64,000 nucleotides of DNA from Pseudobdellovibrionaceae bacterium (GCA_018663505.1 JABJQG010000053.1:80239-144238); one strand, 5' to 3'; numbered from the stretch's first letter, positions 1-64,000 are shown. The notes: generated by a model from the sequence alone, not told the origin. Program-made: numbers and translations.

Positions 1-663
1 GTTGTCTTTACTGCGTCTAACACCCCAACTATTTTATGGAAGCTAGATGGAGTTCCTATTAATAGCAATTTAGTTGCTGTAAGCATTTCTGCAGATGAGT
101 ATACATACACATACAGTATAGGTGTTGCGGAAATTAATGATGGAGGGATTTATTCAGTTGAAGCTACATTAGGTGATTTAACTGAGGTTTATTCATATAC
201 TTTAAATTACTTACCACACACACAGGTCGACAAACTCTACAATAATGTACATACATTACCACAGTGTACTGTGCTGACTCTTAATGGAGCCCCCGGAGAG
301 GTTTACGAGGTCAGTAATTCCATATCTATTTGTAAGCTCCAAACATCAGCGTGCCCAACTGGTTGGACAAAGTATGAAAATTGGAGCGCCACAGAAGCCG
401 TTTCTGCAAGTGGTGCATATGTGCCATATATTAAATCTATTTTTGAAGGCGATAGCAACACTGTCTTAAAATTTTGTGAGAAAACCACTGCCACAACTGA
501 TTGTGGCAACACCGCTTCACACACATGGTCCAATGTGGTACCAGAGGAAATGGAGTGTGGTGGTGGCAGCAAAGAATATATAAATACTTTGGGTCAAACA
601 AGAGTGTGTACTGTCACACCAGAGGTGTTTAAAAGCACCATTGTTAATATTGGCTGTTATTAG
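1..663 (+). CDS. 3-prime part of a larger ORF entering from the left edge: Ig-like (I-set type) domain followed by a Cys-rich C-terminal domain; probable surface/adhesin protein
   Basis: Frame 1 is open from nt 1 to TAG 661-663. The track start at 271 is a GTG inside this frame. The N-terminal part reads ILWKLDGVPI...EYTYTYSIGVAEINDGGIYSVEATLGDLTEVYSYTLNY, an Ig I-set-like W...D.G.Y pattern. The last ~135 aa contain 7-8 Cys. Confidence 0.6.
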   Translation, partial: VVFTASNTPTILWKLDGVPINSNLVAVSISADEYTYTYSIGVAEINDGGIYSVEATLGDLTEVYSYTLNYLPHTQVDKLYNNVHTLPQCTVLTLNGAPGEVYEVSNSISICKLQTSACPTGWTKYENWSATEAVSASGAYVPYIKSIFEGDSNTVLKFCEKTTATTDCGNTASHTWSNVVPEEMECGGGSKEYINTLGQTRVCTVTPEVFKSTIVNIGCY

Positions 664-918
664 TACCCTAAGGAAATTACTTAGTTTTCAAATTTTTTCA
701 TAATTTAAGAAACTTTAGAAGTCTTATAAGGATTAACGCATTATCATTTTATAATGATTCACCTACTAATTATTGTTTAAAACAGACCATTAAAACCTGT
801 GCGCTTACTAGCTTGGCCCTGGTGTCCGAAATCTGATAATTTCTTTCCCACAAATTGGATTTTAATTTTCTAAATTTCACTCAAGTTCAATTTAAAGCCA
901 GCCCAGCCTAATATTCGT

Positions 919-934
919 TGGCACTAACTTTGTA
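919..934 (+). promoter_or_regulatory. Weak candidate sigma-54 (-24/-12) promoter upstream of the 970-7318 operon
   Basis: TGGCAC(919-924)-taact-TTGTA(930-934) has the canonical GG-to-G spacing of 11 nt. The -12 element is GT rather than GC. It lies ~36 nt before ATG 970. Confidence 0.25.
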
Positions 935-969
935 ATACGAGCTCCTGTTCTATTAACGAAGGAGGAACG

Positions 970-2529
970 ATGAGTTTTCAAATAAAGAAAACAATAATAA
1001 CAAAATCTGTTTTGAATGTAATGAGTGTTAGCATACTAGGCTTGGCTCTTACACCAAGTAACGCGGCTACGGCAGCTAATATGGGTATGCCATATGAAGG
1101 TTATGACAAAAAAGAATGTATCATAAAATCAATATCTAACCCGCTAGATGGTGGAACACTTTCTGATAAAGATTGTAAGGTTATTTATGTCAAACCACCC
1201 CGATACGGTATATCTAAAGTCACGGCTGGTGCACCCACTATGCTCATGGGTGTATGTAAAGCCTACCTAAGAGGACTTGCTAAATATAGTGAGCTAAATA
1301 AAGACAACGAAGATCTCGAAGATAAAGGTAGAGATGCTGCTGACGAAGCCAGAATTTCTGGTGTTCAAAACGATGTTCTATTTGATGATATTTTAGGAGG
1401 ATTAAACAACACAAATACATACCTCACTCGACTTACAAATGGACTTTCCGCGAATCAATCCGTTGCTCTCACTGCTCAACTGACATTAACAACATCTTGG
1501 GACCAACTAGTTAAACAATACAAGGAGGCCAATCAAGATATTATTGATTCTAAGCAAATTGAAATAAGAAAACTGCCTATTCAACTTGGAGTAGTGACAT
1601 ATGCCTCACGAATTTCTGATGATGAAAGCTACTTAGGGTTAACAGCATTAAACCCTGTGGTTAGCTCAGTTATTCACTCGGTTGATGACATCAATTTAAA
1701 CGGACAAAGGGTTGGAGGCTCAACACCTAGCACAGGAATAGCTAAAATGTCCACAACACTTAATGCCCAAATCGCACTAAACTTAGCTGGAGCTTGTCCC
1801 TTTTCTGACGGAGCATCTCAACTGCTTCCAAAGGATTTCCCAAAGCATCTCTCTGCCTATATTGCACCAAACTATACTTACTATTACAAAGTTCAAACTC
1901 AATCCATTTATCGTATAAAAATCAATTCTGACATGGTCAGTAAAGTTATAGAGGAAAATATCACAAATGTTGGCCAGCTAGATTCAACAACCCTAGCTTC
2001 AAAACTTTTTAATCACGAAGGTAGTAGTGCCGTAACAATTGAAACAATCGAGGGTTATGACAGTAGTAAAGTGCCCGATGATATTAAAAGTACTTTAAAA
2101 GGAAAAATTGTCGAAGCTTTATCAATAAAGATGTTAGCAAGCATTGGAACTTTAGATAAAATACTACCCAATGGAGTGGAACCAAAAGAACCTCTAAATG
2201 CAGTTAGTCAAATAAAACGAAGCAGTAGACATTGTCGTCGTAAATGGTGGGGTGGTCGTAGTTGCCATACGCATAATTACAGCATCACAGTGAAGAATAA
2301 TTACAGAAAAACAAAAATCAGAGAAGCTGTTCGAAAAATAAAACTAGACATCAATGTCTCAGGAAAAAACTTTTCTAACTTTACTGCATCTGGAACACAA
2401 GCCTTTGTTCCTGGTATAGGTGACATATTAAAGTATGAACGAGCTAACTCTGGGCAAAACCAACCTAGTCCCGATGCGCAACCAGTGACACCCGAAGAAT
2501 CTAAAAATGAAGATTTAGGAGAGTTCTAA
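970..2529 (+). CDS. Secreted protein of unknown function, operon member 1 (paralogue of member 3)
   Basis: AAGGAGG at 959-965 precedes ATG 970. The N-terminus has a signal-like segment SVSILGLALTPSNAATAA. The stop overlaps the next start (TAATG 2527-2531). It shares the motif C-x8-P-x10-DCKVIYVKPPRYGISKVT-x10-C with ORF 3547..5250. Confidence 0.8.
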   Translation: MSFQIKKTIITKSVLNVMSVSILGLALTPSNAATAANMGMPYEGYDKKECIIKSISNPLDGGTLSDKDCKVIYVKPPRYGISKVTAGAPTMLMGVCKAYLRGLAKYSELNKDNEDLEDKGRDAADEARISGVQNDVLFDDILGGLNNTNTYLTRLTNGLSANQSVALTAQLTLTTSWDQLVKQYKEANQDIIDSKQIEIRKLPIQLGVVTYASRISDDESYLGLTALNPVVSSVIHSVDDINLNGQRVGGSTPSTGIAKMSTTLNAQIALNLAGACPFSDGASQLLPKDFPKHLSAYIAPNYTYYYKVQTQSIYRIKINSDMVSKVIEENITNVGQLDSTTLASKLFNHEGSSAVTIETIEGYDSSKVPDDIKSTLKGKIVEALSIKMLASIGTLDKILPNGVEPKEPLNAVSQIKRSSRHCRRKWWGGRSCHTHNYSITVKNNYRKTKIREAVRKIKLDINVSGKNFSNFTASGTQAFVPGIGDILKYERANSGQNQPSPDAQPVTPEESKNEDLGEF

Positions 2530-3554
2530 TGAAAATCATAACACTACTAATAGGAGGGGCGTGTTTAGCCCCCTGCCTATTACAAGCAAAAACTATCCAT
2601 CTAAAAGTTCCAGTGAATGGACTAACTAACAAAGTAAACGTTCAAGTAGACAGTAATACTGGGCAAGTTAACGTAAATTGGAAAGATACAATAAATGCAA
2701 AGTTTAAATCTGATTCTCCATACTTTTCAGAAGATGTTTGCAAACGTACAGAAGATATGACAGAGACAATTGTTGAGGAAAATAAACCCGGCTTATCTCT
2801 AACAAGTAAATCTCATTCTATACGATTTAAGCTTTTTGAAAATGTAGTAGATATACCTGCCTTTTTAACAACAATAGTCTCTCAACTTCGAAAAAAAAGG
2901 TACTACAATATTAAAAAATTAGAAATTGAAAATCCTTTAAAAGTTCATGGATTAGATTTTGAATACACACTAGGATCAGACTCTATCTCACAAACTCTTG
3001 GAGAATTTAGTACAAATAATATCAACAATTCATTAACAAATTCCATAGAAGCTAACTTAAGTGCTGTACAAAAATATGGATATATACAGGTAGACACAAA
3101 ACTCACACCATTTATTTGTGATATTTTTAGTGGCGAAGCACAATTGAATTTTAGAATTAATTTAGAAGAAATTCTTAATTCAAAAAAGATCAAGCCATAT
3201 ACTTCAAAAAATATTACAAGCATATCAAATATGTTGGTTAAAAAATTTGCCCGTATAGCTAAATTAACTAAAAACTCAACTTTTATAAGAAATAATCAGC
3301 AGCTTATATTAGCTTCTTCAATATATTCGGAAGCTCACAGTAATGTAATGAAAGAGAATTTAAAAAAATCATATGTTAAACATTACCTAAAACTATTTGC
3401 CCATATATTTAGTCAAGAGAGCTTCTCACCAGTGCAATTAAACGCATCTGATTCTAAAAGAATTGCAAATAAGCTTACCATAACTCGACAACAGTCAAAA
3501 CCATACAGTTTAACTGTAAGTAACTTTCAACGTATAGGGGAATACAATGACTAA
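2529..3554 (+). CDS. Secreted protein of unknown function, operon member 2
   Basis: Its ATG overlaps the upstream stop. Signal peptide MKIITLLIGGACLAPCLLQA. No recognisable domain. Confidence 0.75.
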   Translation: MKIITLLIGGACLAPCLLQAKTIHLKVPVNGLTNKVNVQVDSNTGQVNVNWKDTINAKFKSDSPYFSEDVCKRTEDMTETIVEENKPGLSLTSKSHSIRFKLFENVVDIPAFLTTIVSQLRKKRYYNIKKLEIENPLKVHGLDFEYTLGSDSISQTLGEFSTNNINNSLTNSIEANLSAVQKYGYIQVDTKLTPFICDIFSGEAQLNFRINLEEILNSKKIKPYTSKNITSISNMLVKKFARIAKLTKNSTFIRNNQQLILASSIYSEAHSNVMKENLKKSYVKHYLKLFAHIFSQESFSPVQLNASDSKRIANKLTITRQQSKPYSLTVSNFQRIGEYND

Positions 3555-5250
3555 GTTATCAACATTAACAACTTTATTTTTTGTCCTGGGTATAACTAAT
3601 TATGCTCAAGCTACACCAAGAAAACATTCATTATGTAATTCATCAGCCATACAGTCTCCGGAAAACTCAGCTGGATTCTTTTTTGGGGAAGATTGCAAGC
3701 AAATTTATGTTTTGCCTCCCAAAGAAGGTACTTTAGAGGTCACAAGTTTTAATTATGACCTAAGAGCACTTCAATGTGGAGCCATCAATCATCAGGTAGA
3801 TAAAGCTAATGAAATCATAATAAACCTGGTTGAAGAAGATAAAAAACTAACATTAAGAAGATCTAAAATTCGTGAGCAAAATGCAGCTGTCATCGCAAAA
3901 CGTAACAAATGTTTTAATTTTGACCCTAAAGTGGATAAATTAAAAGATAAAAAAAACAAAGTGGGATCAGCAATTCGTATTAGGCAATCAAAATTAGTTC
4001 AGTTAGAAGATCAGTATAATTCATGTTCCGACCAAAATGCTTCTGATTGTAGATACCTACCTTATGATATCACTAGTTTAAAAAATCAGATTCAAAATTT
4101 CAATGCTAAATCAGAAATTATTGATTCTGCAATATTAAGCTATACTGAAAGAAAGGACAGTTGTCTGCAAAACATAGACAGGTATGTCACAGGCTTAAGC
4201 CGTAGTGACACTGAACTGAACTCCATCATTAACAACTATCGAAAAGAGCTAAATGTTTTACAAAGTAATATGAACTTAATGTATAACAATCTAGCTCCCA
4301 TTGCCACGTCTACTCTTGGTATAAAATATGAATCGCACTACGTACAGCTTGTTGAGGAGTTTAAGAGTTTAAACCCAGGTGTTAATTTTAATAAAATGCC
4401 AAACAGCTCTATGGCGCTTGAAGTAAAGCTAGTTCGTGATGGGCACAGACAAAATATACCTATGGTAATATCATCTGATATTCACGCTGTATCACTTGCA
4501 CCAACTGAAATATCTATTGACCTTTATCCTGCAGGTATAGATTTAAGACCCACAGCTAACGTGGTCTTTTCAGAATCGCTTTCTGGAACCATGAGTTTAA
4601 ACCAGTTAGGTACTTGTATGATTACTCGCCGGATGGAAAATCAAACGGGTGTGACAAATGACCTCAATGAAATAGCAGAACTTATAGGGGGCAATGTCTT
4701 TTACACTTACCAACTTCAGACAGATCGTAAATTTGAGTTCAAGTACAACGAGCATGAACTTTTCCGACGCATTAAAAAGAAGTCAAGAAAAGGTGGGCTT
4801 TTTAAAACATCAGTTGCACAGTCGCTCACAGAGGAGCTAAATGCTAAGTCTTGGTTACAAGTCAAAGTTACCTCCGAGGACTCACGTAATGTTTATGTTG
4901 ACTCTCAAAAAATGATTAGTGAAATACGTTCTGAGTACCTAAATAGGGCAATTTTTAAAGTAGCAAAATACTTTGTTTCTAAAGAACAACTTCACCTACT
5001 CACACCACCTTCTGAAAACGGTGCCGCAGTAGCTTCTAAAGAACTTAAAAAATGTCCAAATCCTTATTGCCAATTTGGCGCAGCTGTTTTGGACGTGGCT
5101 AATGCTATTTTTGGCGAAGCCCAATCATCTGCTAGTCATACAAGAACCATTGACCAGATGAATTGGGAAAAACAGGTTGTTTCTGAAATGTTACCTTTTA
5201 CTGGTTCATTTGGTCTTTTTCCAAAACAAAGGTCGGAAGGTGTGTTTTAA
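3547..5250 (+). CDS. Secreted protein of unknown function, operon member 3 (paralogue of member 1)
   Basis: ATG 3547 lies 8 nt inside the upstream ORF (ATGACTAA). Signal peptide ends ...FFVLGITNYAQA. Motif C-x8-P-x11-DCKQIYVLPPKEGTLEVT-x10-C is followed by a K/E/N-rich coiled-coil-like region. The later FYTYQLQT and KKKSRKGGLF segments parallel YYYKVQTQ and RRKWWGGRS of member 1. Confidence 0.8.
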   Translation: MTKLSTLTTLFFVLGITNYAQATPRKHSLCNSSAIQSPENSAGFFFGEDCKQIYVLPPKEGTLEVTSFNYDLRALQCGAINHQVDKANEIIINLVEEDKKLTLRRSKIREQNAAVIAKRNKCFNFDPKVDKLKDKKNKVGSAIRIRQSKLVQLEDQYNSCSDQNASDCRYLPYDITSLKNQIQNFNAKSEIIDSAILSYTERKDSCLQNIDRYVTGLSRSDTELNSIINNYRKELNVLQSNMNLMYNNLAPIATSTLGIKYESHYVQLVEEFKSLNPGVNFNKMPNSSMALEVKLVRDGHRQNIPMVISSDIHAVSLAPTEISIDLYPAGIDLRPTANVVFSESLSGTMSLNQLGTCMITRRMENQTGVTNDLNEIAELIGGNVFYTYQLQTDRKFEFKYNEHELFRRIKKKSRKGGLFKTSVAQSLTEELNAKSWLQVKVTSEDSRNVYVDSQKMISEIRSEYLNRAIFKVAKYFVSKEQLHLLTPPSENGAAVASKELKKCPNPYCQFGAAVLDVANAIFGEAQSSASHTRTIDQMNWEKQVVSEMLPFTGSFGLFPKQRSEGVF

Positions 5251-5942
5251 TGAAATCCTTATTACTCATTTTATTGAGCCTCTCCCTTAATGCTCAAAGC
5301 ATTGAAGGGTTGGGGTCCCAGGTAATAAACCTTAATGATTGGATCACACAACCCCAACAAACAATCGAATTTGATAGGGTTAACTGGCTAAACAAAAGTA
5401 CCGCCCATTATAGCTGCAATGCTGTCTTACAAAACCATGAAGACTTTAGCAGAAATGAAGCTAAATATTTAGATGTAGTACTAGAAGAAATTTTTAAATC
5501 AAAGGGGGAAAATGCTCAGTCCTTGAGGCATTCACGTGAAACCCTTATGGATTTAGTGGGTCTCTCTGCCGAACATCCTTTTTTTAAAACGGTAGCTTAT
5601 GCAGAAGTAACACTTGCACAAAACTGGATTGAGTCTGCAGATTCTTTCTTACTCATGAAATATGGACACTTTGAAGTTTCTAAATTTTTAAACTTTAAGA
5701 ATTTAAACATTCATTCAACAGTTTTACCAAACAAAAGTGTGACTTTGAATATTCCCATATCTTATTACGATATTTGTGCTCATAAAGGTGTGTATATTGC
5801 AAAACTCACTCAGTGCCATGATAACGCCGATAACTGGGTCCAATGTTCAAAAAGATATGGTGTTCACATGAACCTTAATGAAAAAGCATTAGGTTTAGGT
5901 AAAGCAACAAACACTAGAAGGAGTAATGGGCGATGGGATTAA
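5250..5942 (+). CDS. Secreted protein of unknown function, operon member 4
   Basis: TAATG overlap at 5248-5252. Signal peptide MKSLLLILLSLSLNAQS. No recognisable domain. Confidence 0.7.
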   Translation: MKSLLLILLSLSLNAQSIEGLGSQVINLNDWITQPQQTIEFDRVNWLNKSTAHYSCNAVLQNHEDFSRNEAKYLDVVLEEIFKSKGENAQSLRHSRETLMDLVGLSAEHPFFKTVAYAEVTLAQNWIESADSFLLMKYGHFEVSKFLNFKNLNIHSTVLPNKSVTLNIPISYYDICAHKGVYIAKLTQCHDNADNWVQCSKRYGVHMNLNEKALGLGKATNTRRSNGRWD

Positions 5943-6394
5943 AATCAAAAATTATTTTTCTTGTTTTACTTACCTCTGCCTCATCTTTATTTGCCAACTT
6001 GCCCGTAGGACTAGAAGCAATGTTAGATGATTTTGTAGGGATAACGGAGATTCATAATTGTAAAGTTGAAGTTTGGGAAACCACTATTGCGCAAAACGGA
6101 ACTTATGATCGTGCCGGTCTTGGAATAATGGTCACTGACAATAGAATTAAGAAAATAGCTTCAATTTATTTAAACAATGAGTCTATAAGTATTAATCAAA
6201 ACATGGATCAACGCAGCTACAGCTTTAAGCGCGTTTTTACAGTAGCTAGCCAAAAATATCATCAATATTTAAAAATACATTTTAATCAATGGAACGCTTT
6301 GACTTTATTTGAAGTTGGAGAATTTAACGAAACTAAACTGGAATATACTCAACGTAGTATTTGCAAACAAGAACATTTAGGTGGTCATAATTAA
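5933..6394 (+). CDS. Secreted protein of unknown function, operon member 5
   Basis: ATG 5933 overlaps the upstream ORF by 10 nt (ATGGGATTAA). AAGGAG at 5918-5923. Signal peptide ...LVLLTSASSLFA. Confidence 0.7.
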   Translation: MGLKSKIIFLVLLTSASSLFANLPVGLEAMLDDFVGITEIHNCKVEVWETTIAQNGTYDRAGLGIMVTDNRIKKIASIYLNNESISINQNMDQRSYSFKRVFTVASQKYHQYLKIHFNQWNALTLFEVGEFNETKLEYTQRSICKQEHLGGHN

Positions 6395-6418
6395 TTATGA
6401 CCTCAGGAGGATATAAAC

Positions 6419-7318
6419 ATGAATAAAATTATTAAAAAATTATCACTAGCATTATTACTTTCCACTCTTCACCTTAGCTTTGCTCAAGCAAAAACAAATG
6501 GTGTTGTTATTGAACCTGCATCAATGGAGGTCAGAGTGGCTTCCGACGGCAGAAGCATTGATGTGAGTTTAATTAATAACGAAGATTTTGACCTTTTCTG
6601 TTCTCAAATTGCAGTGGAAAGTGAAATGATTAAGGCCCCTTATGGAGAATGGAAAGGTTGGAAAAAAACACCTATTTTTAATACCTATATTCGATCTAAT
6701 GAATCTGCTGAAATCAGTGTAGGTCATGCCCATATTAAAACAAAAGAAAGTCTTGAAGGAGACAAATTCGTTTATTCGTTTGCTAAAATAAACAGTAATC
6801 ACGTACATTGTCAAAAAGCTAGTTTTGAAAATTACTGTGACTTTGCTTCTTTAGATGAAGAAGAGGAGTACACCATTGACAAGATCTTACAGGAAACTAA
6901 CAGCACAAGTTGCGCCAAGGCAGAGGGGAAACTACACGGAAATGTAAGACTTAGAGCACTGGGATTAAAATCTGTAAAACCCATTAGTTTTTTCCCAAGA
7001 GTTCTTAGTCTAGATTTACAAAACAACAAAATCACATCAGTAAAGGATTTATCAATTATTGAAAACCTAAGAACCATAAACCTCAACAACAATCCCATTG
7101 AGCTTTTTTCGGACTTCTGGAAGATGGAAAACCTAAGGCGACTCTATCTTTTTGGATCATCTATTAAGGACATTGAGGGTATAGAAAAGTTACATAGTTT
7201 GAAAAAATTAAATGTTGGAAACACTGATGTTGAAGATTTTTCACCAATGAAAAAGCACCCGCGTTTAAATGTTAGGTATAAGAAAATACTCAAGTATGAG
7301 GAACCTCATGCTTGGTAA
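6419..7318 (+). CDS. Secreted leucine-rich-repeat (internalin-like LRR) protein, operon member 6
   Basis: AGGAGG at 6405-6410 precedes ATG 6419. Signal peptide ...LSTLHLSFAQA. The C-terminal half has ~22-aa LRRs: LSLDLQNNKITSVKDLSIIENLRTINLNNNPIELFSDFWKMENLRRLYLFGSSIKDIEGIEKLHSLKKLNVGNTDVEDFSPM. Confidence 0.8.
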   Translation: MNKIIKKLSLALLLSTLHLSFAQAKTNGVVIEPASMEVRVASDGRSIDVSLINNEDFDLFCSQIAVESEMIKAPYGEWKGWKKTPIFNTYIRSNESAEISVGHAHIKTKESLEGDKFVYSFAKINSNHVHCQKASFENYCDFASLDEEEEYTIDKILQETNSTSCAKAEGKLHGNVRLRALGLKSVKPISFFPRVLSLDLQNNKITSVKDLSIIENLRTINLNNNPIELFSDFWKMENLRRLYLFGSSIKDIEGIEKLHSLKKLNVGNTDVEDFSPMKKHPRLNVRYKKILKYEEPHAW

Positions 7319-7402
7319 CCAAGCCCCGTAACAAAACAGTTGTAATTTATATATATTGAAAAAAGAGTGTGCTCATAGTATAAGCACACTAAGGAGAACG
7401 CT

Positions 7403-8137
7403 ATGAAAACATTGAAATCTCGAATCCTTTTAAGTCTAACTTTAGTAATTATGGCTTTAGGCTGTAATAAAGATGATCCAAAGCCTGTAACCCCACCGCC
7501 ACCTGTAGATAAGGGAGGATCTGGCGGAGCTGGGGGCGCAGCAGCTGCATTGAAGTGTAAACTAAAAAATCCCATTTCTTTAAAAAACATAGATACAACT
7601 AAAGCCTATTTGGTATTTAATAATATTACTTTATCAGCAAAAGCTACCACAAAAAGCTTTAAACAATTTGATGGTAGTGCATTTCAGTTTATCTTGCACT
7701 CTCCGGTTTATCGCCTTATTGGAGAGAGTTATAGACCTACAGTTGTTGAAGCTGGTCACCTTGTGGTACCGTCAAGATGGGATGATCCTGACTCTATTGG
7801 TGTACCAGAAATTATCGAAGATCAATGGAGTATGAGTGCTAAAAGCGAAGCTCTAGAAAACTCAGAATACATACTGCATACTGTGGAGCTAATATCAGAC
7901 TCTTATGCAAGTAAAAATATAGAGCCCAGAACCTCAAAAATCATTTACAAACAAATTATAGATTACAAAAATCAACAAATTATTTCTATAGAAATAACAA
8001 ATGATATTCTTGCCTATTATGATGCCATGGGGTCCAGAACTCCCCAAGTAACAAATTTAGATGTAAGGCAAACTCTATGCATTGAAGATATGAGTTTTAA
8101 AGAAGGTTTAGATAGAGAACCTCAAACTTCCAACTAA
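7403..8137 (+). CDS. Lipoprotein of unknown function
   Basis: AAGGAG at 7391-7396. Lipobox LVIMALGC is followed by a Pro/Gly-rich linker (PKPVTPPPPVDKGGSGGAGGAAAA). Confidence 0.7.
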   Translation: MKTLKSRILLSLTLVIMALGCNKDDPKPVTPPPPVDKGGSGGAGGAAAALKCKLKNPISLKNIDTTKAYLVFNNITLSAKATTKSFKQFDGSAFQFILHSPVYRLIGESYRPTVVEAGHLVVPSRWDDPDSIGVPEIIEDQWSMSAKSEALENSEYILHTVELISDSYASKNIEPRTSKIIYKQIIDYKNQQIISIEITNDILAYYDAMGSRTPQVTNLDVRQTLCIEDMSFKEGLDREPQTSN

Positions 8138-8188
8138 ATCATTTTTCGAAATGCGAAAAAAGTAACCTAATACAAGGCAAGGGGCGTC

Positions 8189-8210
8189 CAACTCTCCCCG
8201 GGGAGAGTTG
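8189..8210. repeat. CCCCGGGG-core palindromic repeat, copy 1 (REP-like)
   Basis: Perfect 22-bp palindrome CAACTCTCCCCGGGGAGAGTTG between convergent genes. Related copies lie at 12104 and 12566. Confidence 0.8.
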
Positions 8211-8292
8211 TTCACCTGATTCCTCTCGTATATACCACTAACAATGTGTTAGGAATTAAAGCTTGCAAACCCCCAAGTAAGAAAATCTCTTC

Positions 8293-10482
8293 TTACTTAC
8301 AGTCCAACAGACGTTTTAAGCGACATATTGCTGTGTAGCGCTTAGATACTCGATGAAAGATATCTGTGTGAGCTCCGCCAATTTCGGAGTTTAAAGAGCG
8401 TCCTAATCCAGCTATGCTTCTTTTGTTTTTAGGCTTAGATTTTTTACTGGGTAGGTAATCCTTAAGACTAAATCGTTTCTTTTGATCAAACTTACCAGAG
8501 CCACCTCTGCTATATCCCTTAAAGCCTCCACCAGAACTCACAGCCACATTTGAGGTATAACCGCCACCGCCACGTGCGCCTCTTAAAATATTTGTTTTAT
8601 AACCAGCGCCACCGCCAGACCCGCCGCCACCGGCTGCGCCCATTCCGCCACCGCTGTCTCCAGACATTTGAGGACCGCCTGTTCCGCCACCGCCAATTCC
8701 GGGATTTTCGGAAGGTGTTCCACCAGCTATGGGACCACCAATGACGTCTCCTTCAACTAAACTGTCACCATCATCATCGTTATATGCATCACCACCAAGC
8801 TCTGGTCGGCCTCCTACTGCCGCCAAACCACGACCTCCGCCATTATCGCCAAAAGATGCTGTGGTTGGTGGTGGAAGCAATAAACCTGTACATTGTGTTG
8901 ATGACCTATTGACCGCTTCACGACAAAACAAACAGGTGGGATTTGTTGCATTTATAGGGTTTGTACAGTCTCCATTGAAGGCTGTTTCAACCACAGGAAG
9001 TCCTGTGGCTTGAGTAGCAACACGCTCTTCACAGTCTCTAGCCAGTTGGCCTTGTATCATAGTTTTAATGGATTGAGCCACATGTGCATCTTGTTTCTGC
9101 TCTAGCTTTCCACAAATACCAATATCCTGTTCTAAACTAGCTAAAGTATCGGAGTATCTCTCACGCTCTTTACAATTAGCTCTAAAGTTATCATCTAAAC
9201 GCCAAGACAGAATCTCCACACTTTTACCTGAGGAACAGTTTTTATTATTATATTTAGTGGTTAGCTTTTCATATTTATCTATGGTGGGTTCACAAGTATC
9301 TTTACAAGTATCACGAGAGCTTTTACAAACTCCAGAAGAAGCAAGGGCAGTAAATGTCCCTACATCAGAAATATTCTTAAGTTGCTCACAATGTTTAGCA
9401 ATAGAATTAATCTGCCCAGCTCGAGCCGTATTCGCTATCTGAGTGACTCCAGATAAGATTTGTCCAATAATCTCAGGTTTACCAGTTACGCATGCTAAAA
9501 TATCCCCACAGCATTGTGTGGCCTCTTCTTGTGTGTCATCACATTGCTTTTTATCTGCTACTCTTTCTGCTTTTTGGATTGGGTCTTTGGCACTTAGGTC
9601 TCTTATGTGGTCTTGTACAGTATTTCCAATATTACCCGCTGCTAAAATTCCATCCACACACTTTTCTCCTATTTGAGGAGCGGAACATTTGTGAATTTTT
9701 TTAAGTAAACATAAAGTGTCGTCTATTTCACAACCCATAATGGCCGAGGAGATACTTGATACAGTAGTTATACTAGATATACCTTGGGCCGCACTTGCTG
9801 CAGCCACAGCTTGCGCTTTTTTCATTTCGCAAGTTTGATTCACACAACTGTTCTCAGGCTCAATACCTTGTAAGGTGCTTTCTACAATTTTTTTAACACA
9901 TTCTAGATCTCCGCCACATGGTGGCTTTGCAACATCGCCATTTTTTGGGATAAGAGTGTCGTCATTATTTGGCTTTGCAGGCACCCTTGGAGTATCTGCT
10001 ACAGACTTACACTTTGATGGCACTGGTATACCTGAAAGTGCCGCCATTCTCCGAGTCATTTCACAAGTTGTATTTTCAATTTTCTCTAATTCGTCAGGCT
10101 GCCTAGTTGAATCGGTACTAGTTATATAGTCAGTATTTCCTGTATCACCACCTTCGGCAAAAAAACCAAGATCATCACTAATTATCCTTCTAACTGGATC
10201 AAAACAGCGCAATTTTCCATAACTTGAAACTATAACCCTGCCTTGCCAATCACAGGCCTCCAAGTATTCTTTCATTTCAGTGTCGAAAGGATTATAAGTA
10301 ATATTAACCTTTTCAGATTGCAATTTTCGCCTATTTTTATCTTTAACTGCTGTGGGAACTAAGCCTTCACAAACGCCATCGCTATAATTAAACGAAACAC
10401 GATTACCTTTATAGCAATCACCTGCTAGTATCATGAATGGAAAATTGAATATAAACAGCACCAAAAAAATATATGTTTTCAT
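8293..10482 (-). CDS. Secreted Cys-rich protein with a Gly-rich low-complexity region and a basic C-terminal tail; function unknown
   Basis: GGAGG lies upstream of ATG 10482. Signal peptide MKTYIFLVLFIFNFPFMILAG. About 30 Cys in the first ~540 aa. This is followed by GGGGTGGPQMSGDSGGGMGAAGGGGSGGGAGY...GGGGY...GGGFKGYSRGGSG and a K/R-rich end. Confidence 0.75.
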   Translation of the reverse strand: MKTYIFLVLFIFNFPFMILAGDCYKGNRVSFNYSDGVCEGLVPTAVKDKNRRKLQSEKVNITYNPFDTEMKEYLEACDWQGRVIVSSYGKLRCFDPVRRIISDDLGFFAEGGDTGNTDYITSTDSTRQPDELEKIENTTCEMTRRMAALSGIPVPSKCKSVADTPRVPAKPNNDDTLIPKNGDVAKPPCGGDLECVKKIVESTLQGIEPENSCVNQTCEMKKAQAVAAASAAQGISSITTVSSISSAIMGCEIDDTLCLLKKIHKCSAPQIGEKCVDGILAAGNIGNTVQDHIRDLSAKDPIQKAERVADKKQCDDTQEEATQCCGDILACVTGKPEIIGQILSGVTQIANTARAGQINSIAKHCEQLKNISDVGTFTALASSGVCKSSRDTCKDTCEPTIDKYEKLTTKYNNKNCSSGKSVEILSWRLDDNFRANCKERERYSDTLASLEQDIGICGKLEQKQDAHVAQSIKTMIQGQLARDCEERVATQATGLPVVETAFNGDCTNPINATNPTCLFCREAVNRSSTQCTGLLLPPPTTASFGDNGGGRGLAAVGGRPELGGDAYNDDDGDSLVEGDVIGGPIAGGTPSENPGIGGGGTGGPQMSGDSGGGMGAAGGGGSGGGAGYKTNILRGARGGGGYTSNVAVSSGGGFKGYSRGGSGKFDQKKRFSLKDYLPSKKSKPKNKRSIAGLGRSLNSEIGGAHTDIFHRVSKRYTAICRLKRLLDCK

Positions 10483-10599
10483 GCAGCCTCCAATATCCCT
10501 ATCGGAAGACTAGTTGTTTCACTTTAGTACAAATCAATTTTAATAATATGACAAATAGTTACAGGTACTTAGGTTTCCTAACTCAAGCTTCGGCTCTAC

Positions 10600-11808
10600 T
10601 TAGTTTAAAATTCTTACGGCTCTATTGAAAGACTTTTTCTTATCAACTGACTTAGCATTTGTATTCGGATCAGTATTAATTTTGAGTTTAGCCCCTCTAT
10701 GAATGGCCACTAAGAACCGCGCCCCTTTCTCTGTAACTGCAATGAGAGCCCCGCCAGAATGATGATTTTCAGTGTTGCACTTATGGCTTACAAGACCAAA
10801 TTGACCACCTAATTGAACGTCAGTACACATTGTTACAGTTCTCACAACCTCATTTTCATAAAGTTTACTTTCGTTACCTGCCGAAACCATAAAATAATAA
10901 ACCTTACTCCCTAAAGCCTTCAGTTCTTTATCAGAAATAAGAGAGAAAGGTTCTATTTTCTTAGCCTCCGTCCCAAAGTTTAACAGGCTTTCCATAGCAT
11001 CTTCACGCAAAGATATCTCGCACCGATCTTTATAAATCTCCTCAACAGGCAGTTTTGTAGGAGTTTTGGTGCCACAGTCCAAGTTATCAAAAGAGACACC
11101 AAAGCGGTCCCTCTTAGAAATATCCGCAGAGTTAGGGTCCATAACTGTGGCGTTTAGTGAATATGCTAATTCAACATCTTTATTTTTAGCACCTTTTACA
11201 ATACTCTCAATATTTGAATCACCTGCTTCACCATAAAAACTGTGTGCAGTTGAAATAACTTTTACTTTACCTTCAGACTTATAAACTATTGCTGTACCTC
11301 TGCGACGTTCTTTACCTTTATCCACACTTATGGACAAAACTCCCAAATAACTATTCAAAACATCCTCATTATATGCAAACAGACTCTGCTTTTTGTGGAA
11401 CTCATAAACCTTCAGCAGGCCACCCTTTGGATCTTGCCCACTGCAGGCTCCAGTCTTAATGTCCTCAAAGTATTTATCAACAACCTTTGTGCCATCCACT
11501 ACATAATCTTGAACTTGCTCTAAAGATATTGGATTAACTTCTCTCTCCATCATCTCATTGGCTTGTGACATAAGTTCATCCATCATTTCATTTCGCTGAT
11601 TCATATGACGATTAAGCTTTTCTTTTTCCATAGCTCTACGTGTAGCCGGATCTGAAGAAAAAACTACTTCTTCAGAGAAGTCTCTAAGAAGGGCGTCCTG
11701 TAAAACAGGTTCGTTTTCTTCCTGTGCCTGAATAGTTGGAATAAATAAAAAGTAAGTAATTACGAAAATTAGGAGGGATGAGAAAATTAAATTGATTGAG
11801 TTTTTCAT
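10600..11808 (-). CDS. Secreted trypsin-like (chymotrypsin-fold) serine peptidase, putative
   Basis: The track start at 11832 is TTG. ATG 11808, preceded by GAGG, is the more likely start. Signal/anchor segment LIFSSLLIFVITYFLFIPTIQAQ. Motifs VISTAHSF (His region) and HHSGGALIAV...LVAIHRG (Ser region) resemble TAAHC and GDSGGP. Confidence 0.5.
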   Translation of the reverse strand: MKNSINLIFSSLLIFVITYFLFIPTIQAQEENEPVLQDALLRDFSEEVVFSSDPATRRAMEKEKLNRHMNQRNEMMDELMSQANEMMEREVNPISLEQVQDYVVDGTKVVDKYFEDIKTGACSGQDPKGGLLKVYEFHKKQSLFAYNEDVLNSYLGVLSISVDKGKERRRGTAIVYKSEGKVKVISTAHSFYGEAGDSNIESIVKGAKNKDVELAYSLNATVMDPNSADISKRDRFGVSFDNLDCGTKTPTKLPVEEIYKDRCEISLREDAMESLLNFGTEAKKIEPFSLISDKELKALGSKVYYFMVSAGNESKLYENEVVRTVTMCTDVQLGGQFGLVSHKCNTENHHSGGALIAVTEKGARFLVAIHRGAKLKINTDPNTNAKSVDKKKSFNRAVRILN

Positions 11809-12103
11809 GTTAACCTCGGGAATACTTTTCAAACTGTACCAACACCTTTTATTTGCCCATAATTATACCACTAATCCCTTGAAATCACCTCTGTTTTAGC
11901 AACCGTGGTAATTATTACAGGACTGTATTTAAGTTTAACAATTTAAGACTATATACTCACCTGATTTGCTGATTTGAATCATACTTTAGTATAGTAAATC
12001 AGGCACTTTTGACCTCTGACTTAGGGCTAGTGCATTTCAGTCAGAAAAAGAATTGAAAATTTGCTTCAGAAAACCTGGTTAAATGAACTAAAAGAAAGTC
12101 ATT

Positions 12104-12123
12104 AACTCTCCCCGGGGACAGTT
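12104..12123. repeat. CCCCGGGG-core palindromic repeat, copy 2
   Basis: AACTCTCCCCGGGGACAGTT, with one mismatch pair in the palindrome. Confidence 0.75.
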
Positions 12124-12304
12124 TTAGCAATCCACCTCTCCTGTTGTTGAACTGTAATTTCTTTAGTTTCAGCATTTTATACAGTTAGAAAATAATCCGG
12201 AGATAAGTTGCACGTAGATACATTCACAACATTAATGACCAGCCGGGTTCTTTTCCCTATACGCCATTTTTGATTTTTATCTAAATAATAATCATTACTT
12301 TTAC

Positions 12305-12372
12305 TATTTGTATTTGTATTTGTATTTGTATTTGTATCTTTTATTTTTATTTTTATTTTTATTTTTATTTTA
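12305..12372. repeat. Compound hexanucleotide microsatellite (TATTTG)5 followed by (TTTTTA)~5.5
   Basis: Read directly: five perfect TATTTG units at 12305-12334, then T5A units at 12339-12372. Located in a 900-bp ORF-free intergenic region. Confidence 0.9.
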
Positions 12373-12565
12373 AAAAATAGAACTTACATCACAACCAAAG
12401 AGAGACTTCTCTCACATACTTATAAATATTTTCAATCACTCGCTGCATTAATCAAAAAATATTTGACAGTGTTACACTAGCAAAACTGCTGAAACAACTC
12501 AATCATAATGTCATCAACTGGTTGAGCTAGTGACTCTCTAAACAGACTTCTCTTGGAGTAAATTC

Positions 12566-12593
12566 AATGAACTGTCCCCGGGGACAGTTCATT
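12566..12593. repeat. CCCCGGGG-core palindromic repeat, copy 3
   Basis: Perfect 28-bp palindrome AATGAACTGTCCCCGGGGACAGTTCATT. Confidence 0.8.
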
Positions 12594-12738
12594 ATTGCTA
12601 TCTCTCCCCACCTTATCCTTGAGGTTAAAATTAGAATTTCAAAACCCATGTTACAACTATCTTAGTAAGTAATAAATAGACCCAATTCACCACGTAATCA
12701 CATTATAGATTAAGGTCAAAAGACGAAAGGTAATTCCC

Positions 12739-13662
12739 ATGTACAACAATTTCAACATAGCTAAAAAGCAAATGACCAATAAAGACTTTGCCTTTATTAA
12801 CCAACAGGCCATCAATGCTGTGAAAACTTTAAAGAAGGCCGAGTATGATTTGATTAAGGTTTTGCAAAAAGTTGATGAGAAAAAGGTTTATGCTTATTAT
12901 GGTTTTCGAAGCCTTTTTCAATATAGCCTCTCGGCCTTGCACCTTACTGAATCTCAGGCCTATAGCTATATCAACGTGGCTCGGAAGTCTCAACAATGTC
13001 CTGCTTTAGATGAAGCTCTTAAGAATAAAGAAATTTCTGTTTCTAAACTTAAACAAGTGATTGCCCAAATTACCCCCTCTAATCAAACTGAGTGGATAGA
13101 TCGAGTTAAAACAATGAGTAAACGTGAACTTGAAAATCTTGTTGCTAAATCAAACCCGCATATACGCATCCCAGAACAAGCGCGTATGGTTGCAGAAAAC
13201 CTAATTCATTTACAAATGCCTATTAGCGAAAACCGCTTTAAAAAGTTTCAACGTGTTAACGAGCTTCTTTGTCAAAAAACTAACAAAGTGATCAAAATGC
13301 AAGATATTGTAGAACAACTTTGTGATTTTTATATTGAAAAAAACGATCCCCTGAAAAAGGCAGAGCGTGCGGAAAAACGAATAAAAAGAAAGCCAAACAG
13401 GATCACTTTACAAAACAAAGCAAAGCCAATTGTAGCTTCACAGACAAATAGAGCCGCCATTCCATCTAGTATACAAAACCAAGTTTATCTACGAGATCAG
13501 GGTTGTTGTCAGTTTTTAGACGCCACTGGAAAAAAATGTAGAGAAAGGCGTTGGTTGGATTACCATCATGTAATTCCTGTGAAAAAAGGTGGAGAACACA
13601 GCCTTAAAAATTTAACCCTTTTGTGTCGTGGACATCATCGCAGCCTGCATTTTATAACTTAA
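12739..13662 (+). CDS. HNH endonuclease with a DUF222-like helical N-terminal domain
   Basis: C-terminal HNH motif CCQFLDATGKKCRERRWLDYHHVIPVKKGGEHSLKNLTLLCRGHHRSLH. The N-terminal part (GFRSLFQYSLSALHLTESQAYSYINVARKSQQCPALDEALKNKEISVSKL) resembles DUF222-type HNH proteins. Confidence 0.8.
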   Translation: MYNNFNIAKKQMTNKDFAFINQQAINAVKTLKKAEYDLIKVLQKVDEKKVYAYYGFRSLFQYSLSALHLTESQAYSYINVARKSQQCPALDEALKNKEISVSKLKQVIAQITPSNQTEWIDRVKTMSKRELENLVAKSNPHIRIPEQARMVAENLIHLQMPISENRFKKFQRVNELLCQKTNKVIKMQDIVEQLCDFYIEKNDPLKKAERAEKRIKRKPNRITLQNKAKPIVASQTNRAAIPSSIQNQVYLRDQGCCQFLDATGKKCRERRWLDYHHVIPVKKGGEHSLKNLTLLCRGHHRSLHFIT

Positions 13663-13751
13663 CTACTTATTTTGAATTTATGCGACTTTATCGTAACTCA
13701 CTGGACTGAGTGCTCTTAAAATTGTTTAGTATGTGAAATAGACCCAGCACG

Positions 13752-13855
13752 GAAGCATAGAAGCATAGAAGCATAGAAGCATAGAAGCATAGAAGCATAG
13801 AAGCATAGAAGCATAGAAGCATAGAAGCATAGAAGAATAGAAGAATAGAAGAATA
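13752..13855. repeat. Octanucleotide microsatellite (GAAGCATA)10(GAAGAATA)3
   Basis: Read directly: 13 perfect 8-bp units, starting 90 nt downstream of the HNH stop. The plus strand is closed in all frames because each unit contains TAG. Confidence 0.9.
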
Positions 13856-14158
13856 GAAGAGTGGATAAAAGCCCTTGAACAAGCAGAGAATTTTATCGAC
13901 TCTAGTGACCCTGAACACATTGGTTGTCTTTTTTATTCTCTTAAAACAAAAAACTTTGTAAAACCCGAAGAAGAGAATACTTTGCTTAAAGGTGCAGTTG
14001 AACATTATGGCCAAGCTCGAGGGGTGTTACCACGAATCCTCTAAAAGTGTTCGATAATGTCAAAAAATCACTGGTATTTTAAATAAAAATTCGGGTTTAT
14101 AATACACAAGTATTTCTACCTTAACAAATATTGATAAATTGTAAATGAGAACCAATCA

Positions 14159-14449
14159 CTATATGCCTGTGTGTTGTTGTTTTACAAACCCCATCACTTT
14201 ACATAAATTGGCTAGAGGTGGGTTGCTGTTATCATCACACATATCGTATAAAGTTTTTTTGGAAAGACCTGTTAAAAAAGATACCTTTGAGGCTCCGAAT
14301 CTTTGTAACACTATTAGCAGAGTTGATTTAATATCATCAATATCACCATCACTCCAGGATTTGAAGAAACTTTTAGTTACCTCATCATTTGAATATTTAA
14401 TTGTATTTTCTTGGTTCTCTGTTTGTTTCAATTTCATTTTCATTTTCAT
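14159..14449 (-). CDS. Addiction-module antidote protein, HigA-like (COG3636 / HI1420-type HTH), without an adjacent toxin gene
   Basis: DIDDIKSTLLIVLQRFGASKVSFLTGLSKKTLYDMCDDNSNPPLANLCKVMGFV matches the pattern aL..i.ra.G...la..tGlsre.LY..ls..gNP.l.tl.kv..alG. An AGGA-type RBS lies upstream. Confidence 0.6.
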   Translation of the reverse strand: MKMKMKLKQTENQENTIKYSNDEVTKSFFKSWSDGDIDDIKSTLLIVLQRFGASKVSFLTGLSKKTLYDMCDDNSNPPLANLCKVMGFVKQQHTGI

Positions 14450-14522
14450 TTTCCTATTTTCTTATGTATATTTTTAAAATTGTAAATCTTCAATTCAAAA
14501 TGCTATCTATTCAATGTAATTT

Positions 14523-14646
<124 letters not shown>

Positions 14647-14763
14647 CTGTTTTCTTCGCTGTTTCATCATTTTATCACTTCATTGTTTCAGACTATATTG
14701 CTTTATTTTATCATTACTCAATTTATTCACAATCGCTTAGCAACATTCAAATTATTAACTGTG

Positions 14764-15975
14764 TTAAACCAATGGTAAACATAAAGAAACATGACACCCA
14801 TTTTCTTGTTTACTTTTTATTTTTAATTGACCGCCACTGCTTTTTGCAAAAAGCGTTGCGTTCATTAATCCTAATCCGTGCCCTGTTGTTTTTGTAGTTA
14901 CTTGAATGTTTTTATTAATTTTATCCAGGACTGCCTTATCCATGCCTATACCATTATCTTTAATATGAATCGTCACCATATTATCAATTTTTTCTAAACT
15001 CACATTTATTTTTGACTTCTTTCTTTTATCACCTACTGACTCTCTGGCGTTATTAATGAGGTTCGACAATACGCTATACAATTCCCTCTCGTTAACCTTG
15101 GACAAATGACTTATACCTCTACAGTTAAAAATAATTTCAACATTCTGATTTTTAAATTCCAAACCCTTATGTGCTGTAACTTCATGTAGAAGGCTATTTA
15201 AATTTACTACTCCTGTGCTACCCCTCTCTCTCTGCATTCTCGCTCGCTCCGATGCTCTACAAAGTGGTTCATTTACTAAATTCAATGGCGATGCACCTTT
15301 CGAAATTTTATTAAATATACTTGTGGGAATAAACTGACTAGGATTGTTAAACATCTTAATTGTGTTAAGTTCTTTTTTTAATCTAATAAGCACACTGGAG
15401 TTTACTTGATCCACACAGACAGGATCTAAACTTCCAGAGAGGTTCGAATCCTCATTAGAGTTTTGGCTAAGATTGGAGTCTAGAATAAACTTAGATTTTG
15501 GACCTGCTTTGAAATAAGTGCTCTCCTCAATATTAACATTTAGCCCCTTCTCAATATTAATATTTAACTCCTTAGGAATATTAACACTTAACCCCTCATG
15601 ATTAACTACATCTTCATCACAATTATCTGACTTACCGTTCAAGTCATTATCCTTAAGACCACTTAATAATTCACCAGCGATTTGCTGAATACGCTCTGAG
15701 GCCGAGCACAATAACTGAGAGCCTTTTTTACTATTAGGCACTGAGGACGCAATTTTTATCACACTTAAAGGAGACTTTATATCGTGACAAACCTGAGCTA
15801 CCATTTTACCTAAACCCACTAACTGCTGCTCTTTTTTTAGTTGATGCTTTAACAACACCAACTCTTTCTGAAGCAGGTCATAACGTTTCTTTTCTTCTTT
15901 TAACATTTTTTGGCTTTCGAAATTTCGTTTATTTTGAAAATCAATCATGGATATTACTTTTTCTTGCGCTCTCAT
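14764..15975 (-). CDS. Cytoplasmic sensor histidine kinase with a coiled-coil N-terminus
   Basis: H-box VCHDIKSPLSVI, N-box NLINNARESV, G1 DNGIGM, G2 GHGLGL. No TM segments. Confidence 0.85.
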   Translation of the reverse strand: MRAQEKVISMIDFQNKRNFESQKMLKEEKKRYDLLQKELVLLKHQLKKEQQLVGLGKMVAQVCHDIKSPLSVIKIASSVPNSKKGSQLLCSASERIQQIAGELLSGLKDNDLNGKSDNCDEDVVNHEGLSVNIPKELNINIEKGLNVNIEESTYFKAGPKSKFILDSNLSQNSNEDSNLSGSLDPVCVDQVNSSVLIRLKKELNTIKMFNNPSQFIPTSIFNKISKGASPLNLVNEPLCRASERARMQRERGSTGVVNLNSLLHEVTAHKGLEFKNQNVEIIFNCRGISHLSKVNERELYSVLSNLINNARESVGDKRKKSKINVSLEKIDNMVTIHIKDNGIGMDKAVLDKINKNIQVTTKTTGHGLGLMNATLFAKSSGGQLKIKSKQENGCHVSLCLPLV

Positions 15976-16512
15976 TTCTACCCTTCTTCTTTAGCATTCA
16001 AATTATGTTTTTTTGAACCTCTGTCATTTTCTCGCTGATTCCTAATTAAGAAATTAAATCAGCTACCTAAAAACAAAACTCAAAACCTCTCCAACTTTAA
16101 CCACAAAACAAAAGAGGTGACTTTGTATATGATCAGCTACTTGAGCAAACGACGTGCCGAAAAATTTGAGGTATTTTTAGACAAATTGGTGTCACAATTG
16201 TCAATATCATGAAATTTTTTCACGGTGACATGACCGTGCTCCAGTGCGTCGCAAGGACTTTCTGACACCGCTTAGAGGTTAGTAAGACAACCCCATTAGG
16301 TCAAAGCCGACGATCCTGTTAGAAAAGTATTCCTTAGCACTGTCAGTACTCACAGCGGACATGCTTGGCACATACTTCTTTCACCGAGAAATAGTAGGCT
16401 TTAGTTTTCGCTCAATTCTCGAAAACTTTTTGACCATAGATATAATTAAAAAATTAAAAAAAACTGCTCCAAACCAACACTTTAGTTACTCAATGAAAAC
16501 TTTAATCATTAA

Positions 16513-17778
16513 TCATCGTCTCGTTCTATTTCCTGATTTCATTTCAATAGACCTAATTATTCCACCGGTGAGATCAATCATCTCTATGGGAATTGTTAAA
16601 GCTCGCTCATCATGACTGATACGCTGAGCTCCCCAACTACTATGAACCTTTAATGCTACTATGTGACCATGCTCATCCAACTTATACCCTTTTATAGTGA
16701 CACTGTGAGCAGTGCTCATTTGCTGATCCGCCAGCTTTATGGCATCAATATCTAACTTCCCATCTTTTAAAGGCATTATATAATGTCCTTTTTTAGCTCC
16801 AGACTTCACAAGAAATTTATCTAAATTTCTATAAGTAAGATACAGTTCCACTTTATGATCAATGGCTGTTTTAAGAATTTGCTCTTGCCTTTGGATAATA
16901 ATCAAGGGGTCATCATTAAAAAATCTTTCCTTAAAAGCAATATCCTCACTGATAAATCGCAAATTGTTATATTGGGGCGAAATTAATCGTCTTGTGCTCA
17001 TTTTCTTTTCAACACTAATAAGAGAAGATCTTACATCCGCAAGAATAGCATTAAGCATATTTACAACTTCATCCATCTGGACTTGAATCAACGCCTTTCT
17101 TTCTAAAGATTTGTACTGCTTCACTAATATTTCAGAATTACGAAAAAAATATTTAATTTCCTGCATTTTAACTTCAATTTCTTTAAAATGTGCAGCTACT
17201 TTTTTAGACTCTAGATATTCTTCAGCTTGTGATTGCTTACTAACTACCAGCGGCCTTACCCCAGATAAATCTTTTAGTATATTAGACATTGAATTGGGTG
17301 GTTCTAAGTTTGTCTTTAATTTTTCGCTATGAAGTGATATTCCAAATTTAAATCTTACTCCATCTTCAAACCAGAGAGAGTCCTCTCTCTTACCGGAGGA
17401 TCTCGCCTTATAATTTTGTTTATCCAACGAAGGGTTCAATTCATTTTTTTGAGAAGCAAAACTCTGAAGTAATTTTTCCACTTTTATCATAACAAGCTGT
17501 AAGGCTAAGTGTTCTCGATTTACACTGACCTCACGCCCCATAAAATAGGAGAAGCTGCTACTTAATGATCGAGCCCAGGTTTCAAAATAACAGGTCCCAC
17601 CACACTGTTGTAATATTGGAGTCTCAATTAATTTCACACGCGAAAACAGCCGTATGCACTGGTATTTAACCGGTGCTCCTGAGGACATAGTAAATGTGAC
17701 AAAAATGGCTAATAAAATACCATATTTTATCCACTTTTTAGGCCCACATGAATAGACATTAAGCTGTTGAAATCTCAT
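16513..17778 (-). CDS. Papain-superfamily cysteine peptidase with C1B (aminopeptidase C / bleomycin hydrolase)-like spacing and an N-terminal signal/anchor
   Basis: LQQCGGTCYFETWARS resembles Q-x5-CGxCWxF. About 300 aa later, TAHSVTIKGYKLDEHGHIVALKVHSSWG resembles HAMxxxG...WxVxNSWG. A hydrophobic N-terminal segment is present (ILLAIFVTFTMSSGA). Confidence 0.55.
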   Translation of the reverse strand: MRFQQLNVYSCGPKKWIKYGILLAIFVTFTMSSGAPVKYQCIRLFSRVKLIETPILQQCGGTCYFETWARSLSSSFSYFMGREVSVNREHLALQLVMIKVEKLLQSFASQKNELNPSLDKQNYKARSSGKREDSLWFEDGVRFKFGISLHSEKLKTNLEPPNSMSNILKDLSGVRPLVVSKQSQAEEYLESKKVAAHFKEIEVKMQEIKYFFRNSEILVKQYKSLERKALIQVQMDEVVNMLNAILADVRSSLISVEKKMSTRRLISPQYNNLRFISEDIAFKERFFNDDPLIIIQRQEQILKTAIDHKVELYLTYRNLDKFLVKSGAKKGHYIMPLKDGKLDIDAIKLADQQMSTAHSVTIKGYKLDEHGHIVALKVHSSWGAQRISHDERALTIPIEMIDLTGGIIRSIEMKSGNRTRR

Positions 17779-18054
17779 GGAAATAATTAATGCAAGGGAC
17801 TTGCCAATAATGCAATTTTTCTAGGGACAAAGACATTCCTTTCTCAGCTAAAATAGAACAGTTTTAGGGAAATATTGCATTGTTAGCCTTATTGTGTAGC
17901 AGTCCTCATTTAGTATGAGATCCCTAAAATCAATCACTTATCCATTTAAACTTCTAGTTTTTTTTACTTTAACAAAATATCAGGGCCAAGATCTAGCTAC
18001 TGGCCACTTCCAGATTTTTCATAATGATTCCATAAAATTATCCGATAATGATGT

Positions 18055-18543
18055 ATGAATATATTAAAAATTATTTTGCTTATAATAACTTTTCAACTGT
18101 GCACAACAGCTATTTATGCACAAAGTGAGACATCCTGTGATGATGAAAATCGATCTCCTACCTGGTCTCTTGCTGAAAATATTGAGACAGCTCCAATTTA
18201 TAGAGAAGCTGGAAGCTCCAGTGAGTTTATGGTAGATATGATACAGGACTCTGCGTCCACAAAAAATAATGCCAAAGCCAAGTACTTTCACCTCATGGGT
18301 GAGAATGCTGTGAAGAATATTGGTGGAACAAAATATTTTCGAGTCTGTTATGAAGCCACTGTTATGGTCGATGGCGTTGCGAAGAGTGTTGCTAAAAGAG
18401 GCTATTTAGATAAGCGATTTATTTATTTCCCCCCTGGAACAGAACCAGATAATGAAAACTACTCTGCGAATACAGGAGAAGTAAAAAATGTTTGTCGAGA
18501 AATTATTACACCGAAATTCCCCGGCGCAGTCCCCACTCATTAG
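18055..18543 (+). CDS. Secreted protein of unknown function
   Basis: Signal peptide MNILKIILLIITFQLCTTAIYAQ. No recognisable domain. Confidence 0.6.
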   Translation: MNILKIILLIITFQLCTTAIYAQSETSCDDENRSPTWSLAENIETAPIYREAGSSSEFMVDMIQDSASTKNNAKAKYFHLMGENAVKNIGGTKYFRVCYEATVMVDGVAKSVAKRGYLDKRFIYFPPGTEPDNENYSANTGEVKNVCREIITPKFPGAVPTH

Positions 18544-18780
18544 AATTTTCACTGTAAGCAATATTAGGCTAAAGTGAGTAGACATTCTCCCAATTACACT
18601 GAGTTACCAATCAGCTACACACAACAAGGTCCTAAGCCAACGTGCTTGCTATTTGTAAGTAATAATTAAGCACCCCCATTAAAAGTAAACTTCACTCATA
18701 AACATATAGAATTAAAGCTCTAGACAGTAGCTCCTGGAATACCAATTCCTTAAAAGAAACTTGTCACAAGCCTATTTCTA

Positions 18781-19323
18781 ATGCATATTCCATCAACTAT
18801 GCTTAAAAACACCATACATATATTTACTACTGGCGGAACCATAGAGAAGTCTTATCATGAGATTGAAGGTAGTCTTAAAAATAGAGATTCCTTGCTACAA
18901 AAAACATTAATTTCCAAACTCAGGCTCCCTTATTTAAATATTCACATACACGAAGTCATGGCCAAGGACTCTTTGTTTTTAAGTAACGAAGACCGTCTTT
19001 ATATTTGGAACAAGGTTTGGCATAAAATGAAAGAAGGCTACCCTGTTGTTATTTTGCACGGCACAGACAGCATGGAAAAAACTGCTCAGGTATTTTTTGA
19101 AAAATGTCCACAGCCCCCTGTTCCCGTCATATTCACTGGCGCAATGATCCCTATGGGGTTTGAGGACTCGGATGGTCGACAAAACTTTACTGAAGCTCTA
19201 TTTGCAGCACACTTTGTTAAACCAGGAGTATACATTAGCTTTCATGGCTACTTATTTGATGTGCCAAACTGTCGAAAAAATATTCAAAAAAGAACCTTTG
19301 AGAAAAAGAATCCTTCTTTATAA
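18781..19323 (+). CDS. Asparaginase-family protein, short form (N-terminal catalytic domain only)
   Basis: IHIFTTGGTIEKS (TGGTI motif) and ILHGTDSMEKTA (HGTDTM motif). At 180 aa it lacks the C-terminal domain. Confidence 0.65.
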   Translation: MHIPSTMLKNTIHIFTTGGTIEKSYHEIEGSLKNRDSLLQKTLISKLRLPYLNIHIHEVMAKDSLFLSNEDRLYIWNKVWHKMKEGYPVVILHGTDSMEKTAQVFFEKCPQPPVPVIFTGAMIPMGFEDSDGRQNFTEALFAAHFVKPGVYISFHGYLFDVPNCRKNIQKRTFEKKNPSL

Positions 19324-19351
19324 AAAAAAGGCTCCTTATGGAGCCTCTTTA
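19322..19351. terminator. Bidirectional intrinsic terminator between convergent genes
   Basis: A8-AGGCTCC-ttat-GGAGCCT-CTTTATT. A 7-bp GC-rich stem is flanked by an A-run and a T-rich tract. Confidence 0.7.
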
Positions 19352-19373
19352 TTAAAACCTGTTATTTTTACTA

Positions 19374-20393
19374 TTACCAAGTCACCTGTAAGTCAGGAGT
19401 CACTGTAAAGTAACATCTAGTATTGTCCGTGGTTACAAAGTTACCAGGTACTAATATTGTAAAGTGTTGTCTAGATCCATGAGAGTAATGAGCCATCAGA
19501 TCGCCGTTTGCAAATCTTAATATAACTTCATCCAAAGGTTGTACACCACATGGGTTAATAACTTCAGTAATCATATATTCACTCACTGGAGCATCTTTAC
19601 CATCTAGGCCATTAGTGCCATCAACTCCATTGCTACCATTAGAACCATTATTTCCGTCAGTGCCATCTGTACCATGCTTTATCAAAGCCACTGAACCATC
19701 TGGACATTCTACATAGGCACCACCTTCAACTTCATTAACTGTACAAGCAACAGCATCTTTTCCGTTAATACCATCCACACCATTTGCTCCATCAGCACCA
19801 TTTGCTCCATCAGCACCATTTGCTCCATCAGCACCGTTAGCTCCATCTGTACCATTTGCACCATGTTGAACAACTGCAATAGATCCATCATCACAAGAAA
19901 TCACTGCACCAATATCGCCTTCCGCAACTGAACAAGTTGAACCGTTAAGACCGTCTAAACCATCTACGCCGTTAACTCCATCTACACCATCATGAACAAT
20001 AGCCACAGTTCCATCTTCACAAGAAACATAAGCTCCAAGCTCGGTCTGTGTCACTGAACAAGATGTACCATTTTCTCCATGTTTAATAACAGTGGCGGAC
20101 TCATCATCGCAAAAGACTAAAGCACCTTCAGCTATAGGTTCAACATGACAAGAACCCCCGTCAACACCATCGATACCATCAGCTCCGTCTTTTATCGCAA
20201 TCTCTGTACCGTCTGGACATTTTAATACATAATGGTCATCCAATGGTTCCACCGTACAAGCAATAAAGTTTTCTACAGGTACAGGGTTACCATCAGCAAA
20301 CATTCCATCTGATGCTTGGTTGTTTAAATCCTTACAACCAAATAGACCTAAGTTAATCACAAATAACAAAATCTTTAATCCATGTTTGCTCAT
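19374..20393 (-). CDS. Modular lipoprotein with five Cys-framed modules separated by collagen-like G-x-y triplet runs
   Basis: The track start at 20438 is TTG. ATG 20393 has GGAG upstream and gives MSKHGLKILLFVINLGLFGC (lipobox). Five modules of C-x-V-x6-G-A-x-V-x-C-x-DG-x6-HG are separated by runs such as GANGTDGANGADGANGADGANGADGANGVDGINGKD. Confidence 0.8.
   Translation of the reverse strand: MSKHGLKILLFVINLGLFGCKDLNNQASDGMFADGNPVPVENFIACTVEPLDDHYVLKCPDGTEIAIKDGADGIDGVDGGSCHVEPIAEGALVFCDDESATVIKHGENGTSCSVTQTELGAYVSCEDGTVAIVHDGVDGVNGVDGLDGLNGSTCSVAEGDIGAVISCDDGSIAVVQHGANGTDGANGADGANGADGANGADGANGVDGINGKDAVACTVNEVEGGAYVECPDGSVALIKHGTDGTDGNNGSNGSNGVDGTNGLDGKDAPVSEYMITEVINPCGVQPLDEVILRFANGDLMAHYSHGSRQHFTILVPGNFVTTDNTRCYFTVTPDLQVTW
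19778..19849. repeat. 18-bp tandem repeat (3 perfect + 1 diverged copy) encoding the (GANGAD)n collagen-like run
   Basis: CACCATTTGCTCCATCAG occurs at 19778, 19796 and 19814, with a diverged copy at 19832. Confidence 0.85.
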
Positions 20394-20632
20394 ATATTTT
20401 TCTCCATGTACGTGTATAGTCATGGAATATAAAAGCAATTACTGGACCAAAGTTTTGTTGTTCTGTTTTGAAATGGTGTGCTTCAACTATTGGAAATAGT
20501 TATTCTATTCTCAGTGACTCATAATAGTAATGTTTGATTTTTTGTACATGTTTATTTTCTGTTAACATCTTCTACAAAAACTAAAACTTTGAAATGACAT
20601 TTATAGTTCTCACATCAATACAAAACAATTAG

Positions 20633-21946
20633 TTATGCTGCTTTTTTTTGGGCCTTAGCTAGAGGAAGGCAAATTTTAAAAAAGAATTTATCCCTTATTG
20701 GTACAACCTTAAATTGACCGTTGTGTGATATTATAATATTTTTACATAAGTTCAGCCCTAAGCCAGTCCCTTTGCCCGATTTTTTTGTGGTATAAAAAGG
20801 CTTAATTACATCATTCACTTTATCTTGAGGAATACCAGGGCCACTGTCAGAAAACTCAATCTCAATTCTATCTTTAAATTTTTTGCAATCTATTCGTATA
20901 TAAGGGTTATCCAAACCGTCAATGGCATCAATGGAGTTTGAGATCAGATTAATAAAAACCTGAGAAAGCTGTACAGGAAGACCAAATACCTGAAGGTCGT
21001 CACTCACTCCACACATTTCTAATTGGATATGCTTTTGCTTTAAACTGAGGTTGTAAATGGATTCTGCATCTTCAAAAACTGATTTTAAACTCAATGTCTC
21101 CATCATTAAATTATCCGGAGATCTAGAAAATCGTTTTAATCCAGAAACAACAGTGGAGATCCTCATAGCTGTATTGTTAATTTTCTCCAAGCGATACAGC
21201 AAGTCTTCATCCGATATATCTTGCTCGTTTTTAAGTTTATAAATTATTGCTTGTGCTTGGCCAGACACTATCATCAGAGGATTATTGATTTCATGGGCAA
21301 TGTTGCCCGACAGCTCTGCTAAGACTTGTACATTTGAGTTTTTCAAAAGATCAGTGGTTTTCTCTTCTAAGTTTACATAGTTTACATGCCTTATGTAACT
21401 TTCAAAATAACAAAATGGTAGAGCAAAAAATAAAATCGCAGATCTATGCAAAAACAGACCCGATTCAATAGGACTAGTCGTTATTAAAATAGCGTAAGAA
21501 AAAATAAAAAATACAATGTAAGCCCCTAGTTGTCTTAAATTAAAAACAGAAGCGGCTACTATTATTGAAAGTATTTGTGCATAAAATGGAACAAAAGGTG
21601 TTTCCTGCATTACATTTTCATTAAATAAGCCAAATACCCCAATAGCAAAAAATGTTAAAACAACTGGGACCGCAGTTTTTGTACCTCCGACTAACTTTAA
21701 AAATATATAATTAAGAGTTAAAATACTAAACAGTGTTATAGAAATTTTAAAATTATCTATTGTAGTTACAGCTGTCCAAAACCCAAAACGTACTGGTAAT
21801 ACCACGAATGATATAAAACCAGTAATAAAAATCAAAGATGGTAGTAAAACCTGAAGTGTTCTCTGCTGAGTATATAGCTCTAATTCTGTTGGTTTAACAG
21901 ACCATACATAATAAAATTTTCTTTTAATTATCTCAAGCAGTACCAT
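20633..21946 (-). CDS. Membrane-bound sensor histidine kinase with a polytopic N-terminal domain
   Basis: About 6 hydrophobic segments, then H-box IAHEINNPL, NLISNSIDA, DSGPGI, GTGLGL. Confidence 0.85.
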   Translation of the reverse strand: MVLLEIIKRKFYYVWSVKPTELELYTQQRTLQVLLPSLIFITGFISFVVLPVRFGFWTAVTTIDNFKISITLFSILTLNYIFLKLVGGTKTAVPVVLTFFAIGVFGLFNENVMQETPFVPFYAQILSIIVAASVFNLRQLGAYIVFFIFSYAILITTSPIESGLFLHRSAILFFALPFCYFESYIRHVNYVNLEEKTTDLLKNSNVQVLAELSGNIAHEINNPLMIVSGQAQAIIYKLKNEQDISDEDLLYRLEKINNTAMRISTVVSGLKRFSRSPDNLMMETLSLKSVFEDAESIYNLSLKQKHIQLEMCGVSDDLQVFGLPVQLSQVFINLISNSIDAIDGLDNPYIRIDCKKFKDRIEIEFSDSGPGIPQDKVNDVIKPFYTTKKSGKGTGLGLNLCKNIIISHNGQFKVVPIRDKFFFKICLPLAKAQKKAA

Positions 21947-22051
21947 GGGTATTTAATCGGTATATCCAGTACTGGAGTAAACCCAACAGCAATAAATACC
22001 GACCATAGTCACTCTCTATGAAAATGCCTCTCAATTACTTATCATTTGGCT

Positions 22052-23707
22052 TTACTTAAGCTTGGCCCATGCATCTTTTAGAGTCACTGTTTGGTTAAAC
22101 ACCCAATTTCCCTCTGTGCTATCTGAGTCTATAGTAAAATAACCAAGCCTTTCAAATTGAAATGACTGACCAACTTTTGCAGCACTTAGACTTGGCTCAA
22201 TAAAAGCTTCTTTAATCACAGTCATAGATTGAGGGTTAATATATTCCAAGAAGTCTTTTTCCATAGCAAGAGGGTTTGGCTCTGTAAAAAGCGGATTATA
22301 CATTCTCACTTCTACTTTCTCTGCGCTCTCTGCAGGGACCCAATGAACAATACCCTTTACTTTCTTTTGCCCCTCTGGCCTCTTACCACCAAAGGTGTCT
22401 TTATCGTAGGTGCATTTAAGTTCTACAACCTTACCAGAAGCATCCTTAATTACTTCATCACAGTGAATCACATAACCATACTTTAACCGCACTTTTCGGT
22501 CTGGTCCTAGGCGAAAAAATTTCGCTGGAGGATCTTCCATAAAGTCCTCTCGATCAATTAAAATATTTTTAGTAAAGCTAAACTCTCTACGGCCGCGCTC
22601 TTCATCTTTTGGATGTATCTTGGGAGTTACTATTACAGAATCTTCTTCAAAGTTGGTAATCGTAACCTTAATTGGATCTAGAACCGTCATAATACGCCCT
22701 GCTGTTTCGTCAAGGTCTTCTCGAACGTGCGCCTCTAAGGTACCCAAACTTATCATTGAATTCTTTTTAGTTACCCCTAATGAACGACTAAAGTTTCTAA
22801 TGGCCTTAGGAGAAAATCCACGACGTCGCATTCCCTTAAGAGTAGATAACCTGGGGTCATCCCATCCATGAACATGCTTCTCTGTTACCAATTGAATTAA
22901 CTTTCTTTTGCTCATCACTGTATATTCTAAATTTAAACGAGCAAATTCAATCTGCTGAGGCCTGTGCTCTAACTCAAGCTCTTGCACCAACCAATCATAA
23001 AGTGGGCGATGATCTTCAAACTCTAAAGTACAAACAGAGTGGGTTATGGCTTCAAAAGAGTCCGATTGACCATGTGTAAAGTCATACATGGGGTAAATAC
23101 ACCATTTGTCCTTTGCACGTGGATGATGAGCCTTCTTAATACGATAAATTATTGGGTCACGCATATTCATATTAGATGAGGCCATATCTATCTTGGCCCG
23201 CAACACATATTTACCTTCTTCAAAATCACCACTTTTCATTTGCTCAAACAATGCTAGATTATCCTCCACAGATGTGGATCTAAAAGGGCTATCTGTTCCT
23301 GGCTCTGTTAAAGACCCACGATAAGATTTGGTTTCTTCAGGTGTTAACCCACAAACATATGCTTTTCCTTTTTTTATTAAAACCACAGCCAAGTCATAAA
23401 GGCGATCAAAGTAATCCGATGAATAAAAAAGACGATCGTCCCAATCAAAACCCAACCACTTAACATCTTCTATTATTGCGCGTTCGTATTCCTCATCCTC
23501 GGCATCCGGATTGGTGTCGTCAAAACGCAGGTTGCAGAGGCCATTGTATTTTTCTGCTAGTTCAAAATTAAGACAAATAGATTTGGCATGACCAATATGT
23601 AGGTAGCCATTGGGCTCTGGAGGAAAGCGAGTATGTACACGCCCTTCGTTTTTATTATTTTTAATATCTTCATTTATAATGGATTCTATAAAATTAGCGT
23701 CACTCAT
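22052..23707 (-). CDS. glnS: Glutamine--tRNA ligase
   Basis: HIGH motif (YLHIGHAKS), KMSKS-type VMSKRK, and typical class I GlnRS sequence throughout. The track start at 23734 is TTG. ATG 23707 (MSDANF) has GAAGG upstream. Confidence 0.96.
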   Translation of the reverse strand: MSDANFIESIINEDIKNNKNEGRVHTRFPPEPNGYLHIGHAKSICLNFELAEKYNGLCNLRFDDTNPDAEDEEYERAIIEDVKWLGFDWDDRLFYSSDYFDRLYDLAVVLIKKGKAYVCGLTPEETKSYRGSLTEPGTDSPFRSTSVEDNLALFEQMKSGDFEEGKYVLRAKIDMASSNMNMRDPIIYRIKKAHHPRAKDKWCIYPMYDFTHGQSDSFEAITHSVCTLEFEDHRPLYDWLVQELELEHRPQQIEFARLNLEYTVMSKRKLIQLVTEKHVHGWDDPRLSTLKGMRRRGFSPKAIRNFSRSLGVTKKNSMISLGTLEAHVREDLDETAGRIMTVLDPIKVTITNFEEDSVIVTPKIHPKDEERGRREFSFTKNILIDREDFMEDPPAKFFRLGPDRKVRLKYGYVIHCDEVIKDASGKVVELKCTYDKDTFGGKRPEGQKKVKGIVHWVPAESAEKVEVRMYNPLFTEPNPLAMEKDFLEYINPQSMTVIKEAFIEPSLSAAKVGQSFQFERLGYFTIDSDSTEGNWVFNQTVTLKDAWAKLK

Positions 23708-24152
23708 TTTTTTGCCTTCATTCCAGTAAATCAATAATTTTTTTGGATAATTGACATTATCTATTTGTAGCTAAACTAGCGTAATTTATTGGATTTAACA
23801 ATGGGTTTTGTGAGTTGTTGGTCGCTTTGGTTTTAGGACGTTCCACTGAGACCTTTCCGTCCTTAGAAATCGAGGCTGGCCGCCTCGAGCTCCGCGATCT
23901 AATGGCATCGTGCCATTAGATCTAAAACAAACAAATATTCGTGCTGAACTGATTTTCTTTTAACATTTCTTTCTTCTCTTTATTTTCAATCTTTCTTACT
24001 ATTTTTCTGTTCTATCAATAGATTTCCCCACACGACGTGGGGAAATTGGCGGGTTAGGGCCGCCTTTAGGCCCGATCTCCCATGGACGGAGAAGGCCCTA
24101 TGAATCGAAAAATCTACGAAGAATAATCCCTGTCCCTGAAGCACTGATATAC

Positions 24153-24485
24153 CTACAAATCCTGAAGCATAAACTGAGTGGCACCTATCAAATCTGACAT
24201 ATACATAAGTCCACCGTGAGGCTCCCCTATATTTGCCAACTCATATATAAACTCAAATAGCTCTTCAGCCTCAGACGCATCTTTAGCTGTTACAGAGAAA
24301 ACTTCTTTCTCTTCTTCTTTTGGTAAGCCAGATTTGGTTTCTAATTGATCCAACACACCAAATCCACGGGCATTTGCAAAGTAAAATCGGTTGTTTCCTT
24401 TTTCAAATAAGGCTTCGGCGACTTTCTTTGAGGTTCCCTTGGTCAAAATACAGGTAATTACTTTTGCACCTTTTTCGATATTCAT
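24153..24485 (-). CDS. P-II-like signal-transduction family protein (second of two)
   Basis: 110 aa. Beta-alpha-beta pattern VITCILTKGTSKKVAEALFEKG...ANARGFG. Lies immediately downstream of another P-II-like gene and a DUF1538-type gene. Confidence 0.6.
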   Translation of the reverse strand: MNIEKGAKVITCILTKGTSKKVAEALFEKGNNRFYFANARGFGVLDQLETKSGLPKEEEKEVFSVTAKDASEAEELFEFIYELANIGEPHGGLMYMSDLIGATQFMLQDL

Positions 24486-24503
24486 ACTATTCCCCTCTAG
24501 AGT

Positions 24504-24872
24504 TTATGCATTTGCTGGTTGTAGCTTTTCTAATACTTCTATGGGTATAAAAGTTGCTGCCTTATCAATTGGAGTCATATAAATAAAACCTTTACCCGGT
24601 GTATCTAACTGGCCGGCCATATACATTTTTTCAAATACATAATCTACCTGCTCTTGAGCTACAACAATATTAATAATCTCTTTTTCAACTTCAACAGCTA
24701 CCCCAAGTAAACCTAATCGTTCACGTACACCGGAACCCCTGGCATAATAAACAGTGGCACCTTGTGCACCAGCCTCTCTTGCAGCCTTAACAATAGTATC
24801 TGCTTGGCCTTTTTCCACAATACATGTAATCAGTGATGCGTCCGTTAATACGGTAAAATCTCTTTTTGCCAT
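24504..24872 (-). CDS. P-II-like signal-transduction family protein (first of two)
   Basis: LITCIVEKGQADTIVKAAREAGAQGATVYYARGSG matches the P-II fold signature (aIv..g.ad.v..aa.eaGa.GaTv...rG.G). Confidence 0.7.
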   Translation of the reverse strand: MAKRDFTVLTDASLITCIVEKGQADTIVKAAREAGAQGATVYYARGSGVRERLGLLGVAVEVEKEIINIVVAQEQVDYVFEKMYMAGQLDTPGKGFIYMTPIDKAATFIPIEVLEKLQPANA

Positions 24873-24881
24873 CTTTACTCC

Positions 24882-26630
24882 TTAAGCCTCTGTTTGTATT
24901 TGTTTTGATTTTTTAGATTTCATTTGAATATAAAGTCCCATTATTAATACGGAAATAATTGGACAGATAGATGCCATGGATAATATTCCGAAGCCCTCAA
25001 TGGCACCTGTTGCGTTTGCAAAACCTAAGCCCATAGCCAACACCAGTGGCACTGTTACCGGCCCAGTCGTCACACCCGCACTATCCCAAGCCACATTCAC
25101 AAACTCTTCTGTGGAAAAATATGTTAGAACCAATAATCCCACATAACCTGGGAGCAAAAAATAGGCTAAGGGAATAGCAAAAATTAGCTTCACAACCCCT
25201 AACATAATCCCCATGGCCACACCGAAGGACACCGAATACATAAGCATGGATTTTTTAAACGCACCGTTAGTTAAATTTTGCACTGTAATTCCTAAAGCAT
25301 TCAAAGCCGGCTCAGCTAAGGTTGAACCAAAACCTAAAAAGAATGCAAAACCCAAAGCAATGGATAGCCCTACCGAGTACCAATATAGAGGTGACTCTGG
25401 AACTTTTTCTATAACTGCAAATGCCGCTGGAACTAACTCTCCAGATTGATTTCCTAAAGCGGCAAGACCATAAGTTAAACCAACATTAAATACGCCCATG
25501 CCGAGCACTGTAAGAAAAATTCCGTAAAAAACTATACCTGCATTTCTTAGTTTATCCCTAAGAACAACCTTCATTACTATAAATAAGAAAATCACCAGGG
25601 GTACAATAGCTTGAACAGACATAAATAACTCTAACCATGGTGTCTTATTGTACCAGGCAACTGCAACTTCAGCACTCCCTGAAGCTGCATGAGCTGAAGC
25701 AATTATAGCTTCAACAGTGGTGTCTGTGGTTACATAAATTCCCAAGAGCAAAGCTGCCATAATTGGGAATAAAGAGGCCAGAGTTACAATACCAAAACCA
25801 GAAAGTGTAGACTCCCCATCACCTACGGCAGAGGCCACACCAATTCCTAAAGATAAAACCAGGGGCACAGTTACTGGACCTGTAGTTACCGCACCACAAT
25901 CCCAAAATAAGCCAATAGCTTTTGCTAATTCTGGTAAAAAGAAATTCACATAAGCTGTTAATAAAAGTAATGGTATCAACACCATATATATCAGTGGTTT
26001 TAAGGACCAATTTTTTACAAACCTTAATGTTCCTAAAACAGAAGCTAAACCAACACCAATACCAACCATCAAAACCAATGTTCCTGAATACTCATTCAAT
26101 AAGGCATATAAATATGGGGCGCGCTCAGGACTCACAATAGCCCCTGCAGCTTTTAAGGCTCCAATTGCAGGCTCAGCAAATGTCACCCCAACACCTAATA
26201 AAAATGCCACTAATAACACAACCACAAGAGGTGATTTTACAGGCAGAGTATTCCCAATACTTTCTCCAAAAGGCATAAGACCAAGTTTTAGACCTTCCAT
26301 AAAAAGCATTAGGCCACCCATTACGGCAACCAAACCGCCACTAATTAACCATGCATCAGTGACACCTTGTCTTAAAATAAAAATTTGAAAAACCATAAGG
26401 TAAATGGCTAAAGGGACCACAGCTTTTACTTGCTCCATAAAGCGCGTGCTCGTATACGGACCTAAAATTCTATAAACATCTAATGCATTTACTCTTAGCT
26501 TATCCGGAACAATGGCTTCTGGTTTGCCATCGGCACCAATTGTTGGCTTTGCTGCAAGATCATTAAAACTAATTTTTCGCTGTGTTACAGAGACTTCACG
26601 AAGAAACTCACCGAACTTAACTTTGCTCAT
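24882..26630 (-). CDS. Polytopic membrane protein with two DUF1538-type repeats
   Basis: Internal duplication: VTFAEPAIGALK...WDCGAVTTGPVTVPLVLSLGIGVA and STLAEPALNALG...WDSAGVTTGPVTVPLVLAMGLGFA. More than 12 hydrophobic segments. Confidence 0.7.
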   Translation of the reverse strand: MSKVKFGEFLREVSVTQRKISFNDLAAKPTIGADGKPEAIVPDKLRVNALDVYRILGPYTSTRFMEQVKAVVPLAIYLMVFQIFILRQGVTDAWLISGGLVAVMGGLMLFMEGLKLGLMPFGESIGNTLPVKSPLVVVLLVAFLLGVGVTFAEPAIGALKAAGAIVSPERAPYLYALLNEYSGTLVLMVGIGVGLASVLGTLRFVKNWSLKPLIYMVLIPLLLLTAYVNFFLPELAKAIGLFWDCGAVTTGPVTVPLVLSLGIGVASAVGDGESTLSGFGIVTLASLFPIMAALLLGIYVTTDTTVEAIIASAHAASGSAEVAVAWYNKTPWLELFMSVQAIVPLVIFLFIVMKVVLRDKLRNAGIVFYGIFLTVLGMGVFNVGLTYGLAALGNQSGELVPAAFAVIEKVPESPLYWYSVGLSIALGFAFFLGFGSTLAEPALNALGITVQNLTNGAFKKSMLMYSVSFGVAMGIMLGVVKLIFAIPLAYFLLPGYVGLLVLTYFSTEEFVNVAWDSAGVTTGPVTVPLVLAMGLGFANATGAIEGFGILSMASICPIISVLIMGLYIQMKSKKSKQIQTEA

Positions 26631-26837
26631 AGACCATCCTTATTATGAATAAAATTCAGTATTTAGTGTGAATTTTGTGACATCACCAGTCAACGTATTG
26701 GGAGCATTCACTTAAGAAGCTTACTAAGGTCGAGCCATTATTTTCTCGTTAAATAAATTACGATCCAAAAACCACGTATTTACATCATAAACCTTAATTT
26801 TACTGACTCTAGGGGCATGACATAATAGTATAACCCC

Positions 26838-27071
26838 ATGAATATGCTGGACTTACATGGATACAAAAAAGATGAAGTATTTGATGCTGTGGATGCTTTT
26901 ATTATGAAGCACCAAAACAAAGCTCGGGTAAAAATTATGACCGGCAAGGGTGCGGGAATTGTGCACAAAGAAGTACTTAAATACTTAAAGCAGGCCCATT
27001 ATAGCCACGAATTTGAAAAGTTACCTAGCGGCGCCCCTAACCATGGTGTGTTGATTATTCATATTAAATAA
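26838..27071 (+). CDS. Smr-domain protein (small MutS-related)
   Basis: LDLHGYKKDEVFDAVDAFI...VKIMTGKGAGIVHKEVLKYL matches the stand-alone Smr domain pattern. Confidence 0.8.
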   Translation: MNMLDLHGYKKDEVFDAVDAFIMKHQNKARVKIMTGKGAGIVHKEVLKYLKQAHYSHEFEKLPSGAPNHGVLIIHIK

Positions 27072-27115
27072 GCTAGCTTGATAAAAATCCTTACGAACAA
27101 CAGATCGGAGACATA

Positions 27116-27634
27116 ATGCCATCAAAACTTCTTTGGTTAGACCTAGAAATGACAGGACTTGATGTTGATAAAGAAGTCATCATTGAAGTGGCAGCAATTG
27201 TTACTGATTATAATTTTATGACTTTAGATCGCTACCACTCTGTGGTTATGCAACCACAGAAATACTTAGATGGCATGGATGAATGGAACACAAAACATCA
27301 TGGTATGTCTGGGTTAACCCAAAAAGTACCCAATGGAAAACCTCCAGAACAGGTAGAACAAGAACTTTCGGATTTGATTAAGAGAAATTTTACAGATGAG
27401 CCAGCAACCCTTGCCGGGAACTCCATTGGCCAAGATCGTTTCTTCCTTAAGGTTCACTTTAAGGCTGTAGAAAAGTTGCTCCACTATCGCATGCTTGATG
27501 TGTCTTCTTGGAAAATAATATTTAAAGAAAAATTTCATTTTCAATTTGAAAAATCAAATAACCATCGCGCCCTAGATGACATCCAAGAAAGTATCGATGA
27601 GTTAAGATGTTATATCGATCATATTAAGATTTAA
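27116..27634 (+). CDS. orn: Oligoribonuclease
   Basis: LLWLDLEMTGLDVDKEVIIEVAAIVTD and the DEDDh-type end HRALDDIQESIDELRCY. GGAG RBS. Confidence 0.93.
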   Translation: MPSKLLWLDLEMTGLDVDKEVIIEVAAIVTDYNFMTLDRYHSVVMQPQKYLDGMDEWNTKHHGMSGLTQKVPNGKPPEQVEQELSDLIKRNFTDEPATLAGNSIGQDRFFLKVHFKAVEKLLHYRMLDVSSWKIIFKEKFHFQFEKSNNHRALDDIQESIDELRCYIDHIKI

Positions 27635-27847
27635 ACTGATTAGCTACCTCCATCAAGTGACGTTGGCTCTATGACTTTTACCAAGACTTCGCCGACTCCT
27701 TTATGTAAAATTTACATACCAACTATAAATTTCTAATAATATTAAATACTTAGAATTATCACCCATTTTCCTCCCTATTTTTATAAGGTCTACTGAGTTA
27801 TAAACCTCAACAGTACTTCAAGACGCCGGGGGGGGAGGTTTGAAGCC

Positions 27848-30364
27848 ATGGGCATAAGTAAAATCAATCAATTATTCATAGGCGTATTTTTAACAATAAG
27901 CCTTAACAGTTTGGCTATTACAAATTCACCACAAAATTTTTTTCACCCCTCAAGTTCTGAAGAACTACCTCTACAAAGCCTAAACAACACTACCTCAATC
28001 ACAGCCTACGAGGCTGTGATTCAAAGAGGTACTAATCAATTCGTAACTGGCTTCCCTAACTCTCAGCTGATTATTTTTGATCATTTCAACTTAGTTACTA
28101 GTGGTGGCCGAGTACACATCAATGTAAAAATAGACGAGGAAGCTTTCTATAGTCTTGTTGATCAAGTACCGTCTGGACCCAACTATACATATAAAGAAAT
28201 GTGGGTGGACAATGAATTTGACCTAGAAATCAAAAATAAGATTATGAAGTATGTTCAGTGGAATGTGTCCCAGGGGCTAGCAAGCAGTTTTCCAATAAAT
28301 GTTAATCGTGTTGAAAACCCTCTGTGGAGTAAAAACTTAAGTATGAGCTGTATCGTTATCCCTGGATCAAACACCTATCAACAAAATGAATTCATTAATG
28401 CATTCTCCAGGTTAAACATCCCCTCTAAAGTAATTATTCCTGTCGAGCATATTGTTACTTTTTTATTTGAACACGAATTGGGACACTGTAAAGATACTGA
28501 CAAGGGCTACAACAGCCTTTCTTATGCTGAAAATCAAATGGAAAATTATGCAGATTTAATGGCCATAGCTAAGCTTATTATTTATTATAAATCTAGCCCT
28601 CTCATAGATATGATTCCTCGAATTCGTTTTCTCAGAACTCTACACAGTAATGAGGATGGAGCAAAGTATTACCTCCCCTTATATTTAGTAGAAAACCTTA
28701 AGCTCAAGCTTAGAATGCTTAGGGCCAGTGATAAACTTAAATCACTCAGTGAAAATCAACTACGCTTGATGATTCAAGCTATGGTCTATGGAAATCTCTC
28801 CACTAAACCCTTGTATCAAAAAAAAGAACACGATTCTATAAATGAACAGTTAGATCGATTAGGTGATTCGCCGTTTCTTATTTTTTCAAAAAAACTTAAA
28901 TTCCAAATCCCCACAAAAGAAATGATCAAGGAAGCTAATAAATACTCAACTGATCAAAATAACTTCAATGATGAGAGTTTAAATCTCATTTTAAAGTTTA
29001 ATGAATATGTAAGTTATATCTTTAATGGCCACCCGTACAATCATCAATCAGAGGAGTTCGGTAGCACTACTCGTCAGTTTAAAATAAAAGTTTTTAAACA
29101 GAAACTAAAAAGCCTATTGGACCTGCTGAGTAATAATTCTAAAAAACAAACAGAGGCCTTAGACCGATGGCTTGAGGTTTTAGAACGTCAGCTTAGCCAT
29201 AAAAATGATTTTCCTTATAGCTTAGATATTGAAAGCAAAATTGATATTATTAAGTCTAAAATGATCCACATCGAGAACAATCAAGTGGCACACCTTCAGA
29301 ACTCAATTCACTCAAGCATAAGATCCTCCTATCCCAGCATGAATCAGATTTATGCAAAACTGTTAAATCACTCTGTAGTTGTGACGGAAAATCACTTTCC
29401 ACATCTAAATCTATTCTTATTTAAATATAACAAAATGGTAAATAATAATGACTCACAAATTGACAGTATAAAATTTAAAGCTACTATCAACCATTTCTTC
29501 TCTTCGGAAAACCTTTCTTATCGAATTCTAGGTGATGATTATGCAATCAACGAAGACGAGAAATCTAACATTTCTAGAAGTATCCATAAGTTTTTATCTA
29601 AAGGAACAGCATCTAGTTTTCCAATAGATTTAAGTCGCATAGACAACCATTTATGGGAAAATCAGCCAAATAGAAACTGTGCAATAGTCACCACACCAAC
29701 TTCAATCACTCAAAAACAATACGTAAACAGTATGACTGGTCTAAACCTTAAGACGCCAGAAACTGTTCCTCCAGAGCATATGCATGTTTTCCGATTAGAG
29801 CATGAACTTGGCCACTGTAAGGATGTTAACTTACATGACGACAGAACATTCTACGCCATGACACAGGGGGAAATCTTTGCTGACCTCACCGCCATATTTC
29901 ATATTTACAAATACTATGGTAACAGCCCAATATTAAAAATCATTCAACACTTAAAATTTGTTGCCTCCGTGGCTAAATTTAATACGGTCAGCTATTTACC
30001 GCAAACTTCGTTCAATGCTGCGTTATTAAAAATAAAACAAGCAGAAAGTGAAGGTAATTTCCAGCAATACACCCCTCAAAATTTTATGATGTGGGCAAAA
30101 GAAATCACTTATGGATATCCTTCAAAAAACTTACCTCCAGTTTACACAAAAGCAGACCACATCATGTATGAGAATCAATTGGAGCGACTAGAAAACAGTT
30201 ATTTCACTTTGGACAAAGCAACCTCTAAGTTCATTCCCCGGTCTAAAGAGCAAATAACAATAGACAACCATTATGTAGAACAAGAAGATTTAAAGTTCAA
30301 TGAGGGTACTGCACATCTTATTCATAGATTTAATATTTCCATAGATAAGCTCCGCACATTTTAA
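27848..30364 (+). CDS. Secreted protein with two tandem HExxH (HELGHC) zinc-metallopeptidase-like modules
   Basis: Signal peptide ...GVFLTISLNSLA. HELGH is encoded at 28472-28486 and 29801-29815. The two halves are recognisably paralogous (ASSFPINVNRVENPLW...EHELGHCKDTD versus ASSFPIDLSRIDNHLW...EHELGHCKDVN). Confidence 0.7.
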   Translation: MGISKINQLFIGVFLTISLNSLAITNSPQNFFHPSSSEELPLQSLNNTTSITAYEAVIQRGTNQFVTGFPNSQLIIFDHFNLVTSGGRVHINVKIDEEAFYSLVDQVPSGPNYTYKEMWVDNEFDLEIKNKIMKYVQWNVSQGLASSFPINVNRVENPLWSKNLSMSCIVIPGSNTYQQNEFINAFSRLNIPSKVIIPVEHIVTFLFEHELGHCKDTDKGYNSLSYAENQMENYADLMAIAKLIIYYKSSPLIDMIPRIRFLRTLHSNEDGAKYYLPLYLVENLKLKLRMLRASDKLKSLSENQLRLMIQAMVYGNLSTKPLYQKKEHDSINEQLDRLGDSPFLIFSKKLKFQIPTKEMIKEANKYSTDQNNFNDESLNLILKFNEYVSYIFNGHPYNHQSEEFGSTTRQFKIKVFKQKLKSLLDLLSNNSKKQTEALDRWLEVLERQLSHKNDFPYSLDIESKIDIIKSKMIHIENNQVAHLQNSIHSSIRSSYPSMNQIYAKLLNHSVVVTENHFPHLNLFLFKYNKMVNNNDSQIDSIKFKATINHFFSSENLSYRILGDDYAINEDEKSNISRSIHKFLSKGTASSFPIDLSRIDNHLWENQPNRNCAIVTTPTSITQKQYVNSMTGLNLKTPETVPPEHMHVFRLEHELGHCKDVNLHDDRTFYAMTQGEIFADLTAIFHIYKYYGNSPILKIIQHLKFVASVAKFNTVSYLPQTSFNAALLKIKQAESEGNFQQYTPQNFMMWAKEITYGYPSKNLPPVYTKADHIMYENQLERLENSYFTLDKATSKFIPRSKEQITIDNHYVEQEDLKFNEGTAHLIHRFNISIDKLRTF

Positions 30365-30516
30365 ATGAAAATCAAATTTATAAAAATACATATATCTTAT
30401 CATTAACACGTTATATCTCCCTATTTTTTGTAGTTTATACACAGCTCATCGCCGATGAGCTACCTCTTCACCACATATTTAAAGAGCATTTTTTTATATT
30501 CGTTTGACTTTTTTGA

Positions 30517-30852
30517 CAGTTTAAAATTGGAATTAGTACATTTGGAGACAGAGGTTCTGAAAAAATTGACCAAGACCTTACTGCAAACATAGGGAGGGTT
30601 CAAAAAACACTTTCCAAGCTATTAAACAACTTTGATCAACATACGCATTCCATGAACCCCGGAGAAGCATCCTACTATGGATTAGCTAAAACAGCCGATA
30701 TGAACTGGAATGCACTAAATAGGCAAACCATAGTTATAACTGACGAACCAGCATACTCTTTACAAGTTAATGACACCAATTACATTAATTCTGTGATTTC
30801 AAAAATGTCAAAAATAAATGTATTCCCGCTAATGGTTAAGTTATGTGATTAA
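30517..30852 (+). pseudogene. Probable 5-prime-truncated vWA-domain gene fragment
   Basis: The frame is open from 30517. It reads QFKIGISTFGDRGSEKIDQDLTANIGRVQKTLSKLL...EASYYGLAKTADMNWNALNRQTIVITDEPAYS, which resembles the middle and C-terminal part of a vWA domain. No MIDAS DxSxS segment is present and in-frame stops lie just upstream. Confidence 0.35.
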
Positions 30853-30890
30853 TGTTCTACATCCACAGAACCACTATCAGGATGATTAAT

Positions 30891-30924
30891 AAAAAAGCCG
30901 CTTTTGTGGTGAAGCGGCTTTTTT
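30891..30924. terminator. Bidirectional intrinsic terminator
   Basis: AAAAAAGCCGCTT-ttgtggtg-AAGCGGCTTTTTT. The stem is 9 bp, or 13 bp counting the A/T arms. Confidence 0.8.
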
Positions 30925-30988
30925 ATTCTGAGAATAAACACTTTTGAAGACCAGCTAACGCGCTAAGTCCCAAAAGTGAGCTGGCACT

Positions 30989-32374
30989 CTAGTAACGGTA
31001 GTGCTCAGGCTTGAATGGGCCTGTTGGTGAAAGGCCTAAGTAATCAGCTTGCTTGTCTGATAAAGTTGTTAGTCGAACACCTAGTTTTTCTAAATGTAAA
31101 AATGCAACTTTTTCGTCAAGCTCTTTTGGTAACATATATACTTTACCAACTTCATACTTGCCGTTGTCTTTGTTTTCCCAAAGTTCTTTTTGAGCTAAAA
31201 CTTGGTTTGTAAAAGAATTACTCATCACAAATGATGGGTGACCTGTAGCACAACCTAAGTTCACTAAGCGACCTTTTGCCAATAGAATAATATTTCTACC
31301 ATCTTTAAAGTTATGAATATCAACCTGAGGTTTCACTTCAACCACTTCAGTGTTGTCGCCCAACCAAGCCACGTCGATTTCATTATCAAAATGCCCAATA
31401 TTACAAACGATAGCTCCAGACTTCATTTTTAAGAAATCTTTGCCAGTAATGATATCACAACAACCTGTTGTTGTTACAAAAATATTACCTTCAGGGGCAG
31501 CCTCGTCCATAGTTTGCACTTCAAAGCCTTCCATTGCTGCTTGCAAAGCGCAGATAGGATCAATTTCAGTGACAATCACTCGAGCACCGTAAGAACGCAT
31601 TGAGTGAGCACACCCCTTACCAACATCGCCGTACCCAGCAATAATTACCACTTTACCAGCAATCATTGTGTCTGTTGCTCTTTTAATGCCATCAGCTAGG
31701 GACTCACGACAACCGTAAAGGTTATCAAATTTAGACTTTGTAACAGAGTCATTCACATTAATAGCTGGGATCTTAAGTTCGCCTTTTTCACCCATTTTTT
31801 CTAAGTTATGAACACCTGTTGTTGTTTCCTCAGAAACACCAATGACTTTTTTAAGAACATCAGCATATTCTGCAGTATGCATCATGTTTGTTAAATCGCC
31901 ACCATCATCTAAAATAATGTCATAACCTTCATCGCCCCAACCTTTAATAGTTTGTTCGATACACCAGTCATACTCTTCTTCAGTTTCACCTTTCCAAGCA
32001 AAAACTGGAGTTCCTGCAGCAGCAATAGCAACAGCAGCGTGATCTTGTGTTGAGAAAATATTACATGAACTCCAACGTACTTTTGCTCCTAAAGCCTGCA
32101 AGGTCTCAATGAGAACCGCTGTTTGAATAGTCATATGTAAACAACCAGTGATATTTGCACCTTTTAATGGTTGAGAAGTTCCGTACTCTGATCTTAAAGC
32201 CATTAAACCAGGCATTTCAGTTTCAGCAATTTGAATTTCTTTTCGGCCCCACTCTGCCAGTTCGTCAAAACGTTTAGGGTCATTCATAGCTTCTTTACAT
32301 AAATGAAAATCCGCCACTTGGCCTTTATGTGGGCCTCTTGTTACGTCTGTTGCAGTCATAGTTGTTCCTTCCAT
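30989..32374 (-). CDS. ahcY: Adenosylhomocysteinase
   Basis: Full-length match to the SAH hydrolase pattern: [24 protein letters not shown]-binding [10 protein letters not shown], and C-terminal YRY. An alternative start at 32359 is also preceded by AAGGAA. Confidence 0.96.
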
Positions 32375-32475
32375 AGTTTATTCCTTTATATTTTATGGGT
32401 AAAAGTAAGTTAATATTTCAGTTAAAAAATTAATTTAAGCATATTTATATGTCATAGCCCTAAGCATGTCAGCCA

Positions 32476-33240
32476 TTAATAAACGGTTAACACCTCATAT
32501 CCTGTGTCAGTAATCAAAATTGTGTGCTCAAACTGAGCCGTAAGCGACTTATCTTGAGTCTCATAGTATTTAATCGAGGAGTTTTCGATGGCCATTTCAC
32601 GAATAGGCAAGTCATTTTCGTTGATCATTGGCTCCACAGTTATACAGGTCCAAGGCTCTAAACGATCCCCTCTCCCCTTTTTACCAAAAGAAGGAACAAA
32701 TGGCTCTCCGTGGAATGATTGACCAATGCCATGCCCCCCAATCTCTCGAACGGCATAATAACCTTGTTTGGTCACATATTTGTTAATGGCAAAACCAATA
32801 TCGCCGGTGGTACCGAAGGGCTTAATTACCTCTATACCCTTTTCCATAGCTCTTTTTGCATGTTCTGTGATCGCCTTTGCAGCAGCACTTACTTCTCCTA
32901 CAAAAAATGTTGCCGATGTATCTCCATAAAATCCATCAAGCTCACATGTGATATCCAAATTTATAATGTCACCCTCTTTAAGAGCACGATTGTCTGGGAC
33001 CCCATGACAGATGCACTCATTAACAGAAGTACAAATGGACTTAGGGAAGCCATGATAGTTTAAAGGAGCTGAGCGGGCCCCGTTAGACTTTGTAAAATCT
33101 TCTACCAATTGGTCGATTTCATTTGTGGTGGTTCCCACTTTTACAAAGGTAGAGGCGTACTGCAGAGTTTTTGCAGCTAACTCGCAGGAGAGCTTCATTT
33201 TAACAATTTCATCTTTACCCAAAGGCTTCATAGCGGCCAT
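32476..33240 (-). CDS. map: Type I methionine aminopeptidase
   Basis: Metal-ligand context is present (DIINLDIT, GHGIG, EPMI, FEHTILIT). The track start at 33261 is TTG. ATG 33240 has AAGGA upstream. Confidence 0.94.
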   Translation of the reverse strand: MAAMKPLGKDEIVKMKLSCELAAKTLQYASTFVKVGTTTNEIDQLVEDFTKSNGARSAPLNYHGFPKSICTSVNECICHGVPDNRALKEGDIINLDITCELDGFYGDTSATFFVGEVSAAAKAITEHAKRAMEKGIEVIKPFGTTGDIGFAINKYVTKQGYYAVREIGGHGIGQSFHGEPFVPSFGKKGRGDRLEPWTCITVEPMINENDLPIREMAIENSSIKYYETQDKSLTAQFEHTILITDTGYEVLTVY

Positions 33241-33301
33241 ATATAATTCCTTATTTTTCAATTCTCAAGACTATTTATAACCGACAAAAGTTAAAAAAAG
33301 C

Positions 33302-33333
33302 AAAAAAAAAGCCCGCTTTATACGGGCTTTTTT
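33302..33333 (-). terminator. Intrinsic terminator downstream of the SWIB/H1-like gene
   Basis: Minus strand reads AAAAAAGCCCG-tataaag-CGGGC followed by T9. Confidence 0.8.
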
Positions 33334-33355
33334 CAAAAATAGGTAAGTAAGAACC

Positions 33356-33904
33356 TTATTTAAGGTGCTTGCTCACAATTTTAGTCATTTCAAACATAGA
33401 AACAACATTTTTACCGAAAACTAATTTTAGTTTTGTATCAGCAACAATGTTTCTTCTGTTTTTAGGGTCTTGTAAATCATGTTTTTTAATATACTGCCAT
33501 AATTTTTTAACAACTTCTGTTCTTGGAATTGGCTTATCTCCTACAACAGCAGATAAAGCTGCAGATGGTATCAAAGGTCTCATAAAAGCAGCGTTAGGCT
33601 TTCTTTTAGTTTTCTTTTTTGTAGTAGTTTTCTTAGCCGCTTTCTTAGTTGCTTTTTTAGCTACTTTTTTTGTGGCTTTTTTAGCCGCTTTCTTAGTTGC
33701 TTTTTTCTTAGTTGCTTTTTTCGCTACTTTCTTCTTAGTTGCTTTTTTAGCTACTTTCTTCTTAGTTGCTTTTTTAGCTACTTTTTTCTTAGTTGCTTTT
33801 TTAGCTACTTTTTTCTTAGTTGCTTTTTTAGCTACTTTTTTCTTAGTTGCTTTCTTTGCTACTTTTTTAGCAGCTTTTTTCTTAGTTGCTTTCTTCTTAG
33901 CCAT
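33356..33904 (-). CDS. Histone-H1-like Lys/Ala-rich repeat region fused to a C-terminal SWIB/MDM2 domain
   Basis: GGAGG RBS. The N-terminal ~100 aa consist of KKATKKKVA-type repeats. The C-terminus, LSAVVGDKPIPRTEVVKKLWQYIKKHDLQDPKNRRNIVADTKLKLVFGKNVVSMFEMTKIVSKHL, matches the SWIB domain pattern. Confidence 0.8.
   Translation of the reverse strand: MAKKKATKKKAAKKVAKKATKKKVAKKATKKKVAKKATKKKVAKKATKKKVAKKATKKKVAKKATKKKATKKAAKKATKKVAKKATKKAAKKTTTKKKTKRKPNAAFMRPLIPSAALSAVVGDKPIPRTEVVKKLWQYIKKHDLQDPKNRRNIVADTKLKLVFGKNVVSMFEMTKIVSKHLK
33723..33857. repeat. 27-bp tandem repeat x5 inside the H1-like coding region
   Basis: GCTACTTT(C/T)TTCTTAGTTGCTTTTTTA units occur at 33723, 33750, 33777, 33804 and 33831. 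Each encodes KKATKKKVA. Confidence 0.85.
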
Positions 33905-34429
33905 GATTCCTCCAGCTGGTTATTTTTTTGTTCTTTAAAACTAAACTAGTTTTTAAATTTAATTCATCAATAAAATTCATAGTAAACAAACTTCCTTTAA
34001 ACGCCAAACAAAAAAAAACACTTTTTTAAAATAAATTTGAATACATATTTTCCCCTTCTAGTTCCCTAGGGAACCCCTCTGAAGATTTTTTATACTTTTT
34101 TGTACTTTCATTGGCAGAAACACATCCACCACACTATGAACATCTGTCAATAAATCATGAGCAAAACTTACCATCCCCCTTGCTACAGTCGCTAACAGCT
34201 CATCGCCATCACTTCGCAACTTAGCTGTTTCACACTCTTTCCCCTATATAAGCAACCATTTCCCTCTCTGAGAATACACTGATATATCGCAGCTTTCACA
34301 AGGGCCCACTCCGTTAACAGCACTTTAATTTTTATGTACTGTTGCGCAAAAACAGGCCCTGCGGCAATAATCTCCTACAACTATAGTCCTAAAACTTAAC
34401 TCTTTTTTACTTCCACCGATAAAGTAAAT

Positions 34430-35104
34430 ATGAAAAGTTTTGCAGATATACTCTCTGAAAAGTTAGAAACCAAAGATTCTCAGGTGGAGGATCAACAAGA
34501 TTACCCTAAGGATAATTCTATGTATTATGCCACTCACTCCCCCTTTGAGGTGTTCACAGCATCATTCCCCAGCCCAGCTCAGTGCTCCACCATCCATTTT
34601 AAACAACCTCAGTTTTTCAGATCTTACGCCTCTGAAGCATGTAAGTTTCACACAAAACCAGACCATTCCAAAAAAGAAACACCACATCAGCCAGATAACG
34701 GGTCGGCCTCCGCAGACACAGGGGATTTCAAGCAAAAAAATAGCAACAAACAGCAGCGAAAACCCACTTCTCACTCTGTAAATAAGGATTCAAAAACAGC
34801 AACCAACAATACTGACAACTTGAAAAATAGTAAAAACATCATTATCAAACTTAAAACTCGTAGTTTAAGCAAAAAAAACAAAGCTCACTATAATAGACTG
34901 AATCAGCTTTCTGGTTATGAATTGCCAGAAGCCTTCAGCTCTGCAGAACTTAAAAAAGTATACAAACGTTTGGTTTTCAAATTTCACCCAGATCGGGCTC
35001 TTAGCCAAAAATTAAAAAAGACACCCGAAAGTGCCTCTTTTAATTTTAACTGTACTGTAAACGCCTACAAAGCTCTTATTGTACTATTTGCCACTAACAA
35101 GTAA
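34430..35104 (+). CDS. J-domain (DnaJ-like) protein with a low-complexity N-terminal region
   Basis: C-terminal ELKKVYKRLVFKFHPDRA contains the HPD motif. Confidence 0.65.
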   Translation: MKSFADILSEKLETKDSQVEDQQDYPKDNSMYYATHSPFEVFTASFPSPAQCSTIHFKQPQFFRSYASEACKFHTKPDHSKKETPHQPDNGSASADTGDFKQKNSNKQQRKPTSHSVNKDSKTATNNTDNLKNSKNIIIKLKTRSLSKKNKAHYNRLNQLSGYELPEAFSSAELKKVYKRLVFKFHPDRALSQKLKKTPESASFNFNCTVNAYKALIVLFATNK

Positions 35105-37198
35105 TGCAAAGGGCTGCTTGCCTTCTTTTCCTTGAGCAATTCTAGTCCCAGTAATTTTCACTTTTAAACTAGACCCCACAAGCTCTGATAATTTTAAATT
35201 TTCAAAATTATTCACATCACTAGTGCTTTCTTTACTTGCACCGTTATTTTCTGCAGAAATGTTTAAATCATTAACTAAAGTTTTAGCTGCTGAGGGCGAC
35301 CCTGGTGCGTCAGTGTAAACCAAAGTGATTGTTACTTCTTTGGCACCCTGAGTATCCACTGCAAATTCTAAAGTTTCACCCGATCTAACTCCTTTTACGG
35401 AGTCAACCACAAGAAGCAATGGACTTCTATCTGTAACACTATCCATATTAACACGCCCAAACCCTTCCTGATTATTTGGCGCTGGCTCTAACATTTCTTG
35501 TCCCTGAGATCTAAACCCGTACTGACCTGGAAATAAATCCGTGGCCGTATGCATAAGTAGTCCTTTTACAAGGGCTGCAGATGGTGATTCTAAATTAAAG
35601 GACTTGGCAAGAAAACCTCTAGCCACTGCAGCTGCTCCCGCAGTCAAAGGGGTGGACATGGATGTTCCACCAGACCAACAATATTCAGTATTATAATTTC
35701 CCCAAAGAGGACTTGAGTCTTTAATATGCGAGCAATTAGATAAAATATTTGTTCCTGGAGCTACAACTTCAGGCTTAATTCTGCCATCTCTTGCTGGGCC
35801 ACGTGAACTAAATACCGCCATTCCATTTTCGTTATTTGAAAGCGTATCGTCCCTAAGAGGTGGTACTCCCCATTTTTCATCGCCACCTCTTAGTTTCCCA
35901 TGAGTTCTTTGAATCCCACCTACAGAAACTAAATTTTCAGAAGCACCAACGGTTAAGGCATTTTTAGCTGTGCCTGGAGAGGACACTGAACCCTCATCCA
36001 CTCGACCATCCCTGTCTTCATCTTGACCACTGTTTCCTGCAGCAAAAATAACCAACATATCTGGATGATTCCACATAAATTCGTCCACTAACATGGCATT
36101 TTTATCGTAAACACCTAAGTTAAAAGGTGCACCCCAAGAGTTTGTATGTATTCTAGCTCCACGGTCGTAAGCTTTTTGAAAAAGCGTTTTTAACTGCGGA
36201 GGAATAGTTAAGTTTTTAAATACCGGTGACCACATCCCCTGTGCTAACATCTCGCCTTCTATGGCACCACCGGTAATCATTCCTTTAGAATCAGCTCCCT
36301 TGCCTACCACAGAACCTGCAACATGAGTTCCATGTCCCATGGGGTCTTCCCATGTCTTAGCAAACAAACCTAAAGCCTGCCCGTCGTAAACTCCCAAAAA
36401 ATCGCCCGTTAAGCTATCTTTTGTTCCTGAGTCTAAACCCGTGTCAGCCATAGCTACTTTTTGCCCCTCTCCCTTAAAGCCTCTTTCCCAAGCTTTAGAG
36501 AAGTTCATAATTTTCACGCCACTTTCAAAACCCGAAAGGTCAGTGTAGTTCCCACTCATTGGTTGCACGCTATCTCCTAAAAAATCATTTTTTAGATCTA
36601 TATGCATAAGTGACATTTTGGATTGAGGCTGTATCCACTCCACTCCATTAATTAAAGCAATATTCGAAATTTCACCCAGCTTAGCTTTAACTAAAATAAT
36701 CTTTCCATCTGCCACAACCACCGTGTAGTTAGACAGCTGGTCTAAAACTTGAGATTGCTCTTTTTCGGATGCCAGTTGAACAATAACGTCCACAACTTTG
36801 CTCTTGTTTTCCAAAGTCACTGCCGGAAATTCTAAGCTCACTTTAAATGAACCAAGATATGGGACCACCCCAGAGACTTCTCCGCTTATTTCCAGTTCTA
36901 AGATTTTATGAGCCTGAGCCTTAACTAGAAATGCATCATCAGGGATATAGCGAATCACCTCTACGCCCACATCTTCTAACAATTGAGAATGTGTTAAGTT
37001 AAGTGGGTCCGTAAACTGAATAATATAATAATCTGTTTGAATAGTTTTACCCACAGCAAGTGCTTGAGCTCCATTCATTACATTTGTTTCAAAGCTTCCT
37101 GCTCTTAAGTGTATCTCTTTTGCTGAAACACTAATGCTACCTGCAATTAATGTTAACACCACTAAAATTTGAAATGCCATATTCCTTAAAGCACTCAT
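35084..37198 (-). CDS. Secreted subtilisin-family (S8) serine peptidase
   Basis: Catalytic motifs MADTGLD, GHGTHVAG and GTSMSTPLTAG. The track start at 37222 is GTG. ATG 37198 follows GGGAGGG and gives a signal peptide. Confidence 0.92.
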   Translation of the reverse strand: MSALRNMAFQILVVLTLIAGSISVSAKEIHLRAGSFETNVMNGAQALAVGKTIQTDYYIIQFTDPLNLTHSQLLEDVGVEVIRYIPDDAFLVKAQAHKILELEISGEVSGVVPYLGSFKVSLEFPAVTLENKSKVVDVIVQLASEKEQSQVLDQLSNYTVVVADGKIILVKAKLGEISNIALINGVEWIQPQSKMSLMHIDLKNDFLGDSVQPMSGNYTDLSGFESGVKIMNFSKAWERGFKGEGQKVAMADTGLDSGTKDSLTGDFLGVYDGQALGLFAKTWEDPMGHGTHVAGSVVGKGADSKGMITGGAIEGEMLAQGMWSPVFKNLTIPPQLKTLFQKAYDRGARIHTNSWGAPFNLGVYDKNAMLVDEFMWNHPDMLVIFAAGNSGQDEDRDGRVDEGSVSSPGTAKNALTVGASENLVSVGGIQRTHGKLRGGDEKWGVPPLRDDTLSNNENGMAVFSSRGPARDGRIKPEVVAPGTNILSNCSHIKDSSPLWGNYNTEYCWSGGTSMSTPLTAGAAAVARGFLAKSFNLESPSAALVKGLLMHTATDLFPGQYGFRSQGQEMLEPAPNNQEGFGRVNMDSVTDRSPLLLVVDSVKGVRSGETLEFAVDTQGAKEVTITLVYTDAPGSPSAAKTLVNDLNISAENNGASKESTSDVNNFENLKLSELVGSSLKVKITGTRIAQGKEGKQPFALLVSGK

Positions 37199-37550
37199 TA
37201 TCCCTCCCTTTGGATATTCCACTGATAAAATTGAACCATGGCTACTGAGAGAGATAAAGTAATTTTTACATAGTCATCTGTAACTTTATGATTTTTCACA
37301 GCAAATACCCTCATAATAAAAAGCCCAGTCTATACTACATAGCTTAGGGCATATGAGCCTAGTGTTATTACCTGCGTAATTCTCTAGGCTTACATACTCA
37401 GTGAATTTTATTGTATTAGTATTTCACTCCACCCTTAGCTATATGTGACACAAAGATTTATGGGTTCCATAAACCTTTTTCATGAGACTTTGACACGACG
37501 TCTCAATAATCTTTTAGCGCTCAATACTGATTCGAGCTACCATTTTATAC

Positions 37551-39386
37551 ATGATAAAATTCATTTCAATCATTCTCATTTCTCTCCCTAGTTTTGCCAG
37601 CGCTGAATGGTTTTGTGCAGAGGGGGCTTCTGAACGTAATGCCACTTCAATTTTTTCTTGCGGCATAGGTGTGCACAAACAAGAAAATCTGGCCAGAAAA
37701 AAAGCATTAGAGAATGCATTCCAAGAACTAGAAATGATTTGTAATTACTCTGCTGACTGCAAACAGTTCCAACTTAATATTGTACCAAAAAGAACTGACT
37801 GTAAAAAATCTGGAGAAAACTATAAATGCTATAGAGGAGTTCTTGCCCAAATTACAGATAAAAAACGCAAGCAAAAATACCAAAAAGGTCAAACAATAAG
37901 CAAAGAGCGAGATAGATTTGAAATCAGAATATTACAAATAGCTAACCTTATGACAAAACAAACGTGTTCCATAGACACCACCTCTTTTGAACAGGCCCTA
38001 CTTGACCTATCTACTGAGAAAAAAATTGTCAAAATGACTGATTTAGCAGTTAGGGTTCCCTTCTCAATGCTATGTTCAAAATCACACTTAACGGCTCTAG
38101 CTCATCTGACTAAAATGAAATCCAAAACCCCAACTTCATATAAGCTGTTTTTGGCGAATACTCTAATGTCCATAAAAGATCCAAGCCAAGACAATCGAGC
38201 AATGAGTATCTTCAGATATGTGCATTCAGCGGGACCTGGACCTTTTTCTCAGGATGAATGGCAATCCCTGCTCACTTCATTACAAAAAACAAATTCTCAT
38301 GATCTCCACCGCTATATTCCCTATATGTTCCACAGTGAGTATCACAAACAAAATCGTAAGGTTCAAAAGACACGAATTAACGAAATGCTCCAGAGCGCTC
38401 TTGATGGAAAAATTGGCAAACCCACGCCTCTCACATTTGATGAGGCATTTATCACAATTGCTGAACGCATGCCAAAAAATCACAATGCCTGGCTCGAAAC
38501 TATTATCTTTTCGTGGCAGAATAAACTGAAAGGCCAAAAAACCAGAAGAGTTCAGTCTCTTCTCATGCGAATATATAAAGGTAGCAACTCAAGAGAGCAG
38601 AAAAAGCAGATCTCTCAGTGGATGGCGAAAAATATAAACCAGTCTGCAAAAAATGAAAAATTAGGAGCCATTGTTGTTAAACTTGTAAATGATTTCAAAA
38701 CTCAGATCAGCAGACTGGACGATGAGGAAATTGAGGATATTAGGCAGATTAAGATACTCAAGGAAGATCTAGAATTAGTAAAATCCCTCACCATAAGTCA
38801 ATTAGAGGAAATATTACCCAGAGTGAAAAGTAAGTACAATAAGCAGCAACGTAGCTTGTTTTGTATTGAAAACGGTTTTCGCTGTGCAGGTCTTATCCCA
38901 ACTAATGCCCAATTTAAAGCATTACTCTCTAGCAAGAAAAAACGTAAGCATTTAAAAGCACTAGAGCTCTTAGTAAAAATGCCTAAACGAAGTCAAGAGA
39001 TAGAACCTTTTATCTTGAAAAAGTTTAAAGCCTCAGAGGGAGACCCAAAATCTTCTAATGCCATTACGCAAAAATACATTGAGGTTTTATTAGCAGCACA
39101 AACAAGTCATACACCCACTATCAAGCTCATATTAAATCTTTCAATGAATGGTCGATATAACTATGATAAAACTATTTCTGCTCTTGGATCAAGGGCCGTT
39201 CCTCACCTTGTAGAAATTGTAAAAGATCCGAATCACAAAAGCCGACGCCTTGCCATCAAGCTTTTAGGAAATCTTGGGGGTAAAGCTAAAATCGCTGTCC
39301 CTGCTCTAGAAGCTGCTAAGAGGAAAGAAAAACAGTCTTACGTTTTAGAGAGTATAAATCATAGTCTTCAGAAAATTAAAAACTGA
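37551..39386 (+). CDS. Secreted protein of unknown function with C-terminal HEAT-like repeats
   Basis: Signal peptide MIKFISIILISLPSFASA. The C-terminus, PHLVEIVKDPNHKSRRLAIKLLGNLGGKAKIAVPALEAA, resembles HEAT/PBS-lyase repeats. Confidence 0.6.
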   Translation: MIKFISIILISLPSFASAEWFCAEGASERNATSIFSCGIGVHKQENLARKKALENAFQELEMICNYSADCKQFQLNIVPKRTDCKKSGENYKCYRGVLAQITDKKRKQKYQKGQTISKERDRFEIRILQIANLMTKQTCSIDTTSFEQALLDLSTEKKIVKMTDLAVRVPFSMLCSKSHLTALAHLTKMKSKTPTSYKLFLANTLMSIKDPSQDNRAMSIFRYVHSAGPGPFSQDEWQSLLTSLQKTNSHDLHRYIPYMFHSEYHKQNRKVQKTRINEMLQSALDGKIGKPTPLTFDEAFITIAERMPKNHNAWLETIIFSWQNKLKGQKTRRVQSLLMRIYKGSNSREQKKQISQWMAKNINQSAKNEKLGAIVVKLVNDFKTQISRLDDEEIEDIRQIKILKEDLELVKSLTISQLEEILPRVKSKYNKQQRSLFCIENGFRCAGLIPTNAQFKALLSSKKKRKHLKALELLVKMPKRSQEIEPFILKKFKASEGDPKSSNAITQKYIEVLLAAQTSHTPTIKLILNLSMNGRYNYDKTISALGSRAVPHLVEIVKDPNHKSRRLAIKLLGNLGGKAKIAVPALEAAKRKEKQSYVLESINHSLQKIKN

Positions 39387-39413
39387 ACTCCTTATCTAAG
39401 CTCCTTTTTTTAT

Positions 39414-39800
39414 TCAAATGTCATAACGACAAGCCACTCGTACAGCAGATAATTCAGATAAGTTATCTATCAACTGTTGTAGTCTACCCCTAAGATTTAA
39501 ATCCCCTTCAATATAAAAATAAACAACCCCCTTATCAAACACATAGTTACCGTTTTCGTAGAGAGTTGGTGTAAATAAAATTTTCAAATCAGGATGATGC
39601 AATTGAGTCCACATAACTTCGGACTCAAATGCATCTATAACATCAGTATCTACTGTGACAACGTATTGATCCAAAAAAACATATCCGGTAGCATAATACG
39701 CCTTTTCACAAATACGGACCAATCCCTCTGCTTGAGATTGTGTAGGATAAATTGTGGCGAACAATGCTATGACAAAACTACTCATCAAAAAACTTCTCAT
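39414..39800 (-). CDS. Small secreted protein of unknown function
   Basis: The track start at 39839 is TTG. ATG 39800 follows a GGGGGGAAG RBS and gives MRSFLMSSFVIALFATIYPTQSQA. Confidence 0.55.
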   Translation of the reverse strand: MRSFLMSSFVIALFATIYPTQSQAEGLVRICEKAYYATGYVFLDQYVVTVDTDVIDAFESEVMWTQLHHPDLKILFTPTLYENGNYVFDKGVVYFYIEGDLNLRGRLQQLIDNLSELSAVRVACRYDI

Positions 39801-39873
39801 GACTTCCCCCCTGTAAGCTTTCCAAGTATCAAAAACCAATAATCAGGGTCAATGCCTATCTCAGGTAAAGTGC

Positions 39874-39934
39874 CAAAAGGTGCCAGCTCACTTATGGGAC
39901 GCGGTGAGTCCCATAAGTGAGCTGGCACCTTTTG
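39874..39934. repeat. Perfect 27-bp-stem hairpin (7-nt loop) in a divergent intergenic region
   Basis: CAAAAGGTGCCAGCTCACTTATGGGAC-gcggtga-GTCCCATAAGTGAGCTGGCACCTTTTG. A 21-nt near-copy of the right arm lies at 30967-30987. Confidence 0.85.
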
Positions 39935-39977
39935 AGGCCTGGCAGTTTTTTCCAACTCTATAACACCTTATTATTAT

Positions 39978-40008
39978 TTGACAAAAACACCCTTAAGCCA
40001 GATATAAT
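39978..40008 (+). promoter_or_regulatory. Sigma-70-type promoter candidate for recG
   Basis: TTGACA at 39978-39983. GATATA at 40001-40006 gives a 17-nt spacer. TATAAT at 40003-40008 gives a 19-nt spacer. ATG 40017 lies only ~9-11 nt further on. Confidence 0.45.
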
Positions 40009-40016
40009 GCCTCTCT

Positions 40017-42113
40017 ATGGGGATTAATTGGTATACACAAGTTCAATATTTAAAAGGGGTTGGCCCCAAGCTTGGTTCTATTTTAGAGCGCAAGGGCTAT
40101 GACACCGTTGGTAAACTACTTTATAACTTTCCCAGAACTTACGAGGATCAGCGCGCAATGCTTGAGCTTTCCAAGTTGGTCCCCGACCAAATTGTCACTT
40201 TAAGAACCCATATTCAAAAAGTGAGTTCCTTCAACATGGGACGTTCGAAAAGAAAAATTTATGAAGTGATGGTGGGAGATTCCACTGGTAAAGTTAAATG
40301 TAAGTTTTTTCGAGTGCCCTACCGTGGTTACTTTCAAAGGTTCCAGCCTTTACAACTGGTGCGTATTTCCGGAAAAGTCACAAACTATCGGGGAAGCATA
40401 GAGTTCCACCACCCTACTATTGATCCTATCACTGATGATGAGACTATGGAAGACGAGCTTATTCCTCTATATTCAGAAACTGAAGGCCTCACTTCTGCAA
40501 AAATGCGTCGATTAATTCAGGTCGCACTTTTCCACCTTACAGATAAAAAGAATTTTACTGAACACTGTTTTCCCGATTCTTTGCCCGACTGGTTAGAAAA
40601 AAAATACCAGCTAATGTCTAAACAAGAAGCTCTCAAAGAAATTCACCATCCCCCTTTGGACGTTGCAGAACCTTTAACCTTCTTTAGATCCCCTGCGCAA
40701 AAACGAATTATTTTTGAAGAGTTTTTTTGGTTGGAGCTCTATTTAGCTTCAAAAAAAACGGGTTTTAAAAATCAAACATCACCCAAGATGATAACCAATC
40801 CAAAGTGGACAAGTCAGTTTCTAAATAGCTTGCCCTTTGAACTCACTGGTGCTCAAAAGATTGCTTTTCAGGAAATCCATAAAGATATTGCTAAATCACA
40901 ACCCATGCACCGTCTGGTTCAAGGAGATGTTGGTAGCGGTAAGACTCTTGTGGCACTTTTAGCAGCACTTGTGGCCGTTGAAAGTGGTTACCAAGTGAGT
41001 TTTATGGTACCCACAGAGATTTTAGCTGAACAACATTACAAAAACTCATTAAAGTTTTTTGAAAATTTACCTGTTAAAATTGGTTTACTTACTGGCAAGC
41101 AAAAAACAAAAGAAAAAAATGATAACCTAGAAAAAATAACCTCTGGAGAATTTGACCTTTGCATTGGCACCCATGCTCTTATGCAAAAAGATGTGTCATA
41201 CAAAAATTTAGGCCTAGTCATTGTGGATGAACAACATCGCTTTGGTGTTAACCAAAGAAAAGAACTTCGCTCTAAGGGCCAAGCTCCCCATTTTTTGGTC
41301 ATGACCGCCACTCCCATTCCTCGAACTTTAGCCATGACCGCCTATGGTGACCTTGATGTTTCCATTATTAATGAGCTTCCTAAAGGACGACAGGTTATTA
41401 CCACAAAAAAGGCTTTGGCCAATAAGCGCGACAAAGTCTACGGATTTATGTTGGACCAAGTAAAAAAGGGCCGACAAGTATACATCGTCTACCCGCTTGT
41501 TGAGGAAAGTGAAAAAATGGATCTCAAAGATGCGGTCAGTGAATTTGAGAAACTAAAAAATCTTTTCCCAGACACTCGCTTTGGACTGTTGCATGGAAAA
41601 ATGAAATCTGATGAAAAAGAAAATACTATGGGGCTTTTTCGCGATCACAAAATTGATGTATTAGTTTCCACAACTGTGATTGAGGTGGGTGTGGATGTTC
41701 CTAATGCCAACTTAATGATCATTGAACACTCCGAACGGTTTGGTCTTTCCCAGCTACATCAGCTTAGAGGTCGAGTAGGTCGAGGAGCCCACAAAAGCTA
41801 CTGTGTGCTTATGCTAGGATACGCTCAATCTGACGAAGCGCGTATGCGGGCTGAAGTCATGGAGCAGAATAGTGATGGCTTTAAAGTTTCAGAATACGAT
41901 TTGGAAATGCGAGGTGCTGGAGAATTTTTAGGCACTAAACAGTCTGGTTTGCCTGGTTTTAAAATGGCCAACCTTGTACGAGATTTAGAGATTTTAAAAC
42001 TTGCCCGAGAAGCTGCTTTTGATGTGTTTGAAAAAGACCCAAAGCTAAAAAAAGAAGAGCACAAGGCTTTACTAAAAACTCTCTATGAAAATCATAAGGA
42101 CATTGTGGGTTAA
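40017..42113 (+). CDS. recG: ATP-dependent DNA helicase RecG
   Basis: N-terminal LKGVGPKLGSILERKG wedge region. Helicase motifs GDVGSGKT, DEQHRFG, TATPIPRT and QLRGRVGRG. Confidence 0.96.
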   Translation: MGINWYTQVQYLKGVGPKLGSILERKGYDTVGKLLYNFPRTYEDQRAMLELSKLVPDQIVTLRTHIQKVSSFNMGRSKRKIYEVMVGDSTGKVKCKFFRVPYRGYFQRFQPLQLVRISGKVTNYRGSIEFHHPTIDPITDDETMEDELIPLYSETEGLTSAKMRRLIQVALFHLTDKKNFTEHCFPDSLPDWLEKKYQLMSKQEALKEIHHPPLDVAEPLTFFRSPAQKRIIFEEFFWLELYLASKKTGFKNQTSPKMITNPKWTSQFLNSLPFELTGAQKIAFQEIHKDIAKSQPMHRLVQGDVGSGKTLVALLAALVAVESGYQVSFMVPTEILAEQHYKNSLKFFENLPVKIGLLTGKQKTKEKNDNLEKITSGEFDLCIGTHALMQKDVSYKNLGLVIVDEQHRFGVNQRKELRSKGQAPHFLVMTATPIPRTLAMTAYGDLDVSIINELPKGRQVITTKKALANKRDKVYGFMLDQVKKGRQVYIVYPLVEESEKMDLKDAVSEFEKLKNLFPDTRFGLLHGKMKSDEKENTMGLFRDHKIDVLVSTTVIEVGVDVPNANLMIIEHSERFGLSQLHQLRGRVGRGAHKSYCVLMLGYAQSDEARMRAEVMEQNSDGFKVSEYDLEMRGAGEFLGTKQSGLPGFKMANLVRDLEILKLAREAAFDVFEKDPKLKKEEHKALLKTLYENHKDIVG

Positions 42114-42121
42114 GTTGTGAT

Positions 42122-43231
42122 TTAGCTTCTCTCATTTTGAAGTATATAATCATCACCATATTTTAAGATTTCATCATCTTCTTTAGGGTCATGATCTTTA
42201 TGTCTAATTTTTTTATAAACAGGGACATGGGTTCTCATATAATCAAAGGTGCCCTTATCTACCTGCAGAGCTTCCAAAATATGATTTAAATAAAGTGCCC
42301 AGTGACCAGCTTCATCAATTCTAAAAGATACAGGTTCTGTATTTCTTAAACCTTGTTTTCTCATTATGTCCATTTCTATGGATGAGAATGTTGTAGCCCT
42401 AGTCTCAATACCATGTTCATCGAAAGTATGTTTTAAATGACGATACATATCTCTGGCATAGGCAAATCTCCTAGAAAGCTCTTTAAATGACAAAACTCCA
42501 CCTGGGATATTTATGTCCAAATTCTTAACCCAAGAGGTATTCTTAGCTTTACTATCTTCAAAACCCCAACTTTTAGAGCCTGTTTGAATTTGAATTTTTA
42601 TTTCATCACCCATCTCACGGCTGTATGGAGATTCAGAGATAACAGATTTTTCACTTATGCGCTTTATAAGAGCTGTATATTGCCGAATTGAAGCATTAAT
42701 ATTTTGTTGATTGTTTGCTAAATTTTTTTTTGCAATTTCACTTACATTTGGCATCGTAATCGAGCCTGTGGTGACATCGGCATCCTTGTATGGAATCTCA
42801 ATGGTAATTACAATTTCTTTATCACCATATCTAACTAGCTTTTCCACCATGTATGTCATGTCTACTTGAGTGGTCTTAAATCCAAAGATCTCCAAGGTTT
42901 CAACAACTTTAGGTTGAACAAACACCCCTTTTATTTTGGCCCCCCTGGGAACTTCAACGAATTCTTTTTTATAGAATCCATCTTCACTTCTCATTGAGTT
43001 TTTAATTTCACTAATGAGTTGTGCTACTTCAGCACCAAGAGACTCTCTAAAATCCAAAAGAGACGCCTCCATGCTTCCTGGTTTCGGCACATCATTTTTG
43101 TTATTTAGGGAAATCTTTCCCGAATTAAGCGAATCTCCTTTAAATATTTTATAACATTGGTTATCTGCGAGCGCTAAGTTCGAACTTAAGCTCATAATCA
43201 AAAAAATAATGCTAATCAATTTTCCGTTCAT
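42122..43231 (-). CDS. Secreted protein of unknown function
   Basis: GGAG RBS. Signal peptide MNGKLISIIFLIMSLSSNLALA. No recognisable domain. Confidence 0.6.
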   Translation of the reverse strand: MNGKLISIIFLIMSLSSNLALADNQCYKIFKGDSLNSGKISLNNKNDVPKPGSMEASLLDFRESLGAEVAQLISEIKNSMRSEDGFYKKEFVEVPRGAKIKGVFVQPKVVETLEIFGFKTTQVDMTYMVEKLVRYGDKEIVITIEIPYKDADVTTGSITMPNVSEIAKKNLANNQQNINASIRQYTALIKRISEKSVISESPYSREMGDEIKIQIQTGSKSWGFEDSKAKNTSWVKNLDINIPGGVLSFKELSRRFAYARDMYRHLKHTFDEHGIETRATTFSSIEMDIMRKQGLRNTEPVSFRIDEAGHWALYLNHILEALQVDKGTFDYMRTHVPVYKKIRHKDHDPKEDDEILKYGDDYILQNERS

Positions 43232-43498
43232 CTAATCTCCAGAATTAGCATGTTTATCTACATAGCGCTTCGTCTTGCTCTGTATTTACAGCCAGTAATA
43301 ATTTGTGATTTTAACATTTATTTGGCTAATTATTCGGATAATTTTAGAAATTGAAAGAATAACAAAGAGCGAATAAAATTTAAACAACGGGCACCCCTAA
43401 CTGCTCCTAGAGCGTCTCTACCTGATGACCCAAATGGTTATCCACTTCAATGTAACCTACCGAAGCTTCTGAACCGGGGCCTAAAAAGGCACACTTAT

Positions 43499-44014
43499 TT
43501 AAAAAAAGCTTTTTGCTCGCATAATAGCTAGTGGGGAGTACCCCGCAGTAAAGTACTCAACAATTCCTTGCTCGGTAACAAAGGCAATACTTGGAGTAGC
43601 TTTTACATTAAAAGCACCCCAAGAGCGACCACTGGGGTCCACAAATACTGGGAAAACTAAATGGTTTTTCTGTAAATAGCTATTTACTGTATCCAAACTT
43701 TCCCCCATACTGAGAGCCACTATTTGATCTTTTTTTAATTCACCATCATCTATCGCACTTTTAAATAATTTCATTTGCTGGTGACAGGGCAAGCACCATG
43801 TAGCCCAAAACACATACACCATTTTCTTGTGAGCTATAGGGAACTGTACAGCTTTTCCTTCTAGATCATAAACTTCAAAGCTATTTAACTTTTGATCTTG
43901 TTGCTTAAAGGAATTATATATCGTGGGTCCCTGTCGATAAACTACAAAAACAAACAAAGCCACCACCAATATATCTGATACATATTTGGAATATTTCTTA
44001 ACTTTCAAATTCAT
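43499..44014 (-). CDS. TlpA/ResA-like membrane-anchored thiol:disulfide oxidoreductase
   Basis: N-terminal TM anchor and thioredoxin-fold motif FWATWCLPCHQQM. GGGGGAG RBS. Confidence 0.85.
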   Translation of the reverse strand: MNLKVKKYSKYVSDILVVALFVFVVYRQGPTIYNSFKQQDQKLNSFEVYDLEGKAVQFPIAHKKMVYVFWATWCLPCHQQMKLFKSAIDDGELKKDQIVALSMGESLDTVNSYLQKNHLVFPVFVDPSGRSWGAFNVKATPSIAFVTEQGIVEYFTAGYSPLAIMRAKSFF

Positions 44015-44037
44015 AACTCCCCCTTTGCATCAACCAA

Positions 44038-44234
44038 AAGGTGCCAGGCATCTTTTGCGGATGCACCGAATCAACTTCCAACGGCCTTACTTCCTACTAT
44101 GTACTATTAGTAACACATATCATATATGAAACCTTAACTCGTGCAAAAAACATTACGCAAAGCATCCGCAAAAGATGCCTGGCACCTTATTGCTACGCAA
44201 AGCATCCGCAAAAGATGCCTGGCACCTTATTGCT
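44038..44234. repeat. MITE-like element: 27-bp perfect inverted arms around a 97-bp core, with the right arm in a perfect 40-bp tandem duplication
   Basis: Left arm AAGGTGCCAGGCATCTTTTGCGGATGC at 44038-44064. Its exact reverse complement occurs at 44162-44188 and again at 44202-44228. The 40-bp unit ACGCAAAGCATCCGCAAAAGATGCCTGGCACCTTATTGCT occurs at 44155-44194 and 44195-44234. Confidence 0.8.
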
Positions 44235-46542
44235 TTTTATTTTCGAACCATTGGGGGAAACTTAGGAGTAGGGCTGGTAGGACGGTTAAGTCTAGGATTA
44301 AGGCTACGGATAGAATGAGGGCCACGAATTTTCCGAAGTTTTGATTAGGAATAAAGGATGCAAAAGCAAAGGTGGCAAAGGCTGCTACTAGTACTAGTGT
44401 GGTTGTTATTAGGGCCGGCGCAGTGTGGGTAAAAACTTTTGCTACAGCTGTTTTTGCATCATCACCGCTATCTAAAAACTTTTTAAAATTTGCTAGAAAA
44501 TGTATAGTGTCATCCACCGCAATTCCTAGGCAAACACTGCCTACAATCATGGTGCCAATATCTAAGTATCGGCCCGTCATATAAACTACTGCCGCACCTA
44601 TAAATAAAGGAATGGCATTAGGAAGTATAGATAATAAACCAATTTTCACATTGCCTAATCCAAAAATTAGGAGAATAGAAATGAAAAATACAGCAAGTGA
44701 CATGGATATGGAAAAGGATTTTACAACCAACCCATTATTACTTAAATACAATGGAAACTTACCTGTTACGTGAGCCTCTAGGCCCATGTCTTTAGCCTTT
44801 TGCTCAAACTCTTCAATCATATTCATGACCTGAACAGAATTATGAGAATTTGTCATGGCAGTGAGTCTTAAAGAATCATTTTTAATACTGACTCTGTTAT
44901 TTATATCCATACCTTGTGGAAGATTCATAGTGTAAAGAAACAATTGTTGTCCAACAAGTTCCTTACTTTCAGGTAAGATATATTGATCTTCAGTGCCGCC
45001 ATTGAGCACCTTGTTCATCTCCTTTAAAATATCTACTATAGATACTGTTTTTGTGATTTCCTTGTAGTTTAAAATCCAATTTTGATAGGCATCTACTTTT
45101 TTTAGAAACGCCGGATCCTTAATACCATCTGTCTCATTGGTATCCAAAACTATCTCTAGTCCCAGTGCCGAGCCAATTTCCTTTTCCATAAAATCTGTTG
45201 CAATACTTAATGGATACTGATCGTCAAAATATTTAAAGGGATCCGAGTTTACTGTCACCTTTGAAGCCAGAAAAATACTGAGTCCTGTGGCTAAAACTAT
45301 AAATACGAGAAGTTGTGTTTTCCATTTGTATATTAATTTAGAAAAATAAATGGAACGTTCGCTAGGTCTTAAATCAGGATTCTCTTCAATTACACCTTCT
45401 TTACGTTTAAGGGGTAAAATGTTAAGTGTAGCCCCTAATATAAAGTAACATACCACCCATGCACTTAAGGACCCCGCGCCTGCCATTATGCCCATTTTAG
45501 CAATAGCTGGAATTTCAGATCCTATAGCATAACTGAAAAACCCTACAGATGTACTGATAGAGGTGAGCAAGGTGGGTAAAAAGTTTTTTGATAAAGTTAA
45601 TGTGACAGCTTCTTTTTGCTCAAAACCCTGCTGGTAAAATTGAAAAAAGCTGGCCAGTATGTGAACGGCCACAGCTATGGATATGGCAATCATAAACTGG
45701 GGGACAATAGAAGTAAGATTATTTAACTCAAAGCCAAACCAACCGCCAAATCCCATGGTTGCAATAACAGTTAGCCCTATTACTACTAAAGGCAGAACTA
45801 CTCCACTAAACCTTCTAAATGACAATATAAGAAATAAAATAGCAACAGCACATACTATGGGTACCAGGTTTGCCATATCTGATTGCGAAGCCTCTTTAAA
45901 AGCAAAATTTAGAGCAGGAGTTCCCGCCAAATAGAGTGTATGATCAGATCGACCTTCATATTTTGCAATTATTTCTCTAAGCCCAGTAATGATTTTTTCA
46001 AAATTTGGAGAGCCCTCTATTTGAGGCTTTAAACTGGCAAATATTAAAGTGGTGGATGAGCTTTCATTAATTAAGTATCCCTTGATGGATTTATGATTTA
46101 CAGCAATTTCTTTTCTTTGCTCTAGAAGCTCAAAGTTTAGCTCTTCATCATCTGGAATCAGTGGCTCTACAAGTATTTCATCGCCTTCTGCATGCACCCA
46201 ATTAAAATTAGATAAAGAGTCAACTCGAATGACATCTGGTGCTTGCCATAGGTTTTCCGTAAGTTCAGACAAAACTTGAGCCGAATCTTTATCAAAAATA
46301 CCTGAAGGACTATGCAAGGCTATGACAGCTACCTCGTCATTACCAAAACGGCGTTCAAAGGCTTCGAACTCTAAAAGTTTAACATTGTCTTTTTCAAACC
46401 AGATACGATAACTAAAATCAGGGTAAAGATTTTTAGCACCAAAGCCAGCTAAAAAAACAAATACCAAACCCACTAAAATTGATTTATATGGGCTTTCAAT
46501 AATAAATTTTAAAAACTGCTCTAGTGCCTTTGAATTTCGCAT
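44227..46542 (-). CDS. MMPL/RND-superfamily exporter (COG1033-type)
   Basis: 771 aa with two 6-TM bundles, each preceded by a large periplasmic loop, which is typical MMPL architecture. The stop codon lies inside the tandem repeat. Confidence 0.85.
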   Translation of the reverse strand: MRNSKALEQFLKFIIESPYKSILVGLVFVFLAGFGAKNLYPDFSYRIWFEKDNVKLLEFEAFERRFGNDEVAVIALHSPSGIFDKDSAQVLSELTENLWQAPDVIRVDSLSNFNWVHAEGDEILVEPLIPDDEELNFELLEQRKEIAVNHKSIKGYLINESSSTTLIFASLKPQIEGSPNFEKIITGLREIIAKYEGRSDHTLYLAGTPALNFAFKEASQSDMANLVPIVCAVAILFLILSFRRFSGVVLPLVVIGLTVIATMGFGGWFGFELNNLTSIVPQFMIAISIAVAVHILASFFQFYQQGFEQKEAVTLTLSKNFLPTLLTSISTSVGFFSYAIGSEIPAIAKMGIMAGAGSLSAWVVCYFILGATLNILPLKRKEGVIEENPDLRPSERSIYFSKLIYKWKTQLLVFIVLATGLSIFLASKVTVNSDPFKYFDDQYPLSIATDFMEKEIGSALGLEIVLDTNETDGIKDPAFLKKVDAYQNWILNYKEITKTVSIVDILKEMNKVLNGGTEDQYILPESKELVGQQLFLYTMNLPQGMDINNRVSIKNDSLRLTAMTNSHNSVQVMNMIEEFEQKAKDMGLEAHVTGKFPLYLSNNGLVVKSFSISMSLAVFFISILLIFGLGNVKIGLLSILPNAIPLFIGAAVVYMTGRYLDIGTMIVGSVCLGIAVDDTIHFLANFKKFLDSGDDAKTAVAKVFTHTAPALITTTLVLVAAFATFAFASFIPNQNFGKFVALILSVALILDLTVLPALLLSFPQWFENKKQ

Positions 46543-46558
46543 TCACATTTCCTTTTAT

Positions 46559-47797
46559 TTAGAAAAACCTGGATATATTCAAGTAGTACTGGTGATCATT
46601 ATGAAAAACCTGAATTCCAGTTGCGACTGCCTCTTCATAAGGAGCATCAACCAACCTCGCACCCATTTTAATACTCCACACATCTGTTAAACGTTGGGAG
46701 TATTTAAAGTTATACATTTGCTCGTGAGAGCGTTCATTATCTGAAATCACTGTAAACAAAAGCTCCCCAGAATCTTCATTATTTAATGCTAAACGAACAC
46801 CCAGCAGACTGTCATTTTGAAAAGCAGACAGTGACTGCCTTTGTGGTTTATCTAGACCTGTGATTCCATTAGCCTCCAAAATTACGCTGGTTTCCCATCC
46901 ATTTTCGTGATTCCATCCATACTCTAAGCCAACAGCTGCTTCCCCGTGTCTCAATTGCTCCACGTCCCCGTAAATAGTGGAGACTTTATCTTGAAAGTCA
47001 AAATAAGCACCCTCTACTTTTATGACCCAACTTTCCAAGGGCCACTGAATAGTCCCTCCTGTTTGCACCACTGGAATATATGTGGGATGCACATTCCCAC
47101 TAACCCCAGCGATTAATACAGGCTTACTCCGGTTGATATGACTTATACTGTGAATACTTAAATCTAATGCCCCCAATGATATATCGAATCTTGCACCCCA
47201 CTGTTCTGCTTCATTGCCATCATAGAACTCACCGTCCTCTTTTAAAAATAAAGCTTCACCTAAAACTAAGCCATTTGGAAACAAAAATAACCTATTTGAG
47301 TTAGCGGGGAAAATATTTTCTTCCAGTAAGGGGAAGTAGTAGAGGGTCAAAGACGATTCTTCAAATAAGTAGCCCAGCTGTATCATGGTTTCCCCAATTT
47401 TTTCACTGGACTCGAAATCGCTGTCTAGGTTTCGACTGTTAACACTATCCACCGGGTGAAAAGCCTCTGTGGCTGACCAATTTATTATTTGTGGTCCAAG
47501 TTTAAATTCAACATTACCAAAATTATAGCCAACATTAGCCTCTTGTAAAAAAACAGTATTTCTTGAGTCATCTTTATTATCTATTCTAGTGAACAATTGG
47601 AAGTTTGCAGTGACGTTTTTCTGATTTTCATATTTCACCTCTAGAGATGTTGCTATCCCATAGCCCTCATCCCTGGTAGAGTCCACCTCATCATCATTAA
47701 ACACCCTGGACTCTAACCTGATTTCTCCGCGAGAGCTGGTCTCTGCAAAAATTGTAAATGACACAATGAAGGCAAACATTAAGATTATTTTTTCCAT
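46559..47797 (-). CDS. Putative outer-membrane beta-barrel protein (DUF1302-like role) of the MMPL cluster
   Basis: The track start at 47815 is GTG. ATG 47797 follows AGGAA and gives a signal peptide. The sequence has alternating beta-strand character and a C-terminal ...YYLNISRFF with terminal Phe. Confidence 0.55.
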   Translation of the reverse strand: MEKIILMFAFIVSFTIFAETSSRGEIRLESRVFNDDEVDSTRDEGYGIATSLEVKYENQKNVTANFQLFTRIDNKDDSRNTVFLQEANVGYNFGNVEFKLGPQIINWSATEAFHPVDSVNSRNLDSDFESSEKIGETMIQLGYLFEESSLTLYYFPLLEENIFPANSNRLFLFPNGLVLGEALFLKEDGEFYDGNEAEQWGARFDISLGALDLSIHSISHINRSKPVLIAGVSGNVHPTYIPVVQTGGTIQWPLESWVIKVEGAYFDFQDKVSTIYGDVEQLRHGEAAVGLEYGWNHENGWETSVILEANGITGLDKPQRQSLSAFQNDSLLGVRLALNNEDSGELLFTVISDNERSHEQMYNFKYSQRLTDVWSIKMGARLVDAPYEEAVATGIQVFHNDHQYYLNISRFF

Positions 47798-47817
47798 ACC
47801 AGTTCCTATTCTCACTA

Positions 47818-48594
47818 TTACTTTAATTTTTTCTTATGAAAATCACGGTCAGAAAATTGAACACTCAGTTTTCTTTTACTCCAATTAATTATTGAGATTT
47901 TTTTTGTCTGATGATTTTCCATTTTTAATGTAGAAGCTCTAAACCATTTTCCATATTTTGAATAATCTGAAAACTCTCCTGTTTTAAGGAGCTCTGATTT
48001 ACGATCGTAATACTCAATCTTAACTGGGCTCTGATATTCCTTATCTAGCCACACAACTTGTCGACTATAACCACTTTTTTTGTCCTGTGGAATACGTTCA
48101 ATTTTCCAAGTATCTCTAGCGTTCACTTTTTCATCTGCCAAGAATTTAAATTTAAATTTTTCTACTTCTTGAGACCCAAGGTCCTCATAAGAAAATTCAG
48201 AACCCATAAAGGAACCTGTTTTAGAACGTGACGAGATTCTTTTCACCCTTTTTAAAGCCGGCAAATAAAGCCATTGATCGTCATTTTTAGATTTATGAGA
48301 CCAGGTTAACATTTTAGTTCCCTTAACATCTGCAGGCCAAAGAAATTCAGTAATAGACTTATCTCCATCACCTTCTGTTTCTTTAATTTTAGACGTCATT
48401 TTGCGTACAACCCTATCCCCATGTGCATTAATTAAGGTCATCTCCATAACCGTACTTTCGCCCTTAAATCCATTATTGAAAATCTCGGATTGATAAGACA
48501 AATTATAGCCCTTCTCTTCTCCAGTTTCTGCATTAAGGCTTCCTAAGGAAGCCAGAACTAAAATACCTGCTAACAATTTAATTATATTTTTCAT
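47818..48594 (-). CDS. Outer-membrane lipoprotein-sorting (LolA-like) protein
   Basis: Signal peptide, plus DDQWLYLPALKRVKRISSRSKTGSFMGSEFSYEDL, the hallmark segment of LolA-like proteins found next to COG1033 exporters. Confidence 0.8.
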   Translation of the reverse strand: MKNIIKLLAGILVLASLGSLNAETGEEKGYNLSYQSEIFNNGFKGESTVMEMTLINAHGDRVVRKMTSKIKETEGDGDKSITEFLWPADVKGTKMLTWSHKSKNDDQWLYLPALKRVKRISSRSKTGSFMGSEFSYEDLGSQEVEKFKFKFLADEKVNARDTWKIERIPQDKKSGYSRQVVWLDKEYQSPVKIEYYDRKSELLKTGEFSDYSKYGKWFRASTLKMENHQTKKISIINWSKRKLSVQFSDRDFHKKKLK

Positions 48595-48595
48595 T

Positions 48596-49300
48596 CTATC
48601 CCCTACTTACATTTGTTAATCTTAGAATATATTTTTCAATATTTTTTTGCTTATTATATTTTTTAATAACATTTTCTTTAAGTCCAACACCTCTTAAAGA
48701 AAAAAGTACTACCTGGTTCATCAATTCATCTTCAGATTTTTTATAATCCACAATTGGCTTCTCTGGTAAGGTGAGTAAATTAATTGCCATACAAAGATGA
48801 TGAGGAAACCACACCATAAGGTTATCAACTTTTAGATCATCAACCGTTTCTCCAGCATCTTTAGCTGCAATTAAAAATTTTTTAAAATAAGGTAACCATG
48901 GCTCTAGAGAGACCTGAAAAAAGTGGCGTATAAATTCGCCATCTTCATTAATACTATGAGCCATCATACGCTTTAAAATTTTATGCTTATGAGGATCCAG
49001 AAGGTCACCTTTTAAAATACTCTTCACTAAGAAGTATAAGCTCACAACAAAGAGCTCGGAAGATGCTTTTTGCTCGGATAAAAACTGCGCCATCCCCTGT
49101 ACTTCCGTACAACAATGATCCTGAATCCCCTCATACAAAGCTTCCTTACTTGGAAAATGCTTATATATAAGCGCTTCACTCACCTGGGCGGCCTTTGCCA
49201 GTTCTTTGGTTGTAGCCCCCTGAAACCCCTTATCTGCAAATACAGGCAATACAGCTTCTAAAATATGCTCTTTTCTCTTTTCAGAGGTCAGTTTGGGCAA
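48596..49300 (-). CDS. TetR-family transcriptional regulator
   Basis: N-terminal HTH ILEAVLPVFADKGFQGATTKELAKAAQVSEALIYKHFPSKEALY. TTG start with an AAAGG RBS. Confidence 0.88.
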   Translation of the reverse strand: MPKLTSEKRKEHILEAVLPVFADKGFQGATTKELAKAAQVSEALIYKHFPSKEALYEGIQDHCCTEVQGMAQFLSEQKASSELFVVSLYFLVKSILKGDLLDPHKHKILKRMMAHSINEDGEFIRHFFQVSLEPWLPYFKKFLIAAKDAGETVDDLKVDNLMVWFPHHLCMAINLLTLPEKPIVDYKKSEDELMNQVVLFSLRGVGLKENVIKKYNKQKNIEKYILRLTNVSRG

Positions 49301-49400
49301 TGTGAACCTTTGGTAAGTGTTTACTTACTTAATAGGCTAAGTGAGCACTCATTTACAGTCAAATTTTATTTTTACTTTCAATTAAACCTCTGATAAAAGT

Positions 49401-49841
49401 ATGAAATTCTCATATTACAAGGAGCTCCCTCTGGATCGACCAAAGTTTGAAAGCATATACATGGACCTTGCCCTTAGGCTAGCCGAACGCTCCACATGCA
49501 GTCGACTTCATGTGGGCACCGTCATCACAAGCACAGACTACAGAAAAGTTTTGGCAGTGGGCTATAACGGTAACGCAACAGGATTAAACAATAAGTGTGA
49601 CAGAGACGAAAGTGGAAATTGCGGTTGTTTACATTCAGAAGAAAACGCAGTGATTAACTGCGACTCTCCCCGAACTTGGGAAAAACATGTTTTTGTGAGC
49701 CACCTCCCCTGCGTAGCTTGCGCCAAAAGACTAATCAATCTAGGCGGAGTTAAAAAAATACATTACCTCAACGATTATCGACTTAAAGACTCCATCGAGA
49801 TTCTAAATAGTGTAGGTATCGAAGTAGAGAAGATGGAGTAA
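49401..49841 (+). CDS. dCMP deaminase (ComEB-type cytidine/deoxycytidylate deaminase)
   Basis: Zinc motifs LHSEENAV and PCVACAKRLI. Confidence 0.9.
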   Translation: MKFSYYKELPLDRPKFESIYMDLALRLAERSTCSRLHVGTVITSTDYRKVLAVGYNGNATGLNNKCDRDESGNCGCLHSEENAVINCDSPRTWEKHVFVSHLPCVACAKRLINLGGVKKIHYLNDYRLKDSIEILNSVGIEVEKME

Positions 49842-49976
49842 GAAGATAAGAACGCACTATTTGTATTAATTTCAATACAGGATATTGCTGGTTTTTTTCT
49901 AGTGCCCTTAGCTTTTTAAGTGTAGTTACATACTAACGAAACACGATACATCCAAAGAATAATAAGGAGTCATAGA

Positions 49977-50585
49977 ATGAAACAAATAGTTACAATATTA
50001 ATGGTTTTTAGTTCTCTCAATTTATTTGCCGCAAAGGTTCAATTAGTTCAGTGTAAGCCAACTGTGGATTCGGAAAGTAAAGCCTATGTAACAGGTGTTA
50101 TTGTTGACCTAAGAAGTGGTCGCTTTAACAGCGATGACTTAAGTCAAGTAAGTGGTGTTTTTAACGCAAATGTAGTTGGTGAAGCGGGAGAACAGCTAGT
50201 TACTATTTTCAGTGCCCCAGCTGTGGCAACGAAAGAGGTGTCCTACACTATTAGGTTTGCAAGTGAAGACCTTGGGGCCTTATTTTTAGACAGTAATGAC
50301 GAACCATCTTCGTACTATTCTAAAAATGAAGTTATGGCAAAACTTGACTGTAATACTAACCAAGTAAAGCTGTCCGGAAAGCAAGCTCACCTGATGTTTA
50401 AGGCTCTGGAGAGATCCATAGGAAGTGTTGATCATGGCGGATCCACTGGTTACAGAAACACTCTCATCCGCTACAATTTAGATATGGCTACTGTTTGTGT
50501 TGAAAGGTCATTTGATGATCGTAAGAGCTACAGCTGTATGATTAAATCAAGAGATAGCAGCAAAGATCATATTACACTTCGATAA
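49977..50585 (+). CDS. Secreted protein of unknown function
   Basis: AAGGAG RBS. Signal peptide MKQIVTILMVFSSLNLFA. Confidence 0.6.
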   Translation: MKQIVTILMVFSSLNLFAAKVQLVQCKPTVDSESKAYVTGVIVDLRSGRFNSDDLSQVSGVFNANVVGEAGEQLVTIFSAPAVATKEVSYTIRFASEDLGALFLDSNDEPSSYYSKNEVMAKLDCNTNQVKLSGKQAHLMFKALERSIGSVDHGGSTGYRNTLIRYNLDMATVCVERSFDDRKSYSCMIKSRDSSKDHITLR

Positions 50586-50750
50586 ATATTGCTGATTAAA
50601 AGTAAACCTGAGTCACTACACAATTCACTTTGTAATTCATTACGCAGGTTTACTTTCACAGCCAAGCTTCGCTCAAAAATTAAGGGAGTATTAACACACT
50701 CCCTTACAAGAACCTTTAGCTACTCCAAAAGTCGCTTTCTTTACATCAGA

Positions 50751-51578
50751 CTAAGCGCTCTTCTTACGATGAAAATCTTCATTCATTAGTTCCTTAAAGT
50801 TTTTATTTGTACAAAACCATGCAAAAAATATCATTGGCACCATAGCGTATAACACACTCACTACATCTCCAGATATTTTAAAAACCTCAAGAGGGAAGCT
50901 AAAAGATAATAATCTTACAAAGGAAACCGCAAGTGCACCCACAATACAAATGTTTAGAATAACAATTTCTGACTTTCGATATAATATGGCTACCTCTGCA
51001 GTAGCTTCCAATGGCTTTCTCTTTATGGTGTATACCAATAAAGGTATAAATATCACTAAAGCAAAATATGGAGCCACAATATAACCTAATTCCTTACTCG
51101 ACATTTCTACACTTACATACTGAGAGTACACAAAGGCAAGCAACAATAAATATAAAGATGTGGTTAAAATAATTGCCCACTTAGGTATATAGTGAGTGAC
51201 ACTTCTTGGAAGAAGATTTGCCTTTCTAATTTGTTTCATAGGAATAAGCTTTTTTATTCTGAAGTAATTAACAAGGTCTATTCCAAGGTTCTGAACCAAC
51301 AAACCTGCCATTGAGCTATATTTTACCCATGACATAAGGATCATATCATCTGCATAAAAAGCAAAACACAACAGCCCTAGCAGTACCACTCCCAGAACAT
51401 AATGAACGCCCCCCTTTGGTTCTTTAAATTTTTTCAAAATATCAGGGTTTTCTAACACCCATGGTTTATTTTTTGCCAAGGCCTGTTTGTAGGTTAACTT
51501 TGAAATTTTTGGTGTAGCAATAAACTGAAACACAACCACTTGAAATAAATATATTAAAACCATAATTGATAAAATCAT
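50751..51578 (-). CDS. Polytopic membrane protein of unknown function, coupled to the GntR gene
   Basis: About 7 hydrophobic segments. Its ATG overlaps the GntR stop (ATGA at 51575-51578). Confidence 0.65.
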   Translation of the reverse strand: MILSIMVLIYLFQVVVFQFIATPKISKLTYKQALAKNKPWVLENPDILKKFKEPKGGVHYVLGVVLLGLLCFAFYADDMILMSWVKYSSMAGLLVQNLGIDLVNYFRIKKLIPMKQIRKANLLPRSVTHYIPKWAIILTTSLYLLLLAFVYSQYVSVEMSSKELGYIVAPYFALVIFIPLLVYTIKRKPLEATAEVAILYRKSEIVILNICIVGALAVSFVRLLSFSFPLEVFKISGDVVSVLYAMVPMIFFAWFCTNKNFKELMNEDFHRKKSA

Positions 51579-51964
51579 AACTCCCCCTTAAAAATAATAT
51601 TTAGTTGATCATTAAAAATATTCTGAACTTTTTCTGTTTTTAATCCTCTGTCTTTAGCTAACTCCAATAGTTGAGATAAGCTTTCTCTGATACTTACCTC
51701 TAGCCCTTGACTGGCATTTTTGGCAGCCTCCTTGTGAATAAATGTACCCTTTCGCCCGGCTGTAAAGATAACTCTGTTGCGCTCAAGAATCTGGTATGCC
51801 TTTGCTACTGTATTTGGATTTAGCTCCATGTCATTTGCCATCTGCCTAATTGATGGCAATGGAGACTCCGATGCTAAATCCCCTCGTATTACTGCCTGCT
51901 CCACCTGATGAACTATTTGTTCATACACTGGTGTTGGCTCTAGTGTATTTATTGTGATGTCCAA
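51575..51964 (-). CDS. GntR-family (YtrA-like, short) transcriptional regulator
   Basis: Winged HTH LPSIRQMANDMELNPNTVAKAYQILERNRVIFTAGRKGTFI. TTG start after a GGGGGGTGA RBS. Confidence 0.88.
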   Translation of the reverse strand: MDITINTLEPTPVYEQIVHQVEQAVIRGDLASESPLPSIRQMANDMELNPNTVAKAYQILERNRVIFTAGRKGTFIHKEAAKNASQGLEVSIRESLSQLLELAKDRGLKTEKVQNIFNDQLNIIFKGEL

Positions 51965-52254
51965 GATATCACCCCCCTTTGTACTGTTACGTGATAGTAC
52001 AATGTGATCACTCTAGTCAAACCCTTCCTTACAGTGTGATCATGTGCAGCAATAGTCAGATCTAATATGAGCTGATACGTGAGGCCAAGTGATAAAATAA
52101 CAGCTCACCTTACCCGTTGAGCGCCTAAAACTAGTGCATAGTTTGTTATTATTACCCAGAACAACAATGTTATGACAATTTTGAGCCTTTCAATTATGGA
52201 CACTGAAGTGTCTTAGTTAAGTGTCTGTAATTACACAGCTACATACCTCTGCTC

Positions 52255-52270
52255 TGGCACCTAACTTGCA
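52255..52270 (+). promoter_or_regulatory. Consensus-perfect sigma-54 -24/-12 element
   Basis: TGGCAC(52255-52260)-ctaac-TTGCA(52266-52270), 12 nt before ATG 52283. Confidence 0.45.
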
Positions 52271-52282
52271 GTTTATGTCCAT

Positions 52283-52927
52283 ATGAAATCAAAATCTTTG
52301 GCACAATCTATTATTATCCTAAGTCTATTAAGCTACGCTAGCTTCGCTCACTGTGCCGGCTCAAAAATGAACTACATAAAATCTATCCTTAGCACTAAAA
52401 AAACAAATACAACGGCTCTCATAAAGGTCAAACAGGACATCAAAGATTTAACCACAAACAGCAGCATTAAAGCTGATTTGAGTTTTAACAATATTGAAAA
52501 ACTTAAAAAAACCCTATCTTACCAAGATGAGCTTAAATTAAGGCAACATTTTTATGATCAATTGATCTTTAAGTTAAATACCCGCTATAAGAACCAACCT
52601 ATAGTTGATTTTCTAGCTATCGAAATTTCACAAATGGCAATTACAGAAATATCCAACCCGGACAGAAATATCAGTTACTGGCAATTTCTCACCCATTTAG
52701 CCAAAGCCGTAAAGATAGCTCCAGAAAAAAATGAGGATATTATGGCCTTTATCACCGGCTATGTTTACACATCTTCAATCTCAAACCCCATATCACCCAA
52801 AGAGTTTTTAAAAAGAAGACACTACACAAATTCTGTTGAGATTCTTACCGTGAACCCATCTAATAAAGAAAATGTGGGTGAAGAGTTAGAGACCACAATT
52901 AATCAGCTTAACTACAGGGTGCAATAA
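52283..52927 (+). CDS. Secreted protein of unknown function
   Basis: Signal peptide MKSKSLAQSIIILSLLSYASFAHC. Confidence 0.6.
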   Translation: MKSKSLAQSIIILSLLSYASFAHCAGSKMNYIKSILSTKKTNTTALIKVKQDIKDLTTNSSIKADLSFNNIEKLKKTLSYQDELKLRQHFYDQLIFKLNTRYKNQPIVDFLAIEISQMAITEISNPDRNISYWQFLTHLAKAVKIAPEKNEDIMAFITGYVYTSSISNPISPKEFLKRRHYTNSVEILTVNPSNKENVGEELETTINQLNYRVQ

Positions 52928-52962
52928 GGCAGGCTTTCTAGTTTTAAGTGTAAAAGACGTGT

Positions 52963-53085
52963 AATGGCCTGTTGAGTTAGTCCCGTTTCCTCTGCTAACT
53001 CTCGCTGGCTCCACCCATTCTCTAAACGCTGCTGCCGTAACCGACCGACCAACTGTTTATAACTTCTTATCTCTCTCTTCTACAC
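52963..53085 (-). pseudogene. Relic of a hipB-like gene 5-prime half (start codon lost, frame diverges after ~40 codons)
   Basis: About 85% nucleotide identity to 56837-56953. ATG is replaced by AAG. The encoded (K)REIRSYKQLVGRLRQQRLENGWSQRELAEETGLTQQAI compares with MRKIRSYKQLVGRLRQQRLEKGWSQRELAEETGLTQQAI in intact hipB. Confidence 0.7.
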
Positions 53086-53260
53086 ACTCGCTAGGTTAAA
53101 CATCATTTATGCTGTAATTACAATATACAACATATCTGATGTGAAAAACTAAACATATGACAATCACAACAACAACCTTGCTTAAACTCAAATCTAATAT
53201 GAAAATATTAAAGAAGAAATAATTAAACCCTATGCTCGCAAAGCCTACTAAGGAAATTAA

Positions 53261-54052
53261 ATGATAAGTAAACTCATTTTATTAGCAATAATGATAATCT
53301 GGCTTTTTGTATTTGGCTTTTTTACAGTAATTAGTCCATTTTACCAAAAAAATAATTTTAAGTATCTTATCTATACAATTCTTTTTGTACCAACTATTTA
53401 CTTTTTTGGAGCCGCTTATATTGATGTTCATGTTTTTAAATTTTCTAAAAGCATCTACTTTCTTTTAGCTATATTTATTGTTAACATTTTTATGTTTATC
53501 CCATTTTTATTTTTAACAGATTTATTTAAAGGTATTCATAATTCAGTGACAAAATCTCCTTCCATAATTAACCCTGAAGATAATTTCTGGCTTGTACCCC
53601 CTGCTGGTCTGGATGACATACCGGACCCTGGAGGCCCAAAGATCTCTAAAGAGTTTGAAGGCTTAAAAATCGAGTTTTATCCCCAACTCACTTCCTTAAA
53701 TCAAAATAAAATTATGTTTCGTGGTGTTTCCCGAATATACGTCAAATGCGGTTCACAACTAGAATTGTGGGGCTCCTTTCCAAATAGTTTTATTTTTGAA
53801 CTTAAAAATAATAATACAGAAATTATATACAAGACCCATAATAAAGTGAAAAATAGATCTTACGCCCAGGAAACACTGGAACAATTTGGAAAGATGCCAT
53901 GTGACCAGCACCTTAGAGGTTACTTTGCCCTAAATATTTTTGAGAACCTAGAGGACCAAAGTATTCCAGCAGGTCCATATGAGGTCTCTGTAGTAGATGG
54001 TTGGTCTAGAGCCACACTTTTAGAAGGCATTAATATCGAATTAAATCCTTAA
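53261..54052 (+). CDS. Membrane protein of unknown function (3-4 N-terminal TM segments plus a soluble C-terminal domain)
   Basis: AAGGAA RBS. Hydrophobic N-terminal 90 aa. Confidence 0.6.
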   Translation: MISKLILLAIMIIWLFVFGFFTVISPFYQKNNFKYLIYTILFVPTIYFFGAAYIDVHVFKFSKSIYFLLAIFIVNIFMFIPFLFLTDLFKGIHNSVTKSPSIINPEDNFWLVPPAGLDDIPDPGGPKISKEFEGLKIEFYPQLTSLNQNKIMFRGVSRIYVKCGSQLELWGSFPNSFIFELKNNNTEIIYKTHNKVKNRSYAQETLEQFGKMPCDQHLRGYFALNIFENLEDQSIPAGPYEVSVVDGWSRATLLEGINIELNP

Positions 54053-54068
54053 AATACTCCCCTGGTCT

Positions 54069-55010
54069 TCACATCCATCTTTTTAACTTTTGCCAGAAAC
54101 TCTGAGGCCGAGCCGTACTATGTTTTTTAGCCCAGCTTCTAGCTCTGGGTAAAAGATAAAACAAAAGGGGCTGGAACCACCGTCTTGGGAGGATCTTTCT
54201 TATATAGTAAAACAGAACTGCATCTGGAGTAGCAGGAACTATAAATCTGGGAGATTGTGTTTGTATCACTTTTAAAATTGTTTTAGCCACATCCTTTGAA
54301 TCAACTCGACTCTTAGCCATAAGTTTTGCAACAAAAGGCTGCATATTTTTATAATACTCACTATAAGGTCCGTCCTCGGTCAGTGCAATGTGAGATTTTT
54401 TTGAATATCGCACATTTTGAAAAGAACGGGAGTTAATAAACCCAGGTTGAACCAGGCTCACATCAATCCCAAAGGGCTTAAGTTCGTACCACAGGGCTTC
54501 GCTAGCACCTTGAAGGGCATGTTTAGAGGCACTATAGGAACCCATGGTGGGCATGGCCAACATACCACTCACCGAGGACACACTAATGATTTTTCCCCGC
54601 CCACATTTTCTCATGTACGGAAGTACTAAACGTATTAAAGACATGGGTCCAAGATAGTTTGTAATCATCTGCGAGGCTTCAGAGCTATTGTCCATTTCTT
54701 CCATAACAGAACGATAGGCAAACCCCGCGTTGTTAACCAATATGTCTACCCCACCCCAAAGATCTTGAATCTCACGAACAACCCGACTTCGTTGAGAGCG
54801 GCTAGAAACATCCAATTCACGAATTAAGAAACGATCCGTTTCTTTGAGACCAGCTTCAAAGATCTTGTCTAGAGAGGCTTTTCGAGCTGTAACCACCACA
54901 CGGTAGTTTATTTTTGGCAACAACAATTGTGCTAGGCATAGCCCTATTCCAGAACTACAACCTGTCACAAGAATTACAGGGAGATAACTATTACTCTTAT
55001 TTTTTGTCAT
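54069..55010 (-). CDS. Short-chain dehydrogenase/reductase (SDR)
   Basis: ILVTGCSSGIGL (TGxxxGxG), NNAG, and catalytic YSASK. Confidence 0.9.
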   Translation of the reverse strand: MTKNKSNSYLPVILVTGCSSGIGLCLAQLLLPKINYRVVVTARKASLDKIFEAGLKETDRFLIRELDVSSRSQRSRVVREIQDLWGGVDILVNNAGFAYRSVMEEMDNSSEASQMITNYLGPMSLIRLVLPYMRKCGRGKIISVSSVSGMLAMPTMGSYSASKHALQGASEALWYELKPFGIDVSLVQPGFINSRSFQNVRYSKKSHIALTEDGPYSEYYKNMQPFVAKLMAKSRVDSKDVAKTILKVIQTQSPRFIVPATPDAVLFYYIRKILPRRWFQPLLFYLLPRARSWAKKHSTARPQSFWQKLKRWM

Positions 55011-55314
55011 TACAGCACCTCTCCCTTTATGGTTTTAAGAGTTCGGAAAACTAGTCTATATTATACCCTAAAATCTCGATTTAGTCTAAATCCCGGCAAA
55101 GTACTGATTGTAGGTGTATTACAATTTTTCATATTCAATTTATTGCATTTGATTTTGAGCTTTTTAAAATCTTAATTGAAAAACTAAATTGTCCATAGAA
55201 GCTCTGTAAAAAAGAACCAAAGGGAGCACAGAGCTTTTCTAATAAACATAGAGTACCAAAGAAGGAACTATGGCCGTAAGATTTATTCGATTTACCTAAA
55301 TAACCCAAACTTGT

Positions 55315-55378
55315 TTACTGATGATCTTTCTTAATGATATCCACCTCAGTAGCTATCTTAAACTTATGCTCTTCCACG
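55315..55378 (-). pseudogene. Duplicated 3-prime end of the phasin-like gene; left direct repeat flanking hipBA
   Basis: 56/63 nt are identical, without indels, to 57186-57248. It encodes VEEHKFKIATEVDIIKKDHQ*, versus VEEHKFKITAEVDIIKKDHS* in the intact gene. Confidence 0.75.
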
Positions 55379-55414
55379 TTCTAGCGCATAAGCCATAGTA
55401 GTTTTACAAAGCTC

Positions 55415-56734
55415 TTAACCTAAATACCTTTGTAGCCTCTCTATCTTCTCTTGTACCCCCTCCATAATCACAGTCAAAATTTTTTCGGGAAAATCTTTTG
55501 GCACAGAGATATTATCACGGAGGCCATCCGCACATTTTAGAATTTCTTCCAAATTTTGAGTCAGTTTTTTTTGTGGAATTCCATATTTTTTTGCAGACTC
55601 AAAAAAGTGCCGGGGTTCAATTTTAAAAAGACGATAATGCCTCTTGTCTCCTACTGCCATAGCCATCTTCGCTTGCTTTTGTTGAATTTGCTTATCTTTT
55701 AATGCTGGATAAACGCTGAGTACATCATAAAACGGGGTCATTTTAAATCCCGCAGAAGTCATTTGCACACTAAAGTTCTTCCCATGACCATCAATAGCTC
55801 CTAATAACCAGTAAATTACATTAGCTTTCAGAAATTGCATACGATCGTTTACTCGTTCATCTGAATCATTCAGTAAATTTAAAATATCTTTAAACCCCGG
55901 ACGAACACCCGTGGCCTCTCTATGCTCGGCCTCATACTTTAAGTGCGAAGGAACCCCCAATGCCTGACACATGTCCTCTTGAGGAATTCGAATGAGTTTA
56001 TTTTTTGTCTTCCACCTACGATCAAAACGTTCCACCACTAAGCAACGTACATCTTCAAACTCATGAATTTCAGCGTGGTTCACTGATAGGCCAAAAGCCT
56101 CACATAACTTTAAACAAAGCCACTCGTTTTCCACACTAGTTCTTAAATCAATACCATTGTGTAAAATGCCCATGCTGGGTTTAAAAATATGAGTGGTGGG
56201 TGTGGTGCCTAAAGGCAGCTTCCACTGTCCCTCATGAAACAACAATGCTGTCTTTTCTTGAGCTCCAGCCACAGATATGCGAAAGGCTTCATCATCATCT
56301 GAAGAACGAATCCCCAATGGACTGGTCTTGAGTTCTTTTATTATTTTGGCTATACGAGCTTCCGAAAGATTCTCTGCCATAATCTTATGTGAATACTTCA
56401 CATCTTTGGAACTTGTGATTCTTAAAGCTCCCACACAATCCCCGCCTATAGCCTTCAACAAATCAAAAGGAGTATCACTTTCAGCTTGAACATTTGTAGC
56501 TAATTTTTTTCGTATATCCACACTATCTGGCAAAAGATTATCAAAAAAGTTATATACCTCAGGTCCAGAATACCTCTCTCTCTCCAAACCCAAAGATAAA
56601 GAAATAGGAATAGCCTCTGACTGTTTCAACCAAGATGGATCATAGGAAAAACTCATAGCTCCTGTACCTTTTTTTACCAAGGTGCCCACTAGATTTTCTT
56701 CTAGGTATACAAATAAATCCTCAGACCGGGCCAT
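55415..56734 (-). CDS. hipA: HipA-family serine/threonine kinase toxin
   Basis: 439 aa. N-terminal LFVYLEENLVGTL...FSYDPSWL and the C-terminal kinase core (DGHGKNFS) are typical of HipA. It lies 3 nt downstream of hipB. Confidence 0.9.
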   Translation of the reverse strand: MARSEDLFVYLEENLVGTLVKKGTGAMSFSYDPSWLKQSEAIPISLSLGLERERYSGPEVYNFFDNLLPDSVDIRKKLATNVQAESDTPFDLLKAIGGDCVGALRITSSKDVKYSHKIMAENLSEARIAKIIKELKTSPLGIRSSDDDEAFRISVAGAQEKTALLFHEGQWKLPLGTTPTTHIFKPSMGILHNGIDLRTSVENEWLCLKLCEAFGLSVNHAEIHEFEDVRCLVVERFDRRWKTKNKLIRIPQEDMCQALGVPSHLKYEAEHREATGVRPGFKDILNLLNDSDERVNDRMQFLKANVIYWLLGAIDGHGKNFSVQMTSAGFKMTPFYDVLSVYPALKDKQIQQKQAKMAMAVGDKRHYRLFKIEPRHFFESAKKYGIPQKKLTQNLEEILKCADGLRDNISVPKDFPEKILTVIMEGVQEKIERLQRYLG

Positions 56735-56737
56735 TTA

Positions 56738-56953
56738 TTATCTCCTTTGATCCAGTGTCAGCTCTAAATCCAAAGCAGCAATAACCTTAAAAAGCGTCAA
56801 CAGTGTGGGGCTAACCTCCCCCTTTTCTATGCGCGCAATGGCCTGCTGAGTTAGCCCCGTCTCCTCTGCTAACTCTCTCTGACTCCACCCTTTCTCTAAA
56901 CGTTGCTGCCGTAAACGACCAACTAACTGTTTGTAACTTCTTATCTTTCTCAT
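56738..56953 (-). CDS. hipB: HipB-like XRE-family HTH antitoxin
   Basis: LRQQRLEKGWSQRELAEETGLTQQAIARIEKGEVSPTLLTLFKVIAALDLEL is a classic Cro/C1 HTH. It sits directly upstream of hipA. Confidence 0.88.
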   Translation of the reverse strand: MRKIRSYKQLVGRLRQQRLEKGWSQRELAEETGLTQQAIARIEKGEVSPTLLTLFKVIAALDLELTLDQRR

Positions 56954-56973
56954 TTAGATACTCACCAGGTTAA

Positions 56974-57043
56974 ACATCATATATGCTGTAAATCTAACAT
57001 ACATCAAATATGATGTAACAGCAATATACAACATATCTGATGT
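56974..57043. promoter_or_regulatory. Three ACATCA-N4-TGATGT-type palindromes upstream of hipB (candidate HipB operators)
   Basis: ACATCAtataTGCTGT at 56974-56989, ACATCAaataTGATGT at 57001-57016 (perfect), ACAACAtatcTGATGT at 57028-57043. Spacing is 27 bp centre to centre. Confidence 0.55.
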
Positions 57044-57185
57044 AAGAAAAACTAGACATATGGTCGCCTCAGCGTAAGTTACATAAGGTGCAGACTACTA
57101 ACAGTAGAGGAGGGGCTATGAATGAGGTCCTCAAAAATAAGGGGGATAGCCAACATTGAAAAAGTAAATCTATTTAACATTAAGC

Positions 57186-57521
57186 TTAACTATGGTCTTT
57201 TTTAATGATATCCACCTCAGCAGTTATCTTAAACTTATGCTCTTCCACAAATTTAGAGGCTTCTGAAACTAAATCAATCTGATTAATGATTTTTAAAACT
57301 TCTTTGGTCACAATATTCATCATTTCATCTTTTGATTTTTGAGCACCTTGCAAAACAAGGTTTGCCACATCTTTTGGTAACTTAAGTTCATGTACATAGT
57401 TACGTATGCCCTCTTCAGTCATAAAAGCGGCGCCAAACCCCATGGTGACCACTTTTTTTAAAGCATCGCCTAGGGCAAATCTTTCAGATTCTTCGGATTT
57501 CGAGTTCTTCTTATTTTCCAT
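57186..57521 (-). CDS. Small phasin-like protein (COG3937-like), tentative
   Basis: LGDALKKVVTMGFGAAFMTEEGIRNYVHELKLPKDVANLVLQGAQKSKDEMMNIV resembles PHA-granule regulator/phasin-like proteins. It overlaps the upstream SRPBCC gene by 11 nt. Confidence 0.4.
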   Translation of the reverse strand: MENKKNSKSEESERFALGDALKKVVTMGFGAAFMTEEGIRNYVHELKLPKDVANLVLQGAQKSKDEMMNIVTKEVLKIINQIDLVSEASKFVEEHKFKITAEVDIIKKDHS

Positions 57522-57945
57522 AAACTTCTTTTATTCTTTTATGGTAAGAGCTAATCATGTTGGGTAAATTCACACTCACTAAACCCTTTGCAATGGGACT
57601 GGGCACAAAGCCTTTAAACTTGGCCTCAACCTTGTAATGAGCTTGGACCTTGCCACCGTCCACTTCCTTTAACTCCCAAGAACCATTAGATAGTTTAAAA
57701 ATATCACCCGAGTCAAAAACCCAACTAATTTTATCCGTACCTTCTTCTTTCATCCATAGCTGGTATGAGAAACTCTTGATTACAGATACCGAGTATTTAA
57801 CTAGCTTCTTGTCTCCATCTGTTTCCACAACACTACATTCTTTAACTTCGGCTAAAAATTCTGGATATTTTTCATAATCAGAAATGATTTTAAAAAATTC
57901 ATCTTTTGTACAATTAAAAACCTCAGTGGTCTCTGCGCTAGCCAT
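57511..57945 (-). CDS. SRPBCC (cyclase/dehydrase, START-like) family protein
   Basis: 144 aa. FNCTKDEFFKIISDYEKYPEFLAEVKECSVV...W.L pattern of polyketide_cyc2/RatA-like proteins. Confidence 0.7.
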   Translation of the reverse strand: MASAETTEVFNCTKDEFFKIISDYEKYPEFLAEVKECSVVETDGDKKLVKYSVSVIKSFSYQLWMKEEGTDKISWVFDSGDIFKLSNGSWELKEVDGGKVQAHYKVEAKFKGFVPSPIAKGLVSVNLPNMISSYHKRIKEVYGK

Positions 57946-57960
57946 ATAATTATCCTTTCA

Positions 57961-58320
57961 TTATCGAGCTGCTATACAATCTTTCATATCAGTAATCAGT
58001 TGGTTAAATTGCTTTTCTAAGCTTTTAGAATTACCCGCAATTTGCCCAGCTATAATTCCCAAAATTTCCGACTCTTTATTCATGAAATTAAAAAAATCAG
58101 GAGTAACCGTTACTGTTTGGCCTTCCCAATTATTAAAATATGAGTACCATTTACCAACTTCCTTAGACTCCGTCATCACAAATTCCACAATATTCTTCTC
58201 GTGCTTTCTAGCAGATTGAGAATAATCTAATAAAGCATTAATTTCTTCTCCACAATCAGAGGCACTCACTTGAAAATGTACTGTTAGCATAAATACAACT
58301 AGCGCTAATAATTTCATCAT
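57961..58320 (-). CDS. Small secreted protein of unknown function
   Basis: The probable start is MMKLLALVVFMLTV after a GGGGGA RBS. The track start at 58368 adds 16 unlikely residues. Confidence 0.5.
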   Translation of the reverse strand: MMKLLALVVFMLTVHFQVSASDCGEEINALLDYSQSARKHEKNIVEFVMTESKEVGKWYSYFNNWEGQTVTVTPDFFNFMNKESEILGIIAGQIAGNSKSLEKQFNQLITDMKDCIAAR

Positions 58321-58442
58321 CCACATTCCCCCAGATATATAGAATAAAAATTTGCAAAATATATGCATAGCTCAATATGCTAAACTTTAAGCAATTACTC
58401 AGAAGATCTAGGAATATTTTGCCTAGATCATTTTTATTAGTT

Positions 58443-60119
58443 TTACTTACTCACCTTGCGATACTTAAACTTCTTGGGATTTTCGATATAATCACCTAGA
58501 CGTTTTTTTCTATCCTCTTCATATTCTGTAAAGTTGCCATTATAAAACTCCACATGACTATCACCCTCAAATGCAAGAATATGGGTACATATTCTATCTA
58601 AAAACCATCTATCATGACTGATCACTACCGCACAGCCGCCAAACTCCAAAAGGGCTTCTTCCAAAGCTCTCATGGTATTAACATCCAAGTCATTTGTGGG
58701 CTCATCTAGTAATAATACGTTTGCTTGCTCTTTTAAAAGCTTGGCCATATACACACGGTTGCGTTCTCCACCAGACAGGGCCCCCACTTTTTTCTGTTGA
58801 GTTGTTCCTGCAAAGTTAAAACGAGCCACATAATTTCGAGAGTTTACTTCTCGGTTACCTAGCATGATCACATCTTGTTTTTCAGAAATCTCTTCCCAAA
58901 CAGTTTTGTTATCATCTAAAGGACGAGACTGATCCACGAAGGCAAGCTTCACTGTGCTTCCCACATTAAACTCTCCTTCATCAGGCTTTTCTTGACCGGT
59001 AATCAAACGAAATAAAGTGGTTTTACCAGCACCATTGGGCCCAATAACACCCACAATGCCACCTTTGGGTAGACTAAAATTTAAATTCTCAAAAAGCAGT
59101 TTATCATCATAGGCCTTCTTTACAGCTTTAGCCTCAACCACGAGCTCACCTAAGCGTGGACCTGGTGGGATGTAAATTTGCATTTCAGATAATTTTTCCT
59201 TAGCCGGTTCTTTTAAAAGGTTTTCATATGACGACAGCCTAGCTTTTGCTTTAGCTTGTCGGCCTCTTGGGCTCATACGCACCCAATCCAGCTCACGCTG
59301 TAAAGTCTTGCTTCTTTTATCATCTGTTTTTTGCTCTTTAGACAATCTATTTTCTTTTTGCTCCAGCCAAGAAGAATAATTTCCTTTCCAAGGGATCCCT
59401 TCTCCACGGTCGAGCTCTAAAATCCACCCAGCAACGTTGTCTAAGAAATAACGATCATGGGTAACGGCAATAACTGTACCTGGAAATTTATCTAAAAAAT
59501 GTTCTAGCCAAGCCACCGACTCTGCATCCAAGTGGTTAGTTGGCTCATCTAAAAGTAAAATGTCGGGATTAGACAAAAGCAGTCGAGCCAGTGCCACACG
59601 ACGTTTCTCCCCACCAGATAGTTTATCAACAGTCGAATCACCTGCGGGGCATTGTAGCGCAGTCATAGCTTGATCCAGCTTTTGATCCACTTCCCAACCA
59701 TCCAGAGCTTCAATTTTTTCCTGAATATCACCTTGCTTATTAATAAGCTCTTCCATTTTTTCCGGCGTAATATTTTCATCACAAAGTTCAGTGCTAATGC
59801 TGTTAAAATCTTCTAAATATTTTGGCAACTCCCCAAGTCCATCCATCACGTTCTCACGAACAGTCTTAGCTTCATCCAATTCTGGCTCTTGAGTTAAATA
59901 GCCTAAGCGGTAATCTTTAGCCGGAAAAGACTCTCCTAAAAAATCATCATCCTTGCCTGCTATAATGTTTAGCAAGCTTGATTTCCCAGATCCATTCAAA
60001 CCTAAAACACCAATTTTAGCACCATAAAAGTAAGACAAGTAAATGTCCTTTAAAACATACTTATTAGGAGGGTAAACCTTACTTACCCCTTTCATTGTAT
60101 AAATGATTTCTTCTGACAT
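58443..60119 (-). CDS. ettA: ABC-F translational throttle protein EttA
   Basis: Two ABC cassettes (GLNGSGKSS / LSGGEKRR; GPNGAGKTT / LSGGERNR). N-terminus IIYTMKGVSKVYPPNKYVLKDIYLSYFYGAKIGVLG is typical of EttA. Confidence 0.94.
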   Translation of the reverse strand: MSEEIIYTMKGVSKVYPPNKYVLKDIYLSYFYGAKIGVLGLNGSGKSSLLNIIAGKDDDFLGESFPAKDYRLGYLTQEPELDEAKTVRENVMDGLGELPKYLEDFNSISTELCDENITPEKMEELINKQGDIQEKIEALDGWEVDQKLDQAMTALQCPAGDSTVDKLSGGEKRRVALARLLLSNPDILLLDEPTNHLDAESVAWLEHFLDKFPGTVIAVTHDRYFLDNVAGWILELDRGEGIPWKGNYSSWLEQKENRLSKEQKTDDKRSKTLQRELDWVRMSPRGRQAKAKARLSSYENLLKEPAKEKLSEMQIYIPPGPRLGELVVEAKAVKKAYDDKLLFENLNFSLPKGGIVGVIGPNGAGKTTLFRLITGQEKPDEGEFNVGSTVKLAFVDQSRPLDDNKTVWEEISEKQDVIMLGNREVNSRNYVARFNFAGTTQQKKVGALSGGERNRVYMAKLLKEQANVLLLDEPTNDLDVNTMRALEEALLEFGGCAVVISHDRWFLDRICTHILAFEGDSHVEFYNGNFTEYEEDRKKRLGDYIENPKKFKYRKVSK

Positions 60120-60251
60120 GATAACCTTCTTTGCTTAAGTTTTAATACTTATTCGTATACCCAATGCCACTAATTAATTCAATGAAATCAATTAAATAAG
60201 TGCGGTCTTTTCTCTTGTCTTTTCATTTATTATCAAGCATTCTTTTGCCCT

Positions 60252-60437
60252 ATGGCAAAAGCAAAACCTCCACAATTCAATATCAAATCTTTATGTGAAA
60301 ACTTAGAAAACGCTATTAGCGAATTTGATAATACTGTGGCTGAAAAGCCAGAAAAAAAGAAAATGCTAGAAGCTAAAAAGCCGGAAATAGAAAAGACCTT
60401 TAAAAAGCTCAAAACGCTTCTCGAAGAGTTGAGTTAA
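60252..60437 (+). CDS. Small K/E-rich hypothetical protein
   Basis: 61-aa ORF followed by a terminator-like hairpin. No other support. Confidence 0.3.
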   Translation: MAKAKPPQFNIKSLCENLENAISEFDNTVAEKPEKKKMLEAKKPEIEKTFKKLKTLLEELS

Positions 60438-60498
60438 CTTAATTACTCATCCTGGCTATAACTAAACCAATCCTCTAATCAATCGCTCATATGGGAAT

Positions 60499-60530
60499 AA
60501 AAAAAGGCCATATAATATATGACCTTTTTT
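60499..60530. terminator. Bidirectional terminator-like hairpin
   Basis: AAAAAAGGCCATATA-a-TATATGACCTTTTTT has one mismatch in the stem. It lies between convergent genes. Confidence 0.5.
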
Positions 60531-60555
60531 CTAAATTTGAATTTAAATGGACTGC

Positions 60556-61278
60556 TTAAAGAGCTATTGCGCCCATCCAATCATCTTGTACTACTGAAAA
60601 GACAGGGTTGATGTCTTTAGCTTTTAAAAAGCGTTCAAATCTATGGACTTGGCTCCAAGCTTTTGAAGATCTATGCACACCCAACTTAGCCTCTCCATAA
60701 GCAAGTACTTTACAAGTGTCTTTGTCTGCTATAAGCACATCTAGCTCACCCATAGCTGATGACCCTTTAAATTCACGGTACTGCAAAGAGCCTGTTACAA
60801 AAACATTTAAGTTATCAGCATCAAAGCTTTTTTGTAACGCCACGTGAGCCAAGAGTTCTAGCACTTCACCTTCTGAACCAAAACGAAACCCACGTACTTT
60901 GTGAGAATCCATTAAAGCATTAAAGTTTTTTGTTAATTCTTCACTTTTAGCAATATGAGTTTTATCCTGATCACTGATTGAACCGTTTTTAACATAACTT
61001 TTCATTACATACCAAAGGTAGTTAGCATTACCTCTATTGAGTGGATATTGAAAAGTGAATCTTGATCGTCCATTTTTGGCTTTTAAGGATATTGTAAACA
61101 TCTCTAAAGCAGACACATCAAAATGTGATAAAACTGTGGTTTTACAATGTTGTGGCACCGTTTTGTCATCTTTCAAATTATCAAAGTATGTACTTGATAA
61201 TAACGTTTGATGAAAAAATAATACGAAAAAACTCACCGAGATAACAAAGTATCTTTGTAATAACTGACCCACACCCAC
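60556..61278 (-). CDS. Hypothetical protein with a possible PD-(D/E)xK nuclease-like core and a hydrophobic N-terminus
   Basis: GSEGEVLELLA ... GELDVLIADKDTCKVLAYGEAKLG fits an E...D...ExK arrangement. GTG start. Confidence 0.3.
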   Translation of the reverse strand: MGVGQLLQRYFVISVSFFVLFFHQTLLSSTYFDNLKDDKTVPQHCKTTVLSHFDVSALEMFTISLKAKNGRSRFTFQYPLNRGNANYLWYVMKSYVKNGSISDQDKTHIAKSEELTKNFNALMDSHKVRGFRFGSEGEVLELLAHVALQKSFDADNLNVFVTGSLQYREFKGSSAMGELDVLIADKDTCKVLAYGEAKLGVHRSSKAWSQVHRFERFLKAKDINPVFSVVQDDWMGAIAL

Positions 61279-61642
61279 CCCTTTAAATTTGTTGGCCCAA
61301 ATAGTTTGGACACATTGAAATTAACGGCTAGGAACACAGGGTTCAAGATTTTTTTTGTAATATTTTCAATTTTATAGGTAATTATTATAAAAACCTAACA
61401 TTTAAAGGTGTATTAGGTACTTTCTCCCCTTTTCTGCAACACAGCATGCATGAAATTTCAGCCACAACACAATATAGACCTTCAGGGGCCTTAAACCCAC
61501 AGGTTGCTAACCCAGAAAGAGACATTCTTCACACCTGTCTTATTTTTAGAATTCACAGGAAAATCATAAACACTAACTGCAGCAAAGCCGAAGTGCTCAT
61601 TAAGACAAATTTAAATATAAAATATCCTAAACAAGAGGGCTT

Positions 61643-63058
61643 ATGAAAAAATTGAAGATTCACTGTGACACAAATTTCCCCACACTACTTAAAATATACG
61701 ACGAAGAATTTTTAGTAATTGCTTATTCTGCACATGGAATTTGGGTAGAAAAAGATTCTTTTAATTTTGAAAACTTTGATTTTTCCATGGTCTTAAACTC
61801 TCACGGACATAAAGATCATATGGAAGGTCGTGCTTTAAAAACCAATGAAATTTCTGATAATGGAAAGTATGAATATATTGAATTCAACCAGCTGGATCCT
61901 GCTGCTTTTACTCTTTATAAAAATTTCTATCACTTAAAAATTCCAAAAATAAAAGCTAAAGATATCATGGTTGAGAATCCGTTCTGTGTGGTGGAAACAA
62001 AATCCTTAAGTGACACTATTAAAGAAATGAATGCACTTAATATAGGTTCTGTGCTAATTACCAATAGCAGGCAACAAGTCATTGGTATATTTACCGAACG
62101 TGATGCACTCACAAAACACCATAAAATTAAATCGCATGATCACCCAATCTCTGAATTTATGACTCAAAACGTAGAAGTCCTAGATGAGGATTTAACTTTG
62201 CACGATATATACTTTAAATTTAAACACGTCAGTTTTCGCCATTTCCCGATTGTTGATCCTGACACAAAGGCCGCTGTGGGAATGATCTCCATGCGTGATA
62301 TAATGAAGTTTTGGAATATTATCGTTGAGTCAGAAAGAATGATGCTGAAATCAAAATATGAGAAAGCAATGAGTGTTATTGTCCACGACCTAAGAAGCCC
62401 AATTTATGCCATCAAATCCATAAACGACCTTTTAGTGAGCAACCTTTCATCTGCTGATGAATATGTCAGTGATGAGTACCCTCCCATCATAGAAGATACC
62501 TGCAATAAAATGGCACATCTCATTGATGAGCTTTTAGAAATTTCCACAAAAAAACATGGCGAGATTACATTAAAACTAATTCCTACAGATATCACAAAAC
62601 TAACAGAGAATACTGTAAATATGTTTCTTCCCGGAGCTAAAGCTAAAAACATACATCTGTATTTTAAGAAAATCGATGATCTACAAAAAATCAATCTTGA
62701 TCCACAAAGGTTTGTAGAGATTTTTCAGAATCTTATTAGCAATGGTATCAAATATTCCAGTTCTGGTTCTTTTGTAGAAATCAGTATGGATAAAACACCT
62801 TCAAACTTACTTATTAAAGTAAAAGACTCTGGCCAAGGTATCTCCCAAGAGGAAATACCAAATCTATTTAATGAATTAGCAAGTATTAGCTCTCGTCCCA
62901 CAGCCAACGAGGCAAGTACAGGACTCGGACTTTTTATTACTAAACAGATGGTCGAAGCCCATGGTGGAGAAATTACTGCAGAAAGTGAAAAAGGTGTTGG
63001 TACTACTTTTATGATTTCTCTACCTATCTCTGAGGATCAAAGAAAAATAGCGGCTTAG
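61643..63058 (+). CDS. Cytoplasmic histidine kinase with a CBS-pair sensor domain
   Basis: CBS pair (IMVENPFCVVETKSLSDTIKEMNALNIGSVLI...; FMTQNVEVLDEDLTLHDIYFKF...FPIVD). H-box VHDLRSPI, NLISNGIKYS, DSGQGI, GLGLFI. Confidence 0.88.
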   Translation: MKKLKIHCDTNFPTLLKIYDEEFLVIAYSAHGIWVEKDSFNFENFDFSMVLNSHGHKDHMEGRALKTNEISDNGKYEYIEFNQLDPAAFTLYKNFYHLKIPKIKAKDIMVENPFCVVETKSLSDTIKEMNALNIGSVLITNSRQQVIGIFTERDALTKHHKIKSHDHPISEFMTQNVEVLDEDLTLHDIYFKFKHVSFRHFPIVDPDTKAAVGMISMRDIMKFWNIIVESERMMLKSKYEKAMSVIVHDLRSPIYAIKSINDLLVSNLSSADEYVSDEYPPIIEDTCNKMAHLIDELLEISTKKHGEITLKLIPTDITKLTENTVNMFLPGAKAKNIHLYFKKIDDLQKINLDPQRFVEIFQNLISNGIKYSSSGSFVEISMDKTPSNLLIKVKDSGQGISQEEIPNLFNELASISSRPTANEASTGLGLFITKQMVEAHGGEITAESEKGVGTTFMISLPISEDQRKIAA

Positions 63059-63093
63059 TTTAAAGTACGAATACACATGGCAAAAGTACATTC

Positions 63094-63894
63094 TTACAAA
63101 ACCAACACACTTTTAAGTGCTAAAATAAAAACAATTATTAGAAGTAACCGACGCCTTAAAATATTTGTTACTAAGTGTTGATACTTAGTAAAAATAGATG
63201 CCACAAACATGCCCGATAAGAATAATTCAATGGAAACTCCAAAATGCACATAGCCCCACTGCATATTATTAAAATCTGGAGAGCCATTTAAAAACGAGAT
63301 CATGCCGAAAAAAGTGGTCCATAACATCACAGCATTTGTTGTGGGTGTAATTTTATGAGAGTCCATATATTTTAACTTCATAAAATATCCCCCTAAAATA
63401 AGTCCGGAACCTATACCTGTTAAACCAGATACACCGCCCGCTACTAATGCCCACATCATCACGCTTAGCAATACGGAACGATTATTAAAATCAAAATTCT
63501 CAGTTGTTTTCTCTGTATTAGCAGTGCCTTTGTCCGTTTTTTTCTTGGTATAAATCAAGAAAAATACCATGAACAACACCACTATAAAAAGATATTGCAA
63601 AAAAATTTCTTCCAAACGAACAGATAATTTAGCTGCAATATATGCCGCTAAACCTGTTACAGGTCCCATTATTATGGCAATATTTTTCTGCACTAAACCC
63701 TGTCTGTAGAATCGATAACTATTCAGCAGGACAACAAAAAATATTGAGCAAATAGAGGTGGCAATAACCTCTGAAGGGGGCATAGGGTAAATTAATGTGA
63801 GCAGGGGCACAATAAATAATCCGCCCCCGAGGCCCAAAAAGGCTGTACTGAGCCCAATGACTGTTCCTAAAAGAATGAGGTATATATGTTCCAA
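63094..63894 (-). CDS. TauE/SafE-family (sulfite exporter-like) membrane protein
   Basis: About 8 TM segments. GLGGGLFIVPLL near the N-terminus and GIGSGLILGGY in the second half are typical TauE repeats. TTG start. Confidence 0.8.
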   Translation of the reverse strand: MEHIYLILLGTVIGLSTAFLGLGGGLFIVPLLTLIYPMPPSEVIATSICSIFFVVLLNSYRFYRQGLVQKNIAIIMGPVTGLAAYIAAKLSVRLEEIFLQYLFIVVLFMVFFLIYTKKKTDKGTANTEKTTENFDFNNRSVLLSVMMWALVAGGVSGLTGIGSGLILGGYFMKLKYMDSHKITPTTNAVMLWTTFFGMISFLNGSPDFNNMQWGYVHFGVSIELFLSGMFVASIFTKYQHLVTNILRRRLLLIIVFILALKSVLVL

Positions 63895-64000
63895 GTGTTA
63901 TCTTCTTAAGTTATGTAGGGGAATTAGTTAAAAGCGCTCCATAGATAGGTGAGCATCATTTGTGATCTATGGCTCAGCAGATCCCACCACAAATTTATAT

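Follow-up and report, generated by a model that had tools for sequence, protein, structure and literature searches.

A conserved six-gene module of putatively exported proteins in Bdellovibrionota, centred on a large unnamed protein family

Six consecutive genes in a 64,000-nt stretch of DNA from a Pseudobdellovibrionaceae bacterium (GCA_018663505.1 JABJQG010000053.1:80239-144238; hereafter the window) form one gene module that is conserved in the predatory phylum Bdellovibrionota. Two of the products belong to a large unnamed protein family, for which we coined the label F0. Since no described family or solved structure was matched, it is probable that the module specifies an assembly of the cell envelope or surface not described before. 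We tentatively favor a hetero-oligomeric module of the envelope or surface that is exported by Sec and controlled by sigma-54; of this module we infer both the assembly and the function. The initial annotation of this DNA, which had proposed a coupled operon of secreted proteins and a candidate novel envelope or extracellular system, is supported as a whole, having survived the family and structure searches and the co-localization test described below.

The operon comprises the following features.

959..965, + strand: ribosome-binding site AAGGAGG preceding gene 1, seen directly in the sequence
970..2529, + strand: gene 1, 519-aa ORF, putative A-type core subunit of family F0
2529..3554, + strand: gene 2, 341-aa ORF, putative partner protein, termed the P2 family
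3547..5250, + strand: gene 3, 567-aa ORF, putative B-type core subunit of family F0
5250..5942, + strand: gene 4, 230-aa ORF, putative small secreted accessory protein
5933..6394, + strand: gene 5, 153-aa ORF, putative small secreted accessory protein
6419..7318, + strand: gene 6, 299-aa ORF, putative secreted leucine-rich repeat (LRR) protein, the last conserved gene of the operon

Genes 1 and 2 meet at TAATG (2527-2531), as do genes 3 and 4 (5248-5252); genes 2 and 3 overlap by ATGACTAA (3547-3554) and genes 4 and 5 by ATGGGATTAA (5933-5942), and gene 6 follows gene 5 after a 24-nt gap (6395-6418) with AGGAGG inside. The six ORFs, the four start/stop overlaps, the gap and the ribosome-binding sites had all been described exactly to the base. 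Also as described, no convincing + strand intrinsic terminator was present inside the operon: a scan of 600-8400 returned five terminator-like sites versus 4.7 expected, two of them on the + strand, at 624-639 (upstream of the operon) and 5068-5080 (a weak 5-bp stem). Two features lie beyond gene 6.

7366..7390, no strand assigned: palindromic stem-loop, 11-bp, 3' of gene 6, with a T-run on the - strand only and an A-run before the stem on the + strand
7403..8137, + strand: downstream lipoprotein gene, 244 aa, with lipobox LGC followed by a Pro/Gly-rich linker

The stem-loop may mark the 3' end of the operon or stabilize the mRNA. Operon membership of the lipoprotein gene is uncertain; it had no homologue in the related loci compared, and small lipoprotein genes occur inside the orthologous operons of loci L023 (116 aa) and L026 (119 aa). 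On the upstream side, the partial gene at 1-663, annotated initially as encoding an Ig-domain surface protein, did match Ig I-set, but below threshold (E 1.8e-4, 22 bits versus a cutoff of 23.7). The operon has a GC content of 0.35 versus 0.369 for the window (relatives, 0.34 to 0.66) and is flanked by unrelated housekeeping genes; with its GC near that of the window and with these flanks, it is a native gene set.

Examination of related loci revealed the order A-type F0, P2, B-type F0, small proteins and LRR protein in at least 10 independent loci of Bdellovibrionota, taken from genomes and metagenomes; neighbouring genes overlap or are separated by about 22 nt or less in the window, L004, L007, L008, L010, L012 and L023-L026. 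The homologues are thus co-localized, in the same order and overlapping or nearly abutting, and are not scattered; the closest relatives have, in addition, two small proteins and the LRR protein. The module is present in genomes with GC contents of 0.34 to 0.66 and in marine and freshwater or soil lineages, including the cultured Bdellovibrio strains HCB185ZH (ACLSU7_06550-06565), KM01 and ZAP7 (DOM22_06100). All named homologues are designated 'hypothetical protein', and none could be linked to a phenotype of a cultured organism, to expression data or to literature.

The relationship between products 1 and 3 was weak by BLASTP (two colinear segments, E 1e-4 and 1e-3) and firm by profile: a family HMM of 80 F0 members, with both window proteins left out, matched product 1 at E 6.9e-38 and product 3 at E 1.1e-141, bearing out their earlier description as paralogues. 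The shared motifs listed at that time proved to be conserved motifs of F0, namely C...DCxTAYVLPPxxG...C, N..Y.Y.L and a GG segment with the family consensus GGFFS. The family comprises at least 500 clusters at 50% identity (representatives at E <= 1e-3), 116 of them at E <= 1e-30. Across loci, first-position and second-position F0 genes fall into separate clades, the product of gene 1 clustering with the former and that of gene 3 with the latter, so that the A/B duplication is older than the divergence of these lineages and both copies have been kept together. Products 1 and 3 are accordingly an ancient A/B pair and did not arise by recent duplication.

Product 2 has an invariant Cys pair (C71, C197-D198) besides its signal peptide, and had no Pfam or PDB match. 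Its top phmmer and jackhmmer matches in a local ORF set were the genes right after an F0 gene in L004-L010, L012 and L023-L025, and product 2 thus belongs to a conserved partner family of its own. In loci with enough flank, a P2 gene lies just downstream of every F0 gene, directly or after one small gene, and the partners in L005, L006 and L009 bear a lipobox. Products 4 and 5 had detectable homologues only in the nearest relatives: gene 4 has equivalently placed counterparts in the operons of L008 (E 1.2e-5) and L024 (1.2e-3) and none detected in more distant loci, and gene 5, whose product had no family match, has weak ones at the same position in L023 (5.6e-4) and L024 (3.8e-3).

A smaller secreted protein after each F0 gene could be taken to mean that the F0 proteins are exported effectors or toxins, each with a cognate periplasmic immunity or chaperone protein, giving two pairs and not one assembly. 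Immunity proteins often evolve fast, as do products 4 and 5, whose homologues are barely detectable. The F0 proteins, however, are conserved along their whole length, with neither a polymorphic C-terminal toxin module nor a known toxin domain; the sole apparent F0 fusion, P0071 (931 aa), is a frameshift artefact. Effector-immunity cassettes are shuffled, whereas here A and B have been paired since ancient times in a set gene order, the P2 partner is itself an old, conserved family, and no secretion-system marker or delivery domain was found nearby. We regard this reading as highly improbable. Alternatively, the genes may encode independent secreted proteins, a 'secretome' or predation toolkit that is merely co-transcribed and forms no assembly. 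Bdellovibrionota genomes are rich in uncharacterized secreted proteins, this window alone holds many ORFs without a family match, and co-transcription and co-retention also fit proteins acting separately. Against this, the A, P2, B order, the overlaps and the co-retention hold across the whole GC range given above, and in the loci with enough flank F0 invariably has its P2-family gene behind it. Such tight linkage is what subunits of a single complex or pathway usually show. Independent action thus seems unlikely to us.

Searches of Pfam, NCBIfam, PHROGs and PADLOC with products 1-5 returned coiled-coil noise only, and PDB sequence and profile searches returned nothing specific. As the initial annotation had anticipated, sequence, profile and Foldseek searches all failed to place these five products confidently in a characterized family; the LRRs of product 6 were the only element recognized by Pfam, NCBIfam, PHROGs, PADLOC and PDB sequence searches. 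An anti-phage defence or phage-derived module was considered and rejected, with only coiled-coil noise in PADLOC (LmuB, 5e-4), nothing below 0.078 in PHROGs and a best E of 0.98 in the Foldseek search of BFVD. The repeats noted earlier in the last gene were evident in Pfam (LRR_4, 6.6e-16; LRR_8, 6e-11): product 6 has about five 22-residue LRRs at residues ~176-283, preceded by an N-terminal domain of about 150 aa that lies outside the LRRs and had no recognized family. The LRR gene closes the operon of the window and those of L008, L023 and L026; in L006 and L010 it is the last conserved gene or close to it. Internalin and SDS22-type LRR proteins share 22-residue LRRs with product 6 only, and the NCBIfam internalin models align over the repeats. 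A full internalin was rejected (internalin_A, 32.5 bits versus a cutoff of 1600; inl_like_NEAT_1, 40 versus 1275): scores were 32-40 bits against cutoffs of 1050-1600, and product 6, from a Gram-negative host, has no internalin cap, Ig-like inter-repeat region or cell-wall anchor.

By a hydropathy heuristic, each of the six products contains a single hydrophobic segment at its N-terminus, beyond which no 19-aa window in any of them exceeds 1.6 on the Kyte-Doolittle scale. This agrees with the Sec-type signal peptides and lack of further transmembrane segments originally noted, and suggests that all six carry a cleavable-type signal peptide. The N-terminal segment was also present in 79 of the 82 F0 members and in all 10 P2 members. 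Product 1 has a Sec signal and 6 Cys, making up three of the conserved F0 Cys pairs; product 3 has a Sec signal and 10 Cys. In product 3 numbering, the pairs 30/50, 77/357, 122/206 and 160/168 co-occurred perfectly, and the pair 503/508 did so with one exception among 82 members. C122/C206 were both present in 26 long forms, both absent in 30 and never found singly, and C160/C168 occurred together in 46 and were jointly missing from 10. The pairwise co-occurrence implies that product 3 holds five disulfides and is located outside the cytoplasm, which backs the extracytoplasmic location proposed before by evidence beyond the signal-peptide heuristic.

AlphaFold2 models were obtained for product 3 (pLDDT 85.4, pTM 0.69) and for the short F0 member P0002 (pLDDT 86.0, pTM 0.78). 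Both models predict for F0 a beta/alpha body interrupted by an inserted, rigid antiparallel alpha-helical hairpin, which is located in gene 3 as follows.

3766..4293, + strand: predicted long antiparallel alpha-helical hairpin of gene 3, residues 74-249, from the AlphaFold2 model

The coiled-coil-like middle region of the initial annotation is therefore helical as described, but is modelled as an antiparallel hairpin inserted in the body. Its helices in product 3 span residues 74-122, 125-158 and 171-249, all with pLDDT above 93. With C122/C206 pairing across the helices and C160/C168 in the tip loop, as the Cys pattern implies, the B hairpin, about 13 nm long in the prediction, is apparently stapled by disulfides at both places. 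The hairpin insert is short (~92 aa) in gene 1 and 199 aa in gene 3, a length class common to the B-type genes of L008 and L010. A C-terminal helical/beta domain carries the motif KCPxxYCQ. The sole low-confidence loop of product 3 (residues 313-343) is hydrophilic, ranges in length from 0 to 35 aa and is missing in short members, arguing that there is no conserved pre-stem. Foldseek searches with both models against PDB and BFVD gave no match at E <= 1e-3.

Two known architectures resemble F0 in outline. In the bi- and tripartite ClyA-family alpha-pore-forming toxins (YaxAB/XaxAB, Hbl, Nhe, AhlABC), tandem genes encode secreted paralogous subunits with a long helical hairpin each, and the two F0 genes, side by side in the genome of a predator, follow a similar operon logic. 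A multi-component pore-forming toxin of the ClyA/YaxAB/XaxAB/Hbl-Nhe type would have its hairpin subunits assemble on a target (prey) membrane, insert and form a pore, and the F0 profile did weakly match XaxA (8.8e-6) and Nhe L1 (8.5e-5). Those matches, however, were confined to the coiled-coil region and lay amid hundreds of matches to myosin, tropomyosin and SMC proteins, as expected of generic coiled coil. Foldseek recovered no ClyA-family member with the short-hairpin model (best E 0.22, TM at most 0.13), none was among the 50 best matches listed per model, and neither products 1 and 3 nor the 82 F0 members had a Pfam match to the family. Nor was there a candidate insertion element: no hydrophobic or amphipathic insertion segment was seen (no 19-aa window above 1.6 beyond the signal peptide in products 1 and 3), the hairpin tip is polar and, going by the Cys pattern, disulfide-locked, the loop at 313-343 is dispensable, and a hydrophobic head or beta-tongue is lacking. 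The F0 body is rich in beta strands, in contrast to the all-alpha ClyA folds. A pore-forming role therefore strikes us as very unlikely.

The second architecture is that of the periplasmic adaptors (membrane fusion proteins) AcrA, MexA, MacA, EmrA and HlyD, which serve in tripartite efflux and type I secretion systems, are likewise extracytoplasmic and hold a hairpin of lineage-specific length between beta strands. F0 proteins could be adaptor-like struts, analogous to AcrA, MexA, EmrA and HlyD, whose hairpin tips bridge the inner- and outer-membrane parts of a trans-envelope conduit. They run from beta strands through an inserted antiparallel hairpin, in discrete length classes, back to beta strands, and heteromeric adaptor pairs have a precedent in TriA/TriB of Pseudomonas aeruginosa. 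Adaptors were also the only recurring Foldseek neighbours (EmrA, E 0.03; HlyD, 0.1; MexA, MacA, AcrA and KpsE, 0.6-3.6), but all were insignificant, with nothing at E <= 1e-3 against PDB, TM-scores of 0.1-0.3 (EmrA 0.20-0.29, MexA 0.11-0.20) and probabilities of at most 0.11 for the short model. No HlyD, HlyD_D23 or Biotin_lipoyl-type Pfam match was found in products 1 and 3 or the 82 F0 members, whose signal peptides are of the cleavable type, without a transmembrane segment, lipobox or lipid anchor. In about 15 loci no transporter or outer-membrane channel gene was adjacent, and the Cys-rich C-terminal KCPxxYCQ domain and the five inferred disulfides set F0 apart from the adaptors, which have no counterpart of that domain. 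We consider an adaptor function quite improbable; like the pore-forming toxin and toxin-immunity readings, it is weakly supported.

Upstream of gene 1 lies an element that the initial annotation had missed.

919..933, + strand: sigma-54-type promoter element TGGCACTAACTTTGT, with -24 GG and -12 region, ending 37 nt before the gene 1 ATG

It has one mismatch to TGGCAC-N5-TTGC, with GT at -12 in place of the canonical GC, and taken alone is within chance (8 matches in the window versus 3.0 expected). The closest orthologues also have a sigma-54-type element 37-53 nt upstream: that of L008 is perfect, with a 50-nt gap from element end to ATG, that of L010 has one mismatch and a 53-nt gap, and that of L024 has one mismatch and starts 49 nt before the ATG. 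In L007, L023 and L026 the elements have two mismatches each, with GG and GC kept; the background was 14 matches per 209 kb of + strand. The operon thus has a -24/-12 element at the proper distance upstream, as a sigma-54-dependent operon does, and its transcription from a sigma-54-type promoter is likely. No gene for an enhancer-binding protein (Sigma54_activat) was found among the window ORFs scanned. In one published account, sigma-54 regulons are described as enriched for bacterial exterior components (PMC3162934).

In the hetero-oligomeric module that we tentatively favor, A, B and the P2 partner would, after Sec export and oxidative folding, form a periplasmic or surface-located core, from which the F0 hairpins would stick out as struts or spikes. 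The small proteins, which evolve fast, and the LRR protein may be peripheral subunits that give specificity or provide anchoring. No membrane anchor was found on any product of the window operon, so a periplasmic, outer-membrane-associated or released location would fit equally; other lineages have a lipoprotein as the partner or as an additional small protein, which suggests membrane attachment. Expression would be gated by a sigma-54 enhancer-binding activator, a mode of control typical of cell-exterior structures. A role in prey or substrate contact, or in envelope architecture, is a guess. Doubtful, in our estimate, is the bolder proposal of a Bdellovibrionota-specific hetero-oligomeric envelope or surface apparatus, in which stapled A/B spikes and the LRR subunit mediate prey or substrate contact under sigma-54 control, a new cell-surface machine tied to predation.

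Bdellovibrionota are candidate 'living antibiotics', and much of their envelope machinery is unassigned. Here, genes that are tightly linked phylum-wide encode an F0 core fold that is confidently predicted and yet has no relative in PDB. At the minimum, the analysis establishes F0 and its partner as two new protein families and supplies diagnostic motifs and a disulfide map, on which the annotation of hundreds of 'hypothetical proteins' can be based. If the module is an assembly, it would represent a new architectural type for bacterial envelope biology.

ORF calling placed six genes on the + strand of the window, at exactly the positions given in the initial annotation:

970-2529 (+): gene 1, product of 519 aa
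2529-3554 (+): gene 2, product of 341 aa
3547-5250 (+): gene 3, product of 567 aa
5250-5942 (+): gene 4, product of 230 aa
5933-6394 (+): gene 5, product of 153 aa
6419-7318 (+): gene 6, product of 299 aa

The junction strings were likewise exact: TAATG at the gene 1/2 (2527-2531) and gene 3/4 (5248-5252) junctions, ATGACTAA at gene 2/3 (3547-3554), ATGGGATTAA at gene 4/5 (5933-5942), a 24-nt spacer with AGGAGG 5' of gene 6, and AAGGAGG at 959-965, 5' of gene 1. A pattern scan of 600-8400 gave terminator-like and sigma-70-like counts at chance level and no convincing + strand terminator inside the operon, in agreement with the earlier reading. By our own Kyte-Doolittle heuristic (not SignalP), each of the six products has one N-terminal hydrophobic segment and no TM-like window after it, as expected if all carry signal peptides and no further TM segments, as had been proposed. 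A perfect 11-bp palindromic stem-loop at 7366-7390, with a T-run on the - strand only, lies directly 5' of the RBS of a lipoprotein gene (7403-8137; 244 aa, lipobox LGC, Pro/Gly-rich linker). The stem-loop may mark the end of the six-gene operon, and the lipoprotein may be a seventh product.

The leucine-rich repeats of product 6 (LRR_4 at 6.6e-16), previously described as internalin-like, were the sole recognition by Pfam and NCBIfam among the six products. Products 1-5 gave only sub-threshold coiled-coil noise in these two databases and no match to PDB sequences, and PHROGs and PADLOC searches were negative, which bears out the statement that products 1-5 belong to no recognisable family. 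Rfam detected no riboswitch or leader RNA, and nothing else within the window.

Word-indexed searches with products 3 and 1 returned the queries themselves and one JGI protein, P0002 (412 aa, E 9e-29), and in a word-indexed search with an 82-sequence profile coiled-coil words displaced the candidates. Exhaustive HMMER searching with a three-sequence profile recovered a family, here called F0, with at least 500 representatives (50% identity clusters) at E <= 1e-3, 330 at E <= 1e-10 and 116 at E <= 1e-30; all members carrying a source name are called 'hypothetical protein'. In an alignment of 82 F0 members (A2), the signature comprises a signal peptide and C-x19-20-DCxTAYVLPPxxG-x15-C, a variable helical insert, and then LV..Y...N, GAC, N..Y.Y.L...R.Y...YN, GGFFS, WF and KCPxxYCQxGA; the motifs originally noted in products 1 and 3 fall within it. 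BLASTP alone related products 1 and 3 at 1e-4 and 1e-3 only. Both were matched by an A2 profile from which the two window proteins had been left out (E 1.1e-141 for product 3, 6.9e-38 for product 1), and they are therefore true paralogues, as first suggested. The 82 members contain no Pfam domain beyond coiled-coil noise, in the PDB the F0 profile matched coiled coils of the myosin, tropomyosin and SMC types and nothing else, and full-text literature searching found no description of the family.

To compare gene order, we collected about 20 F0 loci from a motif-guided genome scan with one genome per GTDB species (12 loci), a metagenome scan (6 loci) and contig look-ups of representatives, and analyzed them by ORF calling and BLAST/HMM clustering. 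The genome hits were labelled Bdellovibrionales, Bacteriovoracaceae, Pseudobdellovibrionaceae, Silvanigrellaceae, Oligoflexus tunisiensis and Bdellovibrio sp. HCB185ZH, and two MAGs with F0 loci Nannocystis and Pseudomonadota; the survey is biased to members with exact TAYVLPP, and absence from, for example, B. bacteriovorus HD100 is not inferable from it. Locus GC ranged from 0.34 to 0.66. The homologues were co-localized in a recurrent layout, an F0 gene followed by a gene for ~330 aa, then, in some of the lineages, an additional one for 120-200 aa, a second F0 gene, one for 190-260 aa and more small genes, and the gene lengths of the nearest relatives (L008, L010, L023 and L024) mirror those of the window operon.

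Gene lengths (aa) in the window operon and its nearest relatives
Window: 519-341-567-230-153-299
L008: 505-281-548-219-166-128-270
L010: 476-348-526-214-139-253
L023: 442-337-565-225-160-116-236
L024: 473-335-568-244-157-...

Nearly all junctions are overlaps of 1-11 nt or gaps of at most 22 nt; L008 has one apparent 34-nt overlap, contingent on the start-codon call. Product 6 LRR homologues (E 1e-9 to 1e-22) occur in L006, L008, L010, L023 and L026, and the LRR gene ends the run in the window, L008, L023 and L026. In L023 and L026 an opposite-strand gene lies directly 3' of it, which fits the 3' boundary originally drawn for the operon. The flanks hold housekeeping genes without relation to the module (for example Mfd, transketolase and proteases), and no secretion or transport machinery was found in those of the examined loci. 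The operon is thus a native, conserved and tightly linked gene set, and we consider it unlikely that its products are independent proteins, merely co-transcribed. A different, expanded F0 arrangement is seen in Oligoflexus tunisiensis (L014, 6167-15716), where four consecutive F0 genes encode 425, 435, 1014 and 845 aa, two of them with long C-terminal extensions containing no Pfam domain.

In a neighbor-joining tree of the F0 proteins from the loci, first-position genes (the window, L008, L010, L004 and L012) separated across genomes from a clade that includes the second-position genes of the same five loci; a third clade with its own arrangement comprised L005, L006, L009, L011 and L017. The duplication into A-type (product 1) and B-type (product 3) proteins is therefore old, and both copies have been kept together. 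Product 2 found its best matches in the genes after F0 in other loci (phmmer and jackhmmer, local ORF set); this partner family, P2, has an invariant Cys...Cys-Asp pair, lipoboxes in three members, and no relationship to Pfam or PDB entries. A kinship of P2 with F0 was rejected (hhalign probability 0.9%). Besides an LRR protein, the operon accordingly encodes members of two new families: F0, with subtypes A and B, and its partner P2. For products 4 and 5, weak homologues were seen in the closest loci only, at matching positions, and hhalign detected no homology among the small accessory proteins of distant loci. The 931-aa F0 member P0071 (L026, 8001-10796), considered as a 'Rosetta-stone' fusion of B with products 4/5, was rejected as such: it derives from a long-read contig at 3x coverage, its middle is R/A/G-rich nonsense, and over its last ~130 aa it shares 45% identity with the L023 product-5 homologue, own signal peptide included, so that it is most likely a frameshift. 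That the genes form effector-immunity pairs is the least probable alternative we weighed, since a polymorphic toxin module is absent and the gene order is fixed and ancient.

The AlphaFold2 model of product 3, built with A2 (mean pLDDT 85.4, pTM 0.69), runs from three N-terminal strands through an antiparallel helical hairpin (residues 74-249 at pLDDT above 93) to a beta/alpha domain closed by a long beta hairpin. P0002, a natural short member (pLDDT 86.0, pTM 0.78), has the same body with a hairpin of ~50 residues. F0 inserts fall into classes of ~50-114 aa and ~184-199 aa; in the window, L008 and L010 the A insert is short (79-101 aa) and the B insert long (184-199 aa). Five co-occurring pairs cover all ten cysteines of product 3.

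Co-occurrence of cysteines in F0 members (product 3 numbering)
Cys 30/50: both 80, neither 2, one alone 0
Cys 77/357: both 82, neither 0, one alone 0
Cys 122/206, long forms: both 26, neither 30, one alone 0
Cys 160/168, long forms: both 46, neither 10, one alone 0
Cys 503/508: both 78, neither 3, one alone 1

We read these as five putative disulfides, among them one that staples across the helices and one that closes a loop at the tip, and the paired pattern supports the hairpin model and an oxidizing, extracytoplasmic location; the operon products are predicted to be Sec-exported and disulfide-bonded. Foldseek searches with the product 3 and P0002 models found no PDB match at E <= 1e-3 and no relative in BFVD. 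The long-hairpin product 3 model was swamped by generic coiled coils, the short P0002 model reached a best E of 0.22 with TM at most 0.13, and the sole recurring neighbors, insignificant, were periplasmic adaptor proteins. An efflux-type adaptor is nevertheless improbable, as no adaptor domain or anchor and, in the examined loci, no transporter was found. We give a similarly low probability to a pore-forming toxin, for which there is neither an insertion element nor a fold match; a beta-pore-forming pre-stem at the low-confidence loop 313-343 was rejected, this loop being hydrophilic, length-variable and missing in short members.

A sigma-54-type element, TGGCACTAACTTTGT, was found upstream of gene 1 at 919-933, with 37 nt between its end and the start codon. 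The pattern alone is within chance (8 window matches vs 3.0 expected). Orthologous operons carry it at the same place: L008 has a perfect TGGCACTGGCTTTGC ending 50 nt before the ATG, and L010 and L024 have elements with one mismatch, ending 53 nt and starting 49 nt before the ATG, respectively; in L007, L023 and L026 two mismatches occur with GG and GC retained. With a background of 14 sites (<=1 mismatch) per 209 kb of + strand, we estimate the chance of an element within 100 nt of the start in 3/3 nearest orthologues at ~3e-7. Third-clade loci have sigma-70-like hexamers instead, and no sigma-28 promoter was found upstream of the operon. Transcription of the operon is thus probably sigma-54-driven, judging from these sequence patterns; comparative work has connected sigma-54 with control over components of the cell exterior (PMC3162934). 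Elsewhere in the window, a perfect consensus TGGCACCTAACTTGC at 52255-52269 (+) ends 13 nt before ORF 52283-52927 (214 aa, no Pfam family), and one-mismatch sites at 17792-17806 and 16145-16159 lie just upstream of - strand ORFs 16513-17778 and 14764-15975, the latter a histidine kinase. This genome may make wide use of sigma-54.

Other features of the window are as follows:

1-663 (+): 3' end of a gene entering from outside, Cys-rich C-terminal region after a sub-threshold Ig hit
8293-10482 (-): 729-aa Cys-rich ORF, signal-like N-terminus, no family match, long Gly-rich, basic C-terminal region; coincides with a GC spike (0.52 at 8501-9000 vs ~0.37)
12739-13662 (+): 307-aa protein, C-terminal HNH nuclease domain
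19374-20438 (-): 354-aa ORF with collagen triple-helix repeats (Pfam Collagen, 1.8e-11)
55415-56734 (-): HipA-type toxin kinase (HipA_C at 1.6e-48)

The first had been called an Ig-domain surface protein; an Ig I-set hit exists at E 1.8e-4, below the Pfam cutoff, and lends the name weak support. Collagen triple-helix repeats are unusual in bacteria. The HipA-type kinase and HNH protein are possible toxin-antitoxin or mobile-element remnants.

For products 1-5 we found no described family, no structure and no publication, and with folds compared against PDB and BFVD the system is rated outside every known kind. We propose that the products would come together in a single hetero-oligomeric assembly of the envelope or surface, from which the hairpins would project and in which peripheral subunits would give specificity or anchoring. 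As to its role, we can only guess at prey or substrate contact, or envelope architecture. The module is also one among many uncharacterized secreted-protein loci of these genomes. Collectively, these observations describe a phylum-wide, structurally new and testable module in predatory bacteria.
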